From NCBI GenBank assembly GCA_043821265.1, contig JBDRCY010000025.1, forward strand, positions 1 through 55,213: a stretch of DNA of 55,213 bases, given 5' to 3'. Shown here in pieces: positions 1 through 55,213 of this stretch; within the stretch, counting starts at the first letter, position 1, and every line of letters begins with the position of its first letter. Origin of the DNA: Chloroflexota bacterium (GTDB lineage: Bacteria > Chloroflexota > Dehalococcoidia > Dehalococcoidales > JBDRCY01). Under the pieces are notes generated by a model. It saw only the letters and a program-made list of their open reading frames with translations, did no database searches and was not told the origin of the DNA. Position numbers and translations under genes: made by a program.

Positions 1-97
1 ACGAGGTAATTATGACCTGAAAAAGTGACTGAGAAGTGAAAAGGGCGGGATTTTAAAAAATCTGGGATCGCCGCAATAAGAAACTACTGTTTGAGTA

Positions 98-116
98 GGC
101 TTTTTTCGACACTCTC
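98..116. mobile_element. possible terminal inverted repeat of an IS (IS1182-like) whose body lies before the window
   Basis: GGCTTTTTTCGACACTCTC resembles IS1182-family ends from recall only. Similarity with the repeat copy at 1906 starts exactly where this motif ends. Confidence 0.3.
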
Positions 117-220
117 AAAAGCATAGTTTGCTATATAGTTGTGCATAAAATACGCGTATTGCGTATTTGGGAACTTATAAATGTGGTTATGTATAAGTAA
201 CGTGGAATTTTGTTACTTAT
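116..220. repeat. dispersed ~105 bp repeat, copy 1, with palindromic core
   Basis: 31 bp TAAAATACGCGTATTGCGTATTTGGGAACTT at 146-176 is identical to 1934-1964, and the flanks are similar. Confidence 0.9.
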
Positions 221-313
221 AGAGGATATCCTGACCCGTGCTTAGTCAGGTATGATAACTGGGCTATTTTTTAGGGGCAGGTAAGACCTATCTACGACCT
301 TTCATATGGGATA

Positions 314-342
314 TTGACACTTGTATATCTCTATACTACGAT
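314..342 (+). promoter_or_regulatory. sigma70-type promoter
   Basis: TTGACA-17 bp-TACGAT upstream of the ORF at 385, which has an AGGAG RBS. Confidence 0.6.
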
Positions 343-384
343 AGCCACATAATTAGTGACCTGGTCTTTTATAGGAGCTTAACC

Positions 385-1296
385 ATGAAGATATACATTT
401 TTATTGCAGTAATACTTGGCCTGATAATAGGCTTTGGGGGTGGCTATGCTACAGGTTATTACACATATGTGCCCCAAATTGAAAGTCATAGAATAGCTGT
501 TAACGAATATGTACAATACAGTTCCAAATTAGAGGAAACCATTTCCAGCCAGGACAAAAAAATATCAGAACTTGAATATGACAAGTCATTATTGCAGGCT
601 GGCCTAGGACAAATGGAGAGTAAGTATGAAGAATTAAATAAAGATATTAGTGATGCAAATGATATGCTACAAGATTTGCAGTCACGAATTAATAAAATAA
701 CTGCTATTACAATACCCCAGAACTACCAATGGGATTATAACTCTACATCTTGGACTTGGGAATTGCCGATACCTCTACTAGCATATGTAGAAAGCTTGGA
801 AAGGCCAAGACCTTCATTCGCCGATTATGTTGATATGGCGAAAGACCCCAATGATGATTCTTACATTGACCAAATGGTGGCTAATATAAACCAAGCAGCG
901 TTAATGAAAGGATATACAGATACAAAGAAGCTCAACTTCTTAGTAGCCTTCGTCCAGAGTTTGCCATATACAGTTGATATAGAGACCAAACCTTACGATG
1001 AATATCCAAGATATCCTATAGAAACACTATTTGATAGGGGAGGGGATTGCGAAGATACTTCCATTCTAGCTGCAGCCCTTCTTGACAGAATGGGTTATGA
1101 TGTTGCTCTTCTCCATTTACAGGCCGCTAACCATATTGCAGTAGGCGTTTCACTAGATTATCCTGCTGGCATGCGTTATGAATACAATGGCAAAGAATAT
1201 TATTTCCTTGAAACAACTGGCGCAGGTTGGGAGATAGGTCAGATTCCACCAGATTTCGGCGATGCTATTGCCTTCGTATATCCATTGAGAAAGTGA
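385..1296 (+). CDS. membrane-anchored coiled-coil protein with C-terminal transglutaminase-like cysteine protease domain
   Basis: N-terminal TM segment, heptad-rich region, YPRYPIETLFDRGGDCED(Cys)...HIAVG(His)...YFLETT motifs. Confidence 0.8.
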   Translation: MKIYIFIAVILGLIIGFGGGYATGYYTYVPQIESHRIAVNEYVQYSSKLEETISSQDKKISELEYDKSLLQAGLGQMESKYEELNKDISDANDMLQDLQSRINKITAITIPQNYQWDYNSTSWTWELPIPLLAYVESLERPRPSFADYVDMAKDPNDDSYIDQMVANINQAALMKGYTDTKKLNFLVAFVQSLPYTVDIETKPYDEYPRYPIETLFDRGGDCEDTSILAAALLDRMGYDVALLHLQAANHIAVGVSLDYPAGMRYEYNGKEYYFLETTGAGWEIGQIPPDFGDAIAFVYPLRK

Positions 1297-1362
1297 GTCC
1301 TAGTTCGTGCCTAAATCAAACCTCTCTCAGAGCATCTGAAATATATTATGGTATAATTAAAG

Positions 1363-1821
1363 GTGATAGAAAGCATGATTGAGCGTTATAAACACACGCA
1401 GGTTGGTTATATGATCATCGCAGCGATGGCAGCTGTGATGGTGTTGATTGGGTTTGTTTTGACTAATGCTGGCATCAATTGGATTGCTATCGGGGTTTTG
1501 GTTGTCATTGCGGTAGCTTTGGTGTTATTTTCTAGACTGACAGTGGTTATCCGAGGAGATGAACTTGAAGCGCGATTCGGTCCTGGGCTAATCCGCAAAC
1601 AGTTTAAGTTGAACGAGATAGAATCGTGCCAAGTTGTTAAGAATCAGTGGTACTATGGCTGGGGCATTCGTTTGACACCTCACGGATGGCTATTCAACGT
1701 ATCCGGCTTTCACGCCGTTGAGATCAAACTTAGAACGGGTAAGAAGTTTCGAATTGGCACCGATGTCCCGCAAGAGCTTGAGGGAGCCATTCGGCAGGCC
1801 ATTAATGTCTCACCAAGGTGA
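1363..1821 (+). CDS. small membrane protein with two TM helices and a PH-like soluble domain
   Basis: Two hydrophobic helices, then WYYGWGIR...FNVSG...FRIGTD motif. Confidence 0.7.
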   Translation: MIESMIERYKHTQVGYMIIAAMAAVMVLIGFVLTNAGINWIAIGVLVVIAVALVLFSRLTVVIRGDELEARFGPGLIRKQFKLNEIESCQVVKNQWYYGWGIRLTPHGWLFNVSGFHAVEIKLRTGKKFRIGTDVPQELEGAIRQAINVSPR

Positions 1822-1905
1822 TGACTAGACTTTCCAGATAGAGTTCTCTCCATAATACCCTCCCAACCAACCATCCCAATTTGCAAATCTAAGCCAGCAT
1901 AAATA

Positions 1906-2015
1906 CAAAAGCATATTGCTATACACTTGTGCCTAAAATACGCGTATTGCGTATTTGGGAACTTCTAAATATGGATTTGTGTGTGGGTAAGTGGTAATGT
2001 GGAAATATGTTACAC
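1906..2015. repeat. dispersed repeat, copy 2
   Basis: Matches 116-220, with identical core at 1934-1964. Confidence 0.9.
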
Positions 2016-2055
2016 TATTGCATCCATCCTAATTTTGGGGTAAAGAGACACCATA

Positions 2056-2206
2056 TTGACTGAAGCGAAGATATTGATTGAACAGTGGAGAATGGACTAT
2101 AATCATATCCGACCGCATAGTTCATTAGGTTAGCGGTCACCTGCTTCTGAAGCTGTTATGGTAAAATACTAACTTAAAAGGTGGACCAATTAACCGGGGC
2201 AGGTCA
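2056..2206 (+). mobile_element. IS3-family transposase 3' remnant with right end
   Basis: Translates LTEAKILIEQWRMDYNHIRPHSSLG*RSPASEA (IS3 integrase-core C-terminus with internal stop) and ends in ...GGGGCAGGTCA, an IS3-type CA terminus. Confidence 0.85.
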
Positions 2207-2259
2207 GTATCCTTTATGTAGGCAGGTCACCATTACGAGAAAAGAATAAGGAGAGGAAA

Positions 2260-2748
2260 ATGAGAGAAATAATACTGGTTCCGTTGGATGGGTCAGAAGT
2301 CGCTGAATCAATCCTGCCATATATAAAAGATGTAATTTCCAAATTGGCAAGTGATGTTAAGGTAAAAATCATCTTACTCCAGGTATTGGAAGAACACTAC
2401 TATTCATATGGAGATGATGTTATGCCTTATCTTGCTGTTGTCCCATTTACCAAAGATAGGACAGAAGCAGATAGGGGTAAGGCTTTTAACTACCTCGGTG
2501 AGGTTGCACAAAAATTGGTAGAAAAGGGTGTCAGAGTTGCTATTAAAGTAGAATTCGGTGATGCTGCTCATCAAATAGCCAGAGTTGCCAAGAAATCACG
2601 TGTCAATATGATTGCTATGTCAACACATGGGCGTTCGGGATTAGCTAGATTGGTTCTTGGTAGCACGACGGATAAACTTCTTCATATAACTACTAAGATA
2701 CCAATAACAGTTGTAAGAGTACCAAAAGAGAGTCTCAGAAATAAATAA
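2260..2748 (+). CDS. universal stress protein (UspA family)
   Basis: ILVPLDGSEVAE N-terminus and IAMSTHGRSGLARLVLGSTTDKLL motif. Confidence 0.93.
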   Translation: MREIILVPLDGSEVAESILPYIKDVISKLASDVKVKIILLQVLEEHYYSYGDDVMPYLAVVPFTKDRTEADRGKAFNYLGEVAQKLVEKGVRVAIKVEFGDAAHQIARVAKKSRVNMIAMSTHGRSGLARLVLGSTTDKLLHITTKIPITVVRVPKESLRNK

Positions 2749-2947
2749 AGATACAAGACAGTTGCTAACATTACAACTGGATACTTAGAAATGAAGGCTA
2801 AATAATCAAGAGAACCTACACGCCAGAGCAAGTCATTTACTTAGGGGAAAATCGATATCACAAACTTTATCGCCAATAGTGTACTTCTACTAAAGGAGGT
2901 GGGGGCAGAAAAACGACTACTGGATGCCCTAGGAATGGCCCCAGCCA

Positions 2948-4123
2948 TCAAAATAGGGAGGGTATACTCTCACCCGAATCGTCTATTTCCCTGAGCTTGC
3001 TGGCCGTATCCGCTCGCTTCACCTTGGAGTCTTTCATAAAGCTAGCTGCCTTGGCATAATATGACCTTACCTTTTCCACATCCTTAAGCTCCGAAAGGAC
3101 CAGGGTGATATCTATGCCACCCCTCCCCCGAGGATAATCGCCATTCCTGATGATAGCCTCCGGAGCCAGGTTCTTCAGGTAGTTCCCCAGCTCCTTAATC
3201 AGGTCCATGTTTATTTCCCTGGGCGGGGCCGATAGCAGATAAACGGCCCTACCCGAATCCGAGGGGTTGCAGGTCAGCGAGAGTTCGCTGATAGCCTCAT
3301 CCATGACCTGGACTCCCTTGTGGATTTCGGTACTCTTCTTCCGGAAGTGCCCCCGGCGTTCGAAGGGAAGCCGGAGCATAGGTAGCGGCGACCTGCCATA
3401 ACCGATTACCGTCCAGCCGGCCAGGCTCTGTATAATATCACCGGCATCGAGCATCTTGGCCCCGATAAATTTTGGCTTCTTCTCCTCGCCGGCACAGAGC
3501 ATATTATAGAATGGCTCGACTATCATATCATTAATCTTGGTCAGGTTAGTTTTCAGTGAGAAGTCCTTCCTGATATACCTCTGGTTATCAACCAGGATCA
3601 TGGCATCGGCAACTGCATTAGTAGACTTTATGCAAGTAGCTGCGTTATAAATAGTCCTTTCCTCGGTCGACTCCTCATGTTCAAAGGGAAGGACAACCAG
3701 GCAGTAGATGGGTTTATCCCCGTATCGCTCTTTTATATGCTTGGTCATTATCGGTAATGTTCCCGAGCCGGTGCCACCAGCCGCACTGGCCACCAATAAG
3801 AAGGCATCAGACTCGAAGAAGCGCTTGGTAGTCCTGATAGCATCGATAACCTTATCGGCATCCTCCCTGGCCACCTCAGCCGCCAGTTCATTTATCTTGC
3901 CCACTCCATGGCCGCCGGTCTTGCGACCACCAATGAGGATTCTATGCTGATAATCGGGCCTTATAGCGGATAGTCCGCTCAAATCCGCAGCATCGGTATT
4001 TACCGCAAAAACACCGGTAAATATCTCTATGCCCCGCTGGGCACGCGCTCTCCTATTTAAACGAGCAAAGCCATCAGCAATACGCCCCCCGCATTGCCCG
4101 AAACCTACAACCACTAATTTCAC
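2948..4123 (-). CDS. cetZ: tubulin/FtsZ superfamily GTPase, CetZ-like
   Basis: MKLVVVGFGQCGGRI, AVNTD, GGHGVG, AGGTGSG, LDAGDII T7 loop, IRNGDYP and C-terminal PSLF match the archaeal CetZ pattern better than bacterial FtsZ. Confidence 0.8.
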   Translation of the reverse strand: MKLVVVGFGQCGGRIADGFARLNRRARAQRGIEIFTGVFAVNTDAADLSGLSAIRPDYQHRILIGGRKTGGHGVGKINELAAEVAREDADKVIDAIRTTKRFFESDAFLLVASAAGGTGSGTLPIMTKHIKERYGDKPIYCLVVLPFEHEESTEERTIYNAATCIKSTNAVADAMILVDNQRYIRKDFSLKTNLTKINDMIVEPFYNMLCAGEEKKPKFIGAKMLDAGDIIQSLAGWTVIGYGRSPLPMLRLPFERRGHFRKKSTEIHKGVQVMDEAISELSLTCNPSDSGRAVYLLSAPPREINMDLIKELGNYLKNLAPEAIIRNGDYPRGRGGIDITLVLSELKDVEKVRSYYAKAASFMKDSKVKRADTASKLREIDDSGESIPSLF

Positions 4124-4163
4124 ATGCCACCTCCAACGTAGAAATAGCCAAACAACCTGCCTT

Positions 4164-4192
4164 CTTTTAGCATACCCACCCTACAATGTCAA
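4164..4192 (-). promoter_or_regulatory. putative promoter of the CetZ-like gene
   Basis: Minus strand TTGACA-17 bp-(TGc)TAAAAG. Confidence 0.45.
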
Positions 4193-4350
4193 TCCCGGCC
4201 GCCGCCAGCAAGCTGTTTGGCACGGAAGGCTACCGGCAAACGGCCCAGCTGGCTAAGCTTCGACAGCCTTGCTTTTCTCCTCAGCAACGTAATATAATGA
4301 CCTAGTGTTATACACTGAGCCGAGAATCTGTCCCAAGATGGAGGTAAACT

Positions 4351-5271
4351 ATGAGTTGGCGTCGGGTAACTACCTATTTTCTTTGCTTTGTTCTACTCCT
4401 GAGCGTATTTGGTGGGCTGGTCACTAACCAACCGACACATGCTGCCCAAGAGGATAGTATTGGCCCGTGGGTGCTACTACCCAACCAGGAGGACCCTGTC
4501 GAGGATAAAATAGCGCTGGAGTGCCAATTCCCCATCCATCGGGGTGAGCCGGGCGACATCTTCGAATTCGAGGTCTACCTGAAATACCACGGCAGCGCCC
4601 CCAAGCTATTCGACCTGACCTACACCGAACCGCCACCGGGCTGGTCGGTATCGCTCCTGGCCGGTTTCCCGGAGGTGGAGGTGCCGGCCATCCGGCTGGA
4701 GTCGGACAAGGAATATCCCGACCGGCTCAAGGTGAAGTTCTTTTCCGGATACGGGGTGAAGCCGGCGGAGCCGGGCAACTACTCGATTAGCATTACCGCC
4801 TCTTCCGGCAGCCTCAAGGATACCATCGAGCTGACCGCTGAGGTGGTCAATATTCCTCGCTATGAGGTGGTCCTGACTACCGAGACCGAGCGGCTCAGCA
4901 CCGATTTACAGGCCGGTAAGGAAACCCATCTGGGCATCAGAGTGATAAACACCGGCAGCGGCACCCTGGAGAAACTTAGCCTCTCCGCTCTAGAACCGGA
5001 AGGCTGGAGGGTGACCTTCAGTCCGGATAAGGTGGACTCACTGGCACCCACATTCTCCCAGGAAATAGACATGGTTATCGAGCCGCCCAGCAAAACGATA
5101 GCCGGCGATTACGAGATCACCGTTGAGGCCGAGACGGTAAGGGTATATAAGAGAATGAACCTCAGGGTAACGGTGCTCACTTCCACCATCTGGGGATGGG
5201 TGGGTATCGTCATCGTGCTCATAGTCATCGCTGGCCTGGCAGTCATGTTCCGGCGGTTTGGCAGGCGGTAA
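4351..5271 (+). CDS. secreted, C-terminally anchored NEW3 (NPCBM-associated) Ig-like domain protein
   Basis: Signal peptide, two repeats with PxGW motifs, IAGDYEIT, C-terminal TM followed by RRFGRR. Confidence 0.8.
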   Translation: MSWRRVTTYFLCFVLLLSVFGGLVTNQPTHAAQEDSIGPWVLLPNQEDPVEDKIALECQFPIHRGEPGDIFEFEVYLKYHGSAPKLFDLTYTEPPPGWSVSLLAGFPEVEVPAIRLESDKEYPDRLKVKFFSGYGVKPAEPGNYSISITASSGSLKDTIELTAEVVNIPRYEVVLTTETERLSTDLQAGKETHLGIRVINTGSGTLEKLSLSALEPEGWRVTFSPDKVDSLAPTFSQEIDMVIEPPSKTIAGDYEITVEAETVRVYKRMNLRVTVLTSTIWGWVGIVIVLIVIAGLAVMFRRFGRR

Positions 5272-5276
5272 ACAAA

Positions 5277-6215
5277 TTGAGTAAACCATTAGTGGTAGAA
5301 ACCATAGACCTGACCAAGACCTACGACGGTACTACTGCGGTCGACAGGCTGAACCTCAGCATAGAGGAAGGCGAGGTTTTCGGCCTCCTCGGTCCCAACG
5401 GTGCCGGTAAGACCACCACTATACTGATGCTGCTGGGACTTACCGAACCGACCTCAGGAGAGGTGCGGGTATGCGGGTATAATTCCACCCGGGAAGCGCT
5501 CAAGGTAAAGCGCCTCGCCGGGTATGTCCCGGAAAAGGTAGGGTTCTACGATGACCTGACCGCCAGGGATAACATAACCTACACGGCGAGGTTGAACTCC
5601 TTACCCGAAGAACAGATTCCACCAAGGATAAATGAGGCGCTCAAGGTAGTGGGGCTGGCCAAGGACGCGGAACGCACCGTGAACGAATTTTCCAGTGGTA
5701 TGAGGCAGCGACTGGCCATTGCCGACCTGCTGGTCAAGGCCCCCAAGGTGGCCATTTTAGACGAACCCACCCTGGGGATAGACGTCGAGGGGATTGGCCA
5801 GATTCTCGACCTGATAGTGAAGATAGCCCGCGAGCGGCAGATGACCATCATCATGTCGTCACATCAGCTGTCACAGGTCCAGAGAATCTGCAACCGGGTG
5901 GGGATAATGGCCAAGGGCAAGATGGTAGCCGAGGGGTTAATCGATGAGCTGGGCAAGAAGGCCCTGGGCGGCGGGCAGTTTATCATAGAGGTTCAGCTAA
6001 GCGAAATCACCCAGAAGGTTACCGACAGTATCCAGCGCATTAAGGGCGTGGTGAGCGTGGAGAGGTCCGGTGAGCTGCTGCTCATCAGCTGCCAGGATGA
6101 CGTAAGGCCCGAGATAGCCAAAACAATCGTGGACAGTGGCGGCCTGCTGACATATATGAAGATTCAGAGCTATGCTCTGGAGGATATCTATATGAAATAT
6201 TCCAGGGAGGCCTAG
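5277..6215 (+). CDS. ABC transporter ATP-binding protein
   Basis: Walker A GPNGAGKT, signature FSSGMRQR, Walker B ILDEP, H-loop SSH. Start moved to the TTG after the upstream stop. Confidence 0.93.
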   Translation: MSKPLVVETIDLTKTYDGTTAVDRLNLSIEEGEVFGLLGPNGAGKTTTILMLLGLTEPTSGEVRVCGYNSTREALKVKRLAGYVPEKVGFYDDLTARDNITYTARLNSLPEEQIPPRINEALKVVGLAKDAERTVNEFSSGMRQRLAIADLLVKAPKVAILDEPTLGIDVEGIGQILDLIVKIARERQMTIIMSSHQLSQVQRICNRVGIMAKGKMVAEGLIDELGKKALGGGQFIIEVQLSEITQKVTDSIQRIKGVVSVERSGELLLISCQDDVRPEIAKTIVDSGGLLTYMKIQSYALEDIYMKYSREA

Positions 6216-6218
6216 GCT

Positions 6219-7097
6219 ATGTCGGGAATGATAACCGTATTTCGCAAGGAAATGGCCGACCACCTCACCAGCTGGCGTTTCATCATTCTACTGACGATAG
6301 TATTCACCGTCGGCCTGGTGGCCATATACCTCGATGCTCAATTCATAGTTATGGCCATAGCGGACACCCGCTTTGTCTTCCTCAAGCTCTTCACCACATC
6401 GGGACAGTTTCTGCCCTTATTCACCTTTTTTATTACCTTTTTTATGCCCATCGTGGGCATTGTCCTCGGTTTTGACACCATAAACAGCGAGAAGAGCAAC
6501 GGCACCCTGAGCCGGCTCATCTCCCAGCCAATCTACCGGGACGCCGTTATCAACGGCAAGTTCCTGGCCGGTATAACCATCATGACTGTTATGCTGGTAA
6601 GCATGGTACTGCTGGTAGCCGGCGTAGGGCTCCGCATGATCGGCGTTCCGCCATCATCAGAGGAAATTATCCGGATAATATCTTTCCTGGCCGCCAGCAT
6701 CCTCTACGGTGCATTCTGGCTGGGCCTGTCCACACTCTTCTCCATATTATTCCGCCGGGTGACCACCTCCGCACTGGCCTCGATAGCCCTGTGGATGCTG
6801 TGCAGCTTCCTGTTTATCGTCCCCTTTATCGCTTCTTTTGGGCAGGCTGGGATCGTAGTTATGCAGATATCCCCCATAACTATCTTTCAAGAGATCATCA
6901 CCATCCTTCTGGAACCCAGTGCCCGGACACTGGGGCAAATCGTTCAGAGCGGAGGGGTACTACCGACCAGCGCCCTCTCCCTGGACCAGAGCCTGCTAAT
7001 CGTGTGGCCACACCTGGTGAGTCTGGTGGCGCTAACCGCCATATGTTTCGCCGTCTCCTACATCAAATTCATGCGTGAGGAGATACGCTCAACATAA
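6219..7097 (+). CDS. ABC-2 type transporter permease
   Basis: Six TM segments, EKSNGTL...PIYRDAVINGKF motif, directly follows the ATPase. Confidence 0.9.
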   Translation: MSGMITVFRKEMADHLTSWRFIILLTIVFTVGLVAIYLDAQFIVMAIADTRFVFLKLFTTSGQFLPLFTFFITFFMPIVGIVLGFDTINSEKSNGTLSRLISQPIYRDAVINGKFLAGITIMTVMLVSMVLLVAGVGLRMIGVPPSSEEIIRIISFLAASILYGAFWLGLSTLFSILFRRVTTSALASIALWMLCSFLFIVPFIASFGQAGIVVMQISPITIFQEIITILLEPSARTLGQIVQSGGVLPTSALSLDQSLLIVWPHLVSLVALTAICFAVSYIKFMREEIRST

Positions 7098-7139
7098 CAT
7101 CCCCTTCAAACCTAAAAACTGGAGAAGGGGGATTTAGCC

Positions 7140-7880
7140 TTGGCAACCTACTACATCGGCACGTCGGGCTGGCATTACGACCACTGGCGAGATACATTCT
7201 ATCCCCAGGGACTATCCAGAGCCGAGTGGCTGAAATTCTATGCCAGCCACTTTGCTACCGTCGAGCTTAACAATAGCTTCTACCGCCTGCCCTCGGAGGC
7301 AGCCTTCGCCAACTGGCATGACTCCTCGCCGGCCAGCTTCACCTTCGCCGTAAAGGTAAGCCGCTTTATCACCCATATCAAACGGCTCAAGGGGAGCGGG
7401 GAGGCGGTAGCCAAGTTTATCGCCAGGGCCGAGGGGCTGGGGGAGAAACTGGGCCCTCTCCTCTACCAGCTTCCCCCCAATATGAAGCGCGACGACGAGA
7501 GGCTGGAGTCCTTCCTGTCCATACTACCGCCGGCCAGAAAGCATGTGTTTGAATTTCGGCACCAGTCCTGGCTTGAGGATAGGGTCTTTGAAGTACTGGC
7601 CCGGTATAAGGTCGGCTTCGCCGCTTTCGATATGCCCGATACTATCTGCCCGCTGGTGGCCACGGCGGATTTCGCCTATATCCGGTTTCATGGTAGCACC
7701 AGCCTCTACTCCAGCGACTACTCCGATAAAGAGCTCTCTGAGTGGGCCAGGAGGCTGGCCAAGTTAGCCCGCCACCTGAAGGCAGTCTATATCTATTTCA
7801 ACAATGATAGCGGCGGGTATGCCCTGAAAAACGCCCGAACCCTCTCGAACTATCTGCAACCGGGCGCAGGCGAGGGGTAA
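7140..7880 (+). CDS. DUF72 (YecE/YunF) family protein
   Basis: IGTSGW, VELNNSFY, LYQLPP, FEFRH, YIRFHG and YFNND motifs. Confidence 0.92.
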   Translation: MATYYIGTSGWHYDHWRDTFYPQGLSRAEWLKFYASHFATVELNNSFYRLPSEAAFANWHDSSPASFTFAVKVSRFITHIKRLKGSGEAVAKFIARAEGLGEKLGPLLYQLPPNMKRDDERLESFLSILPPARKHVFEFRHQSWLEDRVFEVLARYKVGFAAFDMPDTICPLVATADFAYIRFHGSTSLYSSDYSDKELSEWARRLAKLARHLKAVYIYFNNDSGGYALKNARTLSNYLQPGAGEG

Positions 7881-7894
7881 AAACCGGCAACCGG

Positions 7895-8536
7895 TTACTG
7901 CGCCATCTTCTCCCAGGCCTTAACCACATCCTCGTAGCCGGTCACCACACCATGCCGGCCCATCCGCTTGATAGCCTCCTCGTGGGAGGTGGCCATGCCC
8001 TGACAGCAGTTCTCCACTATCACCGTGTAATAGCCCAGCGCAAAGGCGTGGTTATGCGTCCACTCCACACAACCCCCGCTACCCACCCCGGTGAGCAGAA
8101 CCGACCGGGCCCCCACCGACTTCAGCGCCAGGTCCAGGGGGGTGCCCACAAAAGCATCGTAGCGCCACTTCTCGATGATAAGGTCATCCGGCTCCGGTTT
8201 TACCAGGTAGAAATCCTGCTCCCACGGCTCGTTGACCAGCTTCTCGGTAGAATATTCGACGTTGGCCGTCTCCGCCCTAGCCTTCGGCAGGCGCACCGGA
8301 TTCTCCTTCCAGCTATTGACGGCACCCTTAATAAATATCTTCCGCACCTTGTACTTAGTGGCCGCGTCGAGGAATTTGACCAGCCTCGGCACCATCTCCT
8401 GGGCCGCTTTCACCGGCAGCCCCAGGCGGGCCCAGGCCCCCTTGGAATGCATACTGGAATTGACCACATCTATCACCAGAATAACCGCATGTCTGGGGTC
8501 TACCTTCTCCTGTAGAGTAACCAGGGGTTCGAACAT
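7895..8536 (-). CDS. cysteine hydrolase (isochorismatase family)
   Basis: LVIDV, IEKWRYDAF and GVGSGGCVE give the D-K-C triad. ATG at 8536 has an AGGAGG RBS. Confidence 0.88.
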   Translation of the reverse strand: MFEPLVTLQEKVDPRHAVILVIDVVNSSMHSKGAWARLGLPVKAAQEMVPRLVKFLDAATKYKVRKIFIKGAVNSWKENPVRLPKARAETANVEYSTEKLVNEPWEQDFYLVKPEPDDLIIEKWRYDAFVGTPLDLALKSVGARSVLLTGVGSGGCVEWTHNHAFALGYYTVIVENCCQGMATSHEEAIKRMGRHGVVTGYEDVVKAWEKMAQ

Positions 8537-8552
8537 CGCCCCACCCTCCTTT

Positions 8553-8657
8553 CTAGTTGCCATCACCGACGTCCAGCTTGATGATACGGGACGCATTCTT
8601 ATAGCCTATCTGGTCGGCCCCTTGCAGGCTGAAATCGCAGCGATACGGCGCCGCCAC
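8553..8657 (-). pseudogene. 34-codon mini-ORF, probable collapsed amidohydrolase remnant
   Basis: MAAPYRCDFSLQGADQIGYKNASRIIKLDVGDGN*. IGYKNASRIIKL resembles the amidohydrolase C-terminal IxxxNAxRxxxL motif. It lies between the promoter and the hydrolase gene. Confidence 0.4.
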
Positions 8658-8693
8658 CGGCTCCCTATCCCACTGTCTATGTTTACGTGCCTC

Positions 8694-8722
8694 ACTTTAA
8701 GTAGCCGGCCCGCTTTTGTCAA
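8694..8722 (-). promoter_or_regulatory. sigma70-type promoter
   Basis: Minus strand TTGACA-17 bp-TAAAGT. Confidence 0.55.
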
Positions 8723-8753
8723 GCCCACCCAGCCGATTCCCAGGGATAAACAA

Positions 8754-8778
8754 GAGCCCCCGGAAAATCCGGAGGCTC
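8754..8778 (-). terminator. intrinsic terminator after hypE
   Basis: Minus strand GAGCCTCCGG-ATTTT-CCGGGGGCTC (one G-U pair) followed by TTGTTT. Confidence 0.65.
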
Positions 8779-8799
8779 CAAATACGACACCTGCTTAAT

Positions 8800-9805
8800 C
8801 TAGCATATCCGGGGCAGCAGCTCGCCGCTGAGCATGTCCACGATGCGTAAGGCCCCCAGCGCGGTCTTTAGGACCACCCGGCCCGGATGTTCGGCGGTAA
8901 CCTCGCCGATGATAGCGCTCTCCGCCCCGTAGCGGTTCCGCTTCATCGCCGCCAGTATCACCTCCGCCGACTCCGGTGAGACTATGGCCACCAGTTTACC
9001 CTCATTGGCCACATACAGCGGGTCGAAACCCAGCAGTTCACAGGCAGCCCGCACCGACTCATGTACCGGTAGTTTAGCCTCCTCTATCCTTATGCCGACA
9101 TTAGACTGCTCAGCCAGCTCGTTCAGGGTCGAGGCCACCCCCCCCCCTGGTGGGGTCACGCAGGCAGTCAACCTGCTTAGAAGCGGCCAGTATATCGGCC
9201 ACCAGCGAGGAAAGCGGTGCACAATCACTCTCCACCGGAATCTCAAAGCTCAGTCCCTCGCGCTTAGACATTATGGCCATACCGTGGTCGCCAAGGCTGC
9301 CGCTGAGAATGATTTTATCGCCGGGCCTGGCATTGGAACCAGAGATAGCCACCCCCGGCGGCACCAGCCCTATACCGGCGGTATTTATAAACAGCCTGTC
9401 GGCATTGCCCCGGTCAACCACCTTGGTGTCGCCGGTAACCACCCTTACGCCGGCTTCCATAGCCACCTCTCTTACGGAATCAATAACCGTCTGAAGCTCC
9501 CTAAAGGTCAGGCCCTCCTCGATGATAAGGGCCAGGCTCAGGTAAAGGGGGGTTGCCCCCGACATGGAGAGGTCATTAATCGTCCCGCATACCGCCAGCT
9601 TGCCGATATCGCCGCCGGGGAAGAATATGGGACTGACGACATAGCTATCGGTGGTGAAGGCCAGGCGGCCATCCACGTCAAAGACAGCGGCATCGTCCAT
9701 CTTATCGATAATGGGGTTAGAGAAGGCGGTAATAAGCCTTGCCTGCACCAGTTCGTGGCTCAGCTTGCCGCCACTGCCATGAGCCAGTAAAATCCTGCTA
9801 TCCAA
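8800..9805 (-). pseudogene. hypE: hydrogenase maturation protein HypE, +1 frameshift in G10 run (9138-9147)
   Basis: ILLAHGSGG, TTDSYVVSPIFFPGGDIG and RDPTRGG in one frame; VASTLNE...LPRIC* (HypE C-terminus) in another. G9 would restore the frame. Confidence 0.92.
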
Positions 9806-10886
9806 TCTCGCCTCCGTAACGGTAGTAGGCCGAACACGTCCCCTCCGAGGAGACCATGCAGGGGCCCACCGGGTGCTCGGTGGTGCAGGTAACGCCGAAT
9901 AGCTTGCAGTCCGGAGGGGTCTTTACGCCGCGCAGGATATCGCCACAAAGGCAGCCCGGCGGTTCGAAGGGCTCCCCCGCATCAATACTAAAGGCCTCGG
10001 CATCAAAACGCCGGTACCTGTCCCTGAGCCTGAGACCGCTACCGGGAACAGTGCCTATGCCCCGCCAGTTGGCCGGACCGGGTTCGAAGACTTCGCTCAT
10101 CATGGCCAGCGCCCGCTCGTTACCGTCGAGGGATACCACCCGGCGGTAGGCTATCTCCACCTTCGGCTGACCGCTCTCTACCTGCTCCACCAGCCTACTG
10201 ACACCGTGCAGGATATCCAGCGGCTCAAAGCCGGAGACCACACAGGCCACACCATAATCGCGGGGAATAAACCCATAAGGCCTGGCCCCGATAATGGCAC
10301 TTACATGCCCGGGGCAGAGAATACCGTCAATCTTGATTTCGCCGGAATCGAGGACGGCCTTCATTATCGGGGGGCACACCTTGGCCAGGGACAGGACATA
10401 GTAATTCTGGATACCCTCCTGCTCGGCCTGCACCACGGAGGCGGCAATGATGGGCGCTGTGGTCTCAAAGCCAATTCCGATAAAGACCACCGACTTATCT
10501 GGATTTTCGCGGGCAATGGCCAGGGCATCGGCCACCGAATAGACTATCCTCACATCGCCGTCCTCGGCCTTGGCCACCTGGAGGCTGGAGTGGCTACCCG
10601 GCACCCGGAGCATATCGCCGAAACTGGTAACGATAACACCGGGTAATCTGGCCAGGGCGATAGCCCGGTCAAGGTCGGTATTGGCGGTAACGCATATGGG
10701 GCAACCCGGCCCGGAGAGCATCTCTATCGTTTCGGGCAGCAACTGCCGGATACCGTGCTTGAAGATAGCCACGGTATGCGTGCCGCAGAACTCCATCAAC
10801 CTGATGGGTCTAGTTGAGCGGGAACAGATATGGTCTATCAGCCTTTTGGCCAGTTCGGGGTCGCGGAATTCGTCAACAAACTTCAT
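9798..10886 (-). CDS. hypD: hydrogenase maturation protein HypD
   Basis: MEFCGTH, GPGCPIC, GFETT, PGHVS, GPCMVSSEGTC. Confidence 0.96.
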   Translation of the reverse strand: MKFVDEFRDPELAKRLIDHICSRSTRPIRLMEFCGTHTVAIFKHGIRQLLPETIEMLSGPGCPICVTANTDLDRAIALARLPGVIVTSFGDMLRVPGSHSSLQVAKAEDGDVRIVYSVADALAIARENPDKSVVFIGIGFETTAPIIAASVVQAEQEGIQNYYVLSLAKVCPPIMKAVLDSGEIKIDGILCPGHVSAIIGARPYGFIPRDYGVACVVSGFEPLDILHGVSRLVEQVESGQPKVEIAYRRVVSLDGNERALAMMSEVFEPGPANWRGIGTVPGSGLRLRDRYRRFDAEAFSIDAGEPFEPPGCLCGDILRGVKTPPDCKLFGVTCTTEHPVGPCMVSSEGTCSAYYRYGGEIG

Positions 10887-11109
10887 CTTCGGACCTGAGT
10901 AACTCCATTTCCCGGAAGAGCTTGAGGGTCTCCTGGGCCTCTTCCTCATCGATAACATTGATGGCATAGCCGGTATGGAGCAGCACATAATCGCCCACCC
11001 TGACCTCGGGGGTGAGCTGGATATTGGCCTGGTAGGTGGTGCCACTCATCTCCACCCGGGCCAACTTACCATCGATTGCTTTAACCAGTGCCGGAACAGC
11101 CAAACACAT
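10873..11109 (-). CDS. hypC: hydrogenase chaperone HypC
   Basis: MCLAVP N-terminus, VGDYVLLHTGYAI. Confidence 0.96.
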   Translation of the reverse strand: MCLAVPALVKAIDGKLARVEMSGTTYQANIQLTPEVRVGDYVLLHTGYAINVIDEEEAQETLKLFREMELLRSEDEVC

Positions 11110-11124
11110 TTTTTATCTATCTCC

Positions 11125-13422
11125 TTACACTATAGCCCGGGCAATAACCGCCTGCCCCAGAGAGATGCCGCCGTCATTACAGGGCACCTGGCTATGGACT
11201 AGGGGGGTCAGCCCCTCGGCCTCCAGGGCGGGGATTACCTTACGCATCAGCAGCCGGTTCTGGCAGACGCCGCCGCTTAAGGCTACCGTAGCGATGCCCG
11301 TCTCTTCGGCTAACCGGGCACACATCTGGCGTACCATCCGCGCCACCGTATTATGAAATTTCGCCGAAATCACCGCCGCGGGAACGCCGCCAGCTACATC
11401 GGCGATAATGGCCCCAAACAGGTCTTTTACCCTGATAATCCTCACTCCGTCCTCCATTGTAATAGCGAAAGGATAGACGTCCTCGGTATCGGCCTCATAG
11501 CCCAGCATCTCCATCTCTATGGCCGCCTGCGCCTCGTAGTTAATCTGCCCCCTCACCCCCACCAGCGCCGAGACGGCATCGAAGAGCCGCCCGCAACTGG
11601 AGGTTAGCGGCGTATTGATACCCCTGTCTATCTGCCTGGTGATAAGCCCTAACTCCGTTTCACCGACACCATTATAACAGGGTAGCTCCCGCTTAAGCCC
11701 CTCCTCGCCCAGCAGGGCATAGAGATAGGCGATGGCAATACGATAGGGCTTTTTGGTGGCCGCGTCGCCGCCGGGGAGCGGTAAATACTCCAGATGCCCC
11801 CGCCTCTGAAACTTAAGGTAATCGGCCACCAGGAACTCGCCACCCCAGATATGGCCGTCGGTGCCATAACCGGTACCGTCCAGGGAGACCCCGATAACCG
11901 GCCCCTCTACCCCGTTGTCCGCCAGGCAACTGACGGCGTGAGCATGGTGATGCTGCACCGGTACGAGAGGCAGGTTATCCCTTTGTGATACCCCTTTCGC
12001 CCACTTGGTTGACAGGTAATCCGGGTGCATATCGCAGGCCATAATCTCCGGCTCGATACGGAATAACTGCTGATACAGGCCAGTCGTGTTCTCGAAGTGC
12101 TCCAGGGTCTGGAGGTTCTCCATATCACCGATATGCTGACTTATAAAAGCATGGTCGTCCCGGCTCAGGCAGAAGGTGCCCTTGAGCTCGGCGCCGCAGG
12201 CCAGCACCCGCTTGCCTTTACCGGGGAGGTGAACGGGATGGGGGGCATAGCCCCGCGCCCTTCTCAGTATCCTGGTCTGGCCACCCTCCACCACCACCAC
12301 GCTATCATCGTAGCGGGAGTAGATATCCCGGTTATGCAATAAGAAGTAATCGGCGATACCGGCAAGCCGCCTTACCGCCTCGTCATTGTCCTTGGCGATG
12401 GGCTCCTCGCTCAGGTTGCCGCTGGTCATGACCAGCGGCCGGCCGGTATCCGCCAGGAGAAGGTGATGCAAGGGCGTATAGGGCAGCATCACCCCCAGGT
12501 ATTTAAGCTTGGCGGCTACCTCCGGGGTGACGGAAGAGGTGGGCTTCCACTGTAAAAGCACGATGGGGCACTGGGGCGAGGTAAGCAGCCCGGCCTCCTC
12601 GGGCGATACCCGGCAGTGCTCCCGCACCTCTGCCAGGGTGGCCATCATCACCGCCAGGGGCTTATCCGGCCGCCTCTTTCTCTCCTTTAACCGCCTGAGT
12701 GCCCCTTCATCGGTAGCATCACAGGCCAGGAGGAAGCCCCCCAACCCCCGGACGGCCACGATATTACCCTGCCGCAGGAGCTCGCTTGCCCGAGCGATAA
12801 CATCCGAACACGGAATGACGTTACCCCCGACATCGGCCAGTTCGAGGGAGGGGCCACAGACCGGGCAGGCATTGGGTTGAGCATGAAAACGGCGGTCGAG
12901 AGGGTCGTCATACTCCGCCTGACAGGCCGGGCACATCTTGAACCGGCGCATAGTGGTCAGGGGCCTGTCATAGGGGATGTCCCGAATTATGGTAAAGCGC
13001 GGCCCGCAGTTGGTACAGTTGGTAAAGGGATAACGATAGCGCCGGTCGCTTTCGTCAAAAATCTCCTTTCGGCAGGCCGGGCAGGTAGCCAGGTCAGGGG
13101 AAATGAGCTGGTACTCGTCGGGATGGGCCAGGCTGGGACGAATCTCGAATCCCCGGTAACCCGCCGATGGCTTCTCGGTAACGGTAATAGCGCCGATATG
13201 GGCCTGAGGCGGCGGCGTTTCCTTGAGGTCGGCTAAGAACCGGGCCAGGTCGCCCGCCTTCCCCTCCACCTCAATCTGCACCTCACCGGAGGTATTACAG
13301 ACCCAGCCCGCAAGGTTATGGGCATGGGCCAGCCGATAGATAAAGGGCCGGAAGCCCACACCCTGCACCACGCCACGAACCGCTATCCGCCATAATTCCG
13401 AGGTCTTTATCGCCTTCGCCAT
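11125..13422 (-). CDS. hypF: carbamoyltransferase HypF
   Basis: VRGVVQGVGFRPF acylphosphatase domain, CxxC zinc fingers, QHHHAH, PCNDGGISLGQ. Confidence 0.96.
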   Translation of the reverse strand: MAKAIKTSELWRIAVRGVVQGVGFRPFIYRLAHAHNLAGWVCNTSGEVQIEVEGKAGDLARFLADLKETPPPQAHIGAITVTEKPSAGYRGFEIRPSLAHPDEYQLISPDLATCPACRKEIFDESDRRYRYPFTNCTNCGPRFTIIRDIPYDRPLTTMRRFKMCPACQAEYDDPLDRRFHAQPNACPVCGPSLELADVGGNVIPCSDVIARASELLRQGNIVAVRGLGGFLLACDATDEGALRRLKERKRRPDKPLAVMMATLAEVREHCRVSPEEAGLLTSPQCPIVLLQWKPTSSVTPEVAAKLKYLGVMLPYTPLHHLLLADTGRPLVMTSGNLSEEPIAKDNDEAVRRLAGIADYFLLHNRDIYSRYDDSVVVVEGGQTRILRRARGYAPHPVHLPGKGKRVLACGAELKGTFCLSRDDHAFISQHIGDMENLQTLEHFENTTGLYQQLFRIEPEIMACDMHPDYLSTKWAKGVSQRDNLPLVPVQHHHAHAVSCLADNGVEGPVIGVSLDGTGYGTDGHIWGGEFLVADYLKFQRRGHLEYLPLPGGDAATKKPYRIAIAYLYALLGEEGLKRELPCYNGVGETELGLITRQIDRGINTPLTSSCGRLFDAVSALVGVRGQINYEAQAAIEMEMLGYEADTEDVYPFAITMEDGVRIIRVKDLFGAIIADVAGGVPAAVISAKFHNTVARMVRQMCARLAEETGIATVALSGGVCQNRLLMRKVIPALEAEGLTPLVHSQVPCNDGGISLGQAVIARAIV

Positions 13423-13433
13423 CCCCGCGCCCC

Positions 13434-14078
13434 CTAGAGCTCTGCCTCCAACCACGATACCCACCCTTCGATACCCTCGCCGGTCTTACAGGACACCCGG
13501 AATATCTTGGCCCCGGGGTTTAGGCCACTTACTGTCTTCAGGAAATCAGCAAAATCGAAGTCCAGGTAGGGTAAAAGGTCAATCTTATTAACGATAATCG
13601 CCTCAGACTCGCAGAAGATGGCGGGATACTTACAGGGCTTATCATTACCCTCCGGCGTGCTGAGCAGCATGATGTCCTTGTGGGCGCCGGTCTTCACCCC
13701 GGCCGGGCAGACCAGATTGCCCACGTTCTCGATAAGCAACAGGTCTATGTCGGCCAGGGGCAGGCTGTCCAGGGCATTACTCAGCATATTGGCATCGAGA
13801 TGGCAGCCGCCACCGGTATTTATCTGGACCACGGCCACCCCCTCCCTGCCTATCCGGTCGGCATCGATGGTAGAGGCGATATCGCCCTCAATGACGGCCA
13901 CCCGGACCCGGTCCTTTAAGCCCTTTATCGTCTGCAGGACGAGACTGGTCTTCCCCGCCCCCGGCGAGGCCATCATGTTTATCGCCATAACCCCGTTTTT
14001 ATCCAGCAGCTCCCGGTTACGGACGGCTATCTGGTTATTAGCATCCTGTATATCTCGCAGCACCTTTATTTCTTTCAT
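13434..14078 (-). CDS. hypB: nickel-incorporation GTPase HypB
   Basis: SPGAGKT, GGGCHLDA, ENVGNLVCPA, NKID. Confidence 0.96.
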   Translation of the reverse strand: MKEIKVLRDIQDANNQIAVRNRELLDKNGVMAINMMASPGAGKTSLVLQTIKGLKDRVRVAVIEGDIASTIDADRIGREGVAVVQINTGGGCHLDANMLSNALDSLPLADIDLLLIENVGNLVCPAGVKTGAHKDIMLLSTPEGNDKPCKYPAIFCESEAIIVNKIDLLPYLDFDFADFLKTVSGLNPGAKIFRVSCKTGEGIEGWVSWLEAEL

Positions 14079-14177
14079 TTAGTCTACCTCGATACTGTCA
14101 ATTATCCGGTTATTGGCATCCTGTACGTCTCGCAGCACCCTTATTTCTTTCATTTAGTCTACCTCGATACTGTCAAT
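14028..14177. repeat. 75 bp tandem duplication of the hypA-end/hypB-start junction
   Basis: 14028-14102 and 14103-14177 differ by 5 transitions and create a 24-aa ORF at 14079-14153 (-). Confidence 0.93.
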
Positions 14178-14495
14178 ATAAAACTCGCGCCCACCCGTTA
14201 TCTGGGCATCCCACTGGCCGCAGTCCGGGCACTGCCATAGCAGTTCATCCGGCGAGAAGGTAGCCCCGCACTTACGGCAGCGCACACTGAGGGGTATGCG
14301 TTTGAAGGAGAGGGTAGCACCACTGGCGATGCTATCGGCGCTCATATAGTCGAAATAGAACTGGACACAGTCCGCGTTAACACCTGCCTTCTCACCCAAT
14401 ACCAGATTTATCCGGGTAATCTGCTTCGCCTCGGCCTCCCGGGCCTTCTCCACAGCAATATCAATTAGCTCTCGGGTAACACTTAACTCATGCAT
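14154..14495 (-). CDS. hypA: nickel metallochaperone HypA
   Basis: MHELS start, CRKC and CPDC zinc motifs, GREFYIDSIEV. Confidence 0.96.
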   Translation of the reverse strand: MHELSVTRELIDIAVEKAREAEAKQITRINLVLGEKAGVNADCVQFYFDYMSADSIASGATLSFKRIPLSVRCRKCGATFSPDELLWQCPDCGQWDAQITGGREFYIDSIEVD

Positions 14496-14623
14496 CCTTC
14501 TAATACCAAAACCGGAGAGATACCGAAAAATAACGGGGGTACGCAGGCCACAGTCTAATTATATGCTCCCTGAGCGTCGGTGTCTAGGCGAGCAGCCTCC
14601 GCGCAAAGCCGACAGCCGGGCCC

Positions 14624-15094
14624 TCAAGAAGTCAAGCCTTTGTCCAGTTCCCCGATAACCATATCTACAGCGGCGGGGATAGCCTCTTGTACCCGGGGGG
14701 TGCATTCCTCACTGAAGATGGTAACATCCCCTGCCTCTATGCCGAAAATCACAATCTCCCGGGGCAGGCTCATGCCCAGCTTCTCGCCCAGCTTAAGCGC
14801 CGTGGTAAAATCGATGTCGTGGGGAGAACCAGAGTGCTGGACAGCATCGAAGTCAGCCGGTGCGAGGCGAAATATCTGGCCCGCCTTACCCGCTGTGGTC
14901 TGGATGGCATCAACCACGATAACCCGATCATAGCCTGCCAGCATATCGAGCATATCCAAGCCCGCCAGTGAGGCCTCTACTATAGATAAATCCCCGCCGT
15001 GGTAACGCTCTCTGACGGCCCTGACCACGTAAATGCCGACACCGTCATCGCCAAGGATAGGGTTGCCCAAACCGATAAGCAGGGTTTTCATCAT
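14624..15094 (-). CDS. hydrogenase maturation endopeptidase
   Basis: IGLGNPILGDDGVG, VVDAI, SPH motifs. Confidence 0.93.
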   Translation of the reverse strand: MMKTLLIGLGNPILGDDGVGIYVVRAVRERYHGGDLSIVEASLAGLDMLDMLAGYDRVIVVDAIQTTAGKAGQIFRLAPADFDAVQHSGSPHDIDFTTALKLGEKLGMSLPREIVIFGIEAGDVTIFSEECTPRVQEAIPAAVDMVIGELDKGLTS

Positions 15095-15103
15095 ACTACG
15101 TAC

Positions 15104-15380
15104 TCAAACCTCAGGACAACCTTGTAACAGCTCACCCGCACTATTATGGACACTCACGATAAACGGCAAACTCACCGGCAGGTTATGAGTGTCACAGCCC
15201 GGACACAGGCCATCTCAATACGGTTAAGCAGCCCTTCGGTTATCTCCTTGCCGGGCTTGATAAGCGCCAGAGCCCCCTTCTTAACGGACATATTGACCGC
15301 CGCCTCATTATTATGGTGGCCACAATCAGGTTGGCCCGCTCGATTATACCACTTTCATCGGTAGCATAGTAATGAACCAA
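15104..15380 (-). pseudogene. 3' remnant of a group 3 [NiFe]-hydrogenase large subunit (MvhA/VhuA-like)
   Basis: Pieces LVHYYATDESGIIERANLIVAT / NNEAAVNMSVKKGALALIKPGKEITEGLLNRIEMA / CPGCDTHNLPVSLPFIVSV lie in shifted frames. The RxxDP part of the L2 motif is deleted. Confidence 0.8.
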
Positions 15381-15388
15381 GTCCACCA

Positions 15389-15502
15389 GGCAAGCTGGGT
15401 CTGGTTGGAATAGAAGAGAGGATACGCCTCCTAGGCGGTAGTCTGAAAGTACAATCAGAGCCAGGTAAAGGTACAACATTAACTGCCGAAGCACCAATAT
15501 AG
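15389..15502 (+). pseudogene. 3' remnant of a NarX/UhpB-type sensor histidine kinase (HATPase_c end)
   Basis: GKLGLVGIEERIRLLGGSLKVQSEPGKGTTLTAEAPI*, with no upstream gene body. Confidence 0.82.
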
Positions 15503-15699
15503 ATATTGTCATTCTAGAGCGGATAAGCAGTTTATACCTTTCACCCCGCTAAGCACACCCGAGAGCAAGCAGACAGTAAGGTAAAAAAGAAAGTAGAAGT
15601 ATCGCCTCTTCAAAAATGGGGTTTGCCCGCACTAATAGACCAGCTTTTAATGGGGTTCAGTACATATCTGGTGTGTCGACAATTACTATAGGGCTCTGA

Positions 15700-15742
15700 T
15701 ATTAACGTTAATAACCAGATTTAACGTATACACTGGTTATTA
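15700..15742. promoter_or_regulatory. overlapping palindromes upstream of the flx operon
   Basis: Perfect TATTAACGTTAATA (15700-15713) and TAATAACCAG-N14-CTGGTTATTA (15709-15742). Confidence 0.5.
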
Positions 15743-15919
15743 TAGAAACGATAAGGAAGAGCATGGCCTCATTTCAGGTCGAAATAGGGAATAGCAGCTA
15801 TAAACAGGCAGTTATACCTGGAAAAACGGTGAACTGAATCTATAGTAGTCAGACAGCTAATATATATGTTAGAATAGGCTGTCGTTCAACAGGCTTTATC
15901 CAATTTTCAAGAGGCTCAA

Positions 15920-16375
15920 ATGAAACAGGATGTAGAATGGGAACCCAGGGCGGTAGGTTTTCTCTGTCGCTGGTGTAGTTACGCCGGCGCCGATTTAGCC
16001 GGTACCAGCCGCCAGAAATATCCGCCTAATGTAAGCATAATAAAGGTGCCTTGCTCCGGAAGAGTAGACCCGCTTTTCATCCTCAAGGCGCTACGCTTAG
16101 GCTTCGACGGTGTGCTGGTCTCAGGCTGTCACCCCGGCGATTGCCATTACCAAACGGGAAATTACCGAACCCGTAGAAGGGTAGCCCTGACCAAGAAATT
16201 CCTCGAGTATATGGGAGTCGAGCCGCAGCGTATCCAGGCCAGCTGGGTCTCGGCCTCGGAGGGCAATAAGTTTGCCCTGGTGGTCAGCGAAGTAACCAAG
16301 GGGCTAAAAGAGGCCGGCCCCAACCGCTTATTTACCGATGAAAAAGATGGAAATAGAACAACGCTTGCAGAGTGA
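15920..16375 (+). CDS. mvhD: MvhD/FlxD [2Fe-2S] subunit
   Basis: FLCRWCSYAGADLAG, VPCSGRVDP, GCHPGDCHY, WVSASEG. Confidence 0.93.
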   Translation: MKQDVEWEPRAVGFLCRWCSYAGADLAGTSRQKYPPNVSIIKVPCSGRVDPLFILKALRLGFDGVLVSGCHPGDCHYQTGNYRTRRRVALTKKFLEYMGVEPQRIQASWVSASEGNKFALVVSEVTKGLKEAGPNRLFTDEKDGNRTTLAE

Positions 16376-17303
16376 AGCCAGGACCTTGCTGGAGCAGGGC
16401 AATGTTGACTATATCGTCGGTTTTACAACCGGCAGCCTGAAGTTTACCACTACCCCACTGATAACCAGGGACAAAGACGATGTTGACCGCCTGATAATCA
16501 ACCCCTTTATAGTAAATAACCTCAGCAACTTCCTGACCGGACTTAAGGGACGGGTTGGTATCGTCGTCAAAGGGTGTGACAGCCGCTCCCTGACGAGCCT
16601 GCTACAGGACAACAAGGTGGTCAGAGAAGACGTTGTAATCCTGGGCTTCCCCTGCCCCGGCCTAATAGACCTAAACAAGGTGGAACTTCTCCGGGGCAAG
16701 GATAGAGATGAACTGGACGACATACTCCGTGAAGGGGACAAGGTAGTGGTAACGGCCGACGGCGAGGCCCAGACCTTCTCTACCGGAGAGGTCCTCTTCG
16801 ACTGCTGTCTCGGCTGCGAACTCCCCACCCCCCAGGAATACGACATCCTTCTCGGCGAGCCCCGTCCGGCGGCACCCCAGCTAGACACCAGCCGGAAAGG
16901 GATAGCCACCCTGGAGTCAACGCCCACGGAAGGTAGATGGGCATTCTGGAAGCAGGAATTCAGCCGCTGCATCCGGTGCTACGCCTGCCGGAATGTTTGC
17001 CCCGCCTGTTATTGCCGACGCTGTTTCGTAGAGGAATCCGAGCCACAGTGGATACTACCGATGCCACGCTGGCAGGATAACCTCCTCTTTCAGGTAGTCA
17101 GGAATATCCATGTGGCCGGAAGATGCACCGATTGCGGCGAGTGTGAGCGGGTCTGCCCGGTGGGTATCCCGCTAAGGGGCCTGACCAAGAAGATGTACGA
17201 GATAGTGGATGATATGTTCCAGTTCAAGGCCGGCCTGGACAAGGATGCGGCACCACTGCATGCCCACTATGAACTTGAAGATGCCAACGATTTCTTCAAG
17301 TAG
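16338..17303 (+). CDS. flxC: FlxC-like Fe-S protein
   Basis: KGCDSRS, CIRCYACRNVCPACYC and RCTDCGECERVCP; position in the flxDCBA order. Confidence 0.8.
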   Translation: MKKMEIEQRLQSEARTLLEQGNVDYIVGFTTGSLKFTTTPLITRDKDDVDRLIINPFIVNNLSNFLTGLKGRVGIVVKGCDSRSLTSLLQDNKVVREDVVILGFPCPGLIDLNKVELLRGKDRDELDDILREGDKVVVTADGEAQTFSTGEVLFDCCLGCELPTPQEYDILLGEPRPAAPQLDTSRKGIATLESTPTEGRWAFWKQEFSRCIRCYACRNVCPACYCRRCFVEESEPQWILPMPRWQDNLLFQVVRNIHVAGRCTDCGECERVCPVGIPLRGLTKKMYEIVDDMFQFKAGLDKDAAPLHAHYELEDANDFFK

Positions 17304-17314
17304 CGGAGATAAAC

Positions 17315-18358
17315 ATGACCACCCATAAAATAGCCAGGCAGGATTTAGGCCAGGTCCTCGATAAGTGGAACCAGGGGTTTAACGTGCTGGTACCCTCGCG
17401 AGAGAGCGGGCGGGCGCTTTGGGCTGGGTGGGATGGCAGCGATATCAGTTTTCTCGACTGGTATAAGAACACGGTGATACCGGCCAAGGCCAACCTCCTC
17501 CCGCCTACGGAAGAGATGTTCGCCTTCAAGAATAACGGAGACGGCTACCACATGGAGCCACCCAACCTGGATAGGCCCAAGCAGCTAATCTTTGCCGTTC
17601 GCCCCTGCGATGCCAAGGCCATAGCCATACTGGACGAGTTCTTCGAGGACACCTGTGCCGACCCCTATTACCTCTCCCGGAGGAATAATACCGTACTGGT
17701 GGGACTGGGATGTACCTCCCCCTGCGAGAGCTGCTTCTGTACCTCCCTCGGCATCAGCCCCGGGCAGTCGGGTGACGTGGACGTGATGGTTACCGATACT
17801 GGCGACCATCTATTACTCGAAGCGGTTACCGCCGCCGGCAAGGAGCTGATAGCAGCGGCCGGTGAACTGACCAGGGCCACCAAGGCCGACGAAGCCAAGG
17901 CCAAGGCAAAGAAGGAGGCCGTTTATCAGAAGGTAACCAGGGCGATAGATATGGAGAATATCGAAAAGAAGCTGCTCACCTGCTTCGAGGATGCCGAGCA
18001 CTGGGAGAAGGTAGCCGCCAAGTGCATAAGCTGCGGTATCTGCACCCTGCTCTGCCCTACCTGCTACTGCTTCGATATTAATGACGAGCTAACTAAGCAG
18101 CAGGGGGCCCGGTGCCGGAACTGGGACAGCTGCGCCTTCCCCATCTATACCAAGATGCCGATGGAAAATCCCCGGGAGGAGAAATGGCGGCGGGTGCGGC
18201 AAAAGGTATGCCATAAATTCGAGTTCTACCCCATGAGTTTCAACGTTATAGCCTGTGTTGGCTGCGGCCGGTGCGTTCGGCTGTGCCCGGTCAACTGGGA
18301 TATCACCCAGGTCTTGAGCAATCTACCGGCGGGAGCCGCCGCCAAAGAGGGTTCTTAA
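17315..18358 (+). CDS. flxB: FlxB-like Fe-S protein (AsrA/HydB family)
   Basis: VRPCD, CESCFC, CISCGICTLLCPTCYCF, CVGCGRCVRLCP. Confidence 0.8.
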   Translation: MTTHKIARQDLGQVLDKWNQGFNVLVPSRESGRALWAGWDGSDISFLDWYKNTVIPAKANLLPPTEEMFAFKNNGDGYHMEPPNLDRPKQLIFAVRPCDAKAIAILDEFFEDTCADPYYLSRRNNTVLVGLGCTSPCESCFCTSLGISPGQSGDVDVMVTDTGDHLLLEAVTAAGKELIAAAGELTRATKADEAKAKAKKEAVYQKVTRAIDMENIEKKLLTCFEDAEHWEKVAAKCISCGICTLLCPTCYCFDINDELTKQQGARCRNWDSCAFPIYTKMPMENPREEKWRRVRQKVCHKFEFYPMSFNVIACVGCGRCVRLCPVNWDITQVLSNLPAGAAAKEGS

Positions 18359-18391
18359 GCAAGAATAATTACCGGTTACAGGAGAACCACG

Positions 18392-19264
18392 GTGACAACT
18401 ACCGACATCGAGCCTAAGGGAAAGTCCCCCGCCGCAGGCAACATCTACCTGCCCAACGCAGCAATAATAAAAAAGATAGTGGACGAAACCACCGATACCA
18501 AGACCTTCCACTTCAACTTTAAGGATGAGAAGCTGCGCCAGGACTTCACCTTCCAGTCCGGCCAGTTTGCGCTGTTTTCTATTCTGGGTACAGGCGAGGC
18601 CCCCTTCGCCATTTCCTCCAGTCCCACCCGGAGAGACCATCTGGAGTTTGCGGTACGCCAGGTAGGCAGGCTCACCAAGGCCTTACACCGCCTCGGCCCC
18701 GGCTCCGAGATCGGGGTAAGGGGGCCCTATGGCAATGGTTTCCCCCTAGATTCACTGCAGGGCAAGAACCTGGTCTTTGTCGCCGGCGGCATTGGCCTCA
18801 GCCCGCTGCGCTCCCTGATCTGGAATGTCCTGGACAACCGGGATAAGTACAACCAAATAAGTATTATCTACGGTGCCCGCAGCCCGTCAGACCTGTCCTT
18901 CCGTTATGACCTGGCCGCCTGGGAGAAGGATAAGAGCGTAAACACGGTAATCACGATTGACAAGGAGCATGAGAGCTGGTCCGGGCGGGTCGGCCTGGTC
19001 CCCATAGTACTGGCCGAGGTAGCTCCTTCAGCCGATAATACGGTCGCCATTGTTTGCGGCCCGCCGATAATGATACGCTTCACCTTCCCGGCCCTGGCCA
19101 AACTGGGTTTCAGCCCCCAGCAGATGATAACCACCCTGGAAAAGAGGATGAAGTGCGGCTTAGGCAAGTGCGGGCGCTGTAATATCGGGAATGTCTATGT
19201 CTGCCGCGACGGGCCGGTCTTCAGCTACGCCCAGATTAAGAACTTCGTCTCCAGCGAGTACTAA
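18392..19264 (+). CDS. flxA: FlxA-like FAD/NAD(H)-binding [2Fe-2S] oxidoreductase (AsrB/HydG family)
   Basis: RGPYGNGF, AGGIGL, CGPPIM, MKCGLGKCGRC...CRDGPVF. Confidence 0.82.
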   Translation: MTTTDIEPKGKSPAAGNIYLPNAAIIKKIVDETTDTKTFHFNFKDEKLRQDFTFQSGQFALFSILGTGEAPFAISSSPTRRDHLEFAVRQVGRLTKALHRLGPGSEIGVRGPYGNGFPLDSLQGKNLVFVAGGIGLSPLRSLIWNVLDNRDKYNQISIIYGARSPSDLSFRYDLAAWEKDKSVNTVITIDKEHESWSGRVGLVPIVLAEVAPSADNTVAIVCGPPIMIRFTFPALAKLGFSPQQMITTLEKRMKCGLGKCGRCNIGNVYVCRDGPVFSYAQIKNFVSSEY

Positions 19265-19374
19265 AGCACACCCTCATATTATCCTGGATAACAGGCTACA
19301 GCACGTCGGGGCTTTAAGGATAAAGGGGACTCTCACCCGGTATCAGTGCGCTTCAGAGCAGCCGGAGCGGCTCC

Positions 19375-21342
19375 CTAGACCAGCAGGCCTTCCATCTCAG
19401 CCACAATCTGTTCGTTGGTAAAGTTGCTGAGGGTTATGGCATCGCTCGGGCAACCGGCCACGCAGGTACCGCACCCCTTACACAAGGCCTCATTAACCTC
19501 CGAGACCTTCTTCTCCTCATCAAAGGAGATGGCGGTATAGGGGCAAAGCAGGTTACAGACCTTACACCCGGAGCATATCTTCTGATTAACGGTGGCGGTA
19601 GCCGCCTCGACCTCTATCTCACCGGCGCTAATCATGGCCAGAACCCGGGCCGCCGCCGCCGAAGCCTGGGCCACCGTATCGGGAATATCCTTGGCTCCCT
19701 GACAGCAACCGGCGACAAAGACACCGTCGGTCATGGTAGCCACCGGGTCGAGCTTGGGGTGCTTCTCCAGGAAAAAGCCATCGACGCTACAGCTGATATT
19801 AAGCAGACGGCCAATATCACCCGCGTCCGGCCGCGGCTCCAGGGCCGTGCACAGGATGACCATGTCCACCGGCACCCTCATCATCTGGCATAACAGGCTA
19901 TCCTCAACACGGACAACCAGCTTCCCTTTTTCTTCATCGCTCGTTGCCCGGTTGCTTACCTCGGCCACCTTGCCCCGGATAAAATTAACGCCCTCCTCGG
20001 AGAGACGCTGGTAAAACTCCTCGTAGCCCTTGCCGAAACAGCGCATATCGATATACATCTGATAGACGTCGACGTCCTCAATCTTCTCCTTTATCAGGTG
20101 GGAATACTTGAGGGCATACATACAGCACACCCGTGAACAGTATTCATGATAGTTCTTATCACGGCTGCCCACACAGTGCACGATGGCCACGCTCTTGGGG
20201 GTAGAACCATCCTTGAGCATTATCTGGCCGCTGGTCGGCCCGGAGGCGCTGACCATTCGCTCAAACTCAAGGGCGCTGACCACATTATCCAGCCGCTTAT
20301 AACCATATTGATAGATGGGCGTGGGATCGAAGACATCGTAGCCAACAGCGACCACTATGGAGCCGACATCGACCTCGATAACCTCATCCTCCTGGTCGAA
20401 AGCAATGGCGCCAGTGAGACAGACCTGCTCACAGACACGGCACTTACCCTTCAGATAGTAAGCGCAGTGCTCCCGGTCAATAACCGGTATGTTGGGCACC
20501 GCCTGCGCGAACGGGGTGTAAATGGCCTTGCGCTTACCCAGGCCAGCATCGAACTCGCTGTCAGTCTTCCAGGGACACTTTTCCTGGCAGGAGCCGCAGC
20601 CGGTGCACTTCTCCGCATCAATGCTTCTGGCCCGCTTCCTTATCTTGGCCTTGAAATTACCGATATAGCCGGATACTTCTTCAACCTGGCTATAGGTCAG
20701 CATCTCGATATAGGGATGAGCACCCACCATACTCATCTTGGGGGTAAGGATACAGGCCGAGCAGTCCAGGGTAGGGAAGGTCTTGTCCAGCTGTATCATA
20801 TGCCCGCCGATGCTGGGCTCCTTCTCCACCAGGTAGACCTTATGCTTGGAATCGGCAATCTCCAGCGCTGCCTGAATGCCGGCGATGCCCCCGCCCACTA
20901 CCAGGGTATTGGGATTGATGGGAACCTTTCTGGTCTTGAGCGCTTCCTGATTATAGACGCGCCTCACCGCAGCGCTCACCAGGGCCTTGGCTTTCTCGGT
21001 AGCCTCCACGGGGTCTTCGGTGACCCAGGAACTGTTCTCCCTGATATTAGCCATCTGGAAGAGGTAGGGGTTCAGCCCGGCACTCTCGCAGGCCTGGCGG
21101 AAGGTTCGCTCATGCATCAGCGGGGAGCAGGAGGCCACCACCACCCGGTTGAGACCCAGCTTCTTGATATCCTCCCGGATGATATCCTGGCCCGGGTCGG
21201 AGCACATATAGGTATAATTCCGGGCTATCGCTACTGCCGGCAGCCCCTGAGCAAACTCGGTAACCTCGTTAACATCGACCTTACCGGCAATGTTAGTACC
21301 GCAGTGGCAAATATATACCCCGATCTTAACTTCGCTCTCCAT
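19375..21342 (-). CDS. hdrA: heterodisulfide reductase subunit A
   Basis: GVYICHCGTNI, VGGGIAG, KTFPTLDCSAC, HCVGSRD...CSRVCC and C-terminal ferredoxin motifs. Confidence 0.96.
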   Translation of the reverse strand: MESEVKIGVYICHCGTNIAGKVDVNEVTEFAQGLPAVAIARNYTYMCSDPGQDIIREDIKKLGLNRVVVASCSPLMHERTFRQACESAGLNPYLFQMANIRENSSWVTEDPVEATEKAKALVSAAVRRVYNQEALKTRKVPINPNTLVVGGGIAGIQAALEIADSKHKVYLVEKEPSIGGHMIQLDKTFPTLDCSACILTPKMSMVGAHPYIEMLTYSQVEEVSGYIGNFKAKIRKRARSIDAEKCTGCGSCQEKCPWKTDSEFDAGLGKRKAIYTPFAQAVPNIPVIDREHCAYYLKGKCRVCEQVCLTGAIAFDQEDEVIEVDVGSIVVAVGYDVFDPTPIYQYGYKRLDNVVSALEFERMVSASGPTSGQIMLKDGSTPKSVAIVHCVGSRDKNYHEYCSRVCCMYALKYSHLIKEKIEDVDVYQMYIDMRCFGKGYEEFYQRLSEEGVNFIRGKVAEVSNRATSDEEKGKLVVRVEDSLLCQMMRVPVDMVILCTALEPRPDAGDIGRLLNISCSVDGFFLEKHPKLDPVATMTDGVFVAGCCQGAKDIPDTVAQASAAAARVLAMISAGEIEVEAATATVNQKICSGCKVCNLLCPYTAISFDEEKKVSEVNEALCKGCGTCVAGCPSDAITLSNFTNEQIVAEMEGLLV

Positions 21343-21408
21343 ATCGGCCTCCGTAGTAAAAGCTAAAGGTCACAGCGCAAATAACGATAGTAACGCCTCT
21401 TGAGCGCG

Positions 21409-22557
21409 CTAGATGGCTTCGTCGACCAGTTCGGCGATGTCCCTAATCTGAATGGCGCTACCCTTATCCATCGTCAACACGCTATCGTCAAAGTTGAGCA
21501 GACAATAGGGACAGGCAATGGCCAGGATATCAGCCCCTACCTCAAGGGCCTGCTCTACCCTTATGTCAGACAACCTTTCACCCTTCTTACTTTCCATCCA
21601 AATCCTGCCACCGCCACCGCCGCAGCAGAAACTATCCTCACGGTAATTGGGCATCTCCACCAGCTCCAGGCCCGGGATGCTCTCTAAGACCTCCCGGGGC
21701 TCATCATACACCCCGCTGTGACGTCCTAAATAGCAGGGGTCGTGGTAAGCCACCTTCTTCTTTATCCCCCGGGTAAACTCCAGTTTGCCTTCCTTGATAA
21801 GCCCGGCTAAATACTGGGTGAAATGGACCACCTCAAAACTGGCACCCAGTTTGGGGTATTCCTCTCTGAAGGTGTAATAGCAATGGGGGGAACTGGTAAT
21901 AACCCTGACGGCGCCGGCCTCAGCGAAGGCATTTATGTTGCCTTCGGCCAGGGTCTGAAACAGACTCTCATTGCCCGCCTTGCGCACGCTCTCGCCACAG
22001 CAGACCTCCCTAGCATCCAGCACGCCAAAGTCCGCCCCCACCTTCTTAAGGACACTGGCGGTAGCCTGAGCCACCCTCAGCGCCCCCGGGTCATAGGCCG
22101 GAATACAGCAGGGAATATATAACCATTCAGTCCCTTCGGTAAAGAGCTTGACGTCAAACTTTTTCGCCCAGTCCACCCTCTTCTCCGGAGCTTCCCCCAG
22201 GGGGTTACCGACACTGGAGATATTCTTCACCGTAATACGCAGGGAGTCGGGCACCTTAGCCACCCCCACCTCGGTTATCACCCGGCGCAGCGCCTTCATC
22301 ACATCGATTATCTCCACGCCGCGAGGGCAGCGTTCCACGCAGGCCTTACAGGTAGCACACTGCCATACGTCCTCATCCTCAAAGTCCACCACGCCCAATT
22401 GCCCCTGATGCATCAACCGACGCACCAGGAAGGTTCTTACCTCGCTCCAGGGACAAGCGGCACTACAAAGGCCACACTGATAACACTGCTTAAGGGCTTC
22501 TCCACCCTCTTCCAGTATGAGTTCAGCCCCTTCTTTAAAAGGTGATACTGCTTGCAT
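21409..22557 (-). CDS. HdrD/GlpC-like Fe-S oxidoreductase (HdrC-like ferredoxin plus two CCG domains)
   Basis: CYQCGLCSAACP, CATCKACVERCP, VCCG, HDPCY, CCGGGGG, ACPYC. Confidence 0.88.
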   Translation of the reverse strand: MQAVSPFKEGAELILEEGGEALKQCYQCGLCSAACPWSEVRTFLVRRLMHQGQLGVVDFEDEDVWQCATCKACVERCPRGVEIIDVMKALRRVITEVGVAKVPDSLRITVKNISSVGNPLGEAPEKRVDWAKKFDVKLFTEGTEWLYIPCCIPAYDPGALRVAQATASVLKKVGADFGVLDAREVCCGESVRKAGNESLFQTLAEGNINAFAEAGAVRVITSSPHCYYTFREEYPKLGASFEVVHFTQYLAGLIKEGKLEFTRGIKKKVAYHDPCYLGRHSGVYDEPREVLESIPGLELVEMPNYREDSFCCGGGGGRIWMESKKGERLSDIRVEQALEVGADILAIACPYCLLNFDDSVLTMDKGSAIQIRDIAELVDEAI

Positions 22558-22723
22558 AGCGCGCCTTCCTTCTATTCTTTAGTCCCTGGCCATTCGGAAA
22601 TAACTTAGTTCGTCCCTGGGAAGGATGACAGGGGGCCTTTTCGCCCACACTTGCACCCTATAATAACACAAGTAAAAAACCAAAACCAACCTGTGCCGGC
22701 AAAGTCAGGGCACGATAAAGGCA

Positions 22724-22798
22724 TGGAGCCAGCGGAGGGATTCGAACCCACGACCCACGCTTTACGAAAGCGTTGCTCTACCACTGAGCTACGCTGGC
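22724..22798 (-). tRNA. tRNA-Thr (anticodon CGT)
   Basis: GCCAGCGTAGCTCAGTGGTAGAGCAACGCTTTCGTAAAGCGTGGGTCGTGGGTTCGAATCCCTCCGCTGGCTCCA folds as a cloverleaf with encoded CCA. Confidence 0.97.
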
Positions 22799-22865
22799 CG
22801 CACCCATTATAGCACAAAGCCCGGTAACCCTTAGCGAGGAGACGGCACCCTTACGCAAACTCATC

Positions 22866-24338
22866 CTACCACAAAAGGGGCTCAGCCTCAGCCAGCATTC
22901 CCACCATTTCATCAGCCAGCCTCTCCGCATCGCTACCGTACTCCTGCAGGAGGCTCTCCTTAGCCCACAGGGCAAAGAGATAGCGCAGGCAACGGGCATC
23001 CTCCCGCTGCGAAAGCAGGAACTCGGAGTGTTCCCGGTTGATACAGATGGAGCCGCTGTCCGGGTCATACCAGCTCCGGGACTGGGCCTTTTCTTCAGGC
23101 GGCGAGAATATCTTGATAGCCGGGATACGAGCATCAAGCTGGGACCGTGGCGTAGCCACCTTTTCCGCCGGCGACTGGGTAGCCGGCAATGTTTTCTCCA
23201 CCTTGGCCATAAGATGGCGCACCCTTCTTCTACCGGCCCGGGTAGAGGCCGAGCGGTAGGCCATGTCAGCCAGCAGCCCCCTATCACGATAACGCAAGAA
23301 CTTATCTATCAACCGACCCGCCTTGTTAAGGACCACCCCAAAGCGTTTCTCCAGAGATTCGGCACTCACCTTATCTATCGTTTCGATAACCTCTGATTCA
23401 AGGTCGCGCAGCACCGAGGCGAACGCCTGGTAGACATGGTCCTCAACCACCACCGTCTTGTCAGCGGTACGCTTTAACTGGTCACAGCGAATATAACCCT
23501 CGAGACGCTTATCCTGCCAGGGAAAGGCCTTGAAATCGTCAATATCGGTGAGCAGGCAGATGCGCACGCCGCCCCGCCCATAGAGGCTTACGGTAGCATC
23601 AGCCATGTCCCAGGGTAACACATACAACTCAACCGACACCGAACCCAGCCGCCCCATTGCCATCCTGGTGGATATAGCCTTAATGCCGCGATATCTCTGC
23701 GGGGGCACCGGCTCATACTCATCGTCATCGGAGACAGACATAGCATACAGCCCCTGCCGCAAATCGTTGGCAACCTCCCGTCCCAGGGAGTCCTTCAGGC
23801 GCTCCTTGGCAAGCTTATCGGCCACCTCGGGCAGGATATTCTCCAGATAGACAACAGTGCCCCGCCGGGAATGGGTATGACGATGGCAGTGTTCAATCAC
23901 CTCGGCCTCGCCCTTCTTGAGCCAGGAGTTTTTCATCACCAGGCAGCTGGAGGGGACACCGTCGGCAGCCGTCGAAGCAATATGTAACTCCTGGGCGACC
24001 AGAGGAAAGGCCAGTATACCGATGCCCTTCTCCCCCCTTAGTGCCAGCTTCACCTTCTCCGAATCGCCGATATGCTTAATTATCTGTTGCATCTTCTCTT
24101 TACTCATGCCCACGCCGTTATCGCTAATCACGATGTTCTTTAAGGTCCGGGGCTCCTCTGCGTCCGGCGACTCTTTATACTGAATGTTAATCGAGATACG
24201 CCCTCCGTCAGTGCCCAGCTGCTGTATCGCATCAGCCGCATTTTCCACAAATTGGCTCGCGGCGTCCTGGTGGCTGTGACATACATTGGCTAACACCTCA
24301 AAGACTCCAGGGCCGGTCTGTAGCGTCAGTCTGGCCAA
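22866..24338 (-). CDS. GHKL (Hsp90/MORC-like, HATPase_c_3) ATP-binding protein
   Basis: QFVENAADA N-box, ISDNGVGMS G1, GEKGIG G2, RGTVV, C-terminal INREH. TTG start with AGGAGG RBS. Confidence 0.82.
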   Translation of the reverse strand: MARLTLQTGPGVFEVLANVCHSHQDAASQFVENAADAIQQLGTDGGRISINIQYKESPDAEEPRTLKNIVISDNGVGMSKEKMQQIIKHIGDSEKVKLALRGEKGIGILAFPLVAQELHIASTAADGVPSSCLVMKNSWLKKGEAEVIEHCHRHTHSRRGTVVYLENILPEVADKLAKERLKDSLGREVANDLRQGLYAMSVSDDDEYEPVPPQRYRGIKAISTRMAMGRLGSVSVELYVLPWDMADATVSLYGRGGVRICLLTDIDDFKAFPWQDKRLEGYIRCDQLKRTADKTVVVEDHVYQAFASVLRDLESEVIETIDKVSAESLEKRFGVVLNKAGRLIDKFLRYRDRGLLADMAYRSASTRAGRRRVRHLMAKVEKTLPATQSPAEKVATPRSQLDARIPAIKIFSPPEEKAQSRSWYDPDSGSICINREHSEFLLSQREDARCLRYLFALWAKESLLQEYGSDAERLADEMVGMLAEAEPLLW

Positions 24339-24564
24339 GGTACACCTCCTTTATATCGATAACATAGCCTCTATTCTTGCTAAATGATATTACTACGAGG
24401 ATAGAAAAGCAATAGGATTTGCTAACTAAACGACTGCCAAGTAGACCGCAGAGGCCCGGAGAGACTATAATAAACAGGGACAACAAAATCCAGCCCGCTG
24501 AGCCAGACGGTCATATCACCGCGGCCGGCTGCCGACAAGTCGTTACCCCAGTTAAGGAAACAGA

Positions 24565-25944
24565 GTGAAAGCAAGCGACAGCCACCGCAGTGATGCCATG
24601 GGGCGGGACTCCATCGGACGATTGCTAGTCCGCTTTTCCGGGCCAGCCATAGTGTCCATGATGGTAGCCGCCAGTTACAACGTGGTCGACTCCATTTTCG
24701 TGGGACATCTCGGCCCCGAAGCCCTGGCCGCCCTGATGGTCGCCTTCCCCTTAATGATGCTATTTATGGCCATCGCTACGGCCACCGGTACCGGGGCGGC
24801 CTCCTTAATCTCCCGATACCTGGGCGCCGGAGACCGGGAGGCAGCCAACCGAGCCGCCGCTGTCACTCTCACCCTTACTATACTGCTCGGCGTCCTCATG
24901 ACCGCTATCTGTCTGCCCAATCTGGAGGCTATAATGCGCCTCTTTGGCGCTACCGGCTCCATCCTGCCTATGGCCAAGGGCTATATGTCCATACTGGTCA
25001 ACTTCGCCGTGATAAACCTGTTCGCCTTTGTGGTTAGCAGCATTATCAGGGCCGAGGGTAACCCCATGCTCGCCAGCGCCGCCATGATTGCCTCAGCCTT
25101 AATCAATGTTGCCCTGGACCCGGTCCTGATATTCGGCCTGGGACCAATACCGGCTATGGGTGTAGCCGGGGCCGCCACGGCCACGGTAATAGGGCGCAGC
25201 GTAGGGGCGGTCATCTTCCTGGTCTATTTCATCACGAAGAGGTCATCGTTCCGTTTCCAACCCGGCTATTTCCGGCTGAAGCTCCGGATAATACTGGAGA
25301 TATACCGCGTGGGGTTAGCCTCACTGGTCCGCATGGCTGCCGGCTCCGCAGTCATGGTTATAGGCAACAGGATTGCTATATCCTTCGGGGTCATACCCCT
25401 GGCCATTGTCGGGGTTCTCCTGCGCTCCGCCAGCTTTGCTTTTATGCCCTGTGTCGGCCTCGGCCAGGGGGTACTCCCGCTGGTGGGCTATAACTTCGGG
25501 GCCAAACAGCTAGAGCGGGCCGGCGAAGTGGTCACCAAGTCCGCTCTAGCCGGCCTTATCTGGGGGACAGCGTGCCTCATGGCTGCCATGCTATTGCCCT
25601 CCCAAATCATATCCCTCTTTAACACTGACCCCCAGTTTATAGCCGAAGGCACCCGGGCCTTAACTATATTTGCCATCTCCTTCTTTACTGTGGGCATCCA
25701 GATACCCCTGAGCTTCTTCTTTCAGGGAATCGGCAGGGGAATCGCCTCCCTGGTACTGGCCTCATCCCGCCAGATTATCTTCCTTCTGCCCTGCCTCCTG
25801 ATACTGCCCTGGCTGTTCGGGCTAACCGGACTGTGGGTTGCCTTCCCCACCGCCAATATCCTATCAGCTCTACTCACCCTCATCTGGACTATCGTCGAGT
25901 TTCGCAAACTACATATACCCATTCGCTGGCGTTCACACCAGTAA
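24565..25944 (+). CDS. MATE family efflux transporter (MepA-like)
   Basis: YNVVDSIFVG, RAEGN, NVALDPVLIFG, GVAGAATAT, about 12 TM segments. Confidence 0.94.
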   Translation: MKASDSHRSDAMGRDSIGRLLVRFSGPAIVSMMVAASYNVVDSIFVGHLGPEALAALMVAFPLMMLFMAIATATGTGAASLISRYLGAGDREAANRAAAVTLTLTILLGVLMTAICLPNLEAIMRLFGATGSILPMAKGYMSILVNFAVINLFAFVVSSIIRAEGNPMLASAAMIASALINVALDPVLIFGLGPIPAMGVAGAATATVIGRSVGAVIFLVYFITKRSSFRFQPGYFRLKLRIILEIYRVGLASLVRMAAGSAVMVIGNRIAISFGVIPLAIVGVLLRSASFAFMPCVGLGQGVLPLVGYNFGAKQLERAGEVVTKSALAGLIWGTACLMAAMLLPSQIISLFNTDPQFIAEGTRALTIFAISFFTVGIQIPLSFFFQGIGRGIASLVLASSRQIIFLLPCLLILPWLFGLTGLWVAFPTANILSALLTLIWTIVEFRKLHIPIRWRSHQ

Positions 25945-26058
25945 TGCCCGGCTTTACAAACAAAACCGCCTGGGCTATGATACTGAAGGACACGCCACCA
26001 CGTAGACAGATTCCGTAAGGCCGAGCCAGGCGGCTACTGGCAACCGGGGGACTATCAC

Positions 26059-26757
26059 ATGATTAAAGCAGTCTTTTTCGACCTATACCATACACTGGTC
26101 CACTACGAGCCACCCCGGGAGGAACTCCTGGCGAAAGCGCTCAATGAACTCGGCGTGGACCTAAAGCCAGCAGACTTAAGCCGACCCCTGGTCATCGCCG
26201 ATGAATTCCTGTATGCCGAGCATGCCCGCCTCCCGATCGGCAAGCGCTCACCCAAAGAAACCATGGCCCTGTATTCACGACACGCGGAGATAATGCTCAA
26301 GGAGGCCGGCAGAGAGGTCTCCCCACAGCTTATCGGCGACCTGACGGCTAAATTCAGGCACTTCAAGCTCCAGATGGTACTCTTCGACGACGTTATAGGG
26401 GCCCTGACCGACCTAAAGGGCCGAGGGCTAACACTGGGCCTCCTCTCCAACGTAGACAAGGATATATCACCCCTCTGCCAGAAATTGGGATTAGCCCCAC
26501 TGCTGCCGATAGTAGTAACCTCACAGAACACAGGCTTTTACAAGCCGGGGCCGGAAATATTCGCCGAAGCCCTGCTGAGAGCCGGGGTCCCGGCCACGGA
26601 AGCGCTATACGTGGGCGACCAGTACCAGGTAGATGTCATCGGGGCCAGTAAAGCGGGCATGAAGGGCATCTTCCTGGACCGGGGCGGCCACTTTGAGCAG
26701 ACCTACGACTGCCCCCGCATCCGAAACCTCAACCAGATAGTTGAGCACCTGGAGTAA
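26059..26757 (+). CDS. HAD-superfamily hydrolase
   Basis: FFDLYHTL, LSN, KP and VGDQYQVD motifs. Confidence 0.92.
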   Translation: MIKAVFFDLYHTLVHYEPPREELLAKALNELGVDLKPADLSRPLVIADEFLYAEHARLPIGKRSPKETMALYSRHAEIMLKEAGREVSPQLIGDLTAKFRHFKLQMVLFDDVIGALTDLKGRGLTLGLLSNVDKDISPLCQKLGLAPLLPIVVTSQNTGFYKPGPEIFAEALLRAGVPATEALYVGDQYQVDVIGASKAGMKGIFLDRGGHFEQTYDCPRIRNLNQIVEHLE

Positions 26758-26765
26758 ATATAAAC

Positions 26766-28223
26766 TCAGGCAGTGGCACCCTCTTTCTCCAGCACCGACC
26801 ACAGCCGGTCGGGGGCCCCGCCGAAGTACTGCGGCCACTGTGCCTCAACCTGCTTCATCCTCTCCCGATGGGGCGCCGCCAGTTCATGGTCCCAGTCCTC
26901 ATCACGGGTGGCGTCAATACCCATGCGGGAGATAACGGTGCCGCGACTGGCCTTTCTGCCGATGGTATCAGCCTCGATGCTCTGTGCCACCTCGGGAATG
27001 ATGAAAACATCCCGGCAGGGCGAAACATGCGTGGCCATAACCCACTCCACCTGACTCAGGTTAAAGGGGTCAACATCATCATCCACCACCACTATAGTGT
27101 GTACGTTGGGCCTCATCGCCCAGATGGCGTCCATCACCTGCAAGGGCTGCCCCGGATAGGTCTTAGAGATGGAGACAATCATATGCTGGCAACAGGAGCT
27201 TAAGGTAGCATTAAGCGCTCTCACCCCGGGCAGGATGCGTCTCAGGTTGGATAGAATGGCGGCAGAACCCGCCACGTGCGGTATATAGCTATTCTCCGCC
27301 GGTGGCGAGGGGTAGGCCACATAGATGAACGGAAAAACCGGCGCCCGACGACGGGTAATCGCGGTTACCTCAATTACCGGCTGCGGCGGCGGGCTTTTTA
27401 CATAGAAGCCCCAGAAGTCGGAAAAGGGGCCGAAGGTCTCCCTTAATTCGGGCAGCATCCGGCCCTCGATAACCATCTCGGCATGGGCGGGCACATTCAG
27501 GTCAACGGTCTTACACTTCACCACCTCTACCGGCTCCCCCCTTACCGTGCAGGCCACCTCCAATTTGTCACGGCCGTAGGTTATCGAGGCCCCGGAGAGC
27601 ATATGCAGCACCGGGTCAACACCAATAACCACCGCCACCTCCAGCGGTCTACCCAGCCTCTCCGCCTTGTCAAAATACTGCCGCACCCGCCTGATTGGGG
27701 CGATAAAGCTGGCCAGCTTCCTTGAGCCGGTAATCTTAACGTAATGCGCCCCCAAGCAGTAATTCCCGCTGTCCGGCTCCTTGGCCATCACCACCCCGGA
27801 ATAGATCGCCGGGTCAGTCTCCAGCTCACAACCGAGCATACCGGGCACCTCCTCCAGCAGGTTGACCCCCTCCCCCTCGATGACCACCTCCTGGCAGGGG
27901 GCTTCGGTCACCACCCTGGGCTGGATACACCTTGCGGAGGCGAGACTATCGGCAATCTCACCGACCAGGTCCTTCATGGTGGCCGCTGGCGGCCTTCCCA
28001 GAGCGGTGAGGACATTCTCCACCGAGCCGTAGAGGTTGCCCACACCCGGCATAGGGTAGCCCTTAATTTTTTCAAAGTAGACCGCCATGCCGGGGCAGTC
28101 CCTCTGCGCCTTCATTAGAACGCAGGCTACTTCATGGGCCGGGTCCACCTCCCTGGTTATCCTGAGCAGCTTGCCCTGATTTTCCAGAATAGAAATTAGT
28201 TCCCTTAAATCACCAATGGGCAT
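26766..28223 (-). CDS. UbiD family (de)carboxylase, non-canonical
   Basis: DLRELI...REVDP, VPAHAEMVIEG, GPFSD, VVVDDDVDP...VEW, MGIDAT. ATG at 28223 follows GAGGGGG. Confidence 0.9.
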   Translation of the reverse strand: MPIGDLRELISILENQGKLLRITREVDPAHEVACVLMKAQRDCPGMAVYFEKIKGYPMPGVGNLYGSVENVLTALGRPPAATMKDLVGEIADSLASARCIQPRVVTEAPCQEVVIEGEGVNLLEEVPGMLGCELETDPAIYSGVVMAKEPDSGNYCLGAHYVKITGSRKLASFIAPIRRVRQYFDKAERLGRPLEVAVVIGVDPVLHMLSGASITYGRDKLEVACTVRGEPVEVVKCKTVDLNVPAHAEMVIEGRMLPELRETFGPFSDFWGFYVKSPPPQPVIEVTAITRRRAPVFPFIYVAYPSPPAENSYIPHVAGSAAILSNLRRILPGVRALNATLSSCCQHMIVSISKTYPGQPLQVMDAIWAMRPNVHTIVVVDDDVDPFNLSQVEWVMATHVSPCRDVFIIPEVAQSIEADTIGRKASRGTVISRMGIDATRDEDWDHELAAPHRERMKQVEAQWPQYFGGAPDRLWSVLEKEGATA

Positions 28224-28541
28224 CGCTTTCACCCCCCTCTATAAATTATGGCGGAAGCCAATTATTTTAGTGCTTCTTCTCTATCGCTACCATATGGCAT
28301 CACGAAGCTATCATCCCTACAAGTCGCAACCGAATATCACAAGAAGCATTATACCACCAGGACAATATTCCCTCAAGAATACCACGCAAGCCATACCATA
28401 TTCTATAACGGCTAGATACTGGGGCAAACTTGTGCTATAATCCAGCAATCAGGGACTTTTACGACTATTACATCCGCTCGCCTGAGGGATGAGTATGACT
28501 TGGGCCATAGTTAGCAAACTATTAACTCTGGAGGTGTCTTA

Positions 28542-28787
28542 ATGAGGTTTCGTTCTACCGGACTGGGAAAGACCGAACTAGAGGCAACACCTAAAAGCCT
28601 GGAGGTGGCGGGCGGCCTGCTGATTCTCCACGTGCAAACCACCACTCCCGTGCGCTGGCACATCAGGGCGGGCATTCAGCGTAAGGACTTATTTAAACTC
28701 GTCAGGATGGTCTTTAGCCTGAGCCTGCTCAAATACCTCTTCAGTTCCCTCATCGGGGCCAGCTCCAAAGAGCCGGAAAATTTCTGA
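28542..28787 (+). CDS. small hypothetical protein (81 aa)
   Basis: GGAGG RBS, ORF MRFRSTGLGKTELE..., first gene of the co-directional run. Confidence 0.75.
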   Translation: MRFRSTGLGKTELEATPKSLEVAGGLLILHVQTTTPVRWHIRAGIQRKDLFKLVRMVFSLSLLKYLFSSLIGASSKEPENF

Positions 28788-28938
28788 ATATCACATGAGC
28801 GAAATCAAAAGGGCCAGGAAATTCTTATAATTCACATAAGTAGAATTTCAATGAGGCGAATAATCTAAAAATATCTCACGAGCAAACTCTAAGGGGCCGA
28901 AAAATCCTAAAATTTACATGAGCAAAATTTCAAGGAGG
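28765..28938. repeat. degenerate ~41 bp tandem repeat (about 4 units)
   Basis: Cores TCACATGAGC (28791), TCACATAAGT (28832), TCTCACGAGC (28874), TTACATGAGC (28913). Alternate units are more alike, giving an ~82 bp super-period. Confidence 0.7.
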
Positions 28939-28943
28939 TGATT

Positions 28944-29714
28944 ATGTCAGCGGTACTTAAGGACAAGGTAGCCATTATTACCGGAGCCAGCCAGGGAATC
29001 GGGCGGGATTTCGCCCGGCGCTTTGCCGAGGAAGGCGCCAGACTGGTAGTGGCGGCGCGCAGCCTCGACAAACTGGAGAAACTGGTCGCCGAGATAAAGG
29101 CTAACGGTGGCGAGGCCCTAGCAGTGAAAACCGATATCTCGGACGAGGCCAGCGTGAAAGCAATGGCCGATGCCGCCATAAAACAGTACGGCAGGGTGGA
29201 TATACTCTTAAATAATGCCGCCGTCTATTACGGACTCCCCTTTAAGCCATGGGACAGCTGGACGGTAGAGGAGTGGGACCGCCTGTTCGAGGTGAACGTG
29301 AGGGGGACCTGGCTCGTCTGTAAGACGGTAGCTCCCCATATCATAAAGCAGGGGAAGGGTAAAATCATTAACACCTGCTCCAATATCATGATGCCCATTC
29401 CCGTCGCCGGTGACCACCTGCTGCACTACACCGTCAGCAAGGGGGCAATATACACGCTGACCCAGTGCCTGGCGCGAGCGCTCGGTGAAAACAACATCAA
29501 TGTAAACGCCATCGCCCCCGGGGCCACCGCCTCCGAGGCCACCAACGAGATGCTCAATGACGAGGCCTGGGCCGGCAGCGTCGCCGCCCAGTGCATTCCC
29601 CGCCGCGCCCAGACACAGGATATTGTCGGGATAGCTGTGTTTCTGGCCTCCGACGGCTCGGATATGATAAGCGGCCAGGTCATCGCGGTCGACGGCGGCG
29701 TCTGGCTGAAATAA
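28944..29714 (+). CDS. short-chain dehydrogenase/reductase (SDR)
   Basis: TGASQGIG, NNAA, YTVSK, VNAIAPG. Confidence 0.95.
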   Translation: MSAVLKDKVAIITGASQGIGRDFARRFAEEGARLVVAARSLDKLEKLVAEIKANGGEALAVKTDISDEASVKAMADAAIKQYGRVDILLNNAAVYYGLPFKPWDSWTVEEWDRLFEVNVRGTWLVCKTVAPHIIKQGKGKIINTCSNIMMPIPVAGDHLLHYTVSKGAIYTLTQCLARALGENNINVNAIAPGATASEATNEMLNDEAWAGSVAAQCIPRRAQTQDIVGIAVFLASDGSDMISGQVIAVDGGVWLK

Positions 29715-29735
29715 GTAACCACCAAGGAGTGCAGA

Positions 29736-31586
29736 ATGAGCCAATATAAAGCCAAGCTCTTACGGATTAATCTGTCCAACGCTACCTGCCGGCGGGAGGA
29801 TATACCCCAAGAGGCCATTGCCAATTTTATCGGCGGCCGGGGACTGGGGGCCTGGTATCTCTATAACGAGGTGAAGCCGGGAACCGACCCCCTGGGGCCG
29901 GATAATAAGCTGTTCTTCAGCATCGGGCCGCTGGCCGCTACCGGCACGCCCAACACCACACGCTGGGTAGTAAACTCCAAAAGCCCCCTCGGTGGGAGCT
30001 ACCGCCACGGGGTGGGCGGCGGCGATTTCGGCGCCGCCCTGAATTTCGCCGGGCTGGACATGATTATAGTGGAGGGAAGAGCAGCGAACCCAGTCTATAT
30101 CTACATTGAGGACGGCCAATGCGAGATAAAGGATGCCCGCCAGTTATGGGGGAAGAACAGCGTAGAGACCCTCGACGAACTGAAGGCAATCCACGGTAAA
30201 AAGACCGATGCCGCCTGCATCGGCCCGGCATCCGAGAAGATGACCCTCTTCGGCAATATCATGACGGCACGGGCCCACTGTGTCGGTCGCGGCGGACTGG
30301 GCACGGTCATGGGCTCCAAGAACCTGAAGGCGGTAGCCGTTAAGCCCTCCGGCAGGGCCAGCGCCCCGAACCAGGAACTAAAGGCGCTCATCGCCCAGGG
30401 ACTCGAGGCCTATGACAATAGCCCCGTAATACCCGTATTCAAGATACACGGTACCCTGTACGGCCTGGAGGGAATGAGCGATAAGGGGTCATACCCCACG
30501 CGCAACTATCAACAGGGTAGCCTCGGTGGCATCAAGAAGGTAAACGCCGAAAAGTTCTTGGAAATCAAGGTAAAGAGCGAACGCTGCTACGGCTGCCCCG
30601 TCCACTGCGGGCGCCAGATGCGCCTAACTAGCGGGCCTTACGCCGGCACCACCACCGACGGCTTTGAACACGAGACCAGCTGGGCGTTCACCGGTACCAT
30701 AGATAGCGACGATATCGCCACCCCCATCGTGGCCGATAAGTTCTGCGACGAGATGGGTCTGGACACTATCAGCGCCGGCAATACCATTGGCTTTGCCTTC
30801 GAGCTATTCGAGAAGGGCATCATCACCGAAAAGGATACCGACGGCCTTAAGTTGACCTGGGGCAACCACGAAGCGGCACTCAAGCTACTGAAGAAGATAG
30901 CCAACCGCGAGGGCCTGGGCGATATCCTCTCCCAGGGTGTCAAGCACGCCGCGGAGCACTTCGGCCAGGGCTCGGCCGACTTTGCCATACAGGTCAAGGG
31001 CACCGAGTGGCCGGCCTACGACCCTCGGGCGGCCAAGTGGCACGGTCTGGCCATCGCCACCTGCGCCTGCGCCGCCAACCACAACCCCGGCTATAATATC
31101 CAGGAAGTGCTGGATGTCCCCTTCCCGCGCGTGGTCGACCGCTTCGCCGAGAGCGGAACCGCCGACATCAACAAGGGCAACGAGGACTGGATCGCCGTGG
31201 TCGATTCCCTGGTCAGTTGCTCATTTATGGGCAATATGGGGCTGCCGCCGCTGCCAGTCCTGGGACAGTGGCTGGCCCTGGTTACCGGCATCCCCCAGTT
31301 CGCCAACGTGGAGACCCTCCTCCAGGCAGGCGAGCGCATCGTCAACCTGGAGCGCGCCTTCAATATCCGGGAGGGCTTCGGCCGCCAGGACGATTACCCA
31401 CCCAAGAGGTTCCTCACCGAGCCGCTCAAAAATGGCGGCACGGCCGAGGGCTCCGTTATTTCAAATTATGACGGCATGCTCGATGAGTACTACGCGGTCA
31501 GGGGCTGGCAAAAGGACGGCATACCCACCGCCGATAAGCTCAAGGCGCTGGGACTGGAGAAGGTAGCCAGCGACATCATCAAGTAG
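29736..31586 (+). CDS. aor: tungsten aldehyde:ferredoxin oxidoreductase family protein
   Basis: GGRGLG, KSPL, GRGGLGTVMGSKNLKA, CYGCPVHC, DEMGLD, ERAFN. Confidence 0.92.
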   Translation: MSQYKAKLLRINLSNATCRREDIPQEAIANFIGGRGLGAWYLYNEVKPGTDPLGPDNKLFFSIGPLAATGTPNTTRWVVNSKSPLGGSYRHGVGGGDFGAALNFAGLDMIIVEGRAANPVYIYIEDGQCEIKDARQLWGKNSVETLDELKAIHGKKTDAACIGPASEKMTLFGNIMTARAHCVGRGGLGTVMGSKNLKAVAVKPSGRASAPNQELKALIAQGLEAYDNSPVIPVFKIHGTLYGLEGMSDKGSYPTRNYQQGSLGGIKKVNAEKFLEIKVKSERCYGCPVHCGRQMRLTSGPYAGTTTDGFEHETSWAFTGTIDSDDIATPIVADKFCDEMGLDTISAGNTIGFAFELFEKGIITEKDTDGLKLTWGNHEAALKLLKKIANREGLGDILSQGVKHAAEHFGQGSADFAIQVKGTEWPAYDPRAAKWHGLAIATCACAANHNPGYNIQEVLDVPFPRVVDRFAESGTADINKGNEDWIAVVDSLVSCSFMGNMGLPPLPVLGQWLALVTGIPQFANVETLLQAGERIVNLERAFNIREGFGRQDDYPPKRFLTEPLKNGGTAEGSVISNYDGMLDEYYAVRGWQKDGIPTADKLKALGLEKVASDIIK

Positions 31587-31605
31587 GCCGGAAGGAGAAG
31601 GACAA

Positions 31606-33243
31606 ATGGCTGATGCAAGCTACGACGTGGTCATAGTGGGCGGGGGGAATAAGACCTTAATTACCGCCATGTACCTCACCAAGTATGCCGGGCTGAGCGT
31701 GGGTGTCTTCGAGGAGAAGCACGAACTGGGCACCGGCTGGTGCTCCGAGGAAAGCCCGGCCCCGGGATTCATCGCCAACCACTGCTCCAGCGCCCACACC
31801 ACCGAATACAACACCCTGGTCAATGAGGACTTTCCCGAGTGGATAGAATACGGCGCCAAGCAGATTGACCACACCCTGACCCTGTGCACCCTCTTCGAGG
31901 AGGACGATACCTGCTGTGCCGTCTATCAGGGGAACGTGGACCCCACCCAGGAGAAGACCGCCGAGGTATTCGCCCGGTTCTCCCAGCGGGATGCCGAAAA
32001 ATGGCTGTGGCTGTGGGACAAGATGCAGAAGTACTGGCGCCCCGCGGTGAGGGAATGGGTCTGGAACCCGGCCCAGCCCTGGGGACAGATGGACGGCATG
32101 GACAAGCTGCTATTCGACCCCGAAAGCGGCGTGAACCCGCACTGGACGGTGATGACCTACCCGGCGGTAATCGCCGAGCTGTTCGAATCGATAGAGGTGC
32201 GAATGACCTTCGCCCGGGTATTCCAGTCCATGGGCGTGCCGCCCGACTCCTACGGAGGCGGCTTCACCTTCGTGCCCCTGCTGGTATCCGGTACCTATCA
32301 GTGCACCTATGCCGGCGGCGTTCACACCGAGGCCCACGCAGCCCAGAGGGTCATCTTCGAGAACGGGGGTAAGACCTTCGCCCAGCACAGGGTGGATAAA
32401 ATACTCATCGAAAACGGTAAGGCCAGGGGCATACGCCTGGCCGACGGCACCGAGGTGGAGGCTAAACTGGCGGTGCTCTCGGGCGTTGACCCCACCCAGC
32501 TCTGCCTGGAGCTGATAGGCGAAGACTACCTGAGCCAGGACATCGTGGGCAAGATAAAGCGGCTGGAAAGGGACTGGACGACCATCACCTGGTATACCTG
32601 GGCCCTCAAGGAGCGGCCCAAGTACAAGGCCGAGAACTTCCTGCCCGATGCCTACCAGTGCGCCGTCCTCTTCCTGGGCGATAAGTCCATGGAAAATATC
32701 TGGGACGAGTCCAACCGGAGGCGCATGGGACTCTGGCCCGACCCCGATAAACTATGCACCCTGGTTGTCGACCACTCCTACCTTACCGAATGCGGCTATG
32801 CCCCCGAGGCCAAGTCCGCCCCCCTGACCGAGGTCTTTGTCGTCCCCGGCCACCTGCACGACGAGCAGTGGTGGAAACAGAAAGAGAAGGAGCACGCCCG
32901 GGAGGTGATGTCGTGGTGGGGGAAATACGCCACCAACATGGACTGGGACAACGTCATCGGCTATGTACCCATCACCCCCTACTTCATCTCCAAACATGCC
33001 CGCACCTGGGGGCCGGCCGGGAACTGGGCCTGTATCGATAATACCCCGCCCCAGATAGGCCGGTGGCGGCCGATACCCGAGCTGGCCGACCACAGGATGC
33101 CGATCGAGAAGCTCTATGCCACCGGCACGGCCTGGCACCCGGCGGCCAATGGCTGGGCCTGGCAGGGGTACAATGCCTATAAAGTAATGGCCGAAGACTT
33201 AGGGCTACCCAAGCCGTGGGAGGAAAAGGGACGACCCTATTAG
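31606..33243 (+). CDS. phytoene dehydrogenase-like (COG1233) FAD oxidoreductase, subunit 1
   Basis: YDVVIVGGGNKT (degenerate GxGxxG), E...LGTG, RMPIEKLYATGTAWHP. Confidence 0.82.
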   Translation: MADASYDVVIVGGGNKTLITAMYLTKYAGLSVGVFEEKHELGTGWCSEESPAPGFIANHCSSAHTTEYNTLVNEDFPEWIEYGAKQIDHTLTLCTLFEEDDTCCAVYQGNVDPTQEKTAEVFARFSQRDAEKWLWLWDKMQKYWRPAVREWVWNPAQPWGQMDGMDKLLFDPESGVNPHWTVMTYPAVIAELFESIEVRMTFARVFQSMGVPPDSYGGGFTFVPLLVSGTYQCTYAGGVHTEAHAAQRVIFENGGKTFAQHRVDKILIENGKARGIRLADGTEVEAKLAVLSGVDPTQLCLELIGEDYLSQDIVGKIKRLERDWTTITWYTWALKERPKYKAENFLPDAYQCAVLFLGDKSMENIWDESNRRRMGLWPDPDKLCTLVVDHSYLTECGYAPEAKSAPLTEVFVVPGHLHDEQWWKQKEKEHAREVMSWWGKYATNMDWDNVIGYVPITPYFISKHARTWGPAGNWACIDNTPPQIGRWRPIPELADHRMPIEKLYATGTAWHPAANGWAWQGYNAYKVMAEDLGLPKPWEEKGRPY

Positions 33244-33264
33244 TTTCATAAAAAAGGAGAAGCC

Positions 33265-34893
33265 ATGAACCAGTATGACGTTATCATTATCGGCGGCGGT
33301 CCCAACGGGCTGGTAGCCGGCGCCTACCTGGCCAAGGCCGGGCAGAAGGTGCTGGTGCTGGAGCGCCGCTACGAAATGGGCGGCGGGCTGGCTACCGAGG
33401 AGGTAGTCGGCACCCCCCATTTCTATATCAACACCCACGCCATATACATGATGATGGTCGATTACGCTCCCCCCTATAACGACCTCGAACTGGAGACTAA
33501 ATACGGCCTCAAACACATCTATCCACCGCTGCAGTTCGCCATGCCCCTGGCCGACGGGAGATGCCTGTGCCTCTATAGCGATGTGGACAAGAGCTGCGAA
33601 TCCATAGCCCGGTTCTCCACCCGTGACAGCGATAGCTACCGGGAGATATACCACCGTTATCAGCGATATGTGGACGAGTTCGTCGGCCCGGCCACCTATG
33701 TGCAGGCAGTGCCCACCATCGAGCAGGCAGCCAACCTGGAACAGACCGAGCTGGGCCGGGAGATGAGCGAGCTGGCCGAGAAGACCCCCAAAGACCTGGT
33801 TTTCGAACTATTCGAGAACGAGTATGTCCGGTCGCTGATACTCCAGGTCGCCTGCCAGTGGGGGCTGGACCCGGAACAGTCCGGGCTGGGGTATCTTATT
33901 CCACTCTATATTAACCGGGCCACCAACTACCGTATGTGCGCCGGCGGCTCCCACATGCTGGCGCAGGCGCTCATCAAGGTAATCCTGGAGAACGGGGGCA
34001 GCCTGCGGACAGCGGTGCGGCCAAAGCGTATTATCGTCAGTGACGGCCGGGCCACCGGCGTAGAGCTGGATGATGGGCGGGTCTATGAGGCCGCCAAGGC
34101 TGTGGTCAGCACCATCGATACCCATCAGACCTTCCTCAAACTGGTGGGGGCAGAGAACCTAGACGAGGAGTTCGTGGAAGGGATAAAGCTGTGGCAATGG
34201 GAGCACTGGAGTTTGCTGGGCGTGCACCTGGCCCTGGATGAGGCACCGGAGTTTGCCGCCGCCAGGGACAACCCGGAGATTAACGACGCCTTTATGTACC
34301 TGCTGGGGCTGGAACACCCGGAGGAATTCATCGCGCACTATGAGGCCATAGGCCGGGGGGAGCTACCCGAGAAAAGGGGTATTACCCTGTCCATCCCCAG
34401 CCGGCATGACCCCAGCCCGGCCCCCCCCAGAAAACACACCGGACATACCACCCAGATGGCCCCCTACAACCTGAAGGAGGGGAGCGATAAGTGGTACTCG
34501 TACGAGTTCCGACAGGAGCAACTGCAGCGGACGCTGGCTACTATCCAGCAATATGCCCCCAATATCACCGAAGATAAGGTGCGCAACCACTACATCTCCA
34601 CGCCGGCCGATATCGAGAATAAGTATGCCGATATGGTGCAGGGCTCGTTCAAGCAGGGGCAATACCACCCCCTGCAGATGGGCTTCATGAGACCGAACGA
34701 GTATTGCTCCCAGCACCGTTCTCCCATCGAACACCTGTTCATGGGCGGTGCCTGCACCTATCCCGGCGGCTGCGTCCTCTTGGGCTCGGGCTACCTCGCC
34801 GCCGAGGCGGTGTGCGAGGACCTGGGCATCGAGAAGTGGTGGACGGAGCCGGAGATAGTCACCCGCGCCCGCGAGAAGGGGTTAATAGCGTAG
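33265..34893 (+). CDS. phytoene dehydrogenase-like (COG1233) FAD oxidoreductase, subunit 2
   Basis: YDVIIIGGGPNGL, ERRYEMGGG, GGSHML, RSPIEHLFMGGACTYPGG. Confidence 0.88.
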   Translation: MNQYDVIIIGGGPNGLVAGAYLAKAGQKVLVLERRYEMGGGLATEEVVGTPHFYINTHAIYMMMVDYAPPYNDLELETKYGLKHIYPPLQFAMPLADGRCLCLYSDVDKSCESIARFSTRDSDSYREIYHRYQRYVDEFVGPATYVQAVPTIEQAANLEQTELGREMSELAEKTPKDLVFELFENEYVRSLILQVACQWGLDPEQSGLGYLIPLYINRATNYRMCAGGSHMLAQALIKVILENGGSLRTAVRPKRIIVSDGRATGVELDDGRVYEAAKAVVSTIDTHQTFLKLVGAENLDEEFVEGIKLWQWEHWSLLGVHLALDEAPEFAAARDNPEINDAFMYLLGLEHPEEFIAHYEAIGRGELPEKRGITLSIPSRHDPSPAPPRKHTGHTTQMAPYNLKEGSDKWYSYEFRQEQLQRTLATIQQYAPNITEDKVRNHYISTPADIENKYADMVQGSFKQGQYHPLQMGFMRPNEYCSQHRSPIEHLFMGGACTYPGGCVLLGSGYLAAEAVCEDLGIEKWWTEPEIVTRAREKGLIA

Positions 34894-35033
34894 TTGGGAG
34901 GTGGAAGAAATGGCAATATTAACTATGTCGCCCTTTGCCTCACCCCCGCTTGATAAGCTTCCGCTATCCACCCTGGATAGCCTACGAGCACCTGGTGGCG
35001 GGGGGTGGTCCCGATGACCTCGAGACGGCCAGG

Positions 35034-36965
35034 ATGAAATTATTCGAGCCGGGCCAGATAGGCAACCTCACCCTGAAGAACCGCATAGTTATGGCGGCCA
35101 TGCACCCCACGGGGCTGATAACCGAGGAGGGGATACTTTCGCCGCGCGGTATAGAGTATCATGCCCTCCGGGCCAAGGGTGGGGTAGGCATGATAACCAG
35201 CGGCTCCTTCCTAGTGCACCGCGAGTTCCAGGAGGCCCCCTCCGCTATCATCTTCGATAGCGATAAACACATGCCCTGGCTCAAGCAACTGGCAGAGGCA
35301 GTGCACGGCTACGGGGCCAAGCTGGCCATAGCCCTTTCCCCCGGCCAGGGGCGCTGTGTACCCCTGGTCCTGGCCCAGAAATGCGGTGCCGCCGGGCCAT
35401 CCCCGCTACCCCTGGTCTGGGACCCCAACGTCCTGACCCGCGAGTTGAGCGTAGCGGAGATTAAGCGATGCGTAGATGCCTTCGAATACAGCGCCCGCCT
35501 GCTCAAAGACGCCGGGGTGGACGCTATCGAGATAAACTGCCATTGCGGCTATATCCTCGACGAGTTTATGACTACCCTCTGGAATAAGCGAACCGACCAG
35601 TACGGTGGCAGCCTCAAGAACCGCCTCCGCTTCGTTATCGAGGTAATTGAGGCGATAAAGAGGGGGGCCGGCCAGGACTACCCCATAATCTTCAAATACG
35701 GCCTTACCCACTACCTGGATGGTGGACGAACGGTCGAGGAGGGGCTGGAGATAGCCCAGCAACTGGAAGCGGCAGGTGTAGCTGCCTTCGATATCGATGC
35801 CGGCTGCTACGAGACCCCCTACTGGTACATCCCGCCGGTCACCCAACCGCAGTGCTGCAATGTAGTGCTGGCCCAGCGGCTAAAGCAGGTGGTCAGTGTG
35901 CCGGTTATCAGCGAGGGCAAGCTGGGACGCCCGGACCTGGCCGGGAAGGTAATAGCGGAAGGCAAGGCCGACTTCGTTGCCCTGGGGAGACCACTGCTGG
36001 CCGACCCGGAATGGGCCAACAAGGTAGAGGCGGGGCAACTGGAAGACGTCCGCCCCTGCATTGGCGACATGGAGGGCTGCCTGGGCATGACCAGGCAGCG
36101 CAAACCCATCAGCTGCACCGTGAACCCGGCAGCGGGTAACGAGCAGGAGCTCGCCCTGAAGCCGGCAGAGCGGCCCAAGACGGTGCTGGTGGTCGGGGGC
36201 GGACCGGGGGGAATGGAGGCCGCCATAGTAGCGGCACAGCGGGGCCACCAGGTCACCCTGTGGGAGAAAACCGATAGCCTGGGAGGCAACCTGGTAACCG
36301 CCTCACTACCCGATTTCAAGGCCGATTTCCGGCTACTGATGGAGTATCTGCCCAGGCAACTGGAAAAGCTGGGAGTAGACATCGAACTCGATAAGGAGGC
36401 TAGCCCCGAGCTGATTCTTGAGATGAACCCCGAAGCCGTCTTCATCGCCACCGGCAGCAGCGGGCCCATCATCCCCGAAATCCCCGGTGTGAAGAAGAAG
36501 CACGTGGTCACGGCCATTGACCTGATTCTGGGCAGGAAAGAGGCGGGGAAATCGGTAGCGGTCATCGGCGGCGGCCTCATCGGCACCGAGGTGGCGCTGC
36601 ACCTGGCACAAAAGGGTAAAAGGGTAACCGTCATAGAGATACTGGACAGCATCATAGGCGACATGGTCAGTATCAGCCGGGCCCACTTCCTGAAACTCCT
36701 GGCCGATAACAAGGTGAGGGTGCTGACCGGGACCACCGTCCGGGAGATAACCGACGACGGCGTCATCGTGGCCGGTAAGAGCGGCAAAGAGCGCCCCCTG
36801 AAGGCCGATACCGTGGTGCTGGCTATAGGTCTAAGGTCTGATAGTAAGCTCGCGGAGGCATTAAAGGACAAAGGGCCCGAAATCTACGCTATCGGCGACG
36901 TGGTGGAGCCGCGCAAGATAATTAACGCCATGTGGGAGGCCTACGGACTGGCCCGCCTGATTTAG
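35034..36965 (+). CDS. NADH:flavin oxidoreductase (OYE-like FMN domain plus Fe-S plus FAD/NAD domain; enoate/BaiCD/DCR-like)
   Basis: LKNRIVMAAM, NKRTDQYGGSLKNR, GRPLLADP, CIGDMEGC...CTVNP, VGGGPGG, IGGGLIG. Confidence 0.92.
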   Translation: MKLFEPGQIGNLTLKNRIVMAAMHPTGLITEEGILSPRGIEYHALRAKGGVGMITSGSFLVHREFQEAPSAIIFDSDKHMPWLKQLAEAVHGYGAKLAIALSPGQGRCVPLVLAQKCGAAGPSPLPLVWDPNVLTRELSVAEIKRCVDAFEYSARLLKDAGVDAIEINCHCGYILDEFMTTLWNKRTDQYGGSLKNRLRFVIEVIEAIKRGAGQDYPIIFKYGLTHYLDGGRTVEEGLEIAQQLEAAGVAAFDIDAGCYETPYWYIPPVTQPQCCNVVLAQRLKQVVSVPVISEGKLGRPDLAGKVIAEGKADFVALGRPLLADPEWANKVEAGQLEDVRPCIGDMEGCLGMTRQRKPISCTVNPAAGNEQELALKPAERPKTVLVVGGGPGGMEAAIVAAQRGHQVTLWEKTDSLGGNLVTASLPDFKADFRLLMEYLPRQLEKLGVDIELDKEASPELILEMNPEAVFIATGSSGPIIPEIPGVKKKHVVTAIDLILGRKEAGKSVAVIGGGLIGTEVALHLAQKGKRVTVIEILDSIIGDMVSISRAHFLKLLADNKVRVLTGTTVREITDDGVIVAGKSGKERPLKADTVVLAIGLRSDSKLAEALKDKGPEIYAIGDVVEPRKIINAMWEAYGLARLI

Positions 36966-37015
36966 GAATTACCCTTCAAGCTAAGGTGCCACCGCCGGTA
37001 ATAATAGCCCGCGTA

Positions 37016-39034
37016 TTACCTCTCTGCGACCTTTTCGGCGGAGATTACCCCCCGTTCTATCAGGTCCCGGGCCACATCACCCAGGCCGAACTCCTCCAGT
37101 CTCTCCCGGGTGGGAATTCCTGTTTCCGGGTCGCAGCCGTGCAGCCGGTAGTACTCGTCGAGCACCCTATCATAGTCCTCCAGTGTAATGGGGAACTTTA
37201 TGTCCTTTCTACGGGGATGGGGTTCTCCGTGCTCCCTCTGCCAGCGGAAGGCCCAGGGATAATCGTCCCGGCGCCTTATCTCCTCCCTGGCGTTGAAGCA
37301 GCGCTCGATGAGCATCTGGCGCTCGGCGGCCTTTTCCGTATCCTCAGGGGTAAAGTCAACCCCGGTGGCGGCCGATAAGAGACTGGCGAAGTCCTCCAGA
37401 TGGTAACCCGAGGCAAAGAAGGTAAACTGCGAGGGTATCTTGCAGATTCCCGTCGAATCGCACAGGGCACAGATATGCTCCGAGTCGTATACCAGCCGGG
37501 CCTTTTGCGGCGTGGCCCACCAGTTCTCCAAGACCAGCTGCTTATCGCCATAGCGCTCCTGGCCGAACTTGGCCAGGGCATCCAGGAGCTCCTTGGGGTC
37601 GGCCATATCGGGGAAAATCCTGGCCCCTATGGACTGCATCAGATTAATCCCCGAGATACGCGAGGCGAAGGGCGGCTTACCCACCAGGTGGTCGTGCCCC
37701 CGGGTGGAGGTGGCAAAGGCCAGGGTAACCTCGACACCGCCCGATATACCGAAACCGCGGGCGGTCATCCCCTTGTTATGGCTGATATACTTCTCCGAAC
37801 CCCGGCCCAGCCTCTCGGCTGCCCGCACGGGATATTCGTCGAGCAGGGCACCGAAGCCCTCCCGGCGGGCCATCTGATGCATCAACTCCAGCACCACCTC
37901 TTCGTTACCCCAGGTAAGCTCCAGACCGCCGGTATCCTCCCTGGTGATGATGCCGTCCTCCCACAGCTGCATGGCCCAGTTGATGGCGCAGCCGGGGTTA
38001 TTCACATGCAGGCCGAGTTGATTACACAACGTATTGGCCTTCAGGTCAAAGGCGGGGTTATCTATCTTGAACAGGTAGCTGCCATAGACAACGCCGTTGC
38101 CCTCCAGGCCGGCACCGGTGGTACCCTTATATTTGCCCTCCTTGACCGAATAATAGTGGTCGCAGTGAACGGGACAGCCGAAGCAGGCCAGGCTCTTGTC
38201 CCACAGCCCCCGTTTCCACATCTCCTCCGAGCTTAAACCATTAGGGTCGAAGCCGGGCACAAAGCCCGATTTCACTATGGGGTCGGAGACAAAGCCCGGC
38301 GTCCCGTACCGGCTGGCGACAGCATACATCGGGTCGCTCTCAATCCCCCTGGTCTTCTCTAAGGATAACCTAAGGAACTCATCGGGGCGGGCGATATTTA
38401 CCCCCTTCGTACCCCGCACCGCTACCGCCTTCAGCTTCTTGGAACCCCATACCGCACCACCGCCGGCCTTACCGGCAGCCCGTCCCAAATCACCGATGAC
38501 GCAGGCGGAAAAGCCCATATTCTCCCCGGAGGGGCCTACTTTAAGGGTCTGTATCTCCTCGTCGCCCAGCTCTTTTCGTATCATGTCCTGTGTCACCCAG
38601 GTATCCTTGCCCCATAGATGGGCGGCGTCCCTCAGCTCCACCTGGTCGTCGTCTATCCACAAATAGACCGGCTTCTTGGAGGCGCCGCGAAAGATGATGA
38701 GGTCGTAACCGGCCCACTTCAGCTCCGGGCCGAAGAAGCCGCCGCCGTTAGAGCGCAAATAAATGCCGGTCTGCGGCCCCTTGGTGATTATGTCGTAGCG
38801 CCCGCTCGACGGCGCCGTAGTGCCGCTTAAGGGCCCCTGAGTGACCATCAGTATATTATCCGGCCCCAACGGGTCGGTACCGGGCTCAACCTCGTCGTAG
38901 AGTATCTTTACCGCCAGCCCGGCGCCGCCGATATGCTTGGCAGCCAGTTCCCGGTCCAGCGGCGTTTTGACAATCTCGCCGGTGGTCAGATTAACCTCTA
39001 ATATCGTTCCGGCCCAGCCATACCACTCGGTCAT
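37016..39034 (-). CDS. aldehyde:ferredoxin oxidoreductase (W) family protein, divergent clade
   Basis: GWAGTILEVNLT, GGFFGPELKWAGYD, GAVWGSKKLKA, CFGCPVHC, DSTGIC. Confidence 0.9.
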   Translation of the reverse strand: MTEWYGWAGTILEVNLTTGEIVKTPLDRELAAKHIGGAGLAVKILYDEVEPGTDPLGPDNILMVTQGPLSGTTAPSSGRYDIITKGPQTGIYLRSNGGGFFGPELKWAGYDLIIFRGASKKPVYLWIDDDQVELRDAAHLWGKDTWVTQDMIRKELGDEEIQTLKVGPSGENMGFSACVIGDLGRAAGKAGGGAVWGSKKLKAVAVRGTKGVNIARPDEFLRLSLEKTRGIESDPMYAVASRYGTPGFVSDPIVKSGFVPGFDPNGLSSEEMWKRGLWDKSLACFGCPVHCDHYYSVKEGKYKGTTGAGLEGNGVVYGSYLFKIDNPAFDLKANTLCNQLGLHVNNPGCAINWAMQLWEDGIITREDTGGLELTWGNEEVVLELMHQMARREGFGALLDEYPVRAAERLGRGSEKYISHNKGMTARGFGISGGVEVTLAFATSTRGHDHLVGKPPFASRISGINLMQSIGARIFPDMADPKELLDALAKFGQERYGDKQLVLENWWATPQKARLVYDSEHICALCDSTGICKIPSQFTFFASGYHLEDFASLLSAATGVDFTPEDTEKAAERQMLIERCFNAREEIRRRDDYPWAFRWQREHGEPHPRRKDIKFPITLEDYDRVLDEYYRLHGCDPETGIPTRERLEEFGLGDVARDLIERGVISAEKVAER

Positions 39035-39035
39035 T

Positions 39036-39623
39036 TTACTCACCCCCTGCAGGGGCCTGCAGACCATCCGGGATGACCCTCGGCTTTACCACTATCGAGG
39101 GCTGAAGAGCAGCCACGCAGGTAAACCCCGCTGCTTCCTTATCGGAGCCGTACTTTGCTTCCAGTTCCTCCAGAGGGCCCCCGTCCAGCGCCCGCATGGT
39201 ACAGGCAGCCACGCAGATAGGAGATTTATTTTCGGCCAGCCGGTCAAGGCACAGGTCGCACATCTGCATCCTGGCATCTTCCTCGGCCCCGAACTGGGGC
39301 GCCTCATAGGGGCAGGCATCCAGACAGAAGGTACAGCTATCCTTCCCCAGGCATAACTCGCGGTCAACCACCACTATGCCGTCCTGGGCCCTCTTGCTGA
39401 TAGCGCCCACGGGACAGGCACTAAGACAGGCCGGCCGGGCACAATGGTAACAGGCGGTAGAGAGGAAAGCCAGGAACAGGTGGGGGAATTCGCCCCTCTC
39501 AACGGGGAGCACCCGCCGCCAGCTGGCCGGGCCGGCGGGCACGTCATGCCAGTCCTTACAGGCCACCACGCAGCTATGGCAACCGATACAGCGCGTCTGG
39601 TCAAAATAGAACCCCATCTGCAT
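39036..39623 (-). CDS. DmsB-like 4x[4Fe-4S] subunit
   Basis: CIGCHSCVVACK, CYHCARPACLSACP, CLDACP, CDLC...CVAAC. Confidence 0.92.
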   Translation of the reverse strand: MQMGFYFDQTRCIGCHSCVVACKDWHDVPAGPASWRRVLPVERGEFPHLFLAFLSTACYHCARPACLSACPVGAISKRAQDGIVVVDRELCLGKDSCTFCLDACPYEAPQFGAEEDARMQMCDLCLDRLAENKSPICVAACTMRALDGGPLEELEAKYGSDKEAAGFTCVAALQPSIVVKPRVIPDGLQAPAGGE

Positions 39624-39624
39624 A

Positions 39625-41820
39625 CTACTTCCCCTCATACCTGGCTACCTGCACCAGGGCGGTGTGAGTGCACCATCCCCCGGCGGGCGAGTGCTCGTCC
39701 CTGGTGAGCACATTGGGGCAGCCGCCCCTATCGGCCCCGCTGCTATCCGGCCGGTACCAGGCCCCCTGGTTGATACTGACCACACCGGGCACGATTCTCT
39801 CGGTAACCTTAGCCGCGATAATAATCTCACCCCGGTCATTGAATATCCGTACCTCGTCCCCGTCACCGATTCCCCTGGCCGAGGCATCGCCAGTATTTAG
39901 CCACACCTGCTGCGGCTCCAGCTCCTTGGCCCAGGGAATATTGTCGAAATTCGAGTGTGCCCGCATCTTGGCATGGGGGGTAATAAGCTGCAGAGGATAC
40001 TTCTCGGCCAGCGGGTCATTACGTCCCTCCCAGGTCTCAATATAACGTGGAATAGGCGGCATTCCCGGGTCGTTTATGTCGGCGACACGCTGTGAGTATA
40101 TCTCAATCTTACCCGAGGGCGTGGGGAAGGGGTTATTCCCGGGGTCGGCTATCTCCTTTTCGAAGGAGATAGCCGGCTCGGGCGGATGTACCTTTAAGAC
40201 ACCCTCCTTACGGAAGGCATCGAAGCCCGCTACGTGCTGGCGCACGCCAGGATTGGCCATCACAATCTCGCGCAGCCACTCGTCCGGTGCCTTCTCGGAG
40301 TAATCATTAATGCCCAGCCGGGGGGCCAGCTCGGCACAGATCTGAAAATCGGACTTCGCTTCATACAGCGGCTCGATGGCCTGGCTGGAATAGATATAAT
40401 AGGGGCAGGAAAACTTGGCGGAATGAAAATCGTTGGCCTCGAAATTGGTGACCACCGGCAGCAGGATATCGGCAAACCGGGCTGTCGCCGTCATAAACTG
40501 CTCCTGGGCGACGATAAACTCCAGCTTCTTAAAGGCCTCGACCCCCTTGTTGATATTGGGGAACTGGTTCAGGGTATTACCACAGTTCACCCAGACCATC
40601 TTAATATCGCTAGGATAGCCACCGGACTTGCCCTGTAAAATGGCATCGTATATCTTGCACTGGAGGACTCGCTGGGTGCTTTTCAGGGCACTGTCCAGGC
40701 TGGTCGAGATACCACGGGGGGCACCCGCGCTGAGCGGGTTCCTGCCCCGGGGCAGGACGCCGGATGACAGCGAATCCGTGGCCATGGTGGGTGGAAAGCC
40801 ACGGCCGGCGGGATTGCCACCGTGGATACCGATATTAGCGGTCATCGCCGCCAGGGTAGCGGCCGCCCGGTGGTATTGCTCGCCGTAAGCGGTACGCCCC
40901 GGGCCGTAGCCGTTAATCAAGGCCGCTGGCCGGGTGGCAGCATACTCCTGGGCCAGGCCGACGATAGCATCGGCCCCAACGCCGGTGATGGCCTCAGCCC
41001 ACCGGGGGGTCTTGGCCACACCGTCCTCTATGCCCAGCACATAGTCCTTGAACCTGTCAAAGCCCACCGTATAAGTAGCAATGAAATCCCGGTCATACAG
41101 GTTTTCGGTTATCATCACGTAGGCCATAGCCACCAGCATGGCGGTATCGGTGCCCGGACGAATGGGTATCCACCGGTCGGCGAAGACAGCGGCGGAATCG
41201 GTGAACCGGGGGTCAACGCAGATGACCCTGGCCCCCGCTTCCCTGGCCCGGGCCAGGTGATAGGTGGTATTATCGCCATATATCAGCTCCGCCGGGTTCT
41301 TGCCCCACAGTATAATCAGGCGGGAATTGAGCAGGTCCTCACAGGTGTGGCCGGTAAAGGTCGTGCCGTAAGTGGCCCGGGAGGCCCACAGGTCCGCCTC
41401 CGCCGAAGCGCCACCCCAGTGCTGCAGGTGGCCGCCGAACTTGTTGAGCAGCCTCCCCACCGCCGACGACTGTATGCTCCCCTGATTGCCGGCATACTGC
41501 AGGTTGATAACTGCCCCCAGCCCGTACTGCTCCTTGATCCTCTTAAGCTGGGAGGCCACCTCATCCAGGGCCTCGTCCCAGCCGACCCGCTCAAAGCTGC
41601 CCTCGCCCCTGGGACCAACCCTCCTCATCGGGTACTGCAAACGGTCCGGGGCATATACCCGCTGCCGCTGGGCGCGACCCCGGGCGCAGGCCCTTAACTG
41701 CGGCTCCGCGCCGTCATCGGTCTCTATTCTAACAATCACGCCGTCCTTAACATGCACCCTGAGCAGGCACCGCCCGGGACAGTCATGCCAGCAGCAATTG
41801 GTGATTACCGTCTCGCCCAT
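39625..41820 (-). CDS. DMSO-reductase family molybdopterin oxidoreductase (DmsA-like, no Tat signal)
   Basis: CWHDCPGRC...C, RLQYPM, PIRPGTD, ADILLP, TPSGKIEI; no twin-arginine leader. Confidence 0.92.
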   Translation of the reverse strand: MGETVITNCCWHDCPGRCLLRVHVKDGVIVRIETDDGAEPQLRACARGRAQRQRVYAPDRLQYPMRRVGPRGEGSFERVGWDEALDEVASQLKRIKEQYGLGAVINLQYAGNQGSIQSSAVGRLLNKFGGHLQHWGGASAEADLWASRATYGTTFTGHTCEDLLNSRLIILWGKNPAELIYGDNTTYHLARAREAGARVICVDPRFTDSAAVFADRWIPIRPGTDTAMLVAMAYVMITENLYDRDFIATYTVGFDRFKDYVLGIEDGVAKTPRWAEAITGVGADAIVGLAQEYAATRPAALINGYGPGRTAYGEQYHRAAATLAAMTANIGIHGGNPAGRGFPPTMATDSLSSGVLPRGRNPLSAGAPRGISTSLDSALKSTQRVLQCKIYDAILQGKSGGYPSDIKMVWVNCGNTLNQFPNINKGVEAFKKLEFIVAQEQFMTATARFADILLPVVTNFEANDFHSAKFSCPYYIYSSQAIEPLYEAKSDFQICAELAPRLGINDYSEKAPDEWLREIVMANPGVRQHVAGFDAFRKEGVLKVHPPEPAISFEKEIADPGNNPFPTPSGKIEIYSQRVADINDPGMPPIPRYIETWEGRNDPLAEKYPLQLITPHAKMRAHSNFDNIPWAKELEPQQVWLNTGDASARGIGDGDEVRIFNDRGEIIIAAKVTERIVPGVVSINQGAWYRPDSSGADRGGCPNVLTRDEHSPAGGWCTHTALVQVARYEGK

Positions 41821-41834
41821 ATCCGATGCGCCTC

Positions 41835-43052
41835 TCACTCGAAGGTCCCCTCCGCCAGTAGCTGGTGGAACTCCTCGTCCGACATGCCAATGAGCCTGGT
41901 ATATACGTATTCATTGTGCTCCCCCAGGCCGGGGGCAAACTTTATCTCATAGGGCGTCTTGGACATATGCACCGGCATACCGCTAAAGGAGAAAGCCCCT
42001 ATCCTGGGATGCTCCAGCTCCCAGTAAAAATGGCGGTGTTTTAATTGAGGGTCGTTATCCAGCTCCCCGGCATGCGAGGCCATGCCGGCGGCCACCCCCG
42101 CCCCCTGCAACAGCTCCATCACCTCCCGGGCAGTACGCACCTGCGTCCACTCCCCGACCAAGTCGTCCAGCCTGTCCACGTTCTCCAGCCGGCCGGCGGC
42201 GGTATCCAGTGCCGGGTCCTGAGTCCACTCCGGAGAGCCTATAGCCCGGCAGAAGCCCCGCCACTCCTCATCGCTAAACACGGTGATAGCCACCCACCTG
42301 TCCTCCCCCCGGCAGCGATAGACACCGTGGGGAGCGGCGTAGTTCGACCTATTGCCCATCCTCCCCGCCTCCCGGTTATTGGCCTGGTAGTCGAGTAGCA
42401 GCGGCCCCATAAAGGGAACGGTTGTCTCCAGCTGGGCGGCATCGATGTACTGCCCCTTGCCCGTCCGCTCCCGGTAGTCCAGGGCGGAGACGATGGCCAA
42501 GGCGTTAGCCCTCATGGCTACCGGGTCGGTAAAACCGAAGCCGGGGAACTGCGGCAGCTGGTCGGGGAAACCGGTGAGGTGGGGCAGCCCGGTTGCCGCC
42601 GTAAGCGGCTCGGCATACCCGGGCACGGTAGCCATGGGGCCCGTCTGGCCGTAGAGGCAGGAACTGAGCATAATAATATCGGGCTTTATACCCCTTAACA
42701 CCTCGTAGCCCAGGCCCATCCGCTCCATAGCCCCCCCGGCAAAGTTCTCAATCACCACATCAGTCCATTTTATCAGCCTCCTGGCCACCGACATCCCCTT
42801 GGGGTGCTTCAGGTTAAGGGTTATGCCCAGCTTGCCGGAGTTGATAAACAGAAAGCCGGTAGCCCTATCATGGGACTTCACCCCGCCGATAAACGGGGAT
42901 ACGTCCCGCTGGGTATCCAATCTCGTCGCCGTTTCCACCTTGACCACGGTGGCCCCGTAGGCCGCCAGGATGGTATTGCTCATCGGGCCGGCCAGACGCC
43001 AGCAGAAACTGAGGACATTTACACCATCAAGTGGTTTCCTGTTAATTTTCAA
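41835..43052 (-). CDS. CaiB/BaiF CoA-transferase (BbsF-like, catalytic Asp present)
   Basis: PLDGVNV, GATVVKVE, DVVIENF, GFTD, APGLGEHN. Confidence 0.92.
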   Translation of the reverse strand: MKINRKPLDGVNVLSFCWRLAGPMSNTILAAYGATVVKVETATRLDTQRDVSPFIGGVKSHDRATGFLFINSGKLGITLNLKHPKGMSVARRLIKWTDVVIENFAGGAMERMGLGYEVLRGIKPDIIMLSSCLYGQTGPMATVPGYAEPLTAATGLPHLTGFPDQLPQFPGFGFTDPVAMRANALAIVSALDYRERTGKGQYIDAAQLETTVPFMGPLLLDYQANNREAGRMGNRSNYAAPHGVYRCRGEDRWVAITVFSDEEWRGFCRAIGSPEWTQDPALDTAAGRLENVDRLDDLVGEWTQVRTAREVMELLQGAGVAAGMASHAGELDNDPQLKHRHFYWELEHPRIGAFSFSGMPVHMSKTPYEIKFAPGLGEHNEYVYTRLIGMSDEEFHQLLAEGTFE

Positions 43053-44327
43053 TCAGATTACCCCGTCTTTCTGCAAAGCGCTCAGCTCCTCGCCGGATAG
43101 ACCCACCTCCCGGTAAAGCTCATGGTTGTGCTCCCCGATGAGGGGTGCCCGGCACCACAGCTTACACGGCGCCTCCGAGGCGGTAAAAACACGGCTGGGA
43201 TAGGAGAGGGTGGCGCCCAGTTGGGGATGCTCTATCTCCTGCCAGAAGCCCCGGGCCACCAGCTGCGGATGAGACAGAACGGACTTAGGGGTGGACATGG
43301 GGTGCAGCTGGATGCGCCGGGCAATGGCCTCCTCGAGCAGTTGGGCCGTGGTCTTCGATTTAAAAAAGCGGTCGAAATAGGCCTCCTGGCGGTCGGCGTC
43401 CTCCTGCGAGGCCTGGCTCCAATAGCCCCAGTCCTGCTTGAGCCAGTCTATCCCCCGCAAAAAGTCATCCGCCATCCCCTCATCGTCCAGCCACTTAACC
43501 ATCAGGGGGTTGCGATACCTCCCCTGCTCACCGGGAAAGAGGAAGAAGGCAATGTAGCCATCCCTGGCCTCCCACAGCCGCCGCAGCAGCACCCCGCTCA
43601 CCGGCACCTTAAAACCGGAGGCCATCCGGTCGTATTCCTCCCCCGATACCCACCACTTCTCATGGGAATAGAAGGTCATCATGTCCACGCTCTCCTGGAT
43701 GGAGACATCGAGGTGCTGCCCCTGGCCCGATGACCGCCTCCAGTAAAGGGCCATAGCCGCACTCCAGGCACCGTCATAACCGGCCAGGAGGAAGGAGGAT
43801 GGTATGTGGCTAATAGACACCGGCGGCCTATCGGGGTCACCGCTCATCCCCAGCAGGCCACCCAAGGCCCAGCAGACCAGGTCTGACCCTTTATAGTCCC
43901 TATAGGGCCCCGTCTGACCAAAGGGGCTGATAGAGGTCATGATTATCCGGGGATTTACCTTCTCCAGCTCGCTATAACCCAGGCCCAGTTTATCCATGTA
44001 CCCCGGCTTAAACGATTCCACGACCACATCCGCCGTTTTAACCAATCGCTTAAGCAGTTCCTTACCCCGAATTGTTTCAATACCTAAAGTGATGCCCCGC
44101 TTGTTCACGTTATAGGCCAGCCAGAATAAACTCTTCTCCGGGTCAGGCTCATCATGATAGAAGGGGCCGATGTTTCGCGCCGGGTCGCCGCCGGGCGGCT
44201 CCACCTTAATGACGTCGGCACCCAGGCTGCCCAGGAGAGCACCACAAAAGACGCCCTTCTCGTCAGTCAGGTCCAGGACCCGATACGGCCCCAGCATAGT
44301 CTCTGCTTTACCTGGCTCATCCATCAT
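43053..44327 (-). CDS. CaiB/BaiF CoA-transferase (BbsE-like partner)
   Basis: RVLDLT, GADVIKVEPPGGD, NKRGITL, FGQTGP, APLIGEHN; no Asp at the expected active-site position. Confidence 0.9.
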   Translation of the reverse strand: MMDEPGKAETMLGPYRVLDLTDEKGVFCGALLGSLGADVIKVEPPGGDPARNIGPFYHDEPDPEKSLFWLAYNVNKRGITLGIETIRGKELLKRLVKTADVVVESFKPGYMDKLGLGYSELEKVNPRIIMTSISPFGQTGPYRDYKGSDLVCWALGGLLGMSGDPDRPPVSISHIPSSFLLAGYDGAWSAAMALYWRRSSGQGQHLDVSIQESVDMMTFYSHEKWWVSGEEYDRMASGFKVPVSGVLLRRLWEARDGYIAFFLFPGEQGRYRNPLMVKWLDDEGMADDFLRGIDWLKQDWGYWSQASQEDADRQEAYFDRFFKSKTTAQLLEEAIARRIQLHPMSTPKSVLSHPQLVARGFWQEIEHPQLGATLSYPSRVFTASEAPCKLWCRAPLIGEHNHELYREVGLSGEELSALQKDGVI

Positions 44328-44356
44328 AATACCCCAATCACCGGCTACTGATAGCG

Positions 44357-44385
44357 AATATAGCTTTACCCCGGACTCTTGTCAA
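44357..44385 (-). promoter_or_regulatory. sigma70-type promoter of the CoA-transferase/DmsAB/AOR operon
   Basis: Minus strand TTGACA-17 bp-TATATT. Confidence 0.65.
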
Positions 44386-44498
44386 GCATCACGCCTGAGA
44401 CCGGGAATATCTCAAGGGCTAGAATGCGGACGACCCGGCGGGGATAATCGCAGGCCCGGTTCGGCTATAAAGCTGATAATATGGTATAGTTCTATCAA

Positions 44499-45782
44499 AT
44501 GATGCCCTGGAAGTACAAGCCCCCCAAGGTATTCTTCGGCTGGTGGATTGTCATCGCCGCCTTTCTCATCTCCTTCTATGTCGGCGGCTCTAGCTTTTAC
44601 AGTTTTACCGCCTTCATCAGCCCCATAGTGAGCGAGATGGGCTGGAACTATCAGCAGGTCTCACTGGCCTCCTCGCTACGCGGCATGGAGACCGGACTGC
44701 TGGCCCCCCTCGTCGGCTTTCTTATTGACCGCTGGGGGCCAAGACGCATCATATTCGGCGGGACGCTAATCGGGGCTTGGGGGATAATCCTGCTGAGCAG
44801 GGCCACGTCCCTGGCCGTTTTCTACGGGGCCTTTGCCCTGATGGCTATCGGCACCAGCTGCAGCAGCCTGACCGCGACGATAGCCACCATCGGCCACTGG
44901 TTCCGCAGTAAAATAGGGATAGCCAGCGCCATAGCCGTTTGCGGCTATGGCTTCGGCGGCCTGCTAACGCCGGTAATCACCAGACTCATCGATATATACA
45001 ACTGGCGCACCACGCTGGTTATCATCGCCGTGGGCCTGTTAGTCGTCGTGCTGCCGCTATCGCTATTGTTCAGGCACAAGCCCGAACAGTACGGTTATTT
45101 ACCCGACGGGCAGACAGAAAACCCGACCGCCAATACAGCAAAGGGGCCAGCGCCTACCCCCGAAGCCAGGATTACGATAGGACAGGCCTTAAAGAGCAGC
45201 ACCTTCTGGCGCATAGCGGTGGCCTTTTTAATACACGTAATGGTACTAAGCACCACCGTATTCCACATAATGCCTTACCTGGAAAGTATCGGCGTCGCCC
45301 GCTACCGGGCCAGCCTGGTGGCCATGGCCATGCCGCTAATAAGCATCAGCGGCCGCCTGGGCCTGGGGTGGCTGGCCGATAGAACAGACCGAAGGCGCGT
45401 GGCCCTGATATCCTTTGCCTTAATGGGACTGGGTATGCTCCTCTTCGACCTTGCTGCCAGCGCCAGCATCTATCTGCTGGTACCCTTCCTGGTCTTTTTC
45501 GGTACCGGGTACGGCGGCAGCAATATAACGAGGGCCACAATAGGGAGGGTATATTTCGGCAGAAGCAATATCGGTCTCATCCTCGGTCTAACCGTGGGTA
45601 TAAGCCGGCTGGGCGGTATCATCGGCCCCTACCTGGGCGGATGGATGTACGATAGACTGGGCAGCTACCAAGGTATATGGTTCTTTTTTGCCGGACTGCT
45701 CGTTATTGCCGTAATATCGGTAATAACCCTACCCGTACCCAGAAACCTGGCGGCACCGACCGATACAGCCCGACACCAGTAA
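44499..45782 (+). CDS. MFS transporter (OFA/MCT-like)
   Basis: FFGWWIV, GFLIDRWGPR motif A, 12 TM segments. Confidence 0.93.
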   Translation: MMPWKYKPPKVFFGWWIVIAAFLISFYVGGSSFYSFTAFISPIVSEMGWNYQQVSLASSLRGMETGLLAPLVGFLIDRWGPRRIIFGGTLIGAWGIILLSRATSLAVFYGAFALMAIGTSCSSLTATIATIGHWFRSKIGIASAIAVCGYGFGGLLTPVITRLIDIYNWRTTLVIIAVGLLVVVLPLSLLFRHKPEQYGYLPDGQTENPTANTAKGPAPTPEARITIGQALKSSTFWRIAVAFLIHVMVLSTTVFHIMPYLESIGVARYRASLVAMAMPLISISGRLGLGWLADRTDRRRVALISFALMGLGMLLFDLAASASIYLLVPFLVFFGTGYGGSNITRATIGRVYFGRSNIGLILGLTVGISRLGGIIGPYLGGWMYDRLGSYQGIWFFFAGLLVIAVISVITLPVPRNLAAPTDTARHQ

Positions 45783-45819
45783 TAAGAGGCAAAGCCCTAT
45801 ATCAATAAAGGAGGGTGAT

Positions 45820-46617
45820 ATGGTTAAAAAAAAAGCGGCACCCCTTAGCATAATGTACTCCGGCCCGACACCCGGGGAAGGCCCCAAGCCATCGTGGGCC
45901 CGATACCGGCAGATAATAGAGGCGGTGGCCCGGCCGGGGACAACGGTTGACCTGGCCTCCTTAAGGCGAGGCTATAAGCACTCGGCTACACCCTATACCG
46001 GGGCCTACAACGCCCTGGCCATGGTAGAGCGGGCCTATGAGGCCGAGAGAAAGGGCTACGACGCCTTTATTATCGGCTGCGCCTCCGACATGGGCCTCCG
46101 AGAAGCCCGCTCCCTGGTTAACATACCCGTGGTAGCACCTGCCGAATCGGCAACGCTGCTGGCCTGTACCCTGGGCAACAAATTCTCCATCATCGTCCTG
46201 GACCCGAAGTGGGCCCCCGTCATCGAGAATACCGTCCGTGGCTACGGGCTGGGGGAGAGGCTGGCCAGCGTAAGATGCCCGGCGGGGCTGACCGATGCGG
46301 CCGCCTTCGAGATGATGCACAGTAAGGAACAGGATAAGCTGACCCGGGCCCTGACCACGGAAATGAGCCGGGCGGTAAGCCAGGACGGCGCCGAGGCGCT
46401 CATAGTGGCCTGCACCAGCGGCTCCGCCTTCCTGACGGCGCAGGGCATTGGCCGGGTGGACGGAGCCCCGGTAGTGGATGTAATCGCCGCCGAAATAAAG
46501 ATGGCCGAGATTATGGTCGACCTGAAAAGGGCCTATGGGACCAGTATCTGCCCGGCGAGTATCTACTATCCCCCGCCACCGGGCTGGGAGAAAGATATAC
46601 CCATTACATTCGACTGA
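45820..46617 (+). CDS. Asp/Glu/hydantoin racemase family protein
   Basis: IIGCASDMG and IVACTS two-Cys motif. Confidence 0.88.
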   Translation: MVKKKAAPLSIMYSGPTPGEGPKPSWARYRQIIEAVARPGTTVDLASLRRGYKHSATPYTGAYNALAMVERAYEAERKGYDAFIIGCASDMGLREARSLVNIPVVAPAESATLLACTLGNKFSIIVLDPKWAPVIENTVRGYGLGERLASVRCPAGLTDAAAFEMMHSKEQDKLTRALTTEMSRAVSQDGAEALIVACTSGSAFLTAQGIGRVDGAPVVDVIAAEIKMAEIMVDLKRAYGTSICPASIYYPPPPGWEKDIPITFD

Positions 46618-46622
46618 GGGCC

Positions 46623-46650
46623 TTGACAAACCAGCGATAAATGCTATCAT
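46623..46650 (+). promoter_or_regulatory. sigma70-type promoter
   Basis: TTGACA-16 bp-(TGc)TATCAT upstream of 46723. Confidence 0.55.
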
Positions 46651-46722
46651 AAGCCTAATCTTTACCACTCACCGTCGCAGCGGGAATTGCCTTAAAGAAC
46701 CGAAAGCGGGGGAGACAATATT

Positions 46723-49179
46723 ATGGGTAGCCACTCAGACGAGACCACCTTCTATACCGGCTGTTTCGCCAACTGCGGCGGCGGTGTCCACTGTGTTATT
46801 AAGGCCCACTTAAAAGACGGGGTGGTAACCAGGGTTGAACCCGACGACCGCTATAACACCGGTGTCGGCAGAGAGGATGCCGTAACCTCCGAGGACGACC
46901 TCTTAAAGAACCGGCTCCAGAGCCGACCGTGCCCCCAGGGGCTGGCCTTTCACCGCTACTACAACCCGCCGGACCGGGTCCTGTATCCCCTGAAACGGGC
47001 CCCCAATACCAGGAGGGGGGAAGGAAAATACCTAAGGATATCCTGGGAAGAGGCCCTGACCACCATAGCCGACGAGATGAGGGCCGCCCGGGAGAAATAC
47101 GGCCCCTACTCTATCATGACCGTCTGGCGCCCCGGCCCGCAACTGCTGCGCCTCTTCCAGATGTGGGGAGGCGGCGTCGAGGCCTGGGGCAAGGCCTCGT
47201 TCCCGGCGACACAGCTGATGGCCCACCTCATGGCCGGGGACGCCGCCCTGATAGCGGGACGGAAGGCGGTGAGGGTCCCCCACATCGGGGGGAGCTCAGC
47301 GGCAGATATGCTGGCCAACTCGAAACTCCTCGTCCTCTGGGGCCTCAACCCCAGCGTAACCAAGGTTACCGGCCCCTCCTTCCAGCTGGCCTGGTTTATA
47401 AAACTCTGCCGGGAAAGGGGCAAACGGGTTATTATCATCGACCCCCGATACACCGTATCCGCCGAGACACTGGCCGACCAGTGGATACCTATCAGGCCGG
47501 GGACAGACCATGCCATGTTCCTGGCCATGGCCCATGTCCTCCTAAGCGATAACCTGTGGGACAAGGAATTCGTCGCTAAATACGTCGAGCCGGTCGGGTT
47601 CGAGAAATGGCGAGAATACCTACTGGGTAACGATGACGGCATCCCCAAGACGCCGGAGTGGGCAGAAGAGAGGTGCGCCGTACCGGCCCAGACCATCCGG
47701 GAACTGACCCACCTGGTGGCGACCACCAGGCCGTCATGGCTGTGGTATGCCTGGGGCATGAACCGCCGGAGCCACGGCGAACAGACGGCGAAGGCATTCG
47801 CCGCCCTGCAGGCCATGCTAGGGTACTGGGGCACGCCGGGAGGCGGACCGCCCTTCTTCATCGGCCCCTGGCGGCATATCCCGTTCCGGGTACCCTGGGG
47901 GGCGGGCGGCGACTACCAGGTCCCCAAGGTGCACCGCTACGATTACTGGGCCCAGGCAGTCCTGCTACGGGATAAGGTAAAGAGCGGGGAACTGGGCGAG
48001 GACGACTATATCAGAATGGTGGGGTGGAAGGCTGACCGCTCCGTGGTCAAGGACTTCAACCCCCGGGTGCTCCTGTGGGGCACGCTGGGGGCATATGACA
48101 GAAACTTCCTGGTGACGGTAACCGAATCGGCCAATTATCAGCTGCAGGCCCTGGAGAGAATGGACTTTATCGCCACCATGCAGGGCAATATCACCCCCTC
48201 AGCGAGATATGCCGACATCATCCTGCCGGTACGGGACTGGCTGTGGGAAGAGCGGGATATTGCCAAGAGCTGGCTGGGGGGATGGGACAGCGTCAACTAT
48301 ATCCCCGGCCCGGTAAAACCACCGGGGGAGACCAAGTCGTATATCTGGATTCATGTCAAGCTGGCCCAGAAGCTGGGCATAGACCCCCAGCGCTATTTCC
48401 GCTACTACACCACCGACGAAAACTGGGACCGGGACTGGGAAAGATACTTAAGAGACTGCTATCAGACGGTGGTAGACCACTATAAGCAGCGAGATATCAC
48501 TGTCCCCTCCTGGGAGGACTTTACCCGGGGTAAATTCATTAACTGCGAGGAGATAGAGAAGGTGCCCCATACCGGCTACGACGAGCAGATAAAAGAGGGT
48601 AAACCCTTCCCGACCTCATCAGGCAAGATAGAGATCTATACCCACTATATCGCCGATGAGGCCAACCGGGGTAAGGGCGAGCATCTCGACTCCTTTGGCC
48701 GCCCCTACTATTACCTGCCCAGCGACTGGGGCGACATGCCGCCGCTGCCAGTCTACCGGCCCGGTATTAGAGGCATGGACGACCCGCTGGTAAAGGAGTA
48801 CCCGCTAATGCTGCTAACCCCGCACCCCCGGCACCGCATTCACTCCTGGCCCTGGGATACTCCCTGGCTCAGAGAGCATGTTTACCGGCACCGGGTCTGG
48901 ATAAACCCGGCCGATGCCCGGGCTAGAGACATAAGGGATGACGATATGGTCAGGGTCTATAACGACCGGGGCAAGACGGTTATGCCGGCCTATGTCACCT
49001 CAAGGGTGCTGCCGGGGGTAGCCGTCATACCCCACGGGGGCAAGTACGACCCGGATGAGTCCGGCGTTGACCGGGGGGCGGCCTCGGCCACCCTGCTCGG
49101 CGGGGACTCCCTGAGCCTGGCCACCACCGCCAAGGCCAGCACCCTGGTCCAGATTGAAAAAGAGGGTAAGCAGCCATGA
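46723..49179 (+). CDS. DMSO-reductase family molybdopterin oxidoreductase (DmsA-like, no Tat signal)
   Basis: CFANCGGGVHC...C, RVLYPLKR, PIRPGTD, ADIILP, TSSGKIEI, RVWINPADA. Confidence 0.92.
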   Translation: MGSHSDETTFYTGCFANCGGGVHCVIKAHLKDGVVTRVEPDDRYNTGVGREDAVTSEDDLLKNRLQSRPCPQGLAFHRYYNPPDRVLYPLKRAPNTRRGEGKYLRISWEEALTTIADEMRAAREKYGPYSIMTVWRPGPQLLRLFQMWGGGVEAWGKASFPATQLMAHLMAGDAALIAGRKAVRVPHIGGSSAADMLANSKLLVLWGLNPSVTKVTGPSFQLAWFIKLCRERGKRVIIIDPRYTVSAETLADQWIPIRPGTDHAMFLAMAHVLLSDNLWDKEFVAKYVEPVGFEKWREYLLGNDDGIPKTPEWAEERCAVPAQTIRELTHLVATTRPSWLWYAWGMNRRSHGEQTAKAFAALQAMLGYWGTPGGGPPFFIGPWRHIPFRVPWGAGGDYQVPKVHRYDYWAQAVLLRDKVKSGELGEDDYIRMVGWKADRSVVKDFNPRVLLWGTLGAYDRNFLVTVTESANYQLQALERMDFIATMQGNITPSARYADIILPVRDWLWEERDIAKSWLGGWDSVNYIPGPVKPPGETKSYIWIHVKLAQKLGIDPQRYFRYYTTDENWDRDWERYLRDCYQTVVDHYKQRDITVPSWEDFTRGKFINCEEIEKVPHTGYDEQIKEGKPFPTSSGKIEIYTHYIADEANRGKGEHLDSFGRPYYYLPSDWGDMPPLPVYRPGIRGMDDPLVKEYPLMLLTPHPRHRIHSWPWDTPWLREHVYRHRVWINPADARARDIRDDDMVRVYNDRGKTVMPAYVTSRVLPGVAVIPHGGKYDPDESGVDRGAASATLLGGDSLSLATTAKASTLVQIEKEGKQP

Positions 49180-49932
49180 CCCAGCACGGTTTCCTATTCG
49201 ACCAGAGCCGCTGTATCGCCTGCAATGCCTGCCTTATCGCCTGTAAACAGTGGCACGATATACCACCCGGCCCCATCAAATGGATGCGGGTCTACCAATG
49301 GGAGAAGGGTAATTTCCCCCATACGCGACTTCATCACCTGGCCATTACCTGCTACCACTGCCAGAACCCGGTCTGTGAAAAGGCCTGCCCCAGCGGGGCT
49401 ATCTCTAAGGAGGCGAAATACGGGGCGGTCCTGGTAGATAGCGCCAGGTGCCAGGGAAGCCGGAAGTGCTGGACAGCCTTGCCCCTATGGCGTCCCCCAG
49501 TTCGAGGGCGATGAAGCCGGCGTGAAGATGTCCAAATGCAACATGTGCCTCGACCGCCTTGAGGAGGGACTGGCCCCCATCTGCGTGTTGAGCTGCCCGA
49601 TGCGGGCGCTGGAATTTGGCCCCATCAGTGAACTGAGGGAGAAATACGGCAACCTGAGAAGGCTCGAGGACATGCCCCGGGAGGCCATCACCGACCCGGC
49701 TGTTGTCTTTATACCCGCACAACCCAAGATGGCGGTGGTACGCTGGGATGCGGAGAAGGCCCTCAAACTATGGCAGAAAAGGCAGCCACATCAGGGCGAG
49801 CCACTGCCCGACGTATTCGCCCAAATAGCCGATGTTACCGCGGCGCCCCCGGATATTATCGGCCGCAGCCGGCTGGTACTGAAACCGAAAAACACCAGGG
49901 AACTAATCTACTACACCACTGACGACGAATAA
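49176..49932 (+). pseudogene. DmsB-like Fe-S subunit with +1 frameshift at ~49479
   Basis: CIACNACLIACK...KCWTA, then an extra T (GCCTTGCCCC instead of GCCTGCCCC) breaks the frame that continues CPYGVPQF...KCNMCLDR...CVLSCP. Confidence 0.88.
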
Positions 49933-49989
49933 ATATATGCCGGTACACTTATACCTATAACACGAATACGGAAAGCGAAGACCCACCAG

Positions 49990-51831
49990 CTATGTCCTTA
50001 ACTTACCCAGGCCCAGTTCGGCCAGTTTCTGAGGGGTGGGTATACCTTCCTCACTCCATCCCCGGTACCGATAGTATTCATTGAGCATCAGTCCCAGATT
50101 GGGCAGGCTCTCGTCCGGGGCACTGTCTTTACGCTTGTGGGTCAGTATCCTCGGCGGCAGGGTGTCGTCCTTCCGGCTTATGCCCCGCCTTATGTTAATC
50201 ATCCGCTGCAGATTGAATATGCGCTCCCCGACCCTCATGAACTCGGCAAAGTCCATATCCCAGCCGGTAACACAGTTCACCAGCTCCACAAAGTGCGACG
50301 GCCGAACCTTACGGCGGGTAAACACCAGCGAGCAGACGACCAGGGAGTTCAGGATGGAGCCCCAATCCTGCGTCTTGGCTACCAACTCCCCCTTGCCCTT
50401 GGCGTCAAAGCGGTCCAAGAGCTTGGTATAGCCGAACTCCCGCAGCGCATCTAAGGAGATATCGGCCTTGGCCACCTGAATATAGTTTTCCATGCGGCTG
50501 GCGCCGACAGCATTGTGATGGAATGCCCCGTGATTGCAGGTGGCATAGGCGATGGCCAGGCTGTTGCCAGCCCGGGGGTCATGCGCCGCAAATTCCAGCC
50601 CCTTAGCATGTATGGCGTACTCCGAGGCCAGGCCACCGATACGCTCAGCAGCCCTTTTGACCCCTTCGCCCAGTAACTCGCCGATTCCCTCCCTCTCCGC
50701 CACCTGCCTCACCACCTCCACCATCGCCTGGTGATTACCCCAGGTAAGCTCGAGGCCGCCGGTATCCTCCCTGGTAATGAGCCCCTTCTCATAGCATTCC
50801 ATGGCAAAGCCCACGACCCCCCCGGCGGATATCGTATTCAGGCCATATCGGTTACAGATACTATATGCCTCTTGCAGTGCCTCGACGTTGTCTATCAAGC
50901 AATTCGAACCTAAAGGCCCCGCCGCCTCATAGCAGAGATGCCTCTCACCGCCAGGGCCCTGCTTTGATTCCATATCATCATAGGGACAGGTCCGGCAGAA
51001 AAGGGGCCGGGTATGACGCAGGGCATTGAATATCTTTCTGCCCTCCTCGAACTCCCCCAACTGCCAGTTCTTTATCGGCCCGCCGATATTCATAATGTCC
51101 CCGAGGCGGGTGATATGCGTCTCCACCAACTCTTCGTGCTTCTGTATGGGACTGAAGGGAATGCCGTCAATGGTCTCCTTGAACCCAGCGGCATCATGCA
51201 TCTGGATTTTTTGGCTGCCCCGGACCACAATGGCCTTGAGGTTCTTGGAACCCATCAGCGCACCCAGACCGCAGCTGGCAGCGGCCCTGCCCTTCTTGCC
51301 CTCGTTCATAATACAGGCAATTCTCACCAGCCTCTCACCAGCCGGCCCGATAGTGGCCACACAGGCCTTCTCATCAGTCTCCTGCTTAAGCAGCCCCTCT
51401 ACTTCAAACGTATCCTTGCCCCAGAGGTGGCCGGCGTCACGGAGCTCCGCTTCCCCGTTATGGAGCCAGAGATATACCGGCTTTGCTGCCTTGCCCTTGA
51501 CCACTATGCCCTTAAAGGGGGTATGGCCCAGCTCATCTCCCCAGTCGCCCCCGGAATGGGCCTCCCCCCAGATGCCGGTCAGCGGGGACAGGCCGGCCAC
51601 GGTATAACGGCTGCTGGAGCGCATGGTGCCGGTTACCGGCCCTATCATGAATACCAGGGTATTCTCCGGAGAGAGGGGGTCGGTATCCGCCCTTGTTTCC
51701 TCCCAGAGAATCTTAGCGGCCAGGCCAGCACCGCCAAGGTACTGCCGCGATACCTCTTCGTTATAAACCCTGGTCCCTGTCTCCCCGGTGGTAAGGTCTA
51801 CCCAGAGCACCGGGGTCTTATAACCCGCCAT
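49990..51831 (-). CDS. aldehyde:ferredoxin oxidoreductase (W) family protein, atypical motifs
   Basis: LSPLTG, GLGALMGSKNLKA, CRTCPYDD, HAKGLE, HDPR, NSLVVC. Confidence 0.9.
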   Translation of the reverse strand: MAGYKTPVLWVDLTTGETGTRVYNEEVSRQYLGGAGLAAKILWEETRADTDPLSPENTLVFMIGPVTGTMRSSSRYTVAGLSPLTGIWGEAHSGGDWGDELGHTPFKGIVVKGKAAKPVYLWLHNGEAELRDAGHLWGKDTFEVEGLLKQETDEKACVATIGPAGERLVRIACIMNEGKKGRAAASCGLGALMGSKNLKAIVVRGSQKIQMHDAAGFKETIDGIPFSPIQKHEELVETHITRLGDIMNIGGPIKNWQLGEFEEGRKIFNALRHTRPLFCRTCPYDDMESKQGPGGERHLCYEAAGPLGSNCLIDNVEALQEAYSICNRYGLNTISAGGVVGFAMECYEKGLITREDTGGLELTWGNHQAMVEVVRQVAEREGIGELLGEGVKRAAERIGGLASEYAIHAKGLEFAAHDPRAGNSLAIAYATCNHGAFHHNAVGASRMENYIQVAKADISLDALREFGYTKLLDRFDAKGKGELVAKTQDWGSILNSLVVCSLVFTRRKVRPSHFVELVNCVTGWDMDFAEFMRVGERIFNLQRMINIRRGISRKDDTLPPRILTHKRKDSAPDESLPNLGLMLNEYYRYRGWSEEGIPTPQKLAELGLGKLRT

Positions 51832-52011
51832 AACATACCTCCATCTTCTCAATATCTAACGACTCAGGTGAGCCTCCGGCCCCGCTATCCCCGGCCCCAC
51901 TGCAATACGCCCCCTCGCTATACATTCCATATTACTGATAACTCATAGTGAAAGCAAGCTGGCGGAGCCTGCCGGCGAGCAATGATATATAGCCCCGGCT
52001 CTCAAATCGGG

Positions 52012-52071
52012 AGATTTAAATCTACAGTATGGATTTTATAGGCTCCTTATCATATACTTGTCATATACTTG
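52012..52071. promoter_or_regulatory. operator-like motifs in the divergent AOR/isochorismatase promoter region
   Basis: Palindrome AGATTTAAATCT (52012-52023) and perfect 11 bp tandem TCATATACTTG x2 (52050-52071). Confidence 0.55.
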
Positions 52072-52093
52072 GGGAAAAAGGAGGAATTAACCT

Positions 52094-52780
52094 ATGGCTA
52101 TTTGGGACGACGTTATCAGCCAGTCGGAAAAGGATATATATATTAAGTCCGGCCATCTGGGCGGGCGAATAGAGCTGGGTAATAACCCGGCACTGCTAGT
52201 AATAGATGTCACCTATAATTTTGTCGGTGACAAGCCCGAGCCTGTCCTGAAATCAATCGAGCGCTTCCCCCTAAGCTGTGGCGAGGCCGGATGGGAGGTT
52301 GTCCGCCAGTTTGCCTCGCTGCTACCCCTGGCCCGGGCCAAGAAAGTGCCCGTAATCTATTCCGCCGGAGGCGCCAACCTCCCCAGGAACCTGACGAGAA
52401 CAAATCCCCGCATGAAGGATATGAAAAAAATAGGGTTCCGCCACGATATAGTTCGCGAGATTGCTCCCACCGAAAATGACATCGTGATTCACAAGTATGC
52501 CTATAGTGCCTTCCACGGCACCGCGCTACTGAATGTGCTCCTGGCACTCAATATAGACACCCTGCTCTGCGGCGGCCTGGTGGCCAGCGGCTGCGTCCGG
52601 GCCACCGTTATCGACGCCTGCCAGTACGGCTTCCCCTGTGCCGTTATCGAGGAGTGCGCCGGTGACCGGGCGGAGACTCCCCGCAAGATCAGCCTCTTTG
52701 ACCTAAATGCCAAGTATGCCAGCGTTATACCGATCGCCGAGGCCAGGGACTATATCAGTAAGCTGGACAGAAAAAGCTGA
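52094..52780 (+). CDS. isochorismatase family hydrolase (N-carbamoylsarcosine/maleamate amidase-like)
   Basis: PALLVID, HKYAYSAF, SGCVRATVID, LFDLNAKY. Confidence 0.92.
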   Translation: MAIWDDVISQSEKDIYIKSGHLGGRIELGNNPALLVIDVTYNFVGDKPEPVLKSIERFPLSCGEAGWEVVRQFASLLPLARAKKVPVIYSAGGANLPRNLTRTNPRMKDMKKIGFRHDIVREIAPTENDIVIHKYAYSAFHGTALLNVLLALNIDTLLCGGLVASGCVRATVIDACQYGFPCAVIEECAGDRAETPRKISLFDLNAKYASVIPIAEARDYISKLDRKS

Positions 52781-52824
52781 GTTCGACGTATTCACCGCCA
52801 GGCCACATTATCACTCTGGGCCGA

Positions 52825-54126
52825 TTATCGGGCCCCGGCCGGGCTATATCCACCCTCAAGGGTCTCACCCGTCTCCCGCCTCACCAGGGCTACCAGCAGG
52901 GTGGCTGCCAGCACCACCGCCGCCCCCAGTTTAAAGGCATCAGCATAGCTACCGCTGGCATCAAAAATGAGACCACCGATGAACGGGCCCAAAGCCGCCC
53001 CACCCCCGAAACCGACATCCAGCGCCCCCATTATCGAGCCAATACGGTGCAGACCGAAGGTATGGCTAACCAGCGACGCTATGGTCGGGGCCAGACCGGC
53101 ATAGGCAAAGCCGAAAAGAAACATAAACAAATATAGCTGCCATAGCTGGCGTGCCCCGAGCAGCCATACCATGGCGCCAAGCTGAAGCAGAGCACATAAG
53201 ATTACACTCAGCCTTCGGCCCATTCTATCGGAGATAAAGCCTATCGCTATCCGGCCCACGATAAGCGTCCCGCCGAATACGCTGAGAATTGACGCTGCCT
53301 GTTCATGCGAAAAACCCATATCCTCGGCGCGGGGCACAATATGGGTCAATACCAAAAACGCATTGGAAGCCAAACATACCAGAACAAAAATAAGAAGCCA
53401 GAAACTCCTGGTCCTGAGTGCCTGCGGCAGGGAAAGGCCAGCCGACTGGAGACTATTCCCGGCGGCGTCCGGCTTATTATCCGGCGAGGACGGTCTTAAC
53501 CCATCAGGTAGCGCCCCGACCTCACGCGGGTCCCTTTTAAACAGCCGGGATAGAGGAATAGCCACCACCCAGGCGATTAGCCCCAGCACCAGATAGGCGA
53601 TACGCCAGCTGAAATTGGCAATGAGGAAGGCGGCAAACGGCGCCATAATTAATGTGCCCAAGCCGGCCCCCGAGCTGGCTATGCCCATGGCCAGTCCCCG
53701 TCTCTTACTAAACCACCGGGACATGGTGGCTACCGTCACTATATACCAGGGACCGTGCCCGATAGCCAGTAAAAGGCTATAGGTTATATATAACTGCCAC
53801 AGGGAAGAAGTCTGGCTGCTCAGTACCAGGCTCAAACCGGTAAACAGAGCGATGGAAAACATGACAACCCTCGGCCCGTACCGGTCTATAGTCCAGCCGC
53901 CGAGAATACTGAACACACAGCAGAGCACATTGTAGACCGAGGCCACTCCCGAGGTTGCCGCCCGGTTCAAGAGGAACTCTTCCTGTATCGGTGTAAAAAA
54001 AACCCCGAAAGAGAGGCGCGTCCCGATAACCGCCGTGCCGATAAAAAAGCAGGCTATTACCAGCACCCAGCCATAGAATAGCCCGCCTTCAGGTTTTAAT
54101 CGCGATAACAACGGTATCTTCGGCAT
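52825..54126 (-). CDS. MFS transporter (OFA/MCT-like)
   Basis: FYGWVLV, GWTIDRYGPR, GFISDRMGRR, 12 TM segments. Confidence 0.93.
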   Translation of the reverse strand: MPKIPLLSRLKPEGGLFYGWVLVIACFFIGTAVIGTRLSFGVFFTPIQEEFLLNRAATSGVASVYNVLCCVFSILGGWTIDRYGPRVVMFSIALFTGLSLVLSSQTSSLWQLYITYSLLLAIGHGPWYIVTVATMSRWFSKRRGLAMGIASSGAGLGTLIMAPFAAFLIANFSWRIAYLVLGLIAWVVAIPLSRLFKRDPREVGALPDGLRPSSPDNKPDAAGNSLQSAGLSLPQALRTRSFWLLIFVLVCLASNAFLVLTHIVPRAEDMGFSHEQAASILSVFGGTLIVGRIAIGFISDRMGRRLSVILCALLQLGAMVWLLGARQLWQLYLFMFLFGFAYAGLAPTIASLVSHTFGLHRIGSIMGALDVGFGGGAALGPFIGGLIFDASGSYADAFKLGAAVVLAATLLVALVRRETGETLEGGYSPAGAR

Positions 54127-54214
54127 TTAGCCAACTATAGCTACAAACAGGTGCCAAGTCAACAATACGAACCGCCGTAAACCCTTTATTCAAGAGACAC
54201 TCCGGCAGTCCAGC

Positions 54215-54955
54215 TCACTTCTTCCACAAGAGGTCGGATATCCTCTTTCTGCCTCCCCCGGCCGGCGATATCGGCCCCCGGTGCGCCGCCGCCTCCATCT
54301 TCAGGCCGCTGGCCAGGTCGGTCTTAAGCCCCTTATTCACCAGGGACTTGATAGCCCTTATCGTCTCCGGAATATTCTTAAGGATTTTCTCCGCCATCTC
54401 CCGGGCCGCCTTCTCCAGCTCCTCGGGGGGGACTACCCTGTTTACTATGCCGATACGTTCCGCCTCCCGGGCCGTTATCATATCGCCGGTAAACATCAGT
54501 TCCTTGGCCTTCCTGGGGCCAATCTGCCGGGGCAAACGCTGGGTCTGCCCTCCGCCGGGGATAACACCGAAGCGAGCATGGGTATCGGCAAAGATGGCCT
54601 TCTCCGAGGCTATTATTATATCGGCACACATGACCAGCTCGAATGAGCCGGTAAAGCAATAGCCGTTTACGGCAGCTATTACCGGCTTGCTTAAGTCCTC
54701 CAGCACCCGGTATCTTGACCCGCCTGCCCACTCCCGCCCCTCCAGTATGCCCTTTAGGTCCCTGCCCGCCGAGAAAGCGCGCCCGGCCCCGGTGAGGATG
54801 ACAACATTAATACGCTCATCCTTCTCTATATCATCAAGGGCCGAGACGAGTTCAGCCAGGAGTTCTTCGTCCACACTGTTTAAGGCCTGGGGCTTATTCA
54901 AGGTGATTTTAGCAATCTGATTATCCTTTTCCAGCACTATTTTACAGTAGGCCAT
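54215..54955 (-). CDS. enoyl-CoA hydratase/isomerase family protein
   Basis: TLNKPQALN, AFSAGRDL, KPVIAAVNG, GSFEL, FADTH (second Glu replaced by His). Confidence 0.93.
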   Translation of the reverse strand: MAYCKIVLEKDNQIAKITLNKPQALNSVDEELLAELVSALDDIEKDERINVVILTGAGRAFSAGRDLKGILEGREWAGGSRYRVLEDLSKPVIAAVNGYCFTGSFELVMCADIIIASEKAIFADTHARFGVIPGGGQTQRLPRQIGPRKAKELMFTGDMITAREAERIGIVNRVVPPEELEKAAREMAEKILKNIPETIRAIKSLVNKGLKTDLASGLKMEAAAHRGPISPAGGGRKRISDLLWKK

Positions 54956-55145
54956 GTGCTCCCCCCTTTATTCATGCTGACTTATCCCGTACAATAGGAT
55001 ACCACCCGAGCAAGCGATACGCCATCAAGCGCTACCCCGGTGTAACTTGACAAGCATAACCCGGCTAATTAAATTACCAATACATATGCCTTTTACACCC
55101 AGAGGCGGTAAAGGCAGTAGCAGAAAATGAAAGGCGGTAAAGCTC

Positions 55146-55213
55146 ATGAAACCCAACCTTCGGCACAAAACAGGCAACCCGAGAATTCTGATAATCGGTG
55201 GTGTAGCCGGTGG
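55146..55213 (+). CDS. 5' end of an FAD-dependent pyridine nucleotide-disulfide oxidoreductase (CoA-disulfide reductase-like), cut by the window edge
   Basis: MKPNLRHKTGNPRILIIGGVAGG... Confidence 0.7.
   Translation, partial: MKPNLRHKTGNPRILIIGGVAG

Follow-up and report, generated by a model that had tools for sequence, protein, structure and literature searches.

The protein encoded at 2948..4123 of the window (by which we mean the whole stretch of 55,213 nucleotides analyzed here) is a CetZ-type tubulin homolog, neither an FtsZ nor a TubZ, by sequence, by C-terminal domain and by fold, and it is carried by a bacterial genome of the Dehalococcoidia kind. It belongs to a clade that is old and, as far as its members are named, purely bacterial, with moderate support in our trees. 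The gene and its upstream signals lie as follows:

2948..4123, minus strand: coding sequence of the CetZ-like tubulin-superfamily GTPase (paralogue A), 391 aa, GTG start, stop codon included
4130..4134, minus strand: Shine-Dalgarno sequence GGAGG, 6 nt 5′ of the GTG, read directly from the sequence
4164..4192, minus strand: candidate promoter element recognized by eye, TTGACA (4192–4187), a 17-nt spacer ending in TGc, and TAAAAG (4169–4164)

In the ORF list of the window a single ORF fills 2948..4123 on the minus strand, which the sequence-only reading had left unstated, and every motif quoted in that reading is present in the translation. GTG is the earliest start codon available, and the frame is only 410 codons long from stop to stop, so an N-terminal extension is impossible, and the earlier claim that the protein has none of the FtsZ type is borne out. 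Elements of the TTGACA...TAAAAT type comparable to the candidate promoter lie 5′ of the CetZ-like genes in genomes G198 (both copies) and G055. A consensus promoter scan of the DNA upstream of the window gene did not return the TTGACA/TAAAAG element, because its −10 hexamer ends in G.

Profile searches gave 108.1 bits with Pfam Tubulin (PF00091, cut-off 33, residues 3–183) and 48.1 bits with the CetZ C-terminal domain (CetZ_C, PF21011, gathering score 21.6), the latter match running over residues 189–359 and profile positions 3–178 of 180. With E-values of 8.5e-31 and 1.2e-12 and homologs numbering in the thousands, the family match is, judged on sequence grounds, far beyond chance. Among 14 control genomes the CetZ_C model matched only that of Haloferax volcanii. 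The protein scores 57.8 bits with the NCBIfam ftsZ equivalog TIGR00065, against a cut-off of 295.2; FtsZ_C (PF12327) is not among its Pfam results, and Tubulin_2 matches weakly, with 22.2 bits under a cut-off of 27. In phmmer searches against the PDB the CetZ chains come first, Haloferax volcanii CetZ1 (4b46) with 148.3 bits over its full length, CetZ2 (4b45) with 94.7 and Methanosaeta thermophila CetZ (3zid) with 58, while the best FtsZ reaches 40.5, an Asgard tubulin 30.9 and the TubZ chains 24–27 (best 26.9).

The predicted fold gives the same order. An AlphaFold2 model of the protein (pLDDT 91.1) finds CetZ1, CetZ2 and two Methanosaeta CetZ chains as its first four Foldseek matches, with target TM scores of 0.93 for CetZ1 (rmsd 2.1 Å), 0.93 for CetZ2 and 0.81–0.83 for Methanosaeta CetZ. 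All FtsZ matches rank lower (TM about 0.83 or less, rmsd at least 3.1 vs 2.1), and TubZ stands 47th. The earlier identification as a CetZ homolog is supported by the passed CetZ_C profile, the failed FtsZ equivalog and the order of the phmmer and Foldseek matches. What the protein shares with bacterial FtsZ is the superfamily fold, the GTPase signature and a short C-terminal peptide of similar pattern.

In both of our trees the split between FtsZ and CetZ has an SH-aLRT support of 100 with the window protein on the CetZ side, and in the first of them a long branch of 1.8 changes per site, also with support 100, parts it from FtsZ. It lies in a clade labeled Dehalococcoidia/SAR202, the sister group of every named archaeal CetZ; the SH-aLRT values for this placement are 82 and 83 in the 77-row mixture-model tree, and 70 and 93 in a 43-row LG+G4 test whose groups were defined only after the first tree had been seen. 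The trees are rooted on the long FtsZ branch, Thermococcales, tubulins, artubulins and TubZ are not among their rows, and among the rows sampled the protein does not fall within bacterial FtsZ. The label "archaeal-type" that the protein had been given is right as to the side of the split, but needs qualifying if it implies nesting, since the trees place the protein, with moderate support, in a sister group of the named archaeal CetZ and not among them. Because the tree puts it outside the haloarchaeal CetZ1 clade, it is not a CetZ1 orthologue. Brown and Duggin (2023) draw the boundary of the CetZ family at Thermococcales CetZ.

The CetZ-like proteins of Dehalococcoidia fall into several separate groups in the trees. 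Tree rows P0157, P0159, P0162, P0164, P0179, P0217 and P0233 adjoin groups B and C. Searches with PF21011 in 401 genomes of the phylum and with P0149 in 301 genomes of the class found no close orthologue for the SAR202-labeled subgroup (the P0149 family).

The motifs that carry the assignment along the protein are these:

4085..4105, minus strand: T1 nucleotide-binding loop G-F-G-Q-C-G-G, residues 7–13, from the translated ORF
3899..3916, minus strand: T3 loop G-G-H-G-V-G, residues 70–75, aligned to the GHGVG of 4b46 and 4b45
3761..3781, minus strand: T4 tubulin signature A-G-G-T-G-S-G, residues 115–121, invariant in 121/121
3431..3451, minus strand: T7 loop L-D-A-G-D-I-I, residues 225–231, by alignment to 4b46
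3335..3388, minus strand: M-loop insert P-L-P-M-L-R-L-P-F-E-R-R-G-H-F-R-K-K, residues 246–263, about 18 residues
2951..2971, minus strand: C-terminal peptide E-S-I-P-S-L-F, residues 385–391, preceded by an acidic stretch

The first 13 residues read (M/V)KLVVVGFGQCGG, and IRNGDYP occupies residues 325–331. The family alignment is nearly invariant at the nucleotide-binding and catalytic positions: T1 residues G7, G9, Q10, C11 and G12, T3 residues G71, G73, V74 and G75, and T7 residues D226, A227, G228, D229 and I230 are each conserved in 121/121, and H72 in 120/121. D229 pairs with the position counted as E218 in CetZ1 chain 4b46, presumably the residue altered in GTPase-dead CetZ1. Overall the protein aligns with CetZ1 from residue 2 to 391 against 2 to 395 (148 bits), and the two have in common a direct start at MKLxxxGFGQxGG, the GHGVG of T3, an acidic residue at the aligned T7 position, a long M-loop whose tip is hydrophobic, a terminal ...SLF that follows an acidic linker, and the CetZ_C domain. 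They differ in that identity is only about 29–31%, the host here is bacterial, T1 is GQCGG where CetZ1 has GQAGG, and the tail is IPSLF, with a proline, where CetZ1 has LESLF. The window protein is also basic, with a pI of 8.99 compared to 5.13 for the FtsZ of the same genome, 4.5–6.2 for archaeal CetZ and 4.6 for a CetZ1-like protein of Haloferax.

The M-loop insert includes residues 248–260, PMLRLPFERRGHF; residues 246–264 comprise six hydrophobic residues, six Lys/Arg and one acidic residue. It aligns opposite the long CetZ1 loop, which is unresolved in the structure, and opposite a gap in CetZ2, whose M-loop is short and leaves window residues about 250–262 unpaired. AlphaFold2 confidence is low here (10-residue blocks at 54 and 75), and conservation is high, with L247 in 118/121, P253 in 120/121, and F260, R261 and K263 in 121/121. 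The CetZ1 M-loop is described as long (14–26 residues), with a hydrophobic and possibly amphipathic tip (CetZ1 and CetZ2 lengths from PMC9856176). The hydrophobic tip of that loop and the C-terminal LESLF are each reported to be required for rod formation in Haloferax, and an M-loop mutant still bound liposomes in vitro (10.1101/2024.04.08.588506), so the M-loop may serve contacts between subunits and not membrane binding.

At its C terminus the window protein reads ...REIDDSGESIPSLF and aligns end to end with the ...ELESLF terminus of 4b46; named archaeal CetZ end in ELESLF, ELDPLF, IEPLF(E), IKPLF or IEPLI. The family consensus is K-D-I-P-S-L-L, with P388 in 121/121 and L390 in 120/121. That the tail lacks the FtsZ peptide D-I-P-x-F-L-R, as had been claimed, is literally correct, but S-I-P-S-L-F closely resembles such a peptide and the genome's own FtsZ ends much alike, in ...LDMPSFLRR.

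The window belongs to a metagenome-assembled genome (MAG) of 30 contigs that is 64% complete. Searches of the MAG for SSU rRNA found none, so sigma-70 and TBP served to assign the domain: sigma-70 region 2 has three matches and TBP none, and the host is bacterial. Reviews and recent papers, PMC9856176 among them, term CetZ archaea-specific; this is a criterion of distribution and not of structure, and the host found here lies outside it. Besides the window gene, the genome has a canonical ftsA–ftsZ pair on contig C22 and a second CetZ-like paralogue (B) that stands elsewhere beside two coiled-coil proteins, encoded at 62537–63028 and 63111–64934 of contig C26. The supposition of a bacterial genome proved correct, and the separate ftsZ that the sequence-only reading proposed to look for is there; neither of the outcomes which that reading named as refuting came about.

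Cell wall genes were not found, in line with the earlier remark that the bacterium probably lacks peptidoglycan. Because the genome is 64% complete, absences in it alone would be weak evidence; across it and four near-complete relatives Transpeptidase, SepF and above-cut-off MurG were each found in 0/5, and MurD in none. With the MreB model these five genomes yielded nothing but weak cross-hits, to frames of 635–649 aa, which we take to be Hsp70/DnaK, and to FtsA-sized frames of about 400–420 aa that include the C22 ftsA gene. Among the 41 ORFs scanned in the window, Pfam identified none as a dcw or mur gene, in agreement with the earlier remark that dcw genes are absent nearby.

The family is under strong purifying conservation, with identities of about 72–75% and a fixed length within one Chloroflexota class. 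Its close homologs come from sources named Chloroflexota, Dehalococcoidales and Dehalogenimonas, and they carry database labels such as "cell division GTPase FtsZ" and "tubulin/FtsZ family protein", much as the sequence-only reading had guessed. A CetZ-like match occurs in 61/301 genomes of the class. A strong MurD match is found in 0/61 genomes with a CetZ-like gene vs 126/240 without one, an association with peptidoglycan loss that represents a single phylogenetic event or few; 114/301 genomes have neither MurD nor a CetZ-like gene, so wall-less life is possible without the protein. FtsZ_C is present in 37/41 genomes of the order and in 19/19 of the high-quality ones. A search with the pattern [AT][GAS][LF]GGGTGSG, derived from a 7-row archaeal alignment, returned all-archaeal matches, a result that is uninformative on bacteria because the pattern excludes the Dehalococcoidia signature by design.

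In relatives, copy A sits at a conserved syntenic locus among housekeeping genes that, by a look at their sequences, are presumably GAPDH, enolase, dnaX, recR, ybaB and ligA. Since these conserved neighbors are housekeeping genes, the context is core-genome synteny and not an operon. In the window the neighbors are Usp, a NEW3-domain protein and an ABC-2 transporter, none of which is kept beside the gene in the loci of nine relatives, and they were dropped as candidate functional partners.

"CetZ-like" proteins of Chloroflexota-Dehalococcoidia are already in print, in keeping with the earlier view that the novelty would probably not lie at the level of sequence: Santana-Molina et al. (2023; PMC9871819) mention such a set, almost certainly the same proteins as ours, in one or two sentences that do not go into anatomy, distribution, function or a connection with loss of the wall.

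Starting from the family, fold, catalytic and interface motifs, genome content and distribution described above, and extrapolating polymerization, membrane association and a shape or envelope role from Haloferax CetZ1 at about 30% identity, we think it somewhat probable that the protein forms a GTP-dependent, membrane-associated polymer that shapes or remodels the envelope beside FtsA–FtsZ. It would bind GTP through loops T1–T6 and polymerize head to tail, with each subunit contributing its T7 aspartate, D229, to complete the GTPase site of the next. Filaments would run beneath the cytoplasmic membrane, held there by the basic/hydrophobic M-loop, the C-terminal peptide or both, and the D/S-I-P-S-L-L/F peptide may dock on a partner. 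Their function would be to shape the envelope, or to remodel it, in a bacterium without peptidoglycan wall, MreB or SepF, acting beside the canonical FtsA–FtsZ division pair without replacing it, and probably jointly with paralogue B and its two coiled-coil neighbors. In Dehalococcoides mccartyi BTF08 a second "FtsZ/Tubulin GTPase", btf_0551, which is a candidate relative only, was detected by proteomics and is reported as more abundant, or only quantified, in the disc-shaped cells of pure culture and not in the barrel-shaped cells of co-culture (PMC8163811).

The same proteome, in which FtsZ and the tubulin-like protein drop jointly in cells arrested with a ring-shaped septum (PMC8163811), is just as compatible with a role in division. 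The protein might then be an accessory division protein that works with FtsZ at the septum, by co-assembly or cooperation, and offsets the missing septal peptidoglycan synthesis, which we regard as possible but rather unlikely. Its tail S-I-P-S-L-F (consensus D-I-P-S-L-L) resembles the LDMPSFL of its own FtsZ and so might share the FtsZ anchor FtsA, the sole known anchor found, given that SepF was found in none of the five genomes. Some relatives multiply FtsZ itself, G055 having two ftsA–ftsZ pairs and G267 four FtsZ_C matches without a CetZ-like gene. Sequence, C-terminal domain and fold are however those of CetZ and not of FtsZ, and the window gene does not adjoin ftsA or ftsZ. To our knowledge, CetZ1 and CetZ2 of Haloferax are both dispensable for division, which also counts against this reading. 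A precedent in its favor is that, in archaea lacking a pseudomurein wall, having two FtsZ paralogues seems to matter (Brown and Duggin).

One could extend the envelope-shaping polymer we favor to a wider proposal, in which clade A would be no recent import from archaea but an ancient bacterial CetZ/tubulin lineage that took over morphogenesis when the ancestor of these Dehalococcoidia lost peptidoglycan and MreB, with a heteropolymer of the two near-universal paralogues A and B, the coiled-coil proteins encoded beside B, and a tether made of the basic M-loop and a tail peptide that has converged on the FtsZ/FtsA docking motif; this we hold to be distinctly unlikely in its entirety. Heteropolymers are formed by other tubulins, namely alpha/beta-tubulin and BtubA/B.

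It is improbable, we believe, that the polymer would serve not as a shape determinant but as a positioning scaffold for envelope machinery such as pili, secretion systems or respiratory complexes. The analogy is with CetZ1, which is reported to affect the placement of archaeal motility machinery (PMC13644373; bioRxiv 10.1101/2024.05.02.592137), and the BTF08 paper mentions a D. mccartyi pilus system (PMC8163811), but in the loci of nine relatives the gene is not consistently linked to genes for pili, secretion or respiration, and the window neighbors Usp, NEW3-domain protein and ABC-2 transporter are not conserved beside the gene elsewhere.

TubZ is the best-known additional tubulin homolog of bacteria, and from the sub-threshold Tubulin_2 match one could imagine a TubZ-like motor that segregates the DNA of a plasmid, a prophage or an integrated element. 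A tblastn search of 72,556 plasmid records (E ≤ 1) nevertheless matched 35 records, of which the 25 listed are all haloarchaeal CetZ-type; bacterial plasmids are absent among the matches listed. The gene is chromosomal, its locus in relatives is a syntenic one among housekeeping genes, and no TubR-like or mobile-element genes adjoin it in the window. With the low TubZ bit scores and fold rank, we rejected this very improbable reading. Finally, a misbinned archaeal contig, which an incomplete MAG of 30 contigs without rRNA might invite, or a transferred gene that lacks a function and is decaying, is for practical purposes refuted by orthologues of 62–70% identity in complete single-contig genomes of the order, by a contig G+C of 0.566 that matches the remainder of the MAG, and by an intact frame with a Shine-Dalgarno sequence, invariant motifs and a length of exactly 391 aa in 116 of the best 120 matches.

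We return to the envelope-shaping polymer as the preferred reading. Dehalococcoidales have an S-layer-like envelope without peptidoglycan. The CetZ-like family is an obvious candidate for the upkeep and change of disc shape in these wall-less, MreB-less bacteria. As the clade was previously mentioned in print, the value of the window gene itself is confirmatory; what it represents is a conserved, multi-copy bacterial CetZ branch in an order with cultivated genera, e.g., Dehalogenimonas, to judge from the sources named for close homologs, and a handle on wall-independent bacterial morphogenesis and on the spread of the CetZ/tubulin branch between domains. Should the takeover of morphogenesis by clade A prove true, it would mean that bacteria have a tubulin-based, wall-independent shape system.

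The CetZ-like gene of the window is a single reading frame whose 391-aa translation contains all the motifs quoted in the sequence-only reading. Its GTG is the earliest start codon past the upstream stop and the stop-to-stop frame is only 410 codons, so an FtsZ-like N-terminal extension, said in that reading to be missing, is impossible. A Shine-Dalgarno-like GGAGG lies 6 nt upstream of the GTG, and 5′ of the gene is a promoter-like element close to consensus (TTGACA, 17 nt, TGcTAAAAG), which was not among the listed matches of a consensus promoter scan; an element of the same type is found upstream of CetZ-like genes in two relatives, G198 and G055.

Features of the CetZ-like loci in the window and on contig C26 of the same genome (G000)
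385-1296, plus strand: protein of 303 aa; membrane helix at the N-terminus, a coiled-coil region, weak match to a transglutaminase-like family (DUF553, E 0.0024)
2948..4123, minus strand: CetZ-like CDS (copy A), single ORF, 391 aa, GTG start
4351-7097, plus strand: secreted or membrane NEW3-domain protein, then ABC ATPase and ABC-2 permease, divergent from the CetZ-like gene
8800-9805, minus strand: hypE in two pieces, ORFs 9110-9805 and 8800-9246, which overlap in different frames and each match part of AIRS/AIRS_C
C26:61305-64934 (loci L002, L163), tail-to-tail: second CetZ-like gene (copy B, 393 aa) and genes for coiled-coil proteins of 163 aa and 607 aa

The window protein matches Pfam Tubulin (108.1 bits) and nearly the entire length of CetZ_C (48.1 bits, cut-off 21.6), and it fails the NCBI FtsZ equivalog model (57.8, cut-off 295.2). 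Among all PDB sequences its best chains are 4b46 (148.3 bits, residues 2-391 aligned to 2-395), 4b45 (94.7 bits) and 3zid (58 bits), titled Haloferax CetZ1, Haloferax CetZ2 and Methanosaeta CetZ in Foldseek; the best FtsZ reaches 40.5 bits, and tubulins and TubZ ≤31. A confident AlphaFold2 model (pLDDT 91.1, pTM 0.89; 96-row alignment) retrieves the same three CetZ proteins first, with target TM 0.93, 0.93 and 0.81-0.83 and an rmsd of 2.1 Å for both Haloferax chains; bacterial FtsZ follows (TM ~0.83 or lower, rmsd ≥3.1) and TubZ is at rank 47. By tblastn, 35 of 72,556 plasmid records match, and the 25 listed are all haloarchaeal megaplasmid CetZ-type genes, none of them on a bacterial plasmid. 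With CetZ_C above its cut-off, the FtsZ equivalog failed, and CetZ the best match by both sequence and fold, the protein is CetZ-type and not FtsZ, as first proposed, and its assignment to the CetZ family, as a bacterial tubulin homologue, is secure.

Its phylogenetic position was analyzed with named archaeal CetZ loci, the full set of tubulin-family genes from five named archaeal genomes, Dehalococcoidia copies and unnamed 50%-cluster representatives. A FastTree tree of 144 rows and an IQ-TREE tree (LG+C20+F+G4) of 77 rows, the latter omitting most of the unnamed representatives and three archaeal rows on long branches, agree. A branch of length 1.8 with support 100 separates every CetZ-like row from FtsZ, represented by archaeal FtsZ1 and FtsZ2 and the FtsZ of this genome. 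The window protein groups with copies from Dehalococcoidia genomes and with metagenome representatives, whose named relatives are Chloroflexota, Dehalococcoidia or SAR202, and the A/B duplication is placed inside this bacterial clade. The clade (SH-aLRT 82) is sister to one (83) in which all the named archaeal CetZ fall (Haloferax CetZ1- and CetZ2-like, Archaeoglobus, Methanomicrobiales, ANME-1/Syntrophoarchaeum and Hydrothermarchaeota), with moderate support at this key node and the root on a long branch. Of the original description as an archaeal-type CetZ, the CetZ side of the split stands, and a place within the named archaeal proteins is, at this moderate support, not recovered; this applies to trees that include neither Thermococcales CetZ nor tubulin, artubulin or TubZ rows.

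Two smaller CetZ-like groups (~356-373 aa) from other genomes of the class are nested inside the archaeal clade, and an AU test on 43 rows, its groups named after the tree was seen, rejects a tree in which the bacterial copies all form one clade (delta lnL 259.9, p ~1e-110). The nested groups point to several separate inter-domain transfers, and the several bacterial groups match the “sparse paraphyletic groups” mentioned by Santana-Molina et al. (2023; PMC9871819). We also note that these two nested groups, at loci L138-L145 and L147, belong to other Dehalococcoidia families and have no DIPSLL tail, and that one genome (G009) carries a copy from the window protein's clade and two nested-group copies in tandem on one contig. 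A 418-424-aa subgroup of the window protein's clade (proteins P0149 and P0391-P0509) carries the source labels SAR202, Chloroflexi or Dehalococcoidia, is found in great numbers in metagenomes, marine ones among them, and also occurs on Mb-sized contigs; P0149 and its group have no close orthologue in the 301 class or 401 phylum genomes sampled.

The assembly (0.93 Mb, 30 contigs, 64% complete) yielded no rRNA, and is bacterial by its three sigma-70 region-2 matches and zero TBP; the closest homologues of the window protein are labelled Chloroflexota, Dehalococcoidales or Dehalogenimonas by their sources. It has three tubulin-superfamily genes: the window gene on C25, copy B on C26 (61% identical to the window protein, C-terminus KDIPSLLG), both matching CetZ_C, and, as the check for a separate canonical ftsZ found, an ftsA-ftsZ pair on C22 whose 376-aa FtsZ has NLDFADV and a tail ending ELDMPSFLRR. 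The accompanying check for mur genes agrees with the suggested lack of peptidoglycan: in this 64% complete genome and four near-complete relatives, Transpeptidase, MurG above cut-off and SepF were each found in 0/5. The MreB model gives only weak cross-hits there (≤58 bits), to frames of 635-649 aa, which we take to be Hsp70/DnaK, and FtsA-sized frames of ~400-420 aa, one being the ftsA gene of C22. These absences agree with descriptions of Dehalococcoides, and Dehalococcoidales generally, as having no dcw cluster and retaining mraZ-mraW-ftsA-ftsZ (PMC10608941) and of Dehalogenimonas as having no peptidoglycan synthesis genes (PMC13390414).

A search of 5.8 billion proteins gave 5979 of 8000 scored candidates at E≤1e-3; the best 120 of these are 71-97% identical, 116 of them exactly 391 aa long. 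In the class, 61 of 301 genomes have a CetZ-like match at E≤1e-10 (60 match CetZ_C itself), including 15 of the 17 in the order, 12 of which carry at least two copies; the 28 genomes with CetZ_C in a phylum sample of 401 all belong to the class. A strong MurD match (TIGR01087) occurs in none of the 61 positive genomes (weak matches in 12, E≥6.8e-7) and in 126 of the 240 negative ones (one, G244, flagged unpublished); these counts include related genomes, which are no independent samples, and the wall may have been lost only once. Since no positive genome has a strong MurD match and 114 have neither gene, the family is restricted within the class to wall-less members, though not universal among them. 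Canonical FtsZ is retained, FtsZ_C being present in 37/41 genomes of the order and 19/19 high-quality ones. In some relatives it is multiplied: G055 has two FtsA-like/FtsZ pairs (C1:362351-363965 and 624746-626415), and four FtsZ_C matches occur in G267, which is one of the two order genomes lacking a CetZ-like gene. This multiplication may be an alternative route to an expanded tubulin repertoire.

A Pfam scan of 41 window ORFs found hydrogenase-maturation proteins, heterodisulfide-reductase-like proteins, aldehyde:ferredoxin oxidoreductases, molybdopterin enzymes and transporters, and no division or wall genes, bearing out the reported lack of dcw genes nearby. The hypE gene lies within a hypFDE cluster; its split is a frameshift or assembly error. 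When the ORFs were clustered with those of nine other loci, the NEW3/ABC trio was absent beside their CetZ-like genes, and the pairing with the DUF553-like gene, 1.6 kb away, was not conserved in relatives. Copy A stands alone here among non-conserved neighbours; in relatives it sits amid housekeeping genes, presumably, by sequence, GAPDH, enolase, dnaX-ybaB-recR and ligA. Copy B always adjoins two genes whose low-complexity coiled-coil products (163-188 aa and 441-607 aa; Ala/Glu/Lys-rich on C26) match no Pfam family, although the pairing is only partly present in G055. In G198, G227 and G254 copies A and B lie on either side of both coiled-coil genes, making a block of four genes, and in the window's genome this block is split, copy B and the coiled-coil genes lying together on C26.

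In 121 family sequences the T1 (GxGQCG), T3 (GGHGVGKIN), T4 (AGGTGSG) and T7 (LDAGDI) loops are invariant or nearly so, D229 aligning opposite the glutamate of CetZ1 DSSEII. The basic and hydrophobic M-loop insert (residues 246-263), modelled with low confidence, is conserved residue by residue. The C-terminus is an acidic stretch followed by S-I-P-S-L-F (family consensus K-D-I-P-S-L-L); named archaeal CetZ end in ELESLF, ELDPLF, IEPLF, IKPLF or IEPLI. The sequence-only reading had singled out this loop and tail, and they correspond precisely to the pair of CetZ1-specific elements whose importance is known, since in Haloferax CetZ1 both LESLF to AESGG and, at the M-loop tip, LLSRL to SASRA abolish rod formation; the M-loop mutant is lost from the cell envelope in vivo and keeps liposome binding in vitro (10.1101/2024.04.08.588506). 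The window protein is basic (pI 9.0, net charge +7), unlike the FtsZ of this genome (pI 5.1) and the CetZ of archaea (pI 4.5-6.2); this charge would help it to touch an anionic membrane directly. Its Pro-containing tail resembles that of the genome's own FtsZ and so might dock on FtsA. The main rival reading, an accessory division role with FtsA/FtsZ, could draw on this tail, and we consider it unlikely.

Dehalococcoidia CetZ-like proteins have been mentioned in one survey (Santana-Molina et al. 2023), and relatives were, as anticipated, already in databases; CetZ is described as archaea-specific by Brown and Duggin (2023; PMC9856176) and in later abstracts. The clade is thus known but unstudied, and the window gene is a further member, not a new fact at the sequence level. 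In D. mccartyi BTF08, Kruse et al. (2021; PMC8163811) report detection of an “FtsZ/Tubulin GTPase”, btf_0551, distinct from FtsZ (btf_0595); it was quantified at higher abundance, or exclusively, in pure-culture cells, which are disc-shaped, and not in the barrel-shaped cells of the co-culture. In the complete 1.5-Mb genome G055, from the same order as the window, ~49 kb separate copy A from one of the ftsA-ftsZ pairs, a distance that would fit the 44-locus-tag spacing of btf_0551 and btf_0595; btf_0551 is only a candidate member of the family. The best-supported function, which we regard as somewhat probable, is that the window protein would form a GTP-dependent filament, associated with the membrane, by which this wall-less bacterium shapes or remodels its envelope.

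Follow-up and report, generated by a model that had tools for sequence, protein, structure and literature searches.

An operon for a candidate two-subunit flavoenzyme that may oxidize C-H bonds without O2 in an uncultured Chloroflexota bacterium

The window that we analyzed, a 55,213-nucleotide stretch of DNA from an uncultured member of the Chloroflexota, carries six genes on one strand (28542-36965, +) in the order p81, SDR, AOR1, A, B, and OYE. On balance, we lean toward the reading that A and B are a flavoenzyme of the type of limonene dehydrogenase (CtmAB) and sterol delta24-desaturase (delta24-SD) that would oxidize an activated C-H bond, with the following steps carried out by SDR, AOR1, and OYE and with p81 as an accessory protein. 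The named closest relatives of the operon genes are from Chloroflexota and Dehalococcoidia MAGs. The host looks strictly anaerobic by its gene content, as its genome has hydrogenase maturation genes, Hdr-like proteins, and eight AOR genes. Our literature searches found no paper describing a module of p81, A/B, a dehydrogenase, and an aldehyde oxidoreductase.

Table 1. Features of the operon and its upstream flank in the window.
Feature	Position	Strand	Length	Characteristics
UbiD-family (de)carboxylase	26766..28232	-	488 aa	Divergent; TIGR00148 291 bits, above cut-off
Promoter-like site for UbiD gene	28376-28348	-		Divergent; consensus match only
Promoter-like site 5' of p81	28413..28441	+		TAGATA-17-TATAAT, 10/12 consensus matches plus TG extension; consensus match only
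p81	28542..28787	+	81 aa	First operon gene; no match among Pfam and NCBIfam profiles
Four direct repeats, family D1	28768..28935		~41 nt each	Spacing 41, 42, 40 nt; fill the p81-SDR gap
SDR	28938..29714	+	258 aa	adh_short 186 bits
AOR1	29736..31586	+	616 aa	Aldehyde:ferredoxin oxidoreductase family; AFOR_N 237 bits, AFOR_C 399 bits
Flavoprotein A	31606..33243	+	545 aa	Weak/sub-threshold Rossmann matches only; divergent subunit
Flavoprotein B	33265..34893	+	542 aa	Amino_oxidase 43 bits; conserved subunit
OYE/FadH/NCR-type flavoprotein (OYE)	34935..36965	+	676 aa	TTG start as called; Oxidored_FMN 201 bits, Pyr_redox_2 129 bits

An initial annotation had described a codirectional run of genes with two tandem ~545-aa flavoproteins, the first bearing a degenerate GGGNKT. 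We confirmed this description: all six ORFs were in place on the + strand with matching families, and A carries VVIVGGGNKT while B carries IIIGGGPNG. From SDR to OYE, successive genes are separated by 21, 19, 21, and 41 nt. The p81-SDR spacing is 150 nt, and the D1 repeats lying there have 62-71% identity to the reference copy, with copy 1 overlapping the 3' end of p81. A + strand scan of the interior of the cluster found no convincing terminator. Because the gaps from SDR to OYE are only 19-41 nt, a single promoter-like site lies upstream, and the gene 3' of OYE is convergent, the region from p81 to OYE is one operon.

A and B share 29% identity across their full length (E 8e-47), and in our tree they belong to two monophyletic clades, one of 64 A sequences (support 1.0) and one of 78 B sequences (support 0.86). 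B has the canonical G10-G-G-P-N-G15 and the motif H-F-Y-I-N-T-H58-A, and the motif column is His in 96% of 97 B-set sequences. A has G12-G-G-N-K-T17 and keeps the conserved F35-E36; in the column of the flavinylated His it shows Cys60, which follows His59. Among 66 A-clade members this column is Cys in 36, His in 29, and Phe in 1. Median pairwise identity is 37% in the A set and 51% in the B set. There were 2,996 B relatives at E<=1e-3 among 8,000 scored, and the best 120 of them are 58-76% identical to B, leaving aside B itself and a partial sequence with 94% identity; Desulfobacterales/Thermodesulfobacteriota homologs are 53-62% identical. Several loci have two to three A genes with a single B. 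That there are multiple A genes per B, and that A is more divergent than B, fits A being a variable substrate subunit. This pattern of a conserved B and a variable A also matches the idea of the delta24-SD authors, in the available part of their article, that one subunit may be merely structural or electron-transferring (PMC11061730).

We then considered the earlier claim that A and B are a CtmAB-like pair. The paired-paralog architecture and the covalent-flavin His motif in B support it, but the motif His is replaced by Cys60 in A, which counts against the reading that we favor. In the excerpts available of PMC4109377, CtmA and CtmB are 27% identical, CtmB in 2014 matched best a protein from NaphS2, a sulfate reducer (41% identity), and limonene dehydrogenase in Castellaniella is followed by the alcohol and aldehyde dehydrogenases GeoA and GeoB, leading to the acid. 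Those of PMC11061730 give 26% identity between delta24-SD alpha and beta, a motif G-F-[L/R]-x-[N/S]-[T/L]-H-A common to CtmAB and delta24-SD with a flavinylated His, and a proposed (alpha-beta)4 complex that desaturates through a radical mechanism. Going by these excerpts, A/B resembles CtmAB of Castellaniella defragrans in being adjacent COG1233 paralogs of ~550 aa with 27-29% mutual identity, in the N-terminal covalent-flavin His motif of B, and in the alcohol and aldehyde enzymes that accompany the pair; this likeness is drawn from the motif and the identities reported in the papers and not from a joint sequence tree. It differs in the Cys at the His position of A, in the conserved 81-aa partner, and in an operon without the CtmEF ferredoxin/reductase and without CtmCDG. 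The aldehyde step here falls to an AOR-family enzyme, in place of an NAD-dependent dehydrogenase. The host here is also of a strict-anaerobe lineage, whereas Castellaniella is a denitrifier. As far as the excerpts go, delta24-SD of Sterolibacterium denitrificans is of the same family, with two subunits and a covalent flavin attached via the common motif. Unlike the chemistry that we propose for A/B, its reaction is desaturation and not hydroxylation, and that the second characterized family member is a desaturase counts against our reading as well.

To describe the neighborhood of A/B, we used 76 loci from other genomes, of which 71 were scored and 41 were at least 12 kb long, and counted copies within 3 kb of A/B (near, 321 kb of sequence) or beyond (far, 386 kb). 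A adjoins B on the same strand in 55/71 loci, and in 35 of the 41 loci that extend 1.7 kb or more to either side of it. We found 40 alcohol dehydrogenases near and 1 far (SDR, 26 versus 1; Zn-ADH, 14 versus 0), 20 aldehyde oxidoreductases near and 4 far (AOR, 13 versus 2; Mo aldehyde-oxidase type, 7 versus 2), and 12 CoA-transferase alpha subunits near and 1 far. SDR homologs occur in 24 of the 71 loci and AOR in 14. Zn-ADH replaces SDR, and the Mo aldehyde oxidase replaces AOR, at the same place as nonorthologous substitutes. That the alcohol and aldehyde enzymes beside A/B are interchangeable fits a series from alcohol to aldehyde to acid. Since the same neighbors recur in other phyla and drop sharply past 3 kb, the arrangement is beyond chance. 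UbiD was found in 10 of the 41 long loci with no distance enrichment (6 near versus 7 far); its top PDB relatives are 6h6x and 6h6v (~257 bits), and it is a loosely linked neighbor outside the core. Some loci also have DUF1302/DUF1329 outer-membrane pairs, sigma-54/PAS regulators, or MaoC hydratase and thiolase sets, and these neighbors appear to be a hydrophobic-substrate context. At L030, L040, and L048, MaoC-type hydratase pairs and thiolase-like pairs adjoin A-A-B arrays, and we take these to resemble side-chain degradation sets.

The first gene of the operon, p81, has 275 relatives (cluster representatives) at E<=1e-3; among the 150 of these matches listed, lengths are 39-204 aa and there are no fusions. 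M1, S5-T6-G7-L8-G9, P36, W39, and D49 are invariant in the family alignment. An A/B gene lies within 1.5 kb of p81 in 23 of 29 other p81 loci, and there were 31 p81 copies less than 3 kb from A/B versus none farther. The AF2 model (pLDDT 83) has four strands and two helices and gave no match with E <1 to PDB folds. We propose that p81 serves as an accessory subunit, membrane tether, or flavinylation helper for the A/B enzyme.

SDR reached no NCBIfam equivalog cut-off, and we propose that it converts an alcohol to an aldehyde (or ketone). The top PDB relatives of AOR1 are 9g7j (409 bits), 9mqx (379), and 1aor (378), with BamB-type 4z3w at 210. AOR1 aligns over its full length with the aldehyde:ferredoxin oxidoreductases 1aor, 9g7j, and 8c0z (342-409 bits), unlike which it has no AorA/AorC-type partner genes alongside. 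By sequence its nearest kin are the true aldehyde oxidoreductases rather than BamB, and we propose that it oxidizes an aldehyde to an acid. In Chloroflexota-type loci, the AORs that adjoin A/B share 43-49% identity with AOR1 and 30-34% with AOR2. Mere proximity of an AOR weighs less here, because AOR genes are plentiful (8 AFOR_C matches in 0.93 Mb, with three AOR genes inside the window). OYE resembles NCR (6qkg, 359 bits) and the 2,4-dienoyl-CoA reductase FadH (1ps9, 296 bits) in combining Oxidored_FMN and Pyr_redox_2 domains, but it scored under every NCBIfam equivalog cut-off (BaiCD, 490 bits versus 825). It probably reduces a conjugated C=C.

In the mechanism that we propose, A and B would contact each other as two subunits of a flavoenzyme of the CtmAB/delta24-SD type, which forms one branch within the CrtI/amine-oxidase fold. 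B, the conserved subunit, would hold its flavin covalently at His58, and the fast-evolving A, with Cys60 at the equivalent position, would probably bind the substrate. Covalent attachment generally raises the flavin potential and favors substrate oxidation. At an activated C-H bond, allylic or benzylic, of a hydrophobic substrate, the enzyme would remove two electrons without using O2 and would hand them to a presumed acceptor, and addition of water would, most likely, give a primary alcohol. SDR would then form the aldehyde, AOR1 would form the carboxylate with reduction of ferredoxin, and in this lineage the OYE/FadH-like enzyme would reduce a conjugated C=C in the product. p81 would be an accessory protein of the A/B enzyme that was not recognized before. 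A family scan found no ferredoxin, ETF, cytochrome, or CtmEF-like electron chain encoded in the operon, and this lack of its own electron-transfer chain counts against our reading. It also counts against our reading that, according to a published argument, limonene dehydrogenase requires an acceptor of positive potential and could fail in highly reduced habitats, and that in a methanogenic limonene culture three limonene-dehydrogenase-related genes were silent (PMC12583861).

The initial annotation had put forward a conserved five-gene scheme running from CH3 through CH2OH and CHO to COOH. This holds in part. Elsewhere, too, an alcohol dehydrogenase and an aldehyde oxidoreductase accompany the A/B pair (both in 16 of the 41 long loci), and such neighbors fit the later steps; however, the exact five-gene set was found in only 7 of the 41. 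OYE, which had been counted as a member of the module, did not hold up in that role: its homologs are in 0 of the 71 scored loci, with one 29%-identical copy in L028, a locus outside the 71. OYE is a local, lineage-specific addition to the module.

Could A/B be a desaturase like delta24-SD, with no methyl hydroxylation and with SDR, AOR1, and OYE acting on other groups of the same substrate? In the available sources delta24-SD is one of only two characterized relatives and is likewise built from two subunits with a covalent flavin, the MaoC and thiolase pairs adjoin A-A-B arrays, and OYE could balance a desaturation step. However, the recurrent neighbors are interchangeable primary-alcohol and aldehyde oxidizers. 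These need an alcohol or aldehyde that a desaturase alone would not supply, which counts against a pure desaturase, and we consider this reading plausible but rather unlikely. It is improbable that the neighbors share no pathway, with A/B having an unrelated role beside independent catabolic genes SDR, AOR1, and OYE. SDRs are ubiquitous, three of the genome's eight AOR genes (in 0.93 Mb) lie in the window, and OYE beside A/B is not conserved, but the genes lie on one strand with gaps of 19-41 nt, the neighbor families drop sharply past 3 kb in loci of several phyla, and the Chloroflexota-type AORs adjoining A/B are nearer to AOR1 than to AOR2.

Saturases exist within the CrtI superfamily, and A/B could run in reverse as a saturase of conjugated double bonds that takes AOR electrons via ferredoxin, as an electron sink or a detoxification of unsaturated aldehydes. 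The strictly anaerobic look of the host, the operon's lack of an encoded high-potential acceptor, and its second reductase (OYE) fit this idea, yet both relatives characterized in the partial sources are dehydrogenases, the conserved covalent-flavin His of B speaks for an elevated potential of the flavin, and the adjoining CoA-transferases and thiolase sets point to catabolism. We regard it as quite improbable. We give hardly any credence to A and B being carotenoid enzymes, whether paralogs of the CrtI desaturase or of the CrtO ketolase. Among NCBIfam models CrtO scores highest with both proteins, homologs go under "beta-carotene ketolase (CrtO type)" or "phytoene desaturase family" in some database sources, and the A model (AF2, pLDDT 90.5) shares the overall fold and N-terminal Rossmann motif of these enzymes, with the gamma-carotenoid desaturase 4rep as top match (TM 0.75, 16% identity) and 4dgk at TM 0.53. 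However, the CrtI-like fold matches have only 13-16% identity, with 14-16% for the carotenoid desaturases and ketolases, and CrtI/CrtD/CrtO-type enzymes hold FAD noncovalently according to the available part of PMC11061730. The scores are far under the cut-offs (CrtO, 123 bits for A and 228 for B versus 1000; crtI_fam, 95 versus 238), so A and B are not CrtI/CrtO equivalogs. The initial statement that the window has no carotenoid synthase stands: a profile scan of 40 window ORFs found neither SQS_PSY nor a polyprenyl synthase, and the search for carotenoid pathway genes found no SQS_PSY in the 0.93-Mb, 64%-complete genome assembly. The neighbors, moreover, are catabolic.

We return to C-H oxidation by a CtmAB/delta24-SD-type A/B enzyme. 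The module is found again in many anaerobes and probably serves there to oxidize an inert C-H bond without O2. The conserved orphan p81 is its freshest element.

The candidate operon consists of six ORFs on one strand. They encode an 81-aa orphan protein (p81), a dehydrogenase (SDR), an AOR-family protein (AOR1), two flavoproteins (A, with the motif GGGNKT, and B, with GGGPNG) and a reductase (OYE). The initial annotation had described these same six genes, with their shared orientation and families, the GGGNKT in A and the COG1233 membership of A and B, and we found this description to be correct. There is a promoter-like site 5' of p81, which has a good ribosome-binding site (GGAGGTG). The intergenic gaps from SDR onward are 21, 19, 21 and 41 nt, with 21 nt between A and B, and OYE is followed by a convergent AOR gene. 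The 150-nt gap between p81 and SDR is filled by direct repeats, the first of which overlaps the 3' end of p81. They may be a regulatory element or what remains of a tandem duplication of p81.

The window is contig C25 of a 0.93-Mb genome (30 contigs, 64% complete), and its nearest named homologs are in Chloroflexota and Dehalococcoidia MAGs. It is an anaerobic catabolic setting. Among sequencing data sets with matching words, none of RNA was listed, and those of DNA shared only 0.06-0.11 of the words sampled. Elsewhere in the window are hydrogenase maturation proteins, Hdr-like proteins, two more AORs, two DMSO-reductase-family proteins, two family-III CoA-transferases, a UbiD-family enzyme and an enoyl-CoA hydratase. 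A co-directional three-gene set convergent with the operon includes the second AOR of the window (AOR2), whose best PDB match is 1aor (330 bits; BamB-type 4z3w, 253), and a DMSO-reductase-family protein scoring 711 bits with the dmsA_ynfE model (cut-off 778). A tubulin/FtsZ-family gene lies in a stretch of lower G+C content (0.40-0.46 vs ~0.58 elsewhere); its CetZ type is archaeal.

Features of the operon and the surrounding window
Feature	Coordinates	Strand	Description
Operon (six ORFs)	28542-36965	+	
p81		+	81 aa; no Pfam/NCBIfam match
SDR		+	258 aa
AOR1		+	616 aa; AOR-family protein
A		+	545 aa; weak FAD/amine-oxidase matches
B		+	542 aa; weak FAD/amine-oxidase matches
OYE		+	676 aa; Oxidored_FMN + Pyr_redox_2
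UbiD	26766-28232	-	divergent neighbor of the operon
Direct repeats	28768-28935		four copies of ~41 nt, 62-71% identical
Three-gene set	37016-41838	-	AOR2 (683 aa), 4Fe-4S dicluster protein (200 aa), DMSO-reductase-family protein (737 aa)
Family-III CoA-transferases	41835-44327	-	two, in tandem
Tubulin/FtsZ-family protein	2948-4123	-	391 aa; CetZ C-terminal domain
Molybdopterin oxidoreductase	46723-49179		818 aa
Third AOR	49990-51852		620 aa

A and B share 29% identity along their full length, and adjoining COG1233 paralogs of ~550 aa are the two-subunit design of CtmAB, the limonene dehydrogenase of Castellaniella defragrans, and of delta24-SD, the sterol delta24-desaturase of Sterolibacterium denitrificans. 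The available portion of one report gives 27% identity between CtmA and CtmB and, as the best hit of CtmB in 2014, a protein of the sulfate reducer NaphS2 with 41% identity (PMC4109377). According to excerpts of another, CtmAB and delta24-SD are related two-subunit enzymes, with subunits 26% identical, and both subunits bind flavin covalently via the His of an N-terminal G-F-[L/R]-x-[N/S]-[T/L]-H-A motif (PMC11061730). B carries H-F-Y-I-N-T-H58-A, and this beta-like subunit thus has the flavinylated-His motif. In an alignment of 97 B-set sequences from other genomes, which includes 19 B-like paralogs outside the 78-member B clade, the His is present in 96%, the N in 88% and the F in 56%; the first motif position is H in the window's B vs G in 64% of the clade. 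The alpha-like A reads G54-F-I-A-N-H59-C60-S, with Cys in the flavin-His column. The motif His is absent from A, unlike in the CtmAB and delta24-SD subunits. Across 66 A-clade members from other genomes, this column has 36 Cys, 29 His and 1 Phe, and we found no correlation between the Cys or His state and the type of neighborhood. It is possible that A forms a cysteinyl link to flavin or that His59 is used.

We assigned A and B to the CtmAB/delta24-SD group on architecture, motif and published identities, and by these they probably belong with enzymes of this type. No Castellaniella or Sterolibacterium protein was among the best 80 of 176 B relatives in a scan of one genome per species. The Rossmann motif of A had been called degenerate. 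This departure is there but is mild, because G-x-G is kept in A, as is the acidic residue that follows the second strand (E in 95% of the clade). The last position varies across the clade (G, 51%; A, 36%; N, 9%) and is T in the window's A.

Might A and B instead be carotenoid enzymes of the CrtI/CrtO kind? Database labels of their homologs point this way ("phytoene dehydrogenase-like," "CrtO type" and, less specifically, "NAD(P)/FAD-dependent oxidoreductase"), and a precomputed Pfam match is missing for many A homologs. CrtO was also the best NCBIfam model for both proteins. However, the scores were 123.1 bits for A and 227.6 bits for B vs a cut-off of 1000, and crtI_fam gave 94.9 bits on B vs a cut-off of 238.1. 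PDB sequence searches with A and B returned Rossmann-level matches and a weak CrtI match only. An AlphaFold model of A, built with 29 homologs (pLDDT 90.5), best matched the gamma-carotenoid desaturase 4rep (TM 0.75, 16% identity), followed by amine oxidases and CrtI. Thus, the fold of A is CrtI-like, yet the sequences are remote from carotenoid enzymes. The initial annotation had noted no carotenoid synthase in the window, and our scan of 40 window ORFs agreed in finding no phytoene/squalene synthase domain; PF00494 (phytoene synthase) was likewise not found in the 64%-complete genome, while a control search matched 8 of 14 genomes. With the family models against it, and the context too as far as the incomplete genome shows it, we consider the CrtI/CrtO assignment very unlikely and treat A and B as a CtmAB-like pair.

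To follow the pair across genomes, we took 76 distinct loci from the 176 B relatives, called ORFs across them, clustered the ORFs and annotated the cluster representatives. These loci span Dehalococcoidia, other Chloroflexota, Desulfobacterales/Thermodesulfobacteriota, Syntrophales, Binatia, Nitrospiria, Myxococcota, Bacillota and Pseudomonadota MAGs. We scored 71 of them, setting aside L063 (a near-duplicate of L061) and L028, L035, L051 and L053 (in which the matched B gene was uncalled). A co-directional A gene adjoins B in 55 of the 71 loci; for the 41 loci that extend 1.7 kb or more to both sides, the figure is 35. A tree of 170 sequences separates the A type (a clade of 64, support 1.0) from the B type (a clade of 78, support 0.86). 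A third, lone COG1233 paralog of the window's genome (G000:C26:32719-34269, locus L002) is 32% identical to B and falls outside both clades.

Several families of neighboring genes cluster within 3 kb of the A/B pair.

Gene copies near the A/B pair and farther away in 71 loci
Family	Within 3 kb (321 kb of sequence)	Farther (386 kb of sequence)
p81	31	0
SDR	26	1
Zn-ADH	14	0
AOR	13	2
Mo aldehyde-oxidase/xanthine-dehydrogenase type	7	2
Family-I CoA-transferase alpha	12	1
UbiD	6	7

By these counts, the conserved module comprises A/B, p81, an alcohol dehydrogenase and an aldehyde oxidoreductase, and CoA-transferases often accompany it. Of the 41 loci that span 12 kb or more, an alcohol dehydrogenase is present in 27, an aldehyde oxidoreductase in 18 and both in 16. 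Different enzyme types swap at the same step, which is the pattern expected of a route from alcohol through aldehyde and acid to CoA ester. The five-gene association put forward earlier recurs in its components, but the exact set of p81, SDR, AOR, A and B is found in only 7 of these 41 loci.

Other arrangements recur as well. Eight loci (L024, L036, L041, L042, L050, L056, L058 and L070) share a Dehalococcoidia architecture that runs from a 481-aa amine-oxidase-like protein, sometimes an AOR, A, B, Zn-ADH and p81 to a ~174-aa protein, conserved and with no Pfam match, and CoA-transferase alpha and beta. Homologs of the window's family-III CoA-transferases (35-48% identity) lie near A/B in L026, L039, L066 and L073, all from Dehalococcoidia or Chloroflexi. 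In L028, L032, L035, L049, L053, L022 and L047, from Binatia, Myxococcota and other MAGs, two or three further COG1233 paralogs lie downstream of A/B as a second system; for one member, ~40% identical to B, the database search gave 1,548 homologs (E<=1e-3), and identity to this member is 74-95% for the 120 listed.

p81 is tightly linked to the pair and matched no Pfam or NCBIfam family. A profile search of 1.84 billion cluster representatives gave 275 members (E<=1e-3); those listed, 150 in all, range from 39 to 204 aa, with no fusion to a larger protein among them. The family has an invariant N-terminal M-x3-S-T-G-L-G and conserved P36, W39 and D49. We found p81 in 39 of 301 sampled genomes of the same class, the window's own included, and in none of the 17 same-order genomes listed. 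At 29 independent p81 loci with flanks of only 1.5 kb, an A/B gene adjoins in 23, usually with B directly upstream. Tandem duplication of p81 is frequent. The model of p81 (pLDDT 83) has a four-stranded sheet followed by two helices, the last one hydrophobic; it had no Foldseek PDB match with E < 1, and its Atlas neighbors are all "hypothetical protein" clusters. A complex prediction of B with p81 (score 0.02, mark 0.32) weighs neither for nor against binding. We interpret p81 as an accessory to the A/B enzyme, and our guess is that it serves as a subunit, membrane tether or flavinylation helper.

AOR1 is a true member of its family by both domains (AFOR_N, 237 bits; AFOR_C, 399 bits; both above cut-off). 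Its best PDB matches are 9g7j (409 bits), 9mqx and 1aor (378 bits), all true AORs, with BamB-type 4z3w the weakest of nine. The genome has eight AFOR_C matches in 0.93 Mb, and with that many AOR genes proximity alone is weaker evidence than operon spacing. The AORs beside A/B in the Chloroflexota-type loci and L019 are 43-49% identical to AOR1 and 30-34% identical to AOR2, which suggests that AOR1 is a dedicated ortholog. The OYE protein has the domain order and length (~670 aa) of the OYE/FadH/NCR architecture and is nearest in the PDB to NCR 6qkg (359 bits), which we take to be 2-naphthoyl-CoA reductase, followed by FadH 1ps9 (296 bits). It scored below every NCBIfam equivalog cut-off, so family models do not fix its specific function. 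The UbiD protein is nearest to 6h6x and 6h6v (257 bits), structures presumably of a furandicarboxylate decarboxylase. We rejected both OYE and UbiD as core components. OYE has no counterpart in the 71 scored loci, with one 29%-identical copy in L028, and UbiD occurs in 10 of the 41 long loci and is not enriched near the pair. Thus, OYE and UbiD are local additions.

The two subunits differ in how strongly they are conserved, the median identity being 51% for the B set vs 37% for A. A genes outnumber B genes in 6 of 76 loci (two A and one B in three, three A and one B in two, three A and two B in one). L045, L055, L058, L008, L006 and L030 each carry two to four A-type genes in an array with one or two of the B type, and metagenomic DNA of 28,511 bases, probably a single contig, encodes five A-like proteins. 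Because B is conserved, with its flavin His and a canonical dinucleotide motif, while A is divergent and multiplied, we propose that A binds the substrate and that B is the constant partner. This would echo delta24-SD, for which one subunit is suggested, in the available part of the source, to be structural or electron transferring (PMC11061730).

In the pathway that we propose, the A/B pair would abstract two electrons from an allylic or benzylic C-H, and addition of water would give a primary alcohol. SDR would convert this to the aldehyde, and AOR1 would form the acid and reduced ferredoxin. In this lineage, OYE would then reduce a conjugated C=C, and activation of the acid may fall to the family-III CoA-transferases 5 kb downstream. 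Our observations are of paired CtmAB-like flavoproteins with conserved alcohol dehydrogenase and aldehyde oxidoreductase neighbors; every further step is one that we infer. The initial annotation had read the genes as taking CH3 through CH2OH and CHO to COOH, with the OYE included. That reading is supported in part: its flavoprotein pair and its alcohol and aldehyde oxidizers are conserved, but its OYE is not. The context of some loci hints at hydrophobic substrates (DUF1302/DUF1329 outer-membrane pairs, sigma-54/PAS regulators, MaoC and thiolase sets) and that of others at phenolic or aromatic ones (UbiD with UbiX, a phenylphosphate-carboxylase gamma-like protein, PEP-utilizing proteins).

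Several points count against this proposal. The operon encodes no electron acceptor chain, and A lacks the motif His. Limonene dehydrogenase has been argued to need an acceptor of positive potential and may not run in reduced habitats, and the accessible text of the same paper describes three related genes as silent in a methanogenic limonene culture (PMC12583861). The other characterized relative, delta24-SD, is a desaturase (PMC11061730, in part). We give oxidative C-H activation followed by oxidation to alcohol, aldehyde and acid slightly better than an even chance.

A wider reading, possible though doubtful, is that A/B and p81 form a widespread, unrecognized O2-independent C-H-activating flavoenzyme system of strict anaerobes (Dehalococcoidia, Desulfobacterales, Syntrophales, Binatia and Nitrospiria MAGs). 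B would be the constant, covalently flavinylated subunit, interchangeable A subunits would set the substrate range and p81 would be a third component. With neither fumarate addition nor molybdenum hydroxylases, such a system would open isoprenoid, terpenoid or methyl-(hetero)aromatic compounds to oxidation, and coupling to the strongly exergonic, ferredoxin-reducing AOR step may make this thermodynamically feasible in reduced habitats. At present, glycyl-radical fumarate addition and molybdenum hydroxylases are credited with the anaerobic attack on unfunctionalized methyl groups. To our knowledge, the flavin-only route is known from one denitrifier enzyme. Enzymes of the A/B type recur in many genomes, in lineages that we take to be strict anaerobes, in operons with alcohol- and aldehyde-oxidizing enzymes, and have thousands of metagenomic relatives. 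Our searches of openly accessible literature found no description of the module in strict anaerobes. What is new here is that the pair has p81 as a partner, that A is split between Cys and His at the flavin position, that several A genes can be arrayed with one B and that, in these presumed strict anaerobes, the pair is coupled to AOR-family enzymes; the first three also offer handles for experiment. Most members of the A/B family are now labeled "phytoene dehydrogenase-like." If they are active, sediments and aquifers would hold a large reservoir of unannotated enzymes that activate hydrocarbons or isoprenoids.
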